Position numbers and translations under genes: made by a program. The notes below the pieces were generated by a model. It saw nothing but the letters and a program-made list of their open reading frames with translations. It had not been told where the DNA came from and did no database searches. DNA of 49,272 nucleotides from Klebsormidium nitens (lineage: Eukaryota > Plantae > Klebsormidiophyceae): assembly GCA_000708835.1 (NCBI GenBank), contig DF237578.1, positions 1 through 49,272 of the forward strand. The letters run 5' to 3'. Position 1 is the stretch's first letter, and every line of letters begins with the position of its first letter. This document shows, one piece after another, positions 1 to 49,272 of this stretch.

Positions 1-24
1 ACAGTCTCAGTCTCTCATTCCATT

Positions 25-32
25 CCACGTGG
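25..32. promoter_or_regulatory. Palindromic G-box (CCACGTGG) about 420 bp upstream of the purF ATG
   Basis: Exact CCACGTGG at 25-32. It is a single short motif that could arise by chance. Confidence 0.2.
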
Positions 33-444
33 TCAAATCTGACGGCCATATGTCCGAGTTGACCTGCCCGGAGCCAAATCGACGATCTGCATTGTGCATC
101 TCTCCCGCCATTTGAATGGTTTGTGTCGAGTGTTTCAGCTGCAGCACCGTGCATTGCAAAATGCAGTTGGAACTTCAAGTTCAAGTTGGCTCGGAGCTCA
201 ACTCCCATCTGCCCTTTCAAGTTGGCATTGGCAAGGAACACTGAACAGATCAGCAGCAGCGCTTGCTTGATAAAGAACGAAACGTCCATCTTTAGCCGCC
301 ACCAACTTCAGCAGCCAGAGGACCTGTCCTTGTCTAGTGACGTGCCATCATGGTGCGCCTTTTTGTCCAAGTGTCCAAACACCACTGACGTTCTCTACTC
401 CATTCTGATCTCCGTGCTTGATCTTCAACGTCTCCCTTGACATC

Positions 445-3400
445 ATGGCTGCCTCAAGCGCCTGCCTTGGTGGAGGTGCGGTAATGAGCAAAGTTGCGCC
501 TCGCGAGCCCCTTCTGTCATCATTACCGCCGGCGCCTCAAGCTAGTTTGCACAGCGCCCCCTTGACAGCTGTCAGGGCACCAAAGCGGTCAAAGTGCGCA
601 CTCAAGTGCGATGGGCTTGGAGGGCAGATGAGGGGGCAACGGTTGCGAGCGCAGTCGCTCCCGAGGGCACCTGTGAGAAGGGAGCGGGTGGTGCGGGCAT
701 CAGAAGAAGTGCCAGCTGTCGGCAGCACCGCGGCAGCTGTCGAAAGTTCCTCGCAGTCCACCGGGCTCATGTTGAGAGCTCACGGATCGAATGCAACAGC
801 TGTCGCCGCCGCAAACTCTTCCCCTAACCCTAGAGTTGACCCTGCGGTTAACCCCATCGCCGCCGCTCTCGACGACTTCACATCTGAGGGCGAGATGATG
901 CGTGAGGAGTGCGGGGTGGTCGGGGTCATCGGCGATGACGAGGCAAGCAGGATCTGTTACCTGGGCTTGCACGCGCTGCAGCACCGGGGGCAGGAGGGCG
1001 CCGGCATCGTAACCTCGAACGGAGGCCAGCTGACGTCGATCACGGGGATGGGGCTGGTGGCAGACGTTTTCAACCAGCAGAAGCTGACGGCGCTCGTCGG
1101 GGACTCTGCGATTGGGCATGTGCGGTATGCCACTTCGGGGGGCTCTAACCTGAAAAATGTTCAGGTCAGTAGCGTTGCGGTTTCGTGTACGTGCGAAGGT
1201 TCACGTGCGGATATCAGCACCATTGATGTGCACTGACAAGATTCTTGAGTACTCTGGATAACTCCCTCCCCTTCCCATCCTATTTCAAAGCAACTTTACC
1301 CACGTACTTCGATGACACAGTGTTTGGAACGACCTCTGTTGCACACAACCACGGCCTATTCAGAGAACCGGTAACTGCATCTTTGATTCAGGGTCTAACC
1401 CGTCACAAACAACTGACTCTAACCTTGCCCGTCTCCCTCTCCGCAGCCCTTCACCGTGAAGACGGTGTTTGGGCAAGTCTCTGTGGCTCACAACGGAAAC
1501 CTGGTCAACTTCAAGAAGCTGCGGGAAGAGCTCGAGGAGCGGGGCTCCATCTTCAACACGTCGTCGGATACAGAGGTCATCCTGCATTTGCTGGCCGTCA
1601 GCAAGGTGAGAGTTTCTCGTCTTTGCGTTGTTTTAAGTTCTTTTTCTCTGCATATGCGTCTTCACTTTTAGACCTGTTCGCTGGTTCGCTTCTTTCCCTT
1701 TTCTTATTCTCGGGGAGTTCCTTGCGAGAAAGTTGGTCGGTTATGTCAGCAGAATGTACCTCACTTGCTGTGATCGGCAGGGCCGGTGTTCCTCCTCAGT
1801 TCGTCAAATGGATTTGGAGCTGGTAAATGTAACAAACTTCTATTCTCCTGCCTGCCTGAACACAGCGACGCTTGGAGAAGCTTGGAGAACCCTTTTGTCC
1901 TTACAAAACTCAAATAGATGGTCAATGGCCAACGATTGACGAGCCTTGAAAGTTGTCACGTCGAAGTTCTGCTCTATTGGCCCAGTTTCTTAAGCTGGAG
2001 GCGACCTCTCTTTAGACACCAAGCTTCTCCCTCTCCCACAGTAACATTTTTCGCTTTCCCCAAAGAGGTGAGCTGTCTCGTGACGGCCAACAGAACTGCT
2101 CACATGACCTGTCGTCGCCTATCACAGAAAACAACGTTCATGGAGCGACTCGTCGAGGCGTGCGAGCAGCTCGAGGGTGCGTACAGCCTCGTCGTTTTGA
2201 CCGTCGACAAACTGGTTGCCCTGCGGGATCCGTACGGTTTCCGCCCGCTCGTCATGGGCCGGAAAGCGAACGGCGCAATCGTGTTCGCGTCGGAAACATG
2301 CGCTCTCGACCTGATTGATGCGAAGTACGAGCGGGAAGTCCAACCGGGCGAGGTGGTTATCATTGACAGAAACGAGGGGGAGTCGGGCATGTGTTTGTAC
2401 CCCAAGCGGCAGCGCAAGGCGTGCGTGTTCGAGCACATTTACTTTGCGCTGCCCAACTCGGACGTGTTCGGCAAGAGCGTGTACGAGCAGCGCTACAACT
2501 ACGGGCGCATCCTGGGTGAGTCGCATTTCATTGGTCGCAGGAATACTTTTTGACCATGTCTTTGTCGTGGTTGTAATGTGGGTGGAATGCAAAGCGAAGC
2601 TGCAACTTACGGTTTCTGTGTCCCTTTTTTCCACTGGTGTACTGGGGCGTTTGAGTCAAACGTGGCCGTTTCGATATAATCCGTCTCAACTGGGCTCGAT
2701 CTCAGAGCTGACAGCTCACTCCACTGCAACTATTGGACACTTTGACTCATCTTTGGCAGTTGGAGATCTCAAATTTGTCGCTACAAAGGTTCGGCACTTG
2801 CAGCAGATGTGCCTTTTATAGGATCCGACGACTCCTTCGCCCCTCGACTCTTCTAGTTGACAGCCCCGAACTCGACCCAAATCCGGCCCATTCCCACCTA
2901 CTTGCAAATCCACCTCTTGCTGACGTCGCTCTTGGCGCCAGCGGAATGTGAACAGTCATCCGCCCGTTAGTTTCTCTGCGTTGACAGCCCCCGAAGCCGA
3001 CGCAACATCATGTACCTACTGACTTGCAAACCGACTTTTTGCTGACGTCAATCTGCTTCGCTCATGCAGCGGAGGTGGCTCCGGTGGAGTGTGACGTCGT
3101 GATTGCTGTGCCGGATTCGGGGGTGGTGTGCGCGCTGGGCTACGCGGCGGAGGCGGGGGTGCCGTTCCAGCAGGGCCTCATCCGGTCGCATTACGTGGGC
3201 AGGACGTTCATCGAGCCGAGCCAAAAGATTCGCGACTTTGGGGTGAAGCTCAAGGTGGGTCGTTCAAAAAGTTCCAAAGCTGGGTTTTGATGTTTCTTGG
3301 ACTGGAGAAACTCCGGTTGCCTACAAAATCTTGGTTCACCAGAGCCTCATCCGGTCACACAACGTGGGCAGGACGTTCATTCAGCCGAGCCAAAGATTTG

Positions 3401-5509
3401 GGATTTTGGGGCGAAGCTTGAGGTACGAGTTCCAGAAAGTTCCATCAAGTCGGGTCTTGCGTTTGCACATAGGAGTGTCGTTAGGAAGGACAATTTTCGG
3501 TCGATTGCCTCGTTTAAAGGGATTTTGAGCTTGATGGGTGAATGCTAAGCTTGGAATGAAAGGGACATACGTCGAGCTAAGCCAAGGATCCTTAGACGTT
3601 GAATTGAAGCAAGGTCTGGCCGGACTGATGCTCGAAGCTGCTTGGATAGATCCCCGTCCTCGAGAAGAGCCGTTTGGTGTTTTTTCAAAACTTGACCTCG
3701 TGATTCCTCTTTTTCAGCTATCGTTTTGTTATCCTAGATTTGATAAACGAGACCGTCAGCGCCCTGATTCTCAAGAGTAACCCCTTTATCACTATCATGC
3801 TGTAGCTGTCCCCCGATTGTTTTGAAGAATCTGCTTTCGGAGAACAATATCCGGTTTTTGCTTTGACGCAGCTGTCCCCGGTGAAATTGGTCCTAAAGGG
3901 CAAGCGCGTGGTGGTGTTTGACAATTCATTTGCGCAAAAAGCAAATCTCAAACCCCAAACCCAAAATCTGAATCCGGGGGAGTACACCAAAAACCCCGAT
4001 TCTAACTCCTAAACCCGACCATGCTGCAGCTGTCTCCTGTGAAGTCGGCCCTGAGGGGCAAGGGCGTGGGGTGTTCGACAACCCGTTCGCACATACAGCA
4101 AACCTCAGACCCAAACCCCACCTTTTGGAACTTGAAATCTCGAACCTCACACCACGGTTATCAACCTGTGAACCCTGCTTTGCTCCAGCTGTCCCCCGTA
4201 AAGTCGGCCCTGAAGAGCAAGCGCGTGGGTGTAGTGGACGACTCGTGCAAACAGCAAACCTTTCTGCCGAAGCATATTCTGATGTAGGGAACCCGAACCC
4301 TAAGCTCTAAATAGCAAAGCCTAAACCCTAATCCCTGCCATGCTCCAGCTGTCCCCCGTGAAGTCGGTCCTGAAGGGCAAGCGCGTGGTGGTGGTCGACG
4401 ACTCGATCGTGCGCGGCACGACGTCATCCAAGATCGTGCGGCTGCTCAAGGAGGCCGGCGCGACCGAGGTGCACATGCGCATCTCCAGCCCGCCAATCAC
4501 CGGCTCCTGCTATTACGGCGTCGACACGCCCAGGTGCGCTTTAAGCATCTTGATACAAGGTTTGAGAGGTTTCGGGGTTTGGGTTAACACGACTTGTCCA
4601 ATTCAAATGCAAAGAGGCCCTCTCCGACGGAGATTGGAGCACAGTGGAAAGGGACGTTTCAAGTTGAGGTGCAGATCCCCATTCCCAACACCTGCCACTG
4701 TACGCCTAAGTGTGCTAGCACGCCTATCAGCCCTCTTGTTTCGGCGTCCCGAGTATGAATCGGAGCGAGCCAAGTCTTCTTGAGTCGAACTGCCATGCGT
4801 GAGATGGTCCTATTTTGTGCTGTCGGTAGCTCCCGGGAGTTGGAAGGATTAAGGAAGAGTTCAACGCCCCCCCATGCACGCTTGCGAAGCTTCCTCTCGT
4901 TATGTTGAAAACATGATATTGTAAGAGAAACAGGAGGAGAAACAGGGAGGAAGACTTATTCTCCCTGCTGCTCTTCCGTGCAATATCATGAGCTTTAACA
5001 AGATCCAAACGGGAAGTGTTTTTCCGTTGGGAGCTTGGTAGGCCTACAAGTGAAGCGGTCGCTTTTGCACAAGCAAACTTCCAGGACCACCCAAAAGGAA
5101 AGCCTTCTGCGATAAGCCAGCGGTCATGCTGACACGCTCATCGTTTCACCCTTCTCCTTGCAGTCGCGAGGAGCTCATTTCCTTCAAGTTGTCCGTCGAG
5201 GAGACGCGGCAGTTCATCGGCGCCGACTCGCTCGCCTACCTTCCCCTCGACCGCCTCCATAACCTATTGGGTCCCGAGGCCGATACCTTCTGCGACGCGT
5301 GCTTCTCGGGCGCATACCCTATCCCTCCTCAGGGGAAGAACACGCAGGGCCATGTGCTGCCATTCGAGAAAGAGAACGGGGCCGCCGGACCGAGTTCCGC
5401 CGGAGAGGAGGGGCATTCCGCCGGACCAAACGGAAATCTGGGGTACCAGGACGTGAAGGTCGTGGGGCCGGACGAGCGGGAGCCGGCGCCGGCCGGGCGG
5501 GTTGTGTGA
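445..5509 (+). CDS. purF: Amidophosphoribosyltransferase (glutamine PRPP amidotransferase), Fe-S type, with an N-terminal transit-peptide-like extension; 6 exons, ~660 aa
   Basis: Exons 445-1164, 1447-1605, 2128-2515, 3070-3254, 4349-4533, 5164-5509, all GT-AG, total 1983 nt in frame. Motifs: EECGVVG (Ntn catalytic Cys), [55 protein letters not shown] loop [14 protein letters not shown], Fe-S cysteines SCYYGVDT and FCDACFSG. The N-terminus is Ser/Ala/Arg-rich. Confidence 0.96.
3334..3470 (+). repeat. Degenerate tandem copy of the 3' end of purF exon 4 plus its 5' splice site
   Basis: gttcaccagagcctcatccggtcacacaacgtgggcaggacgttcattcagccgagccaaagattt...gaagcttgag|gtacga mirrors 3164-3258, with substitutions and a 1-nt deletion (ccaaag vs ccaaaag). 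Confidence 0.9.
3797..4410 (+). repeat. ~159-bp degenerate tandem repeat, each unit carrying the acceptor and start of purF exon 5
   Basis: cag|ctgtc(c/t)cc(c/g/t)gt(g/a)aa..gcaag(c/g)gcgtgg units start at 3872, 4030, 4189 and the real exon at 4349 (spacing 158/159/160). A partial copy lies at 3806. Confidence 0.9.
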
Positions 5510-7157
5510 GGGGTTATGGCGGGGTTATGAGGGTTTACGATGAAACACGAGCGGGTATAAGGGGCCGTGAAATTTAACGACGGGTTCCGTGCTTTAGTGA
5601 ATCTGAGGGAGGGGCGATGACGCCGGGCGTCACTGTTCTGATGACGTGAGCTTGGGTGGCCAGAAGAAGCGCAACGAAAGGGAGCACGGGGAAAGAGAAA
5701 AGACGAAAGATCGGATGTACAAGCATCGCAAGAGATGTGCGGTTGGGAAGACGTCACATGCAGTAAGGTGGATAAGACTTGTCGAGATGACGTGGACAGG
5801 TGGCAGGCATTAGGCGAAGGGACTTATTGTGCGGGGAAAGTGCTAATTAGACTCGGTGCAGGTATAATCCAGGTTTCTAGTCCGTGTAAGCAGATAGAGT
5901 GGATTGGGGCGCATTGTCAGCAAGGCCGGGTTTCTTCGGACTCGGGCTTACCGTCGGGAGGAGCAGGACTTAGGTAGACGTCATTATGCTAAAATTAAAC
6001 AGTTGCTTCTGTATAGACGTGAGGTAGCCAACAGCATGGCATTTGTCCGTAGTGTACTGCATTCTTGGCTGGATCCATTCTTTGCCTAGCTACTTGAATC
6101 TGAAAGCCAAACGGTGCTTCTCTAATATTTACAAGCAATGCTTGCCATGCCGATCGATGCATCAGTAGGGCCAGCAACCTCAGTACGCTGATGCACGATT
6201 GTATTAACTCCCACGGTTGTTGCACTAGGATAATCCCTCTGTGATCGATGATCCGACGGGACTTCACAGCAGCCGCCCTTTTTGAGTCCCAATACCCAGC
6301 TGCGGACTCTGGCCGGGATAGCTAACTTTACCTGGATGCTATTGCATGACGGTGTAATATCCCACAGCTGACGCGCAGATCATTAAAACCGACTCACTAA
6401 TGTTCCATGTATAACTTTGCCTGCAACCATGTGCATATATGCACGATCGCAGTCATGGTACCGGGCGGCCTAGCTAGCTTTCAATTCCGCGCATATGTAA
6501 AAAAGTTGCATGCAGCATGCATGGATCATGATCTGCATATGGAATTGAATGAGCAGCTGAATATACGCTGGCATAAAGCTCATTCGAAGATATATATATG
6601 ACACGTACACGCCGGATATAGACAATTAAAGGATCTAAGCTCTAGTGTTTGCAGACGGTCCAACGCAGCCCAGCCGTTAGTGAATCCATGTTATATATGC
6701 GCGTTACTGCGTAGAAGTACTTTTGCCACATCTTTGCGCAAGCACTTCAATCATGATACGGGCGTGGCAAATTCCCTTTCCCATGGTTTCCGCGATCTCT
6801 AGTATCAAAACAAGGCGCGGTGGGATAGCTAATACGCATATCGTTGTCTACAGCACAGGCTGATAGCTGCATTACGAAAGGCGTGCCTGGCAGCGGCCAT
6901 TTTAAGCCCCGCGCTGAATATGCTCAAGAAACAGAACTCTCAAACCTATCGCATTGAAAGTCTTTGACCACTTTTGTAGGATCGTATGTACAGCCGACCC
7001 AGCCATGCCTTCACTTGAGCTAAGTATTACTCTGGCCAATTGTTGTCAAGACAAAGCAGGGGACATAAGGGGCCAATAATTACAGACTACCTTGGTTGAT
7101 AGCATGCTTATTCCTGATCTACGCTCCAAACACTTCATCGGACCTAGACTCCGGACG

Positions 7158-10100
7158 TCACCGTTCTCCGCTGCCCTTTCCTCGACCCTTCGTTGCCACA
7201 TGCAAGGGCGGCCATGCGGAGCTCTCGTGCGGCAGCGCCTTGCTGTTCCCATTTGCCGCTGCATTCGTCTCCGGCAGGGGGCTAGCACCGGCCTTCGGAA
7301 CGCTTCCCCATCCAGCCTTTCTCAACACCTCCCCGCCCGCCGAGCCATTGCTCGACGGCGGTCTACTGTTCGCCCCGTTGCCCTCCTTCGCAACCGGCTT
7401 CGTGGCCCCCGCAGAAAGAGGCCTAGCTTCGACCTTCCGGGACGCCCCTGCCGAGACGGCGGCTTCCAGCGTCGGCCACTCCTGGTCGATTGGCGTTGAT
7501 ACCCGCCGCGCATCCGCTCCGCTTCCGGGGGCTGGGCTCGGCCGACTCTCCTTCATCTGGTGCGCCTTATGCCTCGGGGGTGTGTGCTCGGGCTCTGTTC
7601 TCCGAATGGACGGGTGCTCGGGCTCTGCTCTCCGCATGAGGGGGTGCGAATGCTCGTCTCTCCTCCCCCCCTCCGGGTGAGGATGCTCCGACGGGAGAAA
7701 GTGCCCGTCGGGCCCGAGCGTCGCGCTGCTCTGCACGACGGCCGCGCAGAATGGACAGCAGAGCTCGCCGAAGTCCGCCTGCGCGGCCAGCTGGCTCGTG
7801 CAGCCGACGCACGTGAGGTGCAAGCACGGCCGCAGCTGCACCGACGCAAGCGCCTCGTTGCACAGCAGACACACCCCGAGCTTGTTCCCGTTCCGCTCCG
7901 GCAAGGGGGGCGGCAGCATCGCCAGAATGAACGGCTCGTTCGGGCGGGTGGCGTCGGCGTGCCCGACGCGCACGATCTGCTGCTTCGCGAGCTCTACCCA
8001 GATCGCCAGGATGTGTGCGCGGGTGATCCCCTCGTTCAGCAAGCTCCCGTCGATTGCCAGCAGCGACTGCCAGAACGCGCTCAGGCTCAGGGGCTGCGCC
8101 AGCAGCCCCGAAGCGTCCTGCCGTGCGACCGCTGACCTCAGCACCAGGATCGCCGCCTCGAGCCGCGCCTCAAACGGCCCATGCGCCTTGCCAGGCGGCC
8201 AAGAGGGCTTCAGCACGGCCGGAGGGGGTTGCTCCCAGCGCGGCTGGAACGCTGGGGGGTGCTGGTTCGGCCTGCCGAGGAAACCCCCTGGAGGAGAGGA
8301 CCCGGCAGGTGCAGGGAGGGCTGAGTGGGAGGCACTCCGCACCATCTCGAACAGGGGGGGCTCCCCCAGCATGCCTTGAGACCCGTCCCAACTCACCCGA
8401 ATATCCTGCCGTGCCGCCTTTCCGATGGGACCCAGCATTCGATTCCCGGACTGTGGCCGCGACGCCCGGCCGAACCCGTCGCCGTCAAACCGCAAGTGCT
8501 CCTCTCCCCCGTTTGCGTACAACCATGGCCGCCCAACGTCCGCCGACGGGGGCCGCGAGAGCTTCCCGGACGAGTTGGACCCGGACCCGGGGCGCCGCCC
8601 AAAACTCCACGTCGAGTCCGGGCTGCCGAGGCTCTCCGGACTCGCCGACCCGCTGGCCTGACGAAAGTGTCCGTTGGCGTCGTGGAAGGGGGGCTCTGTC
8701 TCTTGCCGGGGGGGTCCGACCGGCCCCCCAAAAGGATCTCGGGCGGCGACGATGCCAGGCACAGGGAGCCGACCTTCGAGCAGCTGCAACCGGCCAAACT
8801 CGTCCTCAAACCCAGACACGTTCAGGCCCCGGGGGGTGTCCCCGGTTGCCGAAAGCAGCCCCCCTGGAAGCAAGTGCTCCATGGACGAGCTTAGCTCCTG
8901 GTCGACATCGATGACCAAAGACTCGCGAACTCGCACCCCGGGAACGTCCTGCGCAAAGGGGGGGCCAGCGGCAGGGTTCATTGAGGGGTGGGCCAGGGTG
9001 TGGTTAGCTTGCGGGGTGACAAACTGCGGGTGCGCTGACGTGAGCTCCGGCTTCGTCCTCGCCACCTGCGCGTTCCAGGGCCCGTTCGCACCGTTCCCGT
9101 GACCTGGCTTTGCCCAACCTGGGGGGATCCCCCCGTTTTGACGCTGCGGCTCTTCCCCACTCCGGTATGAGGGGTTGGCGACAACAACCCGAATGCTGGT
9201 CGATGGATCGAAGCTGGCAACCCTTTGAGTCGGTGCAGCTTGGGGGACGGTTTTGACAGGAAGGGGGGATGGGCTGGCTTGGGTGACAGGGGATCCCTTG
9301 ACGGGGGAAGATTTATGGGGCTGCTGAAATCCAGGGGGTGCGGTTGATGAGGGCGGATGGTGCGTGCCGTTCTGCTCGTAGTGTCGCGCTGCGCTAGTGG
9401 ATCGGAGGGCCGCCTGCAAAACGAGAAGCCATAATCAGGTGAAAATCTCGGTAGGGTGCTTTTTGCAGCCGTCAGGAGGATCTTTGGCAATAGAAGATTG
9501 TTGCGCAGAATGAGACCGCTGTTTGCCGCAAAGAGCTCGACAAACTCGGTCAGCCTTAGGAGGGCCACAGATCTAAAAACCCAGATCAACACCTCAAAGA
9601 AGCTCAATCACTGAAGGTAGGTGCAGCAGATTTGAACCAAGTTCAATCTAACTGCCAAAGATGTCCCAATCCTTAGAGAAGCAATGCCCCCTTCATATCA
9701 ATTCCTCAGGTCTGCAATGGCTCAAAGCTGACGCCAGATGAGGCGAGAAACACGCCTAGAGCGGCTCGCTTCCTTTCTAAGCTTTTCAATAGCAATCCCT
9801 CTCTGTTCAACTCCCACTTGGAGCCACACTGCGACTGTCACACTATGATTCCCTCCGCCAGCGCTTACTCAATGTGACCAACACCATGACAGCCTCGTGC
9901 ATGCTCGACAGGTCAATCGAGAATCCAACAACCTTCGCCTGAACCTCACCAAACTTTCATCAGCCGCTTTCTTCGCCTGAGGCTCGACCCCCTCCTTCAC
10001 TGGCTCTTGTGCGGCTGACGGCTTCTTCTTGTGCTTCCCGTGGGCCACTTCCCACCCTTCTGCCGTCTCCCTATCGTCCACAGCCGCTCTCGGCACCTCT

Positions 10101-12421
10101 GCCACACTGCTCTCCATCGCCGCTTTCTCCTTCTTTGCCTTCTTCTTACTGCTCTTGCTCTGCTTAGGCTCCGCCTCCTTCGCCAGTAGCACTACACTTT
10201 CCCCCTTCTCAGCCGCCTGCGTCTTCCCCTCATCTGCTGCCCCTCTCAACTTCTCCGCTGCCTCCTTTGCTTCCTTCACTGCCCTGGCCCTCTCCTTCTC
10301 CTTCAACTCTAGGCTCTTGCGTCGCCCCTCCTCCTCTTTCTTTTTCTTCTCCTCCTCTTTCTGGCGCTGCTTCTCCTTCCGCTTCTCCTCCCTCTCTCGT
10401 TGCTCCTTCTCTCGCAGGGCCTGCTCCTCTTGCTCCTTCTCAACCCTCTTCCGCTCCTTCTCGAGATCCAGCTGCTTCTTCAGCTCCTTCTTCTTCTGCT
10501 TCCGCTCCCTGTAGAAACCCTTTGCATTTCAGTTTGTAAGGTCAACTCAAACCAGACTGCAAGAACCGGGTTGTGATCGAAACTGCAGCTGCCTTGAATC
10601 TACGATCAAATGCATAAATTCCCCGGGTTGTCAGGTAGAAATTGCAAACTGACAACAAGGGGATTGCTCTAAAATTAGCAGTCCACCGTGCACACAGATC
10701 AGCAACCTGCTCATTAGGGTTTCCTGCAGACTTAATCTAAATTGGCATGCAGGATATTTCTCATGGTGTTGGACACCAAGCACGCAATTAGCAAGATCAG
10801 CAGTGTTCTAAAAGGGGGAACATCCTCCATCAAGCACTCGGCCTCCCACGAAAGCTCAAGGGTCAACTTGCCTTTCCGGTTGAATCAGATTATGACCTGG
10901 TTAAGGGAACAGAGTCCAACAAGTCCTTGACAAAACTCTCCTGCCCGGCAATTGCCCCAACAAGACAGCACCAAGTTGTTAATTTTACAATGAGAGAGCA
11001 AACCCCTCACCTCTCTTTCCGAGCCTTGTTCTCCCTTCTCTCCGCCTGCAGCTTCTCCTCCTCTTCCTCCTCCTGCATCAGCTGCTCTTGCTTCTCAAGC
11101 GCCACTTTCTCTCTGTAGGCCGCAAGCACGCGCTGCTCAAACATCTTAGCCGCGAACATCTGAAACATTCGGCGCCCCTCCTCGATTCTCTGCTCCTCCA
11201 GCAACTCCTCGTCCTCTTCCTGGTAGTTCTCATCATCGTACTCCCCTTCCTGTTCCCCATAACCGTACTGGTCGGGCATCGGCTCATACCCATTCTGCGC
11301 ACGGCCGTCTGCGAGCTTCTCCATGAGGGAAAAGAACTTGCGGCCATCATCCATGAGGAGATCATCGGCCACTGTAAGGACGCCTCCCTCCACAGCTGCA
11401 GGTTGAAGAGTGGAATTGTCAGGGTGACCCGTCAATAGTCAGAACTTGCAGAAAAGGCTTGATTTTAGTAGAAAACCGCAGACTTGGGAAGCGCAAAAAT
11501 CCAAACTGGGACACACTTTCTCGAACAAGATCAGTCACCTGGACTTTGAAAAGATCGTCCTCTGCAACCAACATCACGGGCCACGGGCGAAATTTTGCTT
11601 TGGTCGGAATGAGATCAAGTGCTCAGACTATCTGGCCTCCTTTTCTGATGATAATGGTCCATACTACAGCAGTTGCAAAGGGATTGCCACAATTCAGCAG
11701 CGCAGACCACAGAATTCAAAGATCAAGCAATTCTGTAGAGAAATCTCACAATTGCATACTGCAAAAGGATGAAAAAGACTGATCCATCCTTAGCTTGATC
11801 GGCAGCCAGTCTTCCTCACAATTGGCCAAACTGTCAGCCCTCAGCTTCTCTCGTTGCGAAGACAGCTACAAACTGCAATTGGGGGATTGCTCTCGAGCTG
11901 GTGAATGATTTACCTTTCAGACTCAAGGACAGATCAACCTCGTCAGACTGATAGTCAATCATCTCAATATCGATCTCCCCAGAGTCCCCTCGATCCTCCA
12001 ATTCCGAGTAGTAAGCATCGTACAGCAGCTCCAGCTCCTCCTCCAAAACGGTCCTTCTCCTGCCACACACGCTGCAGGAACATATGTGTCGCTGCTGCTC
12101 CCTCATCTCCCGCAGGATGGACTCCTTCTCAATCCTAAGCAGCGACTGCCGCTGACTGTCGCCCAGCCCCAGCCAGAACTCCTTGAGCTTCTCCCGCTCC
12201 TTCGTCTCGCTCTCATCCCAGATGCCCCCCAGCTTCTTCTTCTTCTTAGTCCTGCCGTCGTCGTGCCACCCATTGTTGTGGCCATTACTCCTATCTCCGT
12301 TCCTGTACCTCGGCGGGTTTGGCCCAGGGTAACAGTAGCAGGACATGCTTCTGCACTCTGCAGCATGATCCTCATGATCATCACAACACGTGTGGTAATG
12401 CGGTTCGCTGCTGGAGCACAT
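7158..12421 (-). CDS. NST1-domain (stress response / salt tolerance down-regulator-like) protein with coiled coil, long Pro/Gly-rich IDR and C3HC4 RING finger; 4 exons, ~1235 aa
   Basis: Exons 12421-11914, 11395-11011, 10508-9950, 9413-7158 (3708 nt, phases 1/2/0 consistent). NST1-type motifs: IWDESETKEREKLKEFWLGL...EKESILREMREQQRHICSCSVCGRRRTVLEEELELLYDAYY, GGVLTVADDLLMDDGRKFF, EEQRIEEGRRMFQMFAAKMFEQRVLAAYREKVA. RING CLLC-x11-CLHLTCVGC-x13-CPFC at about 7871-7746. The start codon and last intron boundaries are less certain. Confidence 0.85.
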
Positions 12422-12940
12422 TTTGCTTCACTTAAACAGGCCTGACTTGCATACTACAGCAGGAGCCAATCTCACAGAGCAATGCACCAATGTTTGTAAG
12501 CAACATCATAACACGCCAAGGCGTTGCAGCGAGGGCACATATGAGCACAATTCTCTGCAGCTGGCACAGAAGTTGTCTCACATAGAGAGAAAGATGAGCG
12601 GGCGCCCCGTGCGTTTCAAACCTGGGGTGTAGTAGGAGCTGAGGATCAAAATGGGGGCCCTAAATTCGGACAGGAAGCAAGGAGGAAGGGGGAGATCCCG
12701 AACTGTCCTAGTCAGTTTCGCGTTCAAGTTTGATCCGATTGAGACTCGTTCACACCAACGGTTGAACTGCCTCATGAAGGTAGTGTGAACTGGCTCCATT
12801 GCAGTCGCCCGCGCCAAAAAGTGGCCCTTCTGATTGGCCGCCCCGGAGTTCGTTCCCGGCAGATATTTGCGTTAGCAAAGTTCGTTACCAAGCTGGTTTC
12901 TCTTGCCCGGATCATCGCCCCGGGATCCGAGATTAGCTGG

Positions 12941-13677
12941 TTAAGGTGGTAGGACGGTAATTCAGGTTGGATTGACCCTGGTTTACGTTCTGGTTCATAG
13001 AATGTTCAAAACTAAACCAAATCAGGTTTCGTCTTCTCCAATGGCTTCGAGACACCCTCGGGGTCCTCTCGAAGCTCCTCTAACCACCTCGAAGTAGTTT
13101 GGGTCAGTCTGAGAAACCCTGCCAACTCCAAACAACCTGGTTCAAAGGGGTATTTCCATTGGATTTTCTGCCTGTCAACTGCCACGATAAATTTCCTTCG
13201 GGGCAAGCTGGTATGTCAAAAACATTTTTCCAAAAAAAATCTGACGGAAATGTGCACCGCCAGGGGAACATACCTGGTCAACAACCTGAGAAAAAACCAT
13301 TTTGAGCATATAAGCTGGGAGTTTTGACCATTAACGGTGCACATTTTCGTCAATAATTGTGATTTAACCGTTCGATAGACATCCCAGCTTGCCCCGATTC
13401 AGTTTTAGGGGGGTCAATGAGAATTCTATCATTTCGTTTTTCTGACGGCCAAGGGTTCATGTAGGGGGGTAAATGTTCAAACTTCCTCAACTTCAGACTT
13501 TCCTCGACAAGTCGTCAGTGAGTTCGAGGTGGTCCCAGAGTGCTCGAGGGGGCCTCCTTGGTCCCCCCCGAAAGATGCAAAAGACGGGACTCGATTTGAC
13601 CACGTTATGACCAAGTTACGCCCCTTCAAACCCTAGACACCCTCTTTTCTGGCTGAATTACCGTCCTACCACCTTAA
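12941..13677. mobile_element. Non-autonomous DNA transposon (MITE-like) with 25-bp perfect terminal inverted repeats including TTAA ends
   Basis: ttaaggtggtaggacggtaattcag (12941-12965) is the exact reverse complement of ctgaattaccgtcctaccaccttaa (13653-13677). There is no recognisable transposase ORF inside. Confidence 0.8.
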
Positions 13678-14430
13678 GATGAACTGTTATTAACCAGCTC
13701 AACGCAGGCTATGGCAGAAAGTTGACATATACGGTATTGATGTATTACCAAAATCGGGTTTGGATTGACCACGACCCGCCTATTCATAGGCCGTTCCACC
13801 GAGGACAATGGTAACGGTGCGTTACCTTATTTGGGCAGTGACGGATGGCGCGCGGAATTTCCGGGTGACGGTCGCGAGTCTAGTCGCGACCCCATGCCGT
13901 TTGCACTGCGGAAGATCGGATCCGTCGCCACGCCATGGCGCCTGAGTAAATTATACTATGCAGCTGCTACCTTCTGAGCCTGGCCTCAACAAAGATGAAC
14001 TCCAGCTCAGAAGCTAAACCACGATTCAAACTCCTCGACCAGCTCTCGTGGTATGCAAATGCAGGAAGGCTCCCTGGCTTCAATAGCAGTTGTTTGATTA
14101 ATTGCATTGAACATCAAGAACCATTCGGGATGGTCAGAGTCCGTCGGCGCCTTCTCGAGCTGCTGGCGTGATGGGTAGTTGTCATTTTAAAAAGGGGGGT
14201 GCAATCGAGTTCATTATTTTCATTTTCACTTGAAACAGATCACTAAAGAAGGGGCATTGTATAGGATTCCCGAATTGCATTTGATCATTTGTGCACTGGG
14301 GGGTGGTCAAGTGCCTTTCTTCCAAGCATCTATAAAGTTTGGTTAGGTGCACCAGAAATTTAAGTAAAGACTAGAAAGAGATTTGTGATTCATTCAGAAT
14401 CAGGACTGCTTCGGCGCAGATTCTCTGAAC

Positions 14431-17400
14431 ATGGCGGGCTGCGCCATCGACCATACTGACCCGGGGGGTATCAAGTGTGAAGCGGTACCAACCATCTGGT
14501 CCTCATTCGTTGATGCCTTCGTCGATGCCTCAGCGATGGGCTCTGTCGGAAAGCGCAACTTGAGGGGGCTTCCTGCTTCCAAGTGAGTGACCTCTTTAAA
14601 GATCAGCAAGCCCTGGCAAAGTTGAGCAATTTCATGACAGGCGTGTTCGCTTTTTGGTTGTTTCTATCCCTGGCGCTGTATATTCTGCTGCGACAAACAC
14701 TGTTTCAGACTGGCCTTGCAACTTTGGAGTTGAAGTCTTGGACAAGTGAAGAGTTCCAATCAAGTCATCAGCGATGAAATTTTTTGAGCTACACGCTTTT
14801 CTGCATGCAAAGTGGACATCTGAGAAGAAGATTGATCATGACCAAATTAAAAATGTGAAGCAATTCGCAAAATCTGCTGGCATGCAAGCTTTCAATGATA
14901 GAGTTGAGGCTGACTAATGCTCATCTAGACACATGACTCAGGCCATAAAGTTGCCCTGTACTCCTTTCTTACAACAAACCACCATTGGAAACAAAGCCCC
15001 TCTCTTAATTCCGTCGCACCTAGTTGTCTACATGGTGGGAGGACGAGGCAATCAATCAGCTCTTCTTATCGCTAAGCCCGGCGTATTCCTTTCATATTCT
15101 TCTTACTCTGGAATCGCAAAAAATCTCATATGAAAACAATCATTCCTTTCATATTCTTCTTATTCTGGATCGTAAAAGATCTTATATGAAAACAATCGAG
15201 AAGCTTTTGAGCGACAGACTCTATTGTCCGCAGGTTGCCAGCTCCGGAGCGTCTGGTTGCGATCGGTGACCTTCACGGCGACCTGCGAAAGGCGCGCCGG
15301 GCGTTCCGTTTGGCGGGGGTGGTCGACGAGAAGGACCGCTGGATCGGAGGCAAGACGGTGGTAGTTCAGGTCAGCAGTTTCTGGCCTCCACAGCTTTCAT
15401 TTTGTAGTAAGAGTCTGATGTTGTTGACTGATCTCTGCAAAGCGCTCTTTGAGAAGAGGGATAGTCTCATCTGCGTTGGGGTCTTTTTCACTGGTCTATT
15501 CTGTCGCCTGGCGGGTTCGGTGACGATGCGTACACTTGCTTTTGTCAAGAAAAGGAAAAGCTGTTGGAGTGGAATCTATCAACCAGCCAATTGGAGAGTT
15601 GGTTTAGCCTCAACCAAAAGAAAGATGGTTTTTTTCCATTTCGAAAATCGCTTTGAGAGAGTCAGCTTGTTTTTATGACAAGCTGACTCTCGCCAAGTAT
15701 CGCGAACGCGACCACATGTTGTCCTTCGTATTTATCGGATCCAAATTCTGATTCGTCTCACATACCAGTGTCAAGTACTCTACTGCCAAATCTCCGGCTG
15801 ACAATTGAAGATGATTTCGCAGGTAGGGGACGTTCTCGACCGGGGGGACCAAGAGCTCCAGATCTTCCATATGTTGGAGCGGTTGCAACACCAGGCGCGG
15901 AAAGCGGGGGGCGACGTCCACGTGTTAAACGGAAACCACGAAACGATCAATGTCGAGGGGCGTTTCACATACGCAACGCCAGGGTCCAAGTCACAGTTCG
16001 ATCGGTGAGGGTCGTACTTTGCTTGTGCATCTCAATAGACACAGTTCTGCTTTCAGAGAGCGCCTCTGCCTGTAGATCAGCCTCCTTGCGACCAACCAGA
16101 TCTCCTCCTACAGGCGTGTGTTGTATGAGTTTGTGCTGACGCAACCGTCTTGTTCGTGTGAGAGGGGAGGAGGCAGCAAGCAGTGAGACGCGTAGATGGA
16201 GCTCCTCGGTATGAAACTGGAGATTTCCCTGCTCTTTCGGTCCATGCTTCATTTCCCCTTCATTTTGCCCAGCTAGCAGGTATTTCAAATTGTAATCCTC
16301 CCATCGAAGAAAGATGCGAGTTGTGATCCTAAAAAGTAGAATGGCCAACCTCTTGCAGCGGCGTTTAGCCAAGCGACTCGCTCGAAGTTGGCTCAACCGG
16401 ATGTCAAGCGCTTTCAGAGAGGGACCAATGGGCCGTAGATTTTCACTTTGGTTGGGGTTTGAGCAGCTTTTGCGTTTACCATAGTCGAGCCCCAATCAGC
16501 CGTCAGCCCGCCACCTCTGACTTTGTGCTTTTATGTCGCAACCAGGCTCGTAACCAGACTCTTAATCGGATTCTATTCTTTTCGCAGATGGATGGCGTGG
16601 CACGAGGTAGGCAAGAAACTAAAGAAGAAGTGTCGAGGGGCTCTTGTAGAGCGGAACGACTCTTCCCCAATCGTGAGTGCACGCTGGCCGCTTCTCCGGG
16701 ATGAGTTACTAACTGGAGTGGACTTCTCCTTTGGTTTTCAGATTCTGCTGAGCGTCCCACTGCTGTGAGTGGTCGTTGAGTCTGTACGGGAATCAGTGGT
16801 ATGTTCGCTCACATAAAAGGAAGGAGAGAACCGTCCCCCTCAGTAGTGTACTGGAAGCTAAAGCCGATTCGAGACCCCGCTTCTCGAGCTGGAGCCACTC
16901 TCGAGGCGACTGAATGGCGGGCAATCATCTGTGACCGGTCGCTGGCGAACGGGTTCAGTCCGGTCACACCGTAGAAGCAGAACCGCTCATTTGATTGCTT
17001 GTCAAGGGGCCGTCCTGGATTCTGTGAACATCAACCTATGAGAGTTTCATTTGTTTGTGCAGTTCCCTCCCCACGTACCCCCCCATTTCAAAAGCCGCTA
17101 CGCGGCCTTGCGGCCGGGGGGTCCCGCCTCCACTCGTTTCTTCGGGACGAACCCGACCGTGCTGCAGGTCGGGAGTACGGTGTTTGTGCACGGGGGGCTT
17201 CTGCCGGGGCACGTCGACTACGGCCTTGATCGAATAAGTGAGCAATCTCAAGCGGTTTTGAGGTCTTAAATTGGTGCGGAATTCTGCAGAACTCGAGTAT
17301 CTTGTGCGTGGTCATGTCAATCTCGCACTCCAGGCGTGAAGTAGGCACTCGGTTGGTTTATAGAAACCTACTTATAAACCGATGCTTCGTCTCTCGAAGC

Positions 17401-18736
17401 ACGTGAAAAGAATTAACAGCAGAGTGTCGTGGAAAAGCTTCGCAAGAGACTTCATGCTTCAAAGTCTACTACCAGCTTCTCTTCTTTTCTCTTAAGTTTG
17501 AAACAGCTTAGTTGGACTTGCGAAACTTTTGTCGCAAGATCGGGCCGTAAAGCAAAGTTCAATCTTAAGCAGCATCTTCTGTCGTCACAATCCAGTAGCC
17601 CGCAGATTACTTGGGGTTATTTTAACCTGGCTTCAACCATCGCTGTCCGTGCATTTGGTTGGTTGATTCCTCAATCTTTTCCAAAACGTTCTTCTTATTT
17701 CGGATTTCAAACCTTTAAACAGGCGAACGCTGAATTAGCGAGCTGGCTGTCAGCTCTGGCTGGCAGGATCTATCGTTGAGCCCGCTCCAGCCAAGTTCGA
17801 TTTGCGCATCGTAAAAACCCCAGAACGGGAAGCGCACAACGGGCATTCAAGCGTTTACCGCTGACTTTGCTAACCCGTTTTTCTTGACTCACGTTTGTAG
17901 ATAATAGTGACTGCCCACTTTGTTAACCCGTTTCCTTGACCCGTGTGTCGCAGATAAGGAGACGTCGGAGTGGATCCAGGGCAAGAGCGGCCCCCAGGGC
18001 CCCGCCTTCACCCGGGGTCGCAACGCCGTCGTGTGGCTGCGCGAGTTTTCGCTGCCCAAAGTAGAACCGGATTGCCGCCTGCTACAGGAGGTGCTCGGGA
18101 AGATTCCCGGAGCCGAGCGAATGGTACGTCCCTGCAACGGAGCTTCTTCGTATCTTGCTCCAGTCGCTTCCTCGCATGCCCTTTGAGGACTTGTTCCAAG
18201 TTTTTTGTCGCTTTACCGAACAGAAATCAGGTTGTGGATCGATGTCCGTTGAGATCTACGGTTGAAACCAACTATGAGACTCTGAGACAGGGATGCCTGC
18301 ACGAGCCTTTCGGTTAGTGGATTCTTGAGGTTCTCAAAGCCGAGGCGGAGCATTGTGGAGGCAAGCTTTCTCGAAACGCAGCGGTGTAGGAGGCCTTCGC
18401 GCTCTCCTGTGAATCGCAGCCTTTGGTTTCGTTTGAGAATGACGTTTTTTGTGCATAATTTTGCAGGTTGTAGGGCACACCATACAGTTCCCGCTTGGCG
18501 TGACCGGCGCCTGTAACAATCGGGTTATCCGAGTGGACGTCGGCATGTCTTCAGGCTGCTATGACGCGCAGCCCGAAGTTATTGAGATTCGTAACGACGA
18601 GGAAGTAAGGATTCTCAGTGAAGAGCGTAAGCCTGAGCTGTTGGATAGTTCGAGTAGAAAGGGAGGCGTCCAGAAGGCAAATGCAGAGAAGCGGACGTTT
18701 ATGGACATTGTTCGGGAGAGCATGCGGACTGCATAA
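14431..18736 (+). CDS. SLP2: Shewanella-like PPP-family protein phosphatase, SLP2 type; 7 exons, ~389 aa
   Basis: Exons 14431-14582, 15234-15369, 15823-16004, 16588-16672, 17063-17237, 17954-18123, 18467-18736 (1170 nt in frame). Metallophosphoesterase motifs GDLHGD, GDVLDRG, GNHE, FVHGG, VGHT and IRVDVGMS. The N-terminal CEAVPTIWSSFVDAFVD resembles the plant SLP2 N-terminus as I recall it. Confidence 0.92.
15085..15197 (+). repeat. Two tandem ~57-bp AT-rich copies in SLP2 intron 1
   Basis: attcctttcatattcttcttactctggaatcgcaaaaaatctcatatgaaaacaatc is followed by attcctttcatattcttcttattctggatcgtaaaagatcttatatgaaaacaatc. Confidence 0.85.
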
Positions 18737-19889
18737 GAGCTCGAATGCAACGACATGCAGCGGCATGTCCACCGAGCTGATCTCCTGAGGTGAAAATCTG
18801 CGGTTAAAAGCGAATGGCGGAATAAAACTTAATGTTTGCTACGCTTACTTACGCTGCTGTCTGAAAAGTACGGTAAGGTTAGGCCGAACAAATGGTTTAC
18901 TTGGCGTGTTGGCCGGCTTGGCTGCCGCGTTCTTCATTCGGGAGGCCCTGGGGCATCGTGCACGCTTGTTTGGAGATTTCCGGACAATTTGAATCATGTA
19001 ACGCTCGAAGGTATCATTGGGTGCAGTTGCCGCACTTACTAGCATTTCTCTGCGATTGAGCGTACAGTTGCATGAAGCTTATAATGAACCGGGTACTTAT
19101 ACAGTCTATAGAAGCAATGTAATTACGCGTTCAATCAGCATCATAATCATGCACGCCTAATCACCGTGCAGTGCAATGATGTAGGCAGTCCGCATGCAGT
19201 GTAGCTGTAGTATATAATTGAAAGCGTTGCATCCGGATCCGGACCCTAATTTACAACCATATGAGTGTCCGACTACACAGTACGTTCCTAGCTTACGTAC
19301 CGGGGACCGCACCATGCATGTTGCACTAGTGCGCGCAAACAGGGCCGCCTCGTGGACATTTCGATTCCGACATGTCGAGAGTGTCGGAACTTACACATGT
19401 GAGATCGATCGATAAGATTCAAACGGCTCTGCATTCGACACTTATTGCCATATTCATGCTACTTATGTACTAATCCGGTCCAACATTTGGCTTGCGCATG
19501 CATGCTGACTGCATGCAGGCAATATATCTCGATCTCAGGCTCAACTTGTCAGTTGGGTTTGGCAGTCTTTCATTTGTCAAAACCAGGATGCTCCGGCTTC
19601 CTCAATTCCAAAGTACTTAGCGTTTGAAAGCAGTAACACACAGTGTCACGTATCTGTCGCGTGTTCAACACACGCCGGTTGAGTGGCAAAGAAGGCTGCT
19701 GGAAAAATAGGCTCCTGCAACGGCCTTTCGATCAAAAGAGGGAATCCCATTGATTTAATACTGTGACAGGGGGTCAAAGCATACCATCAGCTGCGAGGAG
19801 ATAGGCAATCCTGATGATTAGTCCTTGGTGAACGACTAGTTCGCGAAAATGGCCGCACCGATTGAGTCCCGGTTAGTTAGTTGCTTGCG

Positions 19890-22800
19890 TCAACCCCCTG
19901 GTCCTATCTGCGCCAACTCGCGGAGCGACGGGGCGAGCAAGTCAACCAGCCCCTTCGGATTATCCATATGTACCCAATGCCCTGCGTTTGGCAGTACATG
20001 CATTCTCAGCTTGCCGTCTCCTTTTCGCTTTCCTTTTGATTCCTTCACTATCGCTTCTAACTCCGAGAGGATTTCAGGCGTCCACCGGTCGCTCTTGGCT
20101 GCTTGAACGATGTCGACATTCATGCCTGCACGGTCAGAAATTTGCCTTGCATCAAACCCCGCCGAGAATGATGACCCTGGTGTGTCAACGAACGGAGTGT
20201 CTATGTTGGATTTGTCCCCCGAGAATTCATGGTAGGATTGCAAGGGAGCCTACTTAGCATGAGGATTTACATGAGCTGCTCTCGTTTGTGGCACGGGACT
20301 CCCAACTCAGATCCGCACCAGAATCACACTGAGTCGCGTGGTTGAAAAACGCGATTTCAAGCTGAGCGTTCACAACAAAAGTATCGAAGCCCGGGTATGC
20401 GAGCATGCGACCACAAAGCGACGTACGGTGATCCCACATTGTCCAACCATCTAGCTCCTCCAATTTTGCAGCATCGGAGCACATCCGTTGATGCTCCACA
20501 ACGTCAATCCGGCAGATGCTCCGTTTACCTAAGCTGTTGTCGTTGATATTTCACAAAACCAATCTGGCAGATGCCCCTTTCGCCTGAGCTTTCATCCGTG
20601 AAACCGCTGCTCATGTTTTGAGTATGCTCGAGTCAAGCGTTGACGTACTTACCTTCCGGCAGGTCTCGTAGAAAGGGAATATACGTCGCGTCCCTGCACC
20701 AGAAAGAGCCCAAGAAATTTGAGCCCGAGACTTGAGGTTGCTGGTACTCGAGACTCTGATTCTCAGTGAGGAATGTCAAACCAAAAGCCTCGTATCAATT
20801 ACGAGGTTCATGGAGTAATGTGTACACTCGAGAGGGCGGCAACGAAGTTCCGTGCGCTGCGACCTGACGTTTTGCAGGTAGTCTGTGCAGGTGCATCGTC
20901 ATTTTGCCCTCTCTGTTTCATTCCTCCTCTCCGTCCTTATGATGCTGTGAAATTGGCAAATTTTCTGAGGAACGGTGCCGAGGCAGCCTTGTGTTTTTTA
21001 TCGTCAGCAAGATCTGACGGCACTTCTTTTTATCAGCGTGACTCAAGAAGCTCTGGTCGTGGGGAAAAGAGCGGATCTGATGAAAACAATCTAACGGAAA
21101 GCCTCCTCTGGTTCCAGGTTGAAAACCAGCACAGCCGGCCTTGAAGCCTCTTTACAAACCAAAGTTCCGTGTCAACATCCACGAGGTCGCCAAAACGGTT
21201 TATTTTCTGGCACTTGATCCAATTTGTTTTTTCGTAAGAAAAAATTGTGAGAAGTGTCGCCATGCTACCCTCCTTGTAAATCTACAAACAGTCAGTATTA
21301 CCAAACCGTCGGCTCCGCCCGGCCGCAGATACATGAACCGGGTGAAAAGAACTCTGGTAATTTTAATTTGATTTGAGAGGATTGCACACCAAATAAGCGC
21401 CTGGGAAACGGGTAGGGCTAGGGTGGTGGTTAGGGTAGGTTTGGGTGCAGAGAGCGTGAATCGTTAGGTTAAGGGTTTTGATTCGAAGTACCCGGGAGAC
21501 TCGAATCTCGAGTAGTTTGCTTCTGAAGATATAGCGAGTTATACAGTATCGTAAAAGACTCTCATAGCGGCAGTCACTATTTTTCCTATCATCAGAATCC
21601 TTTCGATTAGAAACCGGTTTGTCACATCCTTTCTCGACATCACACGTCCAGACGTCCTCGCCTACGTGAAAGCCAAGAAAGATAAGAACAAGCCGAGACA
21701 GTGATAAGGCCCGACGAACACTAAACCCCTACCGACGTTCACCTGCTCCGCACCCGTACCCACCCTACACCCCCAGCCTAAACATTCCATCTCTGTACGA
21801 ATACCTTGTCATTGGTTTAGCTTATCTTTTCTTTCTCGATTTCGATCTCGCCCACCTGTACGAGTCGTACATCTCCTGCGCACCAGCCGGGTTGAAAACC
21901 AGCTCCGACTCGTCCCCCCTCCCGGGCAGCCGCTTCAGGTTGCTGCCCATCCACTCCGACAGGCCCGGGGAGAAGCCCCGGTCTTTCATCCGCTCTACTA
22001 GCCATCTGCGTCAGAAGGCATCGGGGTCGGCGTCGAGGTGAAAGCAATAACGAGTGTTCGATAGGAATTCTCTGCTGGCGTGCTCGTCAAGATCGCCCGA
22101 TCAAAATCACCCGGTCAAGATCACGGTGATCAACCGGCAAAGCAGTTTAGCAGCTGAAGGCGACCTTGGATGTCTTGCGAACGTCTGTCCAACGACGTGA
22201 CTTCAAACACGCACATGTCAGCAACGAGTCATACACCATCTCAATCGCTGCGTGTCCATTATGACCGAAAAGCTTGGCTTCACATGCCAGCTCTGTGAAA
22301 AAAGATCATGTGGCCGAGGTTTTCGAAGTACCGAAACGGCGATCCGTGGAAGCGACGCATGAAAATACCAGGGGAAAGCGCATCCTTTCAGTCCTCACAG
22401 CAGCTGCTGTGCCGGCAAAGAAAGGCCGAGTCAACTTTCATCACCCCTTGAGCTTTCAAAAAGTTCGAAGCTCTGAGGTGCGAAACTGTGGGAGAAGCTA
22501 AGTCCTTCGGTAAAGTGGGATAACGAAGTATTGGCTCGTGCTCACTTTCTCGACGGGATAACCTCCGGCAGAGAGTGCAGCTCATCCAGGACCCGCTCGA
22601 CGTCACCCTTGGCGTCATCTGACGGAACGGCGCCCGGAACGGAATCGAGCACCCAAACCTGAGAGTGAGCAGAATGTTCAGATCGCCCTACGAATGCGTT
22701 ATGAACACCCTGTATATATCCGTACGTTGATAGGAGGCGAGTATACCGCAGGAAATTACGTACTCAACAGGAGATAGAAAGGGGAAACAGAGTACTCTAC

Positions 22801-25346
22801 CGAATGGAGGCTTGATGCAGAAACACCGGAGCAGAGAGAGGCGATCCTCGCGGTGTTTCGAAGCGTTGTCAGATAGCATAGTTTGGGATGACACATGAAC
22901 TTCGCTCAGCCTCTCGCATTCCACTATGAGAAGCGAACCGTCTCAGCACTTGCTTTACAAACGAGCGGGCTGGGGGTTAAGATTTTTGCTTGGATATCTA
23001 AGCGTGAAGGCCGCGTGCCTTGATGCTGCGTGAAGCAACCGTTGGCCTTTGATTCGCAGTTCCTCAAATGGGAACGGCCCCAAAATCAAAAAATCAAAAA
23101 ATCAAAAAATCAAAAAATCGTGCTTCAGAGCCGTCAGGAAACTGAGCGGGACATTTACACCGACTACACAAACAGTCGTCTCAACCAGACTGAAAGACAA
23201 ACCCAAAAGTATGCCTCAAAATGGCTACAGAGGTGCAACCTGCTCTGAAGCATGTAATCAAAGGTGTGAGTGCCTTCCTGACCTGCTTCGGAGCACCTTC
23301 GTTCTCAGCCTGTGCTGTCACCTTCGCATACTCGAGGGCCACCTATGAGATCCAGAGGGAGTTCAAACTTTAGGGAAAAGTCTGGCAGCAAGAACTGAGT
23401 AGGTCAACAGAGGCAAAGAATTCAGAGCATCGAGGTTGGTCAGGGTTCCCATTTGTGCACTAATTAATGCTCAAATTTCTGCAGTATGAGACAAAATCCG
23501 TACTTCGAAGAAGCTAGACTGGCCTGACCCCTCCCTGCAATCACGGCCCAAGACTTCAGATGCCTTCTGTATTTATACAGACTTCGATATTAAGTCCTCA
23601 AGAACCATAGGCTTTTTGAACGCCTACCTATAACAAAACTTCTCTTTTTCAGACCCTTCCAGAATGAATGCGTAGAATAGGGAGTAAGCCAGTGCAAAGA
23701 CTGCATGTACAACCTCATCAGACGGAGTATGGCAACAGTGACTTTAGAAGAGACAAAACAATACACACATATCAGAAGGGAAGCGACCCGTATGGAATGA
23801 CTGCAGGTGTGATTCAAATAACAACAGCTCTTCTCGTCATTTCAAATATATATTGGTTGGCATACACAATTGATGCGACCATTGATGACTTTCGAGGGAA
23901 GCTTACTGAAACGATGGAAACGGTCGTTTACTTGGAGACTGAGAGGCAACTGACCTTACCCCCTAGTGAGTGTCCAATGACTGTCTGTGGCCAAGGCAGG
24001 GTTCCGGCCTCAAAGAGGCGAACGAGGTCTTGGCCAGCAGATTGGATGTCGTGAGGTGGTGTTAAGTCTGGGGCGAACGAAGCGTTGAAAAGTTAGAGAG
24101 GCAAGTAAAAGCTGCGCTAGGTGGCTTTCAATTCAGCAGTCAATCAAGAGCTTGCGTTGAAAGCTGACAAGCGCAGCAGAGGAGACTGGTGAGTGCCTCA
24201 ATTGATTAAAAGCCCTTTTAGGGACCAGGTCTGTGAGCAGGCTCTTTCGCACCCGGCGAAGAGCTTGACAATATGGTTTGTAAGTGGCGCCAAGCAGCCG
24301 TGAGCGCGAAAGAATTGAGTATCTGAGCATTCTGTTCAGTCTGCTTGGCGGTATAACCTTCCGTGCCTTCAGCGGATCAGTTGCGAATGGGCACATTGTC
24401 TTCACAGACAAGAGGAAAGCACCTCATCTTCAAGCCTGTTGAGTCAAGCAATACAGCTAGGGATGCTTCTCAGACCAGCATGAGTACGTGGGATGTGGAC
24501 GCCGCATTTAGATCGATGATGTTCTGAATTTACGGGATACATTCAACGTGATTCTTGTGGGATCAGACCTACCGCTTAGCTCATTCGACTTGCCATGGTT
24601 CCTCAGGTCGACGAGCACCATCTGCCAGGACCTTGCATCTAAAAAGGAAGGATGTCATGATGATGAGATCTCATCCGGATAGCTCTTGTAACAACGTAAA
24701 CCTGGTCTCAAAATGATTGTTGCGCTTCTGACTGGCAGCAAGTTGACGGCATTGCGGATACAAGCTGCAACATCACAAGCTGCACATAGGCTGTGATTCA
24801 ATGGCACACGGCTCTTGCAGAAGGTTTCAACAGTCAAGGCGTGCTGTAGCAACCCCTTTCCTGGAAACTATACCGAGAAGTCATCAACAGATCGCCAGTG
24901 AAAGAGATTCGTGCAACTAGCGTCGCAGCCAGGATCTGCATTTCAATACTATCGCGTATTGACATTTGCATAGTCCTCGGTCTTACCACTCATCCATCAC
25001 TACACTGTAGACTCTAGAATTCATGTGCTCGCATACCTGTCCCATGGGCCAGAGCATCAGCCCTCTCAGCCAACTTCCTGGCAGGCGTTCTCCAGTTCCG
25101 CCCCGAACCGAACAATCCATGGATGATCAATGCTGTGAGAGGTGCCCCTTGATCTCCCTTCGCATTTGAGCTGCTTTCCACCACCTCATATGCAAGATTT
25201 GAGAATGACGCTGCTTGCTGAGCCACTGCTTCTCGAAAGAGTGATGTGATCCCAGAACCTTGACGAGTGAGGGGTGAAGTGTTGAGAAGTGCAGCAAGGG
25301 TCGCTGCTCGTGTCCCGTCCACAAAGGGGAATGTCAGTCGCATCAT
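19890..25346 (-). CDS. Alpha/beta hydrolase, ABHD11-like; 8 exons, ~362 aa, possible organellar targeting peptide
   Basis: Exons 25346-25037, 24638-24573, 24067-23955, 23342-23283, 22658-22546, 22005-21856, 20693-20653, 20125-19890 (1089 nt in frame). Motifs: IIHGLFGSGRNW, VDLRNHGKS, nucleophile elbow GHSLGGKV, VWVLDSVPG, and NAGHWVHMDNP (catalytic His). Confidence 0.93.
23081..23119 (+). repeat. Octamer microsatellite (CAAAAAAT)n, about 5 units, intronic
   Basis: caaaatcaaaaaatcaaaaaatcaaaaaatcaaaaaatc is directly visible. Confidence 0.85.
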
Positions 25347-26206
25347 GGTGTGGGTGCTCTGTCAACCTGAATGCAGGCCCGTTCTACCTGCATGCAGCAT
25401 TGCCCAGGGTCCTTTCTTGAGGAACTGGATAGCTTATCGCGCGACAGGCAAGTTCCCTTATTATGCCCTCAGGTTCAACCGCAGCGTATCCGTGTTGCTT
25501 TTGTGCTATAGGTAGTTTATCACCATGAAAGGTGCGCGCCTATTTGAAACGTGCGCTTCCAAGTAGCAGAGCACAGACAATGCGGCCAAAGAAACCATTG
25601 GCTGGGCCAAGCTGGGCACAGCATGAACTCTGCGTACCTACTACTTAGTAGTCGGGTCTGCCGTCCTCGTCCTACTTGAAAACAAGGCCTCTGATATTTC
25701 TGCCCGGCAGCGCGGTCCCGGTCGGACTAAAGTCCTATAATGAAACTTCAGTAGGACTCGGGACAGATGCACCGAGCACGTCCGGAAGGCCTTGCGCTGG
25801 TCCGCAGGGCGATACTCGACTCGCCCAGGGGTGTGCGGGCATCCCCTAGGTTTTGTATTTTAGTTGGATAGTTGCACCTTGCATCTGCCTCATGCATTTG
25901 TTGAGCAACAAGCGCAGACTGTAGTGGGCACGGTTGAGCTCTGATATATAGTGTGTTCTTGAAGACAGTGCTTCAAGCCTCAGTGGCCATGTTCTGCACA
26001 CAAAAGCGCCCACGTCCATTGTGCCTTCTTACATAAAAGACTGGCTAAGTTAACATTCAACTCCACATATGACCGCATGCGAATGCTGCTATCTCCTGCG
26101 CAAGCCGCTGGCAAATACAGGATATATAAGAGGTCTGATATTTGGCAGCTTAAAATCTTCCATTTATCTCGGAAACACAGCTCGAAACGTACACAGCCCA
26201 ATCCAA

Positions 26207-28474
26207 CTACAACTTTGATGATGGCGATGACGCAACAAACTTGGTGTGACGACCCTCTGCTAGCAGCAACCCATCTTTTTTCCGGCGGACTGTGGCGGAC
26301 GCAACGGCCAAGCTTCGCCCAACTTTCAAAACGCGGGCCTCAATCTCGACGTCCTCCTGCACAAAGAGTGAAGTAGTTCGTTAGGCAAATGCCCAGGCAG
26401 AAGGACTATCTTCTAAATTGAAATGATCAAAAGAGTTCTGGCAATTCTGGAAAGGTTCCAAGATGACTCCCCTGCTCCTCGGAGACAAGCTTCGAGCCTT
26501 TTCAAACACACAGAAGACTACTGCAGTGGAAGGAAAAGATCGTTACGGTCGAGACCTGCGTGAATCGAAAACCCATACCAAGTAATCTCAGGTGTTCGAT
26601 AAGATTGATGCCAAAAAGATGACACCACCATCCCTGTCTCTCCCAAGAACAGCTTCTTTCGAACCAGGAAATCGAGCCGGTTTCAATTTGGTGCCCTCAG
26701 GACGAGCCGTAAATGTAAGGCAAATTTGCTAGAATCAATATCAACGACAAAGCGTGGTCGCCCCAGCTTTCATTCTGCATCAATGGATGCCAGCGACGGA
26801 TTATTGGGCCAGAGAGACAAGGAAACAAACTCATTGCAGTAAGAGACCCGATGTTGACCAGAATCGAGATAATCGCCCCAATAATTCTCTCTGCCCCTCC
26901 ATGTGTTTACGAACGTCTTGGACCTTTCCGACCCCTCTTCGAAATGTCTTGAAGCAGCCAACGTACATCTTTACCTCTTCACTTAGCAGCCTCCGTCGAT
27001 CCGTAATGAGAAACGAGATCAGTCGGCCTCTCAGAAGTGGGTCTGTACGTGGTGAAGGCTAGCCACATATGCGGCAGACCCGATCTAAATCCACTTTATG
27101 CGAGACAAGCATGACTCAAGCCAGCTAATCGGATCCGCATGAAGATCATCATCGATTTCTTCCGCCTTCAGATCACTCACTTGTTCAGCTTGTAAACGCC
27201 ACGTCAATTGCCACCGACTAACTTCACTTGACCCGAATACTTCAGCCCCTATGCTTAATGCTCTTCCCTGCTCACCACTGGAGAAACGCAAGTGAATGAG
27301 CAGAGCAGTATGCTAACCTGGGCCCTTGCTGACGCCATGTATGCAATGCTGAGGTCGACAGAGACGCCTCCAGGTGGGCCCCCGACTGTCCACAGCGCAG
27401 CCGTTGTAAAGACGTCGACCATTGTAGCGATGCAGCCGCCATGCAGCGTGCCATACCGGTTCTGGATTGAGCCCAGGGAATTAGGTGTGAGAAGCCGTCA
27501 TTTCTTTAGGGGGACTTTCGGGCTTAAAAGTCAAGAGTTTCAACCGTTGCAGTTGACTAGACAGCAATTCTTTGTCTGGGTGGCTTAGGAGAGTAAGGCA
27601 CTGCAGGAGTGAGTAGCTGGATCTCTACTGTCTTCCTTTGTGCTTGTTTCGCTGCAGAAAAGGTAGTCGTATCTGGGTTCAACTCAGAACCAGGATCGAC
27701 CTAGGTCCTACCTATTTGCGCAGTACTTGTCTCCCAAGTGAGGCAGAGATGAAACAAGCGAGCAGGCCCCTTCAATTGGCCCTTGGTTTTCGTGATGGAC
27801 GGTGTGTGCTCTTGACGAGCTTCTTCACTCAACAAGATGAGAAGTAGTTGAACCTATGGAGCTGCCAAGGAAATATTCTGGGGGGCTTCTAAAATAGAAG
27901 GGTCAGGCGACCCTTCTATTTTAGAAGCCCCCCAGAAGGACCAATGGACTCTTCTGCCCATGCTTGCAGGATAAGAGTCTTTTGACAGTCATTCAACCTT
28001 GAAGAAGAAAAGTGAAGGAAAGCTGTTAGCTGCTCAATGCCATTCTAGTGCCATAGTCAAACTTCTCAACAGAGGTGGAAATGTGTTCTTCAGCCACCTT
28101 ACCTAAACTACCACTCCGCGTCCTCCAAACAAAAAGTCATGCTTGTCACCTCTGCTCCCCAGACACCACCAAGTAAGAATGTAGCGCACCGCAAACTGAT
28201 ACAACCAAAGCTCAAAGATTTCACACGACAATTTCTACCAGCTCACCAGCATCAGCTTTGTGACTGGCACAGTGCACACGACCCTGCCCTTCTCAGCTTG
28301 AATGTCCTTGACCCCCCCGAAGATCATGCTGTCAAAGCCCCTCGGCCACCCCGCGCTTTCGTCTTCAGCAACTTCCTCTGGAGAGCGGTCGGTTGCCGCG
28401 ACCATTGCTCGCAGCCAGCGGGGGACGCAATCCACCCAGTCCTCATCATCTTTCTTAGAGAAGGCTGGAGTCAT
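26207..28474 (-). CDS. Hotdog-fold acyl-CoA thioesterase (PaaI/ACOT13-like) with C-terminal PTS1 (-SKL); 3 exons, ~173 aa
   Basis: Exons 28474-28247, 27461-27318, 26356-26207 (522 nt). Motifs: NRYGTLHGGCIATMVD, GVSVDLSIAYM, EIEARVLKVGRSLA and AEGRHTKF. The protein ends SSPSSKL*. Confidence 0.93.
27876..27937. repeat. Perfect 29-bp inverted repeat with a 4-nt loop in thioesterase intron 1
   Basis: ttctggggggcttctaaaatagaagggtc-aggc-gacccttctattttagaagccccccagaa. Confidence 0.95.
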
Positions 28475-29436
28475 GATGGAGGATTGCCAATACGCGGATG
28501 CTGGTAGCTGTTTGACTCTTACTTGCTAGTTGTTGATTGCTGGCGTTCAGATGCTGATTAGTGTTTGATTGCTCATTCCCAGTTCCTTGAATGATTGCTT
28601 ACTGCCACGTCTTGAGACGACTTTCCAGCTTGCTGATTTCTAATGTTGGGACAGCGCAGGCAGCCTATGGCCTGAGCAGCACGCAACTGGAGCAAAAGCA
28701 CACTCTTATCAAATGGATGAAAGACACAAATCAGGTTGTTGCAAAGAGGAACGGCAGAACAAACATTCTGTCCGCTTGGCCGTAAAGCGAAACGCCGTCC
28801 TGACCTGCCACAATGAATCCTAGGCTTATTGCGTAAGGCGCCAATTGCTAGGAGCTGAAGCAGTGAAACTTCAGACCGCCTGGCGCTATTATATGACCGT
28901 TCTAAAAGTCTGAGTGACTGCCCCCATCAGCTCGGCCCAGCTAGCCATTCTGCAGGGCCATGAAGAAGTGGTGCGCACTGCGGACAATTCAGCCCTGCCC
29001 TAGCCCTGCTGAATTCAATATAATAGCTGCCCGGTAAAAGACCGCCGGCTTTCGGGACCGGCAACCGAAACTTCTCCTTAATGGTTTTAAATCCAAGAAA
29101 ACGGCAAACCGTTCCAGCACCCACGACGATTCGGGCAAGGCCCCGGGTGGTTGGCGTCTCCAGATTTCTCTCATATTAAAGCTTTTGCACCATCTTTTCT
29201 TCCTGGTCCATTCTTCAGCGTTCAGTTAAACTTTCAGCCTCAGCCTCACTGCCCTCAGCCTCAGGTCTTCTTCAGCCTTCAGGTGCATTTCGTGGCGACG
29301 GAGGAGGGGCTGGACATGAGCTTGTTTTCTCCAACTTTTGCATAGTTAAAGTCTTGTTAGTAATGGCGTCTGCGACCACTTCACTGTAGGCGGAATCCGC
29401 AGTGCTACTGCTAGCCATTGCCCGCCGTTTCGATCA

Positions 29437-32163
29437 ATGGCCCCGTTGATGCGCCGCTCGAGGCGCAGCGCCTGGCCCCTCTCCACTCTAGTTCTCTCCG
29501 CCTGCATCGCTCTCTTCCTTCTCTGCCAAGTCCTCCTTGCATACCAATTCTTATGGCGGTCCGCAAACTCTGTCACTAATCCCGATTCAAATCAAAAGCT
29601 CTCCCTGGGGTTCATCAGCCTGGGAGACAGCGTCCCTGCACTTAGCATCATCATAAGCGTCATTGGCGCCAGCGAACGAGAGTACTCCAAGGGTTTCGAC
29701 GCATTAAGAGCCGTTTTCAACAAGGCAAAAGGTTTTCTAGAGGGGGTGGAAGTCGTGATTGTTCACGCCGGAGTGGTAACCGCCCCAAGGCTGACCAACT
29801 TTGGGGATGGGAAACCCAATTGGAGCGTGCAATACGTGCTGCTGCCACGGGAGCCCTCTCACCCAGCTGCCTGGAACCTGGCCATACGGCACTACGCCCG
29901 GGGGGCTTTCTTAACCAAGCTGGACTTTGCTGGGTTTGTGAGGGGGGAGGTCACGCAGATTACGCTGCAAATGCTGGAGAAGAAGGTGCAGCTCTTGCAG
30001 TCGCTGCCGCTTGCGCAGGTGGCTTTTGCAAAGTTTGGGAAGGGAGGAGGAAGTGCGATCAAGTCGTCGGACTTCTTCTCGTTTGATGAGACGAAGAAGC
30101 CAATCGCTGGGTTAAGTCTTGAGCTAGATCGGAGCCCTGTTTGGCGGCAGAGTCTGCACGAGGCGGTTGGTTACTTTGACACAGGGTTAGCGTCCGCCGC
30201 AGAGTGGGCGTTCTGGCTCAAAGCACTCCAGCATGGACTGCAGGCGGTCCGCTTGACTGACGACCCGCTAGGGCTGATGACTGCAGCAGAGCCCAGTGAA
30301 AGTGAGGAGCTAGCAGTGGTTTCAAAGTATTTGTTCGGCGGGCTGGTTAACCTGACTGCGGGCGTGACCCAAAAAGCGGAGGCCTCAACCCAAAAAGCAG
30401 ACGGGTTGAGGATTCTGGTGATCCACGAGCACGTCCCATTTCGCAACGAAGGGGGGGAGAAGCGGCTAATGCAAGTGGTGCACTCGCTAATAGGAAGTGG
30501 CCACAAGGTATGGTACCTCTACAGGGGGTGGGGCGCCAAGCCAGCGCACAGGGCAAAGCTAGAATCTCTAGGCGTTCAGCTGATACCGGACTCGCATCTC
30601 ACGGATCCACGCTCTGAGATTCGGACCCTTCAGAAGCCAGCTGTGTACTTCGAAACCCACGACTTCGACGCCGCGGTCATGACGGCGTGGTTTTACAAGC
30701 AGAACGAGACCGCAGGTTCACTGGCCCTGTCCATCCCGGAGGTGTACTCCCCGCTTATGAGGACATATAACCCACGGAGCTGCGTTGCGGTCCTTACTGA
30801 CGACGTCCATTGGAGCCGGAATCTTGATTCCGTTTGGTGCCATAAAGACGAGGGGCCCGAGTGTTTTAGGAAGCTCAAGGACCGTGAGCAAGCAGTCTAT
30901 CTAGACGCGGACGTTTTGTTCACCGTCTCGGAGTCCGACAGCCGATTTCTCGAGGCGTGGCTCCCCCCCCTCGACCCCCGCCCCCAGTTCCTCCCCTTCG
31001 TCGGGACACTTAACCGCGATAACCGTGCTTCTAACCCACTCTCGCAAAGGGAGATCATCACTTTCGTGGGCTCTAACCACCCCATCAACGAGGCGGGTTT
31101 GAGGTGGTTCTTTGACGAGGTCTTTCCAGTTCTGCAAAATCTGCTAAGGCCTCTGCCGGATGTATACTTGATCGGAGAGGGGTGGAAGGATAGCCCGCTG
31201 TCGAACCCTCTGGGGGTGTGGGCGCCGGGGCTGCTCAAGAGCGACTCTGAACTGGACAAGTACCTGCAGAGGACGCGCGTCTTCATTTCGCCGATGGTGA
31301 AGGGAACTGGTAAGTTCCACTTCAAGCCAAGCTGTTGCTTTGAACATTTCATATCGATCCATAAAGACAAACTGGAAGTCTGTCAAAAATACTGTTCGAT
31401 GATTTTCCGTTACACAAAGATGTGTCAGGCCTACTCGAGATGTCTGAGTAGTCGTCCATCTTTCAATGCTTCTCCCCTTGCTTTTTCGTTTACTGGCTCC
31501 GCCATGCTTTGTCTGGCCTGCACTCCCTCTTCTCGACTTCAAGGCATTGGACGTTTCTCTCTTATGAGATACAGGTTCAGCTCTGGCAAATCATCGCCAT
31601 CGCATCTGCAGGGTTTGACTCATGCTGACATCGACTTTACCGTGCCATTGTCACCTACTTGCCTTCGTCACCAGCGTTTGGTTTAGCATCAAAAGTTCCC
31701 ACTCGATTTGAATCCCCCGCAGTCTCCTACCCATGATCAAACTCCCTTATTGTGCGCCCTTTAAGCTTATAAGAAGAGGGAAGGTTTGACTTCGTCGTTA
31801 TCACGGGCTGCTTGAAATGTTTCTTTCAATCGTTACATTCCCGGCCACAATGTAAGCCCCAGCATCTCCCCTGCAGGCGTCGCAACCAAGAACGTCCTGG
31901 CCATGGAGAACGGGATCCCCCTGGTCACGACCACGTGGGGCAAGAGGGGGCTCCTGGTGCGGGAGAACGAGCCCCCCTTTCTGATTGCGGACCACCCGGC
32001 CGACTTCGCCGGGCACATCATCCGGCTGTTTTCAGACGATCACTTATGGCACGAGATGTCAGACGCCGGCTTATGGCATGTGCGCCACGTGCTGAACCCG
32101 GGCCTACAGGGTGCGGTGTTGGAGGGGCAGCTGCGCGAGTGCGTCGCCCGGAAGCGGGGGTGA
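29437..32163 (+). CDS. Type II membrane-anchored bifunctional-like glycosyltransferase (GT2/GT-A-like plus GT4/GT-B-like); 2 exons, ~719 aa
   Basis: Exons 29437-31309 and 31877-32163 (2160 nt; the junction gives KGTG|VATKNVLAMENGIPLVTT, a typical GT-B C-terminal motif). The N-terminal TM is TLVLSACIALFLLCQVLLAYQFLW. GT-A-like AWNLAIRHYARGAFLTKLD and SPVWRQSLHEAVGYFD. GT-B-like LRILVIHEHVPFRNEGGEKRL and FVGSNHPINEAGLRWFFDEVFP. Confidence 0.85.
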
Positions 32164-34629
32164 CGTCAGCGGTGGGAAGGTTGACGTTCGCGGAACGGGG
32201 TCGTCGTCCCCTGGAAGGAAGGAAAGCCGGCGGGGAATGGGTAATGTCAGTAGAAAGAAGGTTGGCGCGAGCTGAGGAAGACGTGCCCCAACGAGGGGCG
32301 GAGAGAAGCTTCGGTTGAGAAAGGTGCCAGCGTTCCAGCTCTGGTTGCGCGTCAGCCGACGGCTTGGGCGAACGCGCTCTGGTGGCAGGACTCGAGACAG
32401 CTCGCCAAGGTAAGATCTTCTGGACATGTGGCAACATTTGAGATCGATGTGACATGTCCTCGAACGTGTTTTGACCCTTTCGGCTGGGCAACCGGGATCT
32501 CGATCGCAGGGCTCGCTGGGAAGATGCACGACCGAGAGGTGAGGCAAGGGGTCAAGGGTCGGAAATGCGGCGGCTGCCAGGGTCCTTTGACAAAGAGAGT
32601 CGAAGGGGAAAGAGAGCTAAGGAAGTGAGTAGATGTATGCAGACCCCAAACCATAGCTGCTATGTGGAGCGTGAAGAATGGGACCGACGTTTCCCGTCGA
32701 TTTCGAAGTTCACGACTTACTCTTCCATCTCTAAGAAATGGTGTTTCACGATCTACTTTTTTCCTGCATTCAAGTGCCACGGGCAGTATATCTGTTGCGC
32801 AATTGATCTTGGGGCAAAGGACGGCCCAAATCGAGCCCCGCGAAAGAGATCGTGGGCAAGAAAGGGACTTTTATTGTAAGCATTGCCTCGGCGCGGGTTG
32901 ATTTTGAGGCCCGGCATTAAATATGCTCACTTATACTCGCGGGGCCCCACCGACCAAACCTGTCCTGAATTTGTCCGAGAGCGACATCTTCTTCCATCCT
33001 CAAATTCGTTCTGTGTAGCTTGCACTCGGCCTCCAGACATTTTGGGACTAGTTTGCCGACACATCCGCCCGAAACACATCCTTTGCGCTCACAGAACATT
33101 TCGTTGCTGCTCTGCCTGGTAGGGACTGTACTCTGCCTGGTGGGGGACTCCTCGGTTGCATCCGTGCAAGGGAGCGAATGAAGTCAACATTCGGGCGCGA
33201 AAACTGCCTGAACTGCTTGTTTCTGTCTCGTCCACAGCCTTCAGAATCAGATGGTATCTCTCAACGCGCGGTTGTCGTCCGGGCGACTTCGAGCATTTCT
33301 TCTTCTTTCGAAATTTCGTCCTTGGCAGCACGCAGGGTGCGGGCGATCCTAAGCACTGCAATTTACTCTGCTGTAGACTTGTCGTCACGGACAGCGCCAC
33401 AACAGCATGCGGAGAAGGGCAAGAACCCAGTCACCCGCCGGTGCCAAGCTCCGAGTTAACGAGCGCGTCACTCGAATGATCTTCGAGGGTTTTCTTACGA
33501 TGTGATGCATTTCAAAAGACATACTTACCTTCGGAACGAAACATTGAAGTTGCACGATGTGGCGCCACTTGTGGTCAGGGTGAGTTAGAGTTTGAAATCA
33601 ACCCACACTTAACTCACAAAGTAAAGCGACGTGTGACTCGCTCAATCAAAGAACGACGCTTGACGAGTTACTGACGAATCCCGAGCAGCTCAGAGATCAA
33701 GCAGGAACGAATTTGACTCGGAGTCGGTATGCGCTTTACAGTCCATCAGTTGTCGACGAATCATATGTGAAAGTGGCAACAATAAGAGCAGACTTCACGG
33801 CCAATCGTAAGGTGTGTTGGTGATTGTCCGGTCGCTTGATTCCACATTGTATTCTCATTTGTTTGGCACGTTCTATGACGAGTATAGCTGAAGCTTATTC
33901 TACGCATGAGTGTCTGCACAGAATTGCATACATGATGTACGTTTCCGTCGAAAATTCACTTAGTATGCACATGAGATTGAAACCAGTTGAGATATGCATA
34001 TGCATGATGTATAGATGCCCGAACGTGTATGTCAATCAACACCATTACCCAGATAAGGCATAATCCGAAACAGCTCTGGTCGTGGATAAACTTGCTTGCC
34101 GCGTCTAAGTTGTAAATAAATGATTATATCATGCATCTTTTTAACTCAAAAGGTATGATAGTATTGTCGGCATGTATTGAATCATCAGTACCATGCATCT
34201 TTTTCATGCATATGATATAAGTTATAACTACAGCTACGTTGGGGGCATGCGCCATGCACATGCATATGCATGCAAAAGTCCTTAATATACGGTCACTACC
34301 TTGCTGTTTCAAATAGGGTCACTGTGATTGATTGACTAAGCTAGCTTCTTATTAGCTGCTGCCGTCGATGTTAATGTACCGGTAGAGTCAAACGCCTCCC
34401 ACACAATCTCAAGCACCTACCTCATACATCCGTGGCCCCGCCAAGCTTGCTAGGCTACCGTGTAAAATTGTACGTGTGCATGTGCTATGCCCGTGACCGA
34501 TATAGGTAGACGGGCCGGAAGTATCGATCCGTCAGACTAGTTAATCCGCTGAAGTTGGGCGGAACGGAACAAGGGAGATTTAGAAGCGCTGCGCGATATC
34601 AGGGCCGATGAGCAGCTCACTAGCGTCCG

Positions 34630-37600
34630 ATGACTCCCTCACCTGCATCCGGCGGTCAGAGTTTCCCCGGTCGTCCATGTGAAGAACGTGCTGTTCGCTG
34701 TCATGCGGGCGTACCTACTACTGACGTCACGGAAGGCATAGGTATTAGGTACTAGAGTCATATGCGCAGTATGGACTCCGGAACGAGAGCACTCCCCCTG
34801 GCCCGAAGGTTGCGGCAGTAACATCGATAATGTGGGTGCACTGAGCAAGGCGTACATTCTACGCTTTTCGACTTCCAGAAACACCAAGCTTGTGCACTCC
34901 AGGTTGCACGATTCAGGCCTCTGTTTCGAAAAAGCAGGGCACGAGAAAAGGAGATAAGAAAGTAGCGGCTTTTGAAGGACATGTGACAAAACTGGTCAGA
35001 AGCGCTACAAACCTCTTTAGTTGACGCAGTGAGAGTGGGGCGACAGGACTAACTGAAGGCATGAAAGAATCGTAAAGGCCATCTTGATCTGTAATGTCTG
35101 GGTTTGAAATTGCAACTTTTTGGACGCTCTGAGATTTTGCAAGGCAAATGGCAAGGTGCCTGACTGGTTCTTGACCTCAGCCACCTCTGCCACTTAGTGT
35201 TCCACTCAAAACAAGTGCTTTTCATCCAGGGCGTCAGCTGGAGCTTGCACTGAATGACAACAAGCCAACATGGATCCCAGAAAACAGGGTCATGCAGGTA
35301 AGCGCTTTCAGTGGTCAGGTGCTTTCCTGGCCTTTCTTGTGCAGCTCAAGAAAGGACTTGGAACATTCTGGAAGCTCCACATTGCCAAAGCTGGCTGCAG
35401 AAAGGAAGTGTCAACTGGTTGTGAAACTGCCCTTCCTTTTTGCCGTGAATGCTGCATAATTGCACGGGGCATTTGCGCACCAAAAGAAAATGTGACAAGA
35501 GAGAAACAGGATTGACATCACTCTGATCAGATCTTCCAAATGAGAACATTGAAGCATCGAAGGTTTCGGTTTGGATGTGACCCCTGCTAATGGAAAATGC
35601 TGGAGAGTGACCGACATGGCCCTTGTACGGCATTCAGTGGGTAAGAGCCAGTCCAAACGGCTTTGCTTGTAGCTCATACTGCTATTCTGACATGTGCTTA
35701 ACACATCTTTGCAGGCTCTGGCTCCAGGAGTTCCAAGCAATTACCAAGGGTGGTGTGTCAGCATTTCCAGAGGGGAACCTGCAAATATGGTGACACATGC
35801 TTCAAATCTCACACTCGTGATCCTGGTTCTACGTCACAGGCGGGAGCCTCCTTCTATCAAAGACAGGCCCAAAGCAGGGACTTCTTGGAAGTAGCTTTGA
35901 ACCAAGCAGATCCTTTCGTAGGCAGACCCGAGATGATGGAGAGGTTTGTGAGAGCCGCTGCCGAGAAGGAAGACGTAGCTCAGCTGCTTCTCTTGTTGGG
36001 AGACGATGCAAAGTACGGGCGCAAGCACATCAGAAGCATCGCACAATTTGCAGCGGAAAGCTCAGCCAGTGTCTCTGGCACAGGCCACTTCGAAAGGCTG
36101 ATCCTTCCTCTGCTCAAACTTCTCACCTCCCCGGGGTTCACCAACTCTCCGCTCACAGCCTGTAGCACCAAAGTCTATGCTACTCTCTCCGAGGTCGAGG
36201 GACTCCAGGGCTACCTCATAGACAGACTCAAGGAACTAGTTCTAGCCAGCGAGGGAAGAAGCAGCCCTAGCCAAGCACAGCAAGCAGAGCTCGAACCAGC
36301 GGTTGAAGCTGCTCAGACTGTTTCAGCATACTTTCTGCAGAGCTGCATGCTTTTCAGGGACAAGGTGCATCAAGACCGGATGCAGCAGCACGTGCGAGAT
36401 CTTGCGAACCTGGTGGACCAGTGCGTCACAGATCTGAGGCCGCCAGGACACCTTGTGGTAAGTGCAGCTACCATGTGTTTTAGGGGGAGATCTTTGAAGA
36501 GACATGGAATACAAAATTCAGTAGTCAACAAGTTCTTGTCTGGAAAGGAGGGCCATCCCTCTTTTGGCAGAATCTAAACCCTAAATTTGCAACATTCTCG
36601 AGATCTTGACTGTGTGCTCAATCAGATATGCACTTACAGCAATCTGTTCAGATCCGCTTAGTCGTCCATGAGCATAAGCTATTTGAGATGTTAAGAGACA
36701 ATGATAGTCAGAAATTGAATAAGATGAAACGGGTCTTGCAATGTGAAGTAGTGACCACCTGAATTGTTTCTCTGTCCTTGACCACCACCTTTCTGTTGCG
36801 GAAAATGCTGTCTGCTTCCAAATCTCCGTACAATTCCATGTTCAGATCAGTCCTATTTTCGACCGAGAAGCTTGACATCTGTGCAGTCACTCGTTTCGAG
36901 ATGGTCACCTTATTAGAAACGATTCTTTCCAGATTTACAAAGCTGATGTTCGTCCGATTCTGACCTCGGACGTACAGTAATTGCCAAAGCTTGCTCGGAA
37001 ACCCCACGGGGTCAAAGAAGTTGTCGTCTTCTGCACTGTCGTCAAGCCAGAGCATGAAAGCCTAAGACGCTTTTCTACTGACCAAACCTTGTTAAAAAAG
37101 ATCCAAAAGCCCTAACTCAAAGCTGCTGGCTATCGTGCAGCGCCGCTTACAAGGCCCGCTGGAAATCCTGCTGCGTATGGTGGGCCTGGCCGACGAAGCC
37201 GAAGCGAGGTTCTCAAAGCAACAACAGCAGCTCGCGCAGAAGTCAGCGGCTCCCTCCACCGTCACGCATGTAAAGGTATCTCTCTCCGGCTTCAACTCCT
37301 TCCGCAAAGAAGCTTCGTTCGGACAACCAAAGGTTCTTACGTTCTTCACATCTTTGCTTCAAGTTGATGTCCCCACTGCATGATGGCCCTACCTTCTGAT
37401 CAACCCTGCGTTACCGATTTGAAAGCTCTAACTCAAAGCTGCTTGTTCTCTCGCAGCGCCGGTCACAAGGCCCGCTGGAGGTTCTGCTGCGTCTGCTGGG
37501 ACTGGCCAACGAAGCCGACGCGAGTTTCTCGAAGCAGCAACAAAACCAAGCCGGACCTTCATCAACTCCTATCGCCGCCTTGCCCGACCTCGGCGTACCA

Positions 37601-40600
37601 GAAGACGGTCCCGGGCACCTAAGCGAAACCGGAGAGCCTCGACACGATAACGACTTCGAAGATTTTCGCGCCATCCTCGTTGCCCCCACCCCCGCCGAGG
37701 TCCTCTCCAACCGGGATCCCTTTCTGCCGGCCAACGTGCGCCCGGGGCTGCCGGGCAGCCAGCACCATTTGCCTCGGGGGACTGTCGACCGGCACCTCGA
37801 CGTGCACTTCCGCCTGCTTAGGCAGGATCTGATGGGGCCCCTTCACGACAAGGTGCAAACCGTCCTGGAAAGGGGGGTCCGTCGGCAGTGGGCCGGGGGG
37901 GGGGAGGCAGACCGATGGGGCGGGGGTGAACCAGGTGGATGTGATTCATTACGACGATGTGAGAGTGGAGTCGGTGAAAGGCAACGCGCACGGCGCCTGT
38001 TTCGTGCTGAGCTTCAAGGAGCTTTCGGGGGTCGGAAAGGGGAAACAACGCCGGTTGGAGTTTTGGGAGAACAGCTCGCGGCTCGAGTTCGGGTCGCTGG
38101 TGTGCATCTTGCGCGCCGGCGTCGGCGCCGGAAACGCCCTCGGTCTAGTTTTCGCGACCGTCACGGAGAGGGACCCGAAGCAGCTGGCGGAGAGTCGGCC
38201 GTGCATCGGCGTCCGTTTGTGCAACAGCCGGGATGAGCACTCTGCCGGCGAGTTCATCGCAGCGCTTCAGTCCAGAAACCAAACGGGGGGCGGGCAAGCG
38301 GACTCGGGGGCCATTTTAGTAGAGGCTTCCGGGAGCTTCTTCTCATACGAACCCACCCTGAAGGCTCTCCAGAGACTGACGGAGGGCAATTTCCCCTTCT
38401 CGCGCTACATATGCCGGCAGCCCAACGATGGCGAAGTTAATGTAAGCGCTCCTGCTTATCTGACGGGGACGACGTCTTATGACCTCAGCTTCTTGGCGGG
38501 GGGTTCGACCGGTGTAACGGAGCAGTCCCGTCGAGAACTAGAAAACGTCCCGGTTGGAAGGCAGGGCGGTTTTCCAACCGGGTTGCTGGTGAAGACGACG
38601 TCCCTGGACGAGCCCCAGGCGCGCGCGCTCGCGGCCGCTCTTACCGAGGAGCTGGTTCTGATCCAAGGGCCTCCTGGCACGGGAAAGGTGAGGGGATACA
38701 TCTCGCTCTTGTGTCAGCAGCTTAGGATTGAAGCATTTGCTGGAGATTTTGTGAAGGTGCTCTCGGCAGATTCACTGTCCCGTTGGATCAATTCTTCATA
38801 CGTGCTTCGCTTCCTGTAAAGCGCCATGGGAATCAGGCAAATGCGTCTTCATGCTCGAAAAAGGAAACCCGCATCTCGTTTTCTCGGCCGACACGTTTGC
38901 CTGGACCTCCAGTCTGTCCCATGTCACTTGACACACATTGTCAGAGCGTCAGCAAGCTTGTGGTTAATTTGTTTAAGAGATTTCTTCCAATTTCGTCAAC
39001 GAATTTGTCAGTAGAATCTTTCAAAATTCATACGAATCTGTCGTCAACGAGTCTTGGTGACCTGTGTTTCGGAGTTTGTTTGGTTCTATCACGCCTTCCT
39101 TGCAGATTGCGACCTGGAAAGGCGTCCGTCCGCTTTTCTTGACCTTTCAAGAAGTTTGAACAGGCTGATGTGCTTTGCGATGCTGACGTCAAGACACCTC
39201 CGCATTTTCCGCAGACTTTTCTGGGCATCAAGATCGTGCAAGCGCTCCTCCGCAACAGCGGCTCCGCGCCCCGCGGCCGCGTCGCACCCCTCGCTGGCAC
39301 CAAGCCGGCCTTAGGACCCATTCTCTGCGTCTGCTACACAAACCACGCGCTCGACCAATTCCTGGAAGGTCTGCTAAAAGCGGGGGTCCAAAAGCTGGTC
39401 CGCGTGGGGGGGCGCAGCAAATGCGAGGCCCTGGCCCCCTTCAACCTTCACGAGCTCCGGCGGAATGCGGGTTCCAAGGCCCGGGAGCAGAGTCGGAAAG
39501 AGGCCGAGTGCTTGGGGCAGATTAGAAGGTACGAGGAGTCGTTCGCGCAGACGTCCGCACTGTCCGCGCGCGCGTTCCTGCACTGGTCCGACGTTTCGGA
39601 CCTGATCGAGATGGAGGCCCCCGGGCTGTACACGTCGCTGAGCCGAGGAGCGGCCGATGAGGATTCGGAGGGGTTTATCACGGAGGGGCACTTTTGGGAC
39701 CGGTGGCTCGTCAACCCGGGGCAGAAACGAGCGGCAGTCAGGGCCCCCCGGAAAGAACCCGACCTGGTCAAGCCAAACCCGTTTGCCATTCTGGGGGGGT
39801 TGGGCGAGTGCGGGCTTTTGAAGGGGGAGGAAAATGTCCACGTCGAGGGCGCGGCAGACGCCGCAGAGGTGGGAGAAAAGATGCAGGCAATGCGTTTGAA
39901 AGGCGTCTCGGGAGTGGGAGAACACGGGAGCGGAGGATCAACGGGGCCGCGTGCAAAGGGGGATCCCTCTAAAAAGCGAGTCAAAAAGCCCCTATCCAAC
40001 CGGCCGGTGGAAGTTCTTCTACGCGAAAGGGACGCGTGGAGCCTAAGTATGAGGGAACGAAGGAAGTTGCACGATCGTTGGCAGCAGGAGCGATTGAGAG
40101 TCGGGCGTGAGCAGCTTCTCGCGGGAATTAGGCGCTACGAGGAGTGAGTGTCCGCTTCTTAAGCGTGGTCAAATGGTGGATTATTATAACCTGAGTGGTT
40201 TTTGGGAGTCTGAGTTAGGCTCTTCCTTTGCACTTTGTTCTAAGTTGAGCCCGCCGTTCTTGATGTAAATACAAAGCCATACCCGGAGTGATTTCAGTGG
40301 TTTGTGACGCGAGTCTTCCGTGACTATTCCCAGCAGAAATGAGAAAGTCGAATGGCCGTTGCTGTTAGCGGGGTCAAAGGCAATGAATCAGCATTTTGTA
40401 ATGCTCTGAAAGGTCTGTGAAGCAAAAAATAAGTCTCAAGAGACATATTTCCTTTCTTGCATGTTTGTCGCTATCTGGGGTGCCTCATTTGGACTGCATG
40501 ATCTTTGAGCAGTCCCTTCTTGACTCCTTCAAACATCACGAACGCAATTTTTTGTCAGAACCTTTGGTCTTTACATTTCCCTTCGGAGAGGCTTTCGGTA

Positions 40601-43600
40601 AGACATCAGATTCGGGACTCAACCCACTACCTAGCACGTTTGCCAAAGATTGTTTCTCTCTTTGCCTTGCGCTGATCACCAGATTCCGCTCTCCAGGCTA
40701 CGGCACGAGCTGCGCCAGACCTGGGATCTGACCGACTTGCGCATCCTGCAAGGGGCGCGGATCGTGGGGATGACGACCACGGGCGTCGCCAAGCAGCAGC
40801 AGCTGATCCAGGCGCTCGGGCCCAGGGTCATCGTGGTCGAGGAGGCCGCCGAAGTGCTGGAGGCGCACGTGCTGACGTCACTGTCATCGAGGACGGAGCA
40901 CGTTATCCTGATCGGTAAAGAGCCGCCCAGCACGATCTCGCAAGTTTGTGGAGATTCTGCAAGCCTGTATTAGGATCGCAGGAGTAGGCCTTAAATTGAT
41001 GGCCAGGCGACCCAGGAGGAATGATTTGCGTTGGATTTTCTGGAATCAGGCTTGGCTTCTGCCGCGGCTTCTGAGTTGCATCTTCGACTGTAAAAGTACA
41101 CGTAGTTTTCACCGTCTTATGGTACAGCCGTAATGCCGGAAAGAGGGAAAGATTAAGATACTCGAAAGTAAAGCGCTTGATGAAAAATGTCGCGGGGAAC
41201 CCCTTCCGGATCTATCCCACAAGGCCAGTAACTTGTCCGCAGAACCTTTGCATGATCGAGTGTTGCAGCGATGAAGATTCCGAAAGGGAAGCTTACGTCC
41301 TTCACTTTAGAATTCTCAGAGCAGAAAACCAGCGAAGGGCCAGACTGATCGAGTGTTCTCCAAATTGGCAAACTGAATAAAGAAGGAAATAGACAGCAAA
41401 ACAGCTTAATCTTCTCGTTTCACTCTCCTTTCAGGCGACCAGGAGCAGCTGCGGCCAAAGACGGAGGTCTACGAGCTGTCCGTCGCGTCGCGCCGCGGCT
41501 ACAACCTGGACGTCTCGCTCTTCGAGCGCCTGATTGCTGACGTCAACTTCCCGGTCTACACGCTGACGACGCAACGTCGCATGGCTCCCGCAATCTCCAA
41601 CCTGGTCCGGCAAACGGTTTACCCGACCTTGAAAGATGCACCGAACGTAATGCGGTACGGACCGGTCCCCGGGATGTTCCACAACCTGTTCTTCTGGGAC
41701 CATGACCACGCGGAGAGGAGCCGAGACGCGGAGTCCATATCGTTCGCCAACCGAGCTGAAGCGGAGATGGTGGTGGGGCTTGTGGCGTATCTCCTCCGCC
41801 AGGTGAGTTGAGATTATCCCAGGTTTAACAGGCTGGCTTGATAACTGGTTGTACGGTAATCAGTTTTGATTCGGCTTCAGATCTGTTTTGAAGCTGCTTC
41901 GAAGCCTGCTTTAGACGTCGCTCGAAACGGTGTGACACCGTCTTAGATTCTGTTCTGGTGAAAGGGATGGAGACACCGCTTCATTACTACTCGGAGCCCA
42001 GTCTGAAAGCTGCTTCATGCAAGTGCGTCTTCTGAACTTTCACTTTATTCAAAGCGCTTTCAGAATGCGACAGTGCTAAACGTTTTGTATTTAAGAGATG
42101 CGAACCGTCCAGACGGGTGAGGTATCGTCGTCCGGCCAAGTGATCGCTTCTGCTATTCGTCTTCTGCGTGATCTAATCCTTCTGGTGCGAGTTGATTCAA
42201 GTTTACCTATGGTTCGCGACAAGGACTGTGCAGAGTACTCACTCAGTTGTTCAAAGTCGGAGTCAACGTTCGTGCTCTCTGTTAGTCCGTTGCTTGCTTA
42301 CTCATCATCAACTCAGGAAGGAGTCGGGAATGGCGAATACATCGCCACTCGTAAATCAGTGACACTAGAACGAAGATGCCGCTTTTACAACCGCCGGGCC
42401 AAACCAGCACATGAAAGTCCTCCTTTTCCCAGGGTAAGGCGGTCGGCGAGATCACGGTCCTGACGCCCTACCTCGGCCAGCTGCGCCTGCTACGCGAACT
42501 CCTGTCGAAGCAGGTGGTGGTTCAAACCGAGGAGCGGGACGCCGAAGCGCTGCAGAAAGCTGAGGAAGCAGCGGAGGCAAGGGCAGGCGCAGAGGGGGAA
42601 GGCAAAGCGCCGCCAGAGGAGCCTGTGTGGGGCGCCGTGGTAAAGAGGACGACCGCGAAGGAGAGCGTCCGCCTGGCGACTGTCGACAAGTGAGGTCTCA
42701 CACCTAGTTGCTTGAGGGGTCCGTTACGCAAAAGTACACGTGTGCGTAGGGTGACTTTTCATGAATCTCCGGGAGCGGCTTGATTTCAAGGAAGAATATT
42801 GGGCATATTCTGGATCTGGACACTGTAAGGCGAACGGGTCTTAATAAATGGGGCTTTCTAGGGTTTGAAAGAGCTTGTATCTGCAATTTCTGAGCGCCTC
42901 AAACTCAAGTTTTCGATCTGACAATCCCCTGGAACGCGAAAAAGTCTTTACGACTGCGTCCACTTTTTGTCTTCCCGTACAGCGGACGGCGCTTTGCTGG
43001 TGCTAATCCTACTCGGAGTGCTGGAGTCTGTACTAAACTTGTCTTTGATTTGAAATTCTAGCTTTCAGGTTTCCACTTCGTATACTTTGTAAGCAAGTTC
43101 GTTGCCGTCGATCCAGAGATTTAGTAATGACACTCAGACGTTGCTGTTGTGCTCAGCCTGGCGGGTATGCAGATGTTTGGAGACGGTGATCGTCTACATT
43201 GTACCAAGTAACCAGAAGGAACTCCAACTTGGATGCAAGGGGTTCATTCTGACTGCTGAAGAGACCGACGCCTGTTCCGGCTCCACGAGCCAACAAGATC
43301 GTACCCTTCGAAGTACTCTCTTGTGTCGAATCACTCAGGTTTGAGCACTCGGACTTTACAAAGTTTCTGGATCATCAGCCGTGAGATCGTTCGCAGACCA
43401 CATTCGTCAGGCGTTACGACTCCTGATGCAGCTTCCAGGGCGAAGAAAGCGACGTCGTAATCATCTCCCTAGTCCGGAACAACGAGAGAGGCTCCGTGGG
43501 GTTCGTCAAGGAGAAGAACCGCGCCAACGTGCTCCTGTCGCGCGCAAAGAAGGGGATGTACCTCGTCGGAAACGCGGCGACCCTCGGCGCAAACCCGTCG

Positions 43601-46600
43601 GCCAAAATGTGGCCCCAGGTCCTCAGGTAGGGGTGTCCGGCGAGGATTTGGAGATGATCGTCTATTAAAGCACCCAGCCTGAATTATTGTCCGTGTTGAC
43701 TCGAAAAGGCGTGTCTGCTCAGAAGGCAAAGGTGTCTGCTGACGGCTGGTTGCTGACGTCAGCACTACGAAACTGTCTGTCTCTGCGTTGACCGCATGGT
43801 GTGTATGCTTTTTGACCGTCGATTGAACCAACTGGCGGCTGAATCTTGTCATACCACTGGTACTGCTCGAAGTTTGTTCTGTTGGGCGGCTCGAAGAAGC
43901 AGGTCACCAGAGTGAGAATGGAAGCATGTTATTGACTGAGCCAGACGTAATTCGATACAACCACAAAACAATACGTTAAAACTGACGAAATTGCTTCGTC
44001 ACTCCCTGAGATCCACCCAGTATTTAAAACACTCTTTAGAACGATAGATGAGCCTTGGAAATCGGCATCCATCTTGCTGGACAAGAGCATGATAAATACC
44101 GCATTCTAGTTTTTGGTCCGGTATCCTGTTTTGATTCTTGACAGCGGCCAAAGCTGCGCCGAGGATCGAATGCATTCCCTTCTGGTCTGATTGAACGTTT
44201 CATTTCAAACCCCTCTCTCTCAGGTTGATAGCGGACGGCGATGGAGTGGGGCCAGCGTTACCGGTCGTCTGCCAGAACCACCCCGAGACGAAGACGCTGA
44301 TTAAAGAAGCCAAAGACTTTCAGGAGCTGGTGGGCGACGGGGGCTGCTCGCTCAAGTGCGAGTTCCGGCTGCCGTGCGGCCACGACTGCCCGAGAAGGTA
44401 TGGTCACTTCATCTGCCATGTACAAAGTATAGACTCGCCCAGGATCCGGGCCAAAGCGTAACAGAATAGAAAGAGCCGTGAAAATCCATTTTACTAGTGG
44501 ATCACATTTTGCCCCGAGGTGCGGGTGCTCGGGTAGCAAGGTGTCAAATTCGCCTAACCAGAAAGGAAATGATGCAAGAGGAATTTTCAGTGCCTTTGCG
44601 GACGATACATTCTCTTTGCTTTCGTACCGGATTGGTCCCACAGTTGTGCTTCGTCTGACACCTTGGAAAACGGCGCAAATCAGGGAAAGCTGCATTGTTA
44701 AGCTACCATAGTGGTTTTGAATGGACCAAAGGCTGATAGACAGTGGCTCTCTTAGCATCCCTGTTTCGCATCGAAGCTCAATAGCGAAGTAGCTCAAATG
44801 CTTGTTTGAACTCCGCAAACTGGAGACGCTGGCGTGAGCACGAATGCGCTTCATGTGCATGATCGTCAAAGTGTGCAGGCTTTCTGTATGCCTATTATTT
44901 CAAGCCGCCGCACCCCAAAAGTGAGAGCGCTGACCTTACTTTTCTTTTCAGGTGCCACGTGGACGACCCTCAGCACGTGTCCGTCCACTGCCCGAAGCCC
45001 TGCCTCCGGCTCCGCCAGGTCACGGAGTGCCCTCATCAGCACCCGTGCCCTCGCCTCTGCGGCGACGAGTGCGGCCTCTGCCACGTGTCGCTCCCAGAAG
45101 TCCCGCTTCCCTGTGGACACGTGGCTAGGGGCGTGAGGTGCGCGGTTGCCCAAACCCCAGAAGCCATTGACTGCCGCGAACTCGTCGCCGGAGCCAAAGT
45201 AGGTCATTGTGGCCACGATCTTCCCCCGATCGCCTGCGCAGAAGTTCAGAAGCTGAAAACGGACCCCTCTCTGTGCCCGGCAATTTGCGGCGCGTCGCTT
45301 GAGTGCGGCCACGAGTGCGGGGAGCCCTGCGGCAGGTGTTTGAACCGGACGCTCAGAAACCCCCAAACCCCGCGCGACGCTGACGCGCCGCTTCCCCAAA
45401 GGTCCAACCACGGGACGTGCAAGAAACCCTGCGGGCGCACGTTCGCCTGCGGACATTTTTGCAAGCGCCTCTGCCACGCCGGGACAGAGTGCGGGCCCTG
45501 CCCCGAGACGTGCATTGTCAAGTGCGCGCACAGCGCTTGTGGGCAAAAGTGCGCCACGCCCTGCGCGCCCTGTGCGGAGACCTGCCAGTGGGCGTGTTCA
45601 CACCGCGGGGCATGCACCGCCCCCTGCGGGGCGCCGTGCGACCGCCTACCCTGCGACGCGCGGTGTGAAAGGGCGCTCGACTGCGGGCATCGGTGCCCCG
45701 GGCTGTGCGGGGAGGACTGCCCGGAGGGGCGGGTCGCCTGCCGGGATTGCTCGGTGAAAAATGACCACGTGGTCGACCTCGTCATGATGACGTCGCTGGG
45801 GGAGCACGACCCGGAGGAGGAGCCCCTCATCACGCTCTCGTGCGGACATCCTTACACCGTGTCCACCTTGGACGGGCACCTGGGATTGGAGACGGTCTAC
45901 GAGCGGAGTTCCGCAGGCGGAGCGGAAGCGGAACGCGGGGAGTGGCTTGGCGTGAAACCGCTGAGCGACATGTTTCAGAACGTGAAGGGCTGCCCTGACT
46001 GCCGGGCGCCGATCAGCGGCGTCAAGCGATACGGCCGCATCTCGAAGAAGGCGCTGGTCGACCAAGCGCAGCGGCAGTTCATCCAGAACTCGCAGCGCCA
46101 GCTGGCCAACGTCTTCGACAGAGTCGGCACAGTGCGCGAGGAGGTGAATGGGGTCGTGGCCCGCGGCGAGGCGCCGGCGCCTGCAACGTCGCAGGTTCTG
46201 TCTGCGCGTCTGGACCGGCTGTTTGCGGACTTCGAAACGATCGCGCGAGAGTGCGCGAGGCCCCCCACGGTCAAAGTGTACGAGGCGACCCTGGCGAGCA
46301 TCAAGCGCGCGGCTATGCACGAGGCGGAAGGGGGGAATGAAGAAGGGCTGCTCTTGGCACGGGCGAAAGGGCTGGCCGTCCCACCTCCTGACGTCAGCGC
46401 CAGCTGCGAAGCCCTGATTGGCCTAGGCGAGATCGCCGAGCTTGCGATGCGCTTAGCCGCGCACGCGGTTGTCCACCGGCCGACTGCGGGTCCTGGTCGG
46501 GGCAAGATGGGCGACCCGAAAGACGATGCAGATCAGCGCTACAAGTCGGCCTTTCAGAGCGCCGCCAGTTACTTCTCGGGAGCGGCGCGCCTCGCGCGCG

Positions 46601-47106
46601 GCAGGAAGAACCATTGGACCGAGGCACGCACGGACCTGGCGTCCGCGAGGCTGCTCGTGGCGTGGGTCAGGTGCACCGGGGCGATCGTCGGGGCGGGAAG
46701 GAAGCCCGCGACGGACTTGGAGGGCCAGCTGGCAGCGCTGGCGGAGGCCCGGGAGCTCAGCGCGCGCGTCGCGGTCCACGAGATGCGGTCCGTCTCCGAG
46801 AACGCGGCTTTGGGCGGCGCCGCGCGCGAGCTTCTTGATGAGACGATTCCGAAGTTGGTAGAGGCGGCAAGAGAGGGCTGGCGGGCGGAAGTTACGCTCG
46901 AAGAGAAGCGGGCGGTGATGGAAGCGATGGGGTTCAGGGCGAGGCACTGGTACGTTTGCCCCAACGGGCACCCGTATGCCATCGGAGAGTGTGGCGGGGC
47001 CATGCAAGAGTCGGTTTGCTACGAGTGCGGCGCCCGGGTAGGAGGCCGAAATCATCAGCTTACAGCAGGCAATCAAGCCTGGCATGAAACGGCGGGGGTA
47101 GCTTGA
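34630..47106 (+). CDS. ZNFX1: ZNFX1-like protein: CCCH finger, UPF1-like SF1 helicase, NF-X1-type zinc fingers, split RING-like module and C-terminal RZ finger; ~2097 aa if a 1-nt frameshift at 37895-37904 is corrected
   Basis: Exons (34630-34654 tentative), 35715-36457, 37457-38687, 39215-40143, 40697-40914, 41435-41802, 42433-42689, 43432-43626, 44224-44397, 44952-47106. Motifs: CQHFQRGTCKYGDTCFKSH, GPPGTGKT, CYTNHALDQFLE, VEEAAEV, GDQEQLRP, LTPYLGQ, TVDNFQGEESD, VLLSRAK, many CGHxC repeats, and HWYVCPNGHPYAIGECGGAMQESVCYECGARVGG. Confidence 0.88.
37100..37275 (+). repeat. Upstream duplicate of the acceptor and first ~35 codons of the ZNFX1-like exon at 37457; possible in-frame 135-nt cassette exon 37141-37275
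   Basis: Both copies follow aaagc(c/t)ctaactcaaagctgct. They translate as RRLQGPLEILLRMVGLADEAEARFSKQQQQ and RRSQGPLEVLLRLLGLANEADASFSKQQQN. The copy ends AAG|gtatct at 37275/37276. Confidence 0.85.
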
Positions 47107-49272
47107 GACCATTTGGGTGGAGCCGCTTGTCAGGATTACCTCCTTTGCTTGAACTCCTGGTGGACGGGTTAGGTTTTCCAATTGACATAATGAGTTTTGA
47201 TACCAGTAGGGTCGTGTAAAAAACACAGATACGCTCTTATATCATGCTGTAGTGCACATGCCAATCTGATAGAGTCGACGGTGTGCACCCACTTACGTAC
47301 CCTTCGGTTAACAGTAGTAGTGGTAGTTTCCCGACTTACTTGGAAGTGCGTCCAGACCCAGTTTCAAGCAAAACTCCCGGCTCTTCAGTCGTTTCTGTAA
47401 ATATATTTAGCGGCCTAGGATCTGGACCTTCAGATTTGCCGTTTTTTTCCCCTAACGATGTGGGAATAGGCGGGCTAGCTTTGAAAAGGGAGTAGAGTTC
47501 AGTCAAAACTCAAGGACGGTCAACCCCCCTTTGCCGACGATGATCGACTGGAGAGAAGTAACGGATCAGTTGCTCCAAAATCAGAACTCCAGCAACCTTG
47601 GACCCTCATGTTAAGCGTCTCGTGACACTTTTTTAGTTAAACGAAATGGAAACCTGAATTTTGTATGCAATCGATCCGCTACTAGCTCCATCTCTTCGTA
47701 AGGTACTCATGAGGAGGTACTCTGAGTCTCCTAATTTGAAGAATTTAAGAAACCTTCGAGTAACTTATCGAACTTACTTCACTAGATCGAAGGGAATCTG
47801 ATACGGCAATGTCAGGGCCGCCGGCCGAGTCGCTTTGCTGCATCGATTGCCTGGATGAGACGGCGAATATCACAAAGCTGGTGAAGGTTGGGTTGGATCG
47901 TTTGGGCTGAAAGCTTATGCTTCGTGGGGGCATGCTGCACATTTCATCGAATTGCAATCTAACATGTGCTAGTTCTTCTGTATGCAACTACGAGCCTACA
48001 GAATGCAGCTCAGCTAGCTACCGAGTCATGCCCGAAAGACTCTAAGTGTGACTATCATATTAAGCCAGCTAAATACCCGCTAAATAGACCTATTGAGAGT
48101 TACGATGGGAGAAGATAAAGACAGGCTCCTGCCATGCCAGGCCTTGTGCATATCCTCCTTTCAGTTAAACTGAAGCCATAGTACTAGTAGTAACTTGCGC
48201 GCGTTGCGACATTCAAGGTGCGTACATATATTGACGCATGATTACCACACAAATATAAGCCGTTGTTCAATATGTCAATGCGGCTCGGCCTGACGAGGAG
48301 ACAGGCGGCCTGTTGCATTTCAATGTTTCTCCTTAATTTGCTATCGTAGAATCTCCAGTAGCCGAGTGATTGAGTCCGGTCATGCTGCCTGGCTTTGATG
48401 CTGCTGGAGGTCAAAGCACTCCCCCTGGCCTCGTCAATTGAGAATTTTAACCCAGTCAGTTAAATTTGTCCAGATGGTAGTAAGAACCGCCGGTCTAGAC
48501 GCTCTCGCGATCGGTGCAGTATCCTTTTTGTGGCCTATCTCCATCTGAGCGGAGGTGGCCAGATTTGGTCACGAATTTGCATTGTGTGTCTAGCTTGTGA
48601 TCTTTTTGTCCTCTCCCATCTTAGCTCCGCTGCTGACCCCCCTCACGCTGTAGCTTCTCTTGTGTACTGTTGTAGGCAGCCTATTTGCACTCCCCTGCTT
48701 CTTGTGCTCAGTGACCCTGTAGCTCACAGGCTTGGCTGCATTGTACAGTTCAGCCATGTCATCTTTGCATTTACCAGTACTTTTGAGCTCAGCATCATTG
48801 CTTTGAGCTGTGAATAGGCTGGTTATGGCTTCCCTTGCTTCAAATCCAGCCCTTGCAGGACCGTCCACTTTAGGCCCTTCCACCTCAAGAGCATCACGCG
48901 CCGCTGCCGAGCCAGGACCCATTGATTGGCGCCAGTGCCATCAGTGTCAGGGCCGCTTCAAGGGCCTTCGGGGCCTGACACAACACAAGCGGTCATGCGA
49001 CAAGCGAGAAGCACAGCGGCAGGAGCAGGTTGCCCTTGGTGCTGCCTCAGCTCGTCGTGGCGTGAGAGTTCCACCTGCCGCGGCGCACTGGTCTTGGATA
49101 CGGAGTATTGATCTTGAGGCAGAGTTGTTGCCGCGTCCTGGTGCTCGTTATATGCCCCGGATACCACATGCTATTAGAGGAGATGTGGCTCGTGCGTTTA
49201 CTCTCCCACTTCAGCGCATTCAGACCGATCCAGCTGATGAGGGCGGCTGGGCTCTTCTCCTCATGTTTCCCC

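What the first reader, a model, noticed from the sequence alone, without database searches (positions are those of the whole stretch)
34630..47106. Complete ZNFX1-like RNA-sensor / ubiquitin-ligase in an apparent green alga
One ~2100-aa polypeptide joins a CCCH finger, a UPF1-like SF1 helicase with the EEAAE motif II characteristic of ZNFX1, a long NF-X1 Cys/His array, a split RING-like module (CGH at 45841 ... CPDCR at 45991) and an RZ finger (46945-47060). The RZ finger keeps the HxxxxGECG arrangement of the RNF213-type catalytic Cys. In animals ZNFX1 acts in antiviral RNA sensing and small-RNA inheritance, and RZ fingers are non-canonical E3 modules. I do not recognise this full architecture from flowering plants. 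It is the best candidate in the window for an undescribed RNA-triggered innate-immune or silencing system in the green lineage.
Basis: partly seen in the sequence, partly recalled or inferred. Interest (0 to 1): 0.78.

Follow-up and report, generated by a model that had tools for sequence, protein, structure and literature searches.

The report
Algal ZNFX1 RNA helicase–ubiquitin ligase gene
This is an intact, transcribed Klebsormidium nitens copy of ZNFX1, an RNA helicase joined to a ubiquitin ligase that occurs across most eukaryote groups; it is a genuine but fairly ordinary member whose public gene model misses its first RNA-binding finger.

Summary
A 12-exon gene on the + strand (ATG 35270, stop 47104-47106) encodes about 2124 aa. 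The order of domains is: an N-terminal CCCH finger, the ZNFX1 domain, an SF1 helicase with the unusual EEAA motif II, an NF-X1-type Cys/His stalk, a one-zinc RING/U-box-like module, a helical linker and an RZ finger. The RZ finger has exactly the human spacing of zinc ligands and of the catalytic Cys and His.

Spliced transcript contigs from several studies show GT..AG joints, so it is not a silent pseudogene. An orthologous locus in a related alga conserves all but the duplicated third exon (dN/dS about 0.2-0.3). Human ZNFX1 is the best solved-structure match by far (E 1e-149, against 1e-25 for UPF1).

It is not undescribed at sequence level. The window is a K. nitens scaffold and the gene is deposited as 'NF-X1 zinc finger and helicase domain protein'. 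That model starts 82 aa too late and loses the CCCH finger.

Full-length relatives occur in chlorophytes, other streptophyte algae, fungi, oomycetes, brown algae, amoebozoans and animals. No land plant appeared in either listed hit set. I found no paper on a green-lineage ZNFX1.

Verdict: a new member of a known kind, of modest interest.

The parts
34770..35269 (+). Probable 5' UTR (start approximate)
   Evidence: Transcript contigs carry 417-529 nt upstream of the exon 2 junction. An in-frame stop lies at 35255-35257, just before the ATG. The transcript start itself was not mapped.
35270..35297 (+). Exon 1 with the start codon; absent from the public gene model
   Evidence: The loose-end consensus of three runs joins it to exon 2. 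The ATG and donor are conserved in the orthologous locus L001.
35715..36457 (+). Exon 2: CCCH finger (C24-x7-C32-x5-C38-x3-H42, 35756-35812), then an N-terminal helical region
   Evidence: Pfam zf-CCCH E 3e-5. Contigs cover 35710-36456. The finger is conserved in L001. dN/dS is 0.27.
37141..37275 (+). Exon 3: a tandem duplicate of the start of exon 4
   Evidence: Joints on both sides. Direct repeat 37106-37226 / 37422-37542 at 84% identity. L001 has a single copy.
37457..37876 (+). Exon 4
   Evidence: Joint at its 5' side, and contigs run to 37876/37877.
37877..37934 (+). Unresolved 58 nt: a mini-intron, or a coding loop with two G-run length errors in the draft
   Evidence: It is GT..AG and restores the frame. 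However, L001 is 90% identical across it and has 60 nt there, open in frame. No joint or read-through was listed.
37935..38687 (+). Exon 5: ZNFX1 domain (37938-38237) and start of helicase lobe 1 with Walker A
   Evidence: Pfam PF25396 and AAA_11. It aligns to human ZNFX1 chain 9q9z_A. Contigs and a joint support it.
39215..40143 (+). Exon 6: rest of lobe 1 and the long insertion between Walker A and motif II (the '1C' insertion in human ZNFX1)
   Evidence: Joints on both sides. No Pfam hit. Its ends align to human ZNFX1. About 360 aa separate Walker A from motif II.
40697..40914 (+). Exon 7: motif II 'VEEAAE' (EEAA at 40839-40850)
   Evidence: Pfam AAA_11. Joints on both sides. The motif is identical to the human one.
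41435..41802 (+). Exon 8: start of helicase lobe 2
   Evidence: Pfam AAA_12 4e-13. The 5' joint is seen. The 3' boundary is inferred from splice consensus, frame and homology.
42433..42689 (+). Exon 9
   Evidence: Boundaries are inferred and conserved in L001. They agree with public protein P0179.
43432..43626 (+). Exon 10: helicase motifs V/VI, with equivalents of human F1210, R1216 and R1223 (43502-43543)
   Evidence: Pfam AAA_12 4e-17. Alignment to 9q9z_A. Coordinates.
44224..44397 (+). Exon 11: start of the NF-X1-type Cys/His stalk
   Evidence: Boundaries are inferred. It aligns to the zinc-finger stalk of human ZNFX1.
44952..47106 (+). Exon 12: rest of the NF-X1 stalk (to about 45756), Miz/Z-RING-like module (45814-46047), helical linker (46048-46881), RZ finger (46927-47076) and stop (47104-47106)
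   Evidence: Open frame. Pfam RZ 8e-23. RNF213 RZ alignment at 1e-10. AF2 model pLDDT 88.9. RING/U-box fold matches. dN/dS 0.22.

Best explanation
The locus is the vertically inherited ZNFX1 orthologue of Klebsormidium nitens, intact and transcribed.

By homology with human ZNFX1, I infer the following. It is a 5'-to-3' SF1 RNA helicase that is auto-inhibited until single-stranded RNA enters the groove between its two RecA lobes. A rigid NF-X1 zinc-finger stalk links the helicase to a two-part ubiquitin ligase. A one-zinc RING-like module (Zn site C1704/H1706/C1754/C1757, Arg1758 at the linchpin position) binds a charged E2. That module either discharges ubiquitin directly or passes it to Cys2087 of the RZ finger, with His2108 acting as general base.

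The N-terminal CCCH finger probably adds a second RNA contact. Human ZNFX1 is not described as having one, but many non-animal members do.

The likely cellular role is surveillance of foreign or aberrant cytoplasmic RNA from viruses or transposons, by ubiquitin-driven clustering and/or by feeding an RNAi amplification step.

Shown here: gene structure, transcription, domain content, conservation of catalytic residues, and phylogenetic placement. Inferred: every biochemical activity and the biological role.
For: - Domains: Pfam by exon and on the public protein.
- Closest solved relative: human ZNFX1 chain 9q9z_A at E 1.3e-149 in three stretches covering the ZNFX1 domain, both helicase lobes, part of the insertion and the zinc-finger stalk. 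The next best hit is UPF1/NAM7 at 1e-25.
- Functional residues, read from the alignment with the numbering: motif II is identical to human ('VEEAAEVLEAH'). The equivalents of human E1007, Y1043, F1210, R1216 and R1223 are all conserved.
- RZ finger: the C-x3-H-x6-C-x8-C-x2-C-x8-H spacing is identical to human C1849/H1853/C1860/C1869/C1872/H1881. It aligns to the RNF213 RZ finger at 1e-10.
- Miz/Z-RING-like module: C18, D28, C68, C71 and R80 are invariant and H20 nearly so across 46 diverse homologues. The pattern is that of the human Z-RING zinc site C1591/H1593/C1619/C1622. All 50 listed fold matches are RING, U-box or SP-RING-type domains, including Ufd2p and the Smc5/6-complex chain 7qcd_C.
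- Transcription: GT..AG joints in contigs from four studies. One contig of about 5.5 kb runs on from 37939/37969 through at least exon 7/8, and its unlaid length fits the 3' end of the gene.
- Selection: the orthologous locus L001 conserves every exon except the window-specific duplicate exon 3, at 72-93% aa identity, with mostly unalignable introns and dN/dS 0.22-0.27.
- Descent: in the tree K. nitens groups with Chlorokybus and Closterium (SH-aLRT 95), next to a chlorophyte clade (98).
Against: - No activity was measured. ATPase, RNA binding, E2 binding and ubiquitin transfer are all inferred.
- The RING-like fold matches are individually weak (best Z 5.4; Foldseek E no better than 0.26). 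The isolated-domain model had a pLDDT of only 66.8.
- Pfam's zf-NF-X1 model did not report the Cys/His array.
- The acidic 'plug' helix that auto-inhibits human ZNFX1 could not be located with confidence in the variable insertion.
- The N-terminal dimerisation (armadillo) domain of human ZNFX1 was not tested.
- The stretch 37877-37934 is unresolved.
- Family members play different biological roles (antiviral in vertebrates, RNAi-linked in nematode and fungi), so the role in an alga cannot be read from homology.
Confidence: 0.85

Rival explanations
1. The molecule is the same, but its main job is as a cofactor of small-RNA amplification, like S. pombe Hrr1 in the RDRC complex, N. crassa SAD-3 in meiotic silencing, or C. 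elegans ZNFX-1 in inherited RNAi. It would mark target transcripts for an RNA-dependent RNA polymerase rather than quarantine viral RNA with ubiquitin.
For: The non-vertebrate members studied so far all act in RNAi-related pathways. In the tree the green-algal sequences lie on the non-animal side, although the root is only a midpoint root and the deep nodes are poorly resolved.
Against: The alga keeps both ubiquitin-ligase sites intact and under purifying selection. By contrast, C. elegans ZNFX-1 lacks the RZ finger, and the S. pombe and N. crassa proteins were reported to lack the zinc-finger domain. The two roles need not exclude each other.
Confidence: 0.35
2. The long polypeptide is an artefact: two or more neighbouring genes wrongly joined, or a decaying pseudogene.
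For: No listed contig bridges 37877-37938. The window has two 1-nt gaps relative to the orthologue there.
Against: - The frame is open over 6375 nt with GT..AG at every intron.
- Contigs splice the CCCH exon to exons 3-4. A separate contig of about 5.5 kb starts just after the gap and runs through at least exon 7/8 towards the 3' end.
- The same domain order occurs in hundreds of full-length relatives.
- dN/dS is 0.2-0.3 on both sides of the gap.
- The orthologue reads through the gap in frame.
Confidence: 0.03
3. The gene reached the alga by horizontal transfer, for example from a fungus or a virus, rather than by descent.
For: Many of the best-scoring relatives are fungal.
Against: - In the tree it sits in a streptophyte-alga clade (with Chlorokybus and Closterium, support 95), beside a chlorophyte clade.
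- It has eleven spliceosomal introns.
- Its composition is like the rest of the window.
Confidence: 0.03

Closest known systems
Human ZNFX1 (NFX1-type zinc finger-containing protein 1; PDB 9q9z)
   Same: Same order of ZNFX1 domain, SF1 helicase with EEAA motif II and a long insertion, NF-X1 zinc-finger stalk, one-zinc RING-like (Miz/Z-RING) module, helical linker and C-terminal RZ finger. The RZ ligand and catalytic spacing is identical. The RNA-contact and motif VI residues are conserved.
   Different: The alga has an N-terminal CCCH finger, which the two structural papers read here do not describe for human ZNFX1 (no occurrence of 'CCCH'). It has Arg rather than Gln at the RING linchpin position and a longer loop inside the RING-like module (47 against 25 residues between the zinc half-sites). 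The armadillo dimerisation domain and the plug helix were not identified here. Overall identity is low outside the motifs.
C. elegans ZNFX-1, S. pombe Hrr1 and N. crassa SAD-3
   Same: They belong to the same helicase family and are regarded as orthologues. All act on RNAs targeted by small-RNA pathways.
   Different: C. elegans ZNFX-1 lacks the RZ finger. Hrr1 and SAD-3 were reported to lack the zinc-finger domain. The algal protein keeps the full vertebrate-like C-terminus.
Full-length ZNFX1-family proteins of other green algae (Chlorokybus, Closterium, Trebouxia, Bryopsis, Ostreobium, Raphidocelis, Gonium, Volvox, Chlamydomonas eustigma, Micractinium)
   Same: Similar length (about 1,960-2,670 aa). 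All carry the helicase; the RZ finger is present in most but not found in Bryopsis_a or Ostreobium. K. nitens groups with Chlorokybus and Closterium. Bryopsis_a and Ostreobium also show an N-terminal CCCH finger.
   Different: Closterium has several paralogues, two of them adjacent. Only one K. nitens copy was seen in the hit lists; the genome was not searched for paralogues. All are database predictions without a study behind them.
RNF213
   Same: Shares the RZ finger, with the same zinc ligands and the same catalytic Cys and His.
   Different: Only the roughly 50-aa finger is shared. RNF213 is a dynein-like AAA protein of about 5,000 aa, without an SF1 helicase or NF-X1 stalk.
UPF1 / NAM7 / SEN1 / Aquarius SF1 helicases
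   Same: Same helicase fold and motifs.
   Different: They match far more weakly (E 1e-25 or worse, against 1e-149). They lack the NF-X1 stalk and the RZ finger; the reference human ZNFX1 paper describes the deviant EEAA motif II and the much larger 1C insertion as distinguishing ZNFX1 from canonical SF1 helicases.

Membership tests
ZNFX1 family | UPF1-like SF1 helicase core (AAA_11 + AAA_12) | tested here: met
   AAA_12 at 1.5e-42 and AAA_11 at 5e-25 on P0179. Exon-wise hits.
ZNFX1 family | Deviant Walker B / motif II 'EEAA' in place of DExx | tested here: met
   'VEEAAE' at model aa 1050-1055 (40839-40850 for EEAA). The segment is identical to the human one in the alignment. The feature is defined.
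ZNFX1 family | ZNFX1 domain (PF25396) N-terminal to Walker A | tested here: met
   E 7e-10, 39.3 bits against a cut-off of 27. It aligns to human chain 9q9z_A residues 410 onward.
ZNFX1 family | Very long regulatory insertion (1C) in helicase lobe 1, with an acidic plug helix | tested here: inconclusive
   The insertion is present: about 360 aa lie between Walker A and motif II, and its distal part aligns to human ZNFX1. The plug helix could not be mapped. Only a conserved N-x-F-x-x-L motif followed by acidic residues was seen.
ZNFX1 family | NF-X1-type zinc-finger stalk directly after the helicase | tested here: met
   P0179 1194-1382 aligns to the human chain through the stalk. About eight C-x-H-type units are visible. 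Pfam's short zf-NF-X1 model gave no hit.
ZNFX1 family | One-zinc RING/U-box-like E2-binding module (Miz or Z-RING) | tested here: inconclusive
   The C-x-H...C-x2-C site is invariant or nearly so across 46 homologues and has the same pattern as human C1591/H1593/C1619/C1622. All 50 listed fold matches are RING, U-box or SP-RING-type domains, but the best Z is 5.4 and the domain-only pLDDT is 66.8. E2 binding was not tested.
ZNFX1 family | C-terminal RZ finger with catalytic Cys and general-base His | tested here: met
   PF20173 at 8e-23. Spacing is identical to human. It aligns to RNF213 at 1e-10. C390/H394/C401/C410/C413 are invariant and H422 is at least 90% conserved in 46 homologues.
ZNFX1 family | N-terminal armadillo-type dimerisation domain | not tested
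ZNFX1 family | RNA-stimulated ATPase activity and E3 ligase activity | not testable with these tools
   These need biochemistry.
RNF213 family | Dynein-like six-AAA core and E3 shell of about 5,000 aa | tested here: not met
   Only the 46-aa RZ stretch matches RNF213 chains. The ATPase is an SF1 helicase.
NFX1 / NFXL transcription factor-E3 family | N-terminal RING/PHD plus NF-X1 fingers plus R3H, with no helicase | tested here: not met
   A helicase core is present, and no R3H or PHD hit was found.

The most novel reading that the evidence does not exclude
The complete RNA-helicase-to-ubiquitin machine recently shown to quarantine viral RNA in human cells is an ancestral eukaryotic defence or surveillance device. 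On this reading the green lineage kept it through the streptophyte algae, up to the Zygnematophyceae where it has multiplied in Closterium, and the ancestor of land plants lost it. Non-animal members, including this one, would carry an extra N-terminal CCCH RNA-binding finger as part of the sensor. Green algae would then be the only photosynthetic models in which this pathway can be studied, and its loss would mark a change in how plants handle foreign RNA.
Probability: 0.3. Interest if true: 0.55.

Novelty: new member of a known kind. Interest (0 to 1): 0.3.

Why it matters
The ligase activity of ZNFX1 was only described in 2025-2026, and only for the human protein. This alga keeps every residue so far tied to helicase, E2-binding-site zinc coordination and RZ catalysis, under purifying selection. 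That indicates the coupled helicase-ligase design is ancient and not a vertebrate immune invention.

Three points have practical use:
- The public K. nitens model should be extended by 82 aa to include the CCCH finger. Other public models in the family may be truncated in the same way.
- The family is present in chlorophytes and streptophyte algae but did not appear in land plants here. If confirmed, that is a clean gene-loss event to date.
- An earlier, unchecked note of this scan says the same genome also carries an RNF213-like RZ ligase. If so, both kinds of RZ-finger enzyme coexist in one alga.

None of this overturns current understanding.

Tried and rejected
- Pfam at E up to 10 on the last exon and three other pieces found no zf-NF-X1, RING or U-box model. 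The Cys/His array and RING-like module therefore had to be judged by alignment and fold.
- Foldseek with the whole 438-aa C-terminal model returned only meaningless helical-bundle matches such as 14-3-3 and designed repeats.
- The RING-like domain folded alone gave a weaker model (pLDDT 66.8) than within the whole module (blocks of 87-96). Foldseek with it gave no E below 0.26.
- The length-limited word search with the last exon could not see full-length relatives. They were reached through the exhaustive search and then with a Closterium protein as query.
- Paper searches for ZNFX1 together with plants, Viridiplantae, algae or named green genera found nothing on a green-lineage ZNFX1. This reflects the open-access library only.
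- dN/dS for two further exons failed because of a frame offset in my script and was not repeated.
- Complex prediction was not used: no eukaryotic E2 was available as a session sequence, and the report does not rest on a binding claim.
- The third word search and the atlas search were not spent, because their best-hits-only output could not prove absence from land plants.
- The joined spliced protein was built only inside scripts. There it was used to check the frame and to compare locally with the public protein and with locus L001. It was not sent to any database search. Those searches used exon references or the public protein P0179.
Full report
**What is in the sequence**

The + strand between about 35.2 and 47.1 kb holds a string of open frames. 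Scanned one by one by reference, they hit zf-CCCH, the ZNFX1 domain (PF25396), AAA_11, AAA_12 (three pieces) and ZnF_RZ-type (8e-23).
- the Cys of 'CGH' is at 45841;
- the first Cys of 'CPDCR' is at 45991;
- the RZ finger spans 46927-47076.

Walker A reads 'GPPGTGKT'. Motif II reads 'VEEAAE', the deviant form reported for human ZNFX1.

**Gene model and transcription**

Eighteen public runs from six studies hold up to about 58% of the sampled words of 41100-47100. That share is close to the exonic fraction of the stretch.

Contigs from four of these studies were laid on 35600-41599. They give five GT..AG joints: 36457|37141, 37275|37457, 38687|39215, 40143|40697 and 40914|41435. Their loose ends match window 35263-35292. 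This places a 28-nt first exon, with the ATG at 35270, in front of exon 2, which starts at 35715.

One contig joins the 5' UTR, the CCCH exon and exons 3 and 4. Another, about 5.5 kb long, starts at 37939/37969 and is laid through at least exon 7/8; its remaining unlaid length fits the rest of the gene to the 3' end.

The four downstream introns were set by splice consensus, frame and homology. They agree with the public protein.

The joined frame is 6375 nt with one stop at its end (2124 aa), and every intron is GT..AG. All database searches used exon references or the public protein.

**One unresolved spot**

Positions 37877-37934 can be read as a 58-nt GT..AG intron that restores the frame. 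The public model uses a different 58-nt intron (37853-37910), which the contigs contradict because they continue to 37876.

However, the orthologous locus L001 is 90% identical straight through this stretch. It has 60 nt there, open in frame, and the window differs by two single-base gaps, both inside G-runs. So the stretch is either a real mini-intron or a coding loop with two homopolymer errors in the draft. At most 20 aa in a variable loop are affected.

**Identity of the organism and the gene**

A search with a Closterium relative returned 'NF-X1 zinc finger and helicase domain protein [Klebsormidium nitens]', 2042 aa, on a contig of 49,272 nt. That is the length of the window. Earlier notes of this scan had also named K. 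nitens.

The deposited protein equals my model minus the first 82 aa, apart from 8 aa at the small intron. It starts at an internal Met and so lacks the CCCH finger.

The finger is real:
- it is on the spliced contigs;
- its ATG, donor site and all four ligands are conserved in L001;
- the exon has dN/dS 0.27.

**Family membership**

Against solved structures, human ZNFX1 (9q9z) matches at E 1.3e-149 in three stretches. These cover the ZNFX1 domain, both helicase lobes, part of the long insertion and the zinc-finger stalk. UPF1/NAM7 follow at 1e-25.

I corrected for the 87-residue offset of the deposited chain. The alga then keeps the equivalents of human E1007 (catalytic), Y1043 (base stacking), F1210 and R1216 (RNA binding) and R1223 (motif VI).

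The RZ finger has exactly the human spacing of zinc ligands, nucleophile Cys and general-base His. It aligns to RNF213 at 1e-10.

**The RING-like module**

That domain has one zinc site, C-x-H...C-x2-C, followed by the linchpin residue. In the alga the site is C1704/H1706/C1754/C1757, with Arg1758 at the linchpin position.

These residues are invariant or nearly so in 46 diverse homologues. The whole C-terminal module folds with pLDDT 88.9.

When the domain is searched alone, all 50 listed matches are RING, U-box or SP-RING-type domains. They include the Ufd2p U-box and chain 7qcd_C of the Smc5/6 complex. The scores are weak, however (best Z 5.4). I therefore rate this feature as likely but not proven.

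**Distribution**

The exhaustive search found 3152 relatives of the C-terminal module, 462 of them below 1e-30. Many are 1,800-2,300 aa long.

Named full-length relatives include:
- Chlorokybus, several Closterium paralogues, Trebouxia, Bryopsis, Ostreobium, Raphidocelis, Gonium, Volvox, Chlamydomonas eustigma and Micractinium;
- many fungi, oomycetes and brown algae;
- Pelomyxa, a sea urchin and a fish.

No land plant appears among the 22 hits of the length-limited search. None appears among the best 120 of 2567 hits to a Closterium query, although a bryophyte orthologue would be expected to score near K. nitens. This suggests loss in land plants but does not prove it, because only the best hits are listed.

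In a 39-sequence tree K. nitens groups with Chlorokybus and Closterium (SH-aLRT 95), beside a chlorophyte clade (98). That pattern fits vertical descent.

By a motif pattern search, an N-terminal CCCH finger is present in 42 of 169 full-length public models. The strict RZ spacing is present in 132 of them. The CCCH count may be low if other models are cut short at the N-terminus like this one.

**How it most likely works**

By homology with the human enzyme, the sequence of events would be:
1. RNA entering the helicase groove relieves auto-inhibition and stimulates ATP hydrolysis.
2. The rigid zinc-finger stalk holds the ligase module.
3. The RING-like domain recruits a charged E2.
4. Ubiquitin is either discharged directly or passed to the RZ Cys.
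5. The resulting chains drive clustering of the protein with its RNA, and its own turnover.

None of this was measured here.

Whether the algal protein serves antiviral or anti-transposon quarantine, RNAi amplification (as for Hrr1, SAD-3 and nematode ZNFX-1), or both, is open. Retention of both ligase sites under purifying selection argues that ubiquitin transfer matters in the alga.

**Novelty**

The gene is deposited and named. Its domains are in Pfam. The literature already says that most eukaryotic genomes have one orthologue.

I found no paper on a green-lineage ZNFX1 in the open-access library.

What is new here is small:
- the corrected N-terminus with the CCCH finger;
- RNA and orthologue support for the full architecture;
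- conservation of the 2025-defined ligase residues;
- the apparent absence from land plants.

I rate it a new member of a known kind, with interest 0.3.

Noticed in passing
window 37106-37226 and 37422-37542: A 316-nt-spaced tandem duplication (84% identity) created exon 3 as a copy of the start of exon 4, so the protein carries two copies of a roughly 34-aa helical motif ('RR.QGPLE.LLR..GLA.EA'). The orthologous locus L001 has a single copy. Both copies are spliced into the transcript.
   Followed up: partly
window 35270-35932: The public K. nitens protein (P0179) starts at an internal Met at 35933 and so omits 82 aa, including the CCCH finger. Other public models in the family may be truncated in the same way, which would undercount N-terminal CCCH fingers.
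   Followed up: yes
window 37870-37907: Two G homopolymer runs differ by one base each from the orthologue. This may be homopolymer-length error in the draft assembly rather than a real 58-nt intron.
   Followed up: partly
Closterium proteins P0170 and P0172 (CLOM_g9207, CLOM_g9208), and P0023, P0171, P0173, P0175: Closterium species carry several full-length ZNFX1-like paralogues, two of them with adjacent gene numbers on one contig. Such an expansion is more typical of defence genes than of housekeeping helicases.
   Followed up: no
window 39215-40143 (exon 6, helicase insertion): Within the otherwise variable insertion, a short N-x-F-x-x-L motif followed by acidic residues is shared by green algae and several fungi. 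It could be the counterpart of the acidic plug helix of human ZNFX1.
   Followed up: partly
window 29350-31683 (+): A 778-aa open frame just upstream on the same strand has no Pfam match. The transcript contigs show that it is not part of the ZNFX1-like gene.
   Followed up: no
window 7161-9434 (-), 11837-12427 (-), 1918-2550 (+): Other coding pieces in the window: a C3HC4 RING finger in a 758-aa frame, an NST1 (salt tolerance down-regulator) domain at 9e-41, and a glutamine amidotransferase fragment. None shows a link to the finding.
   Followed up: no
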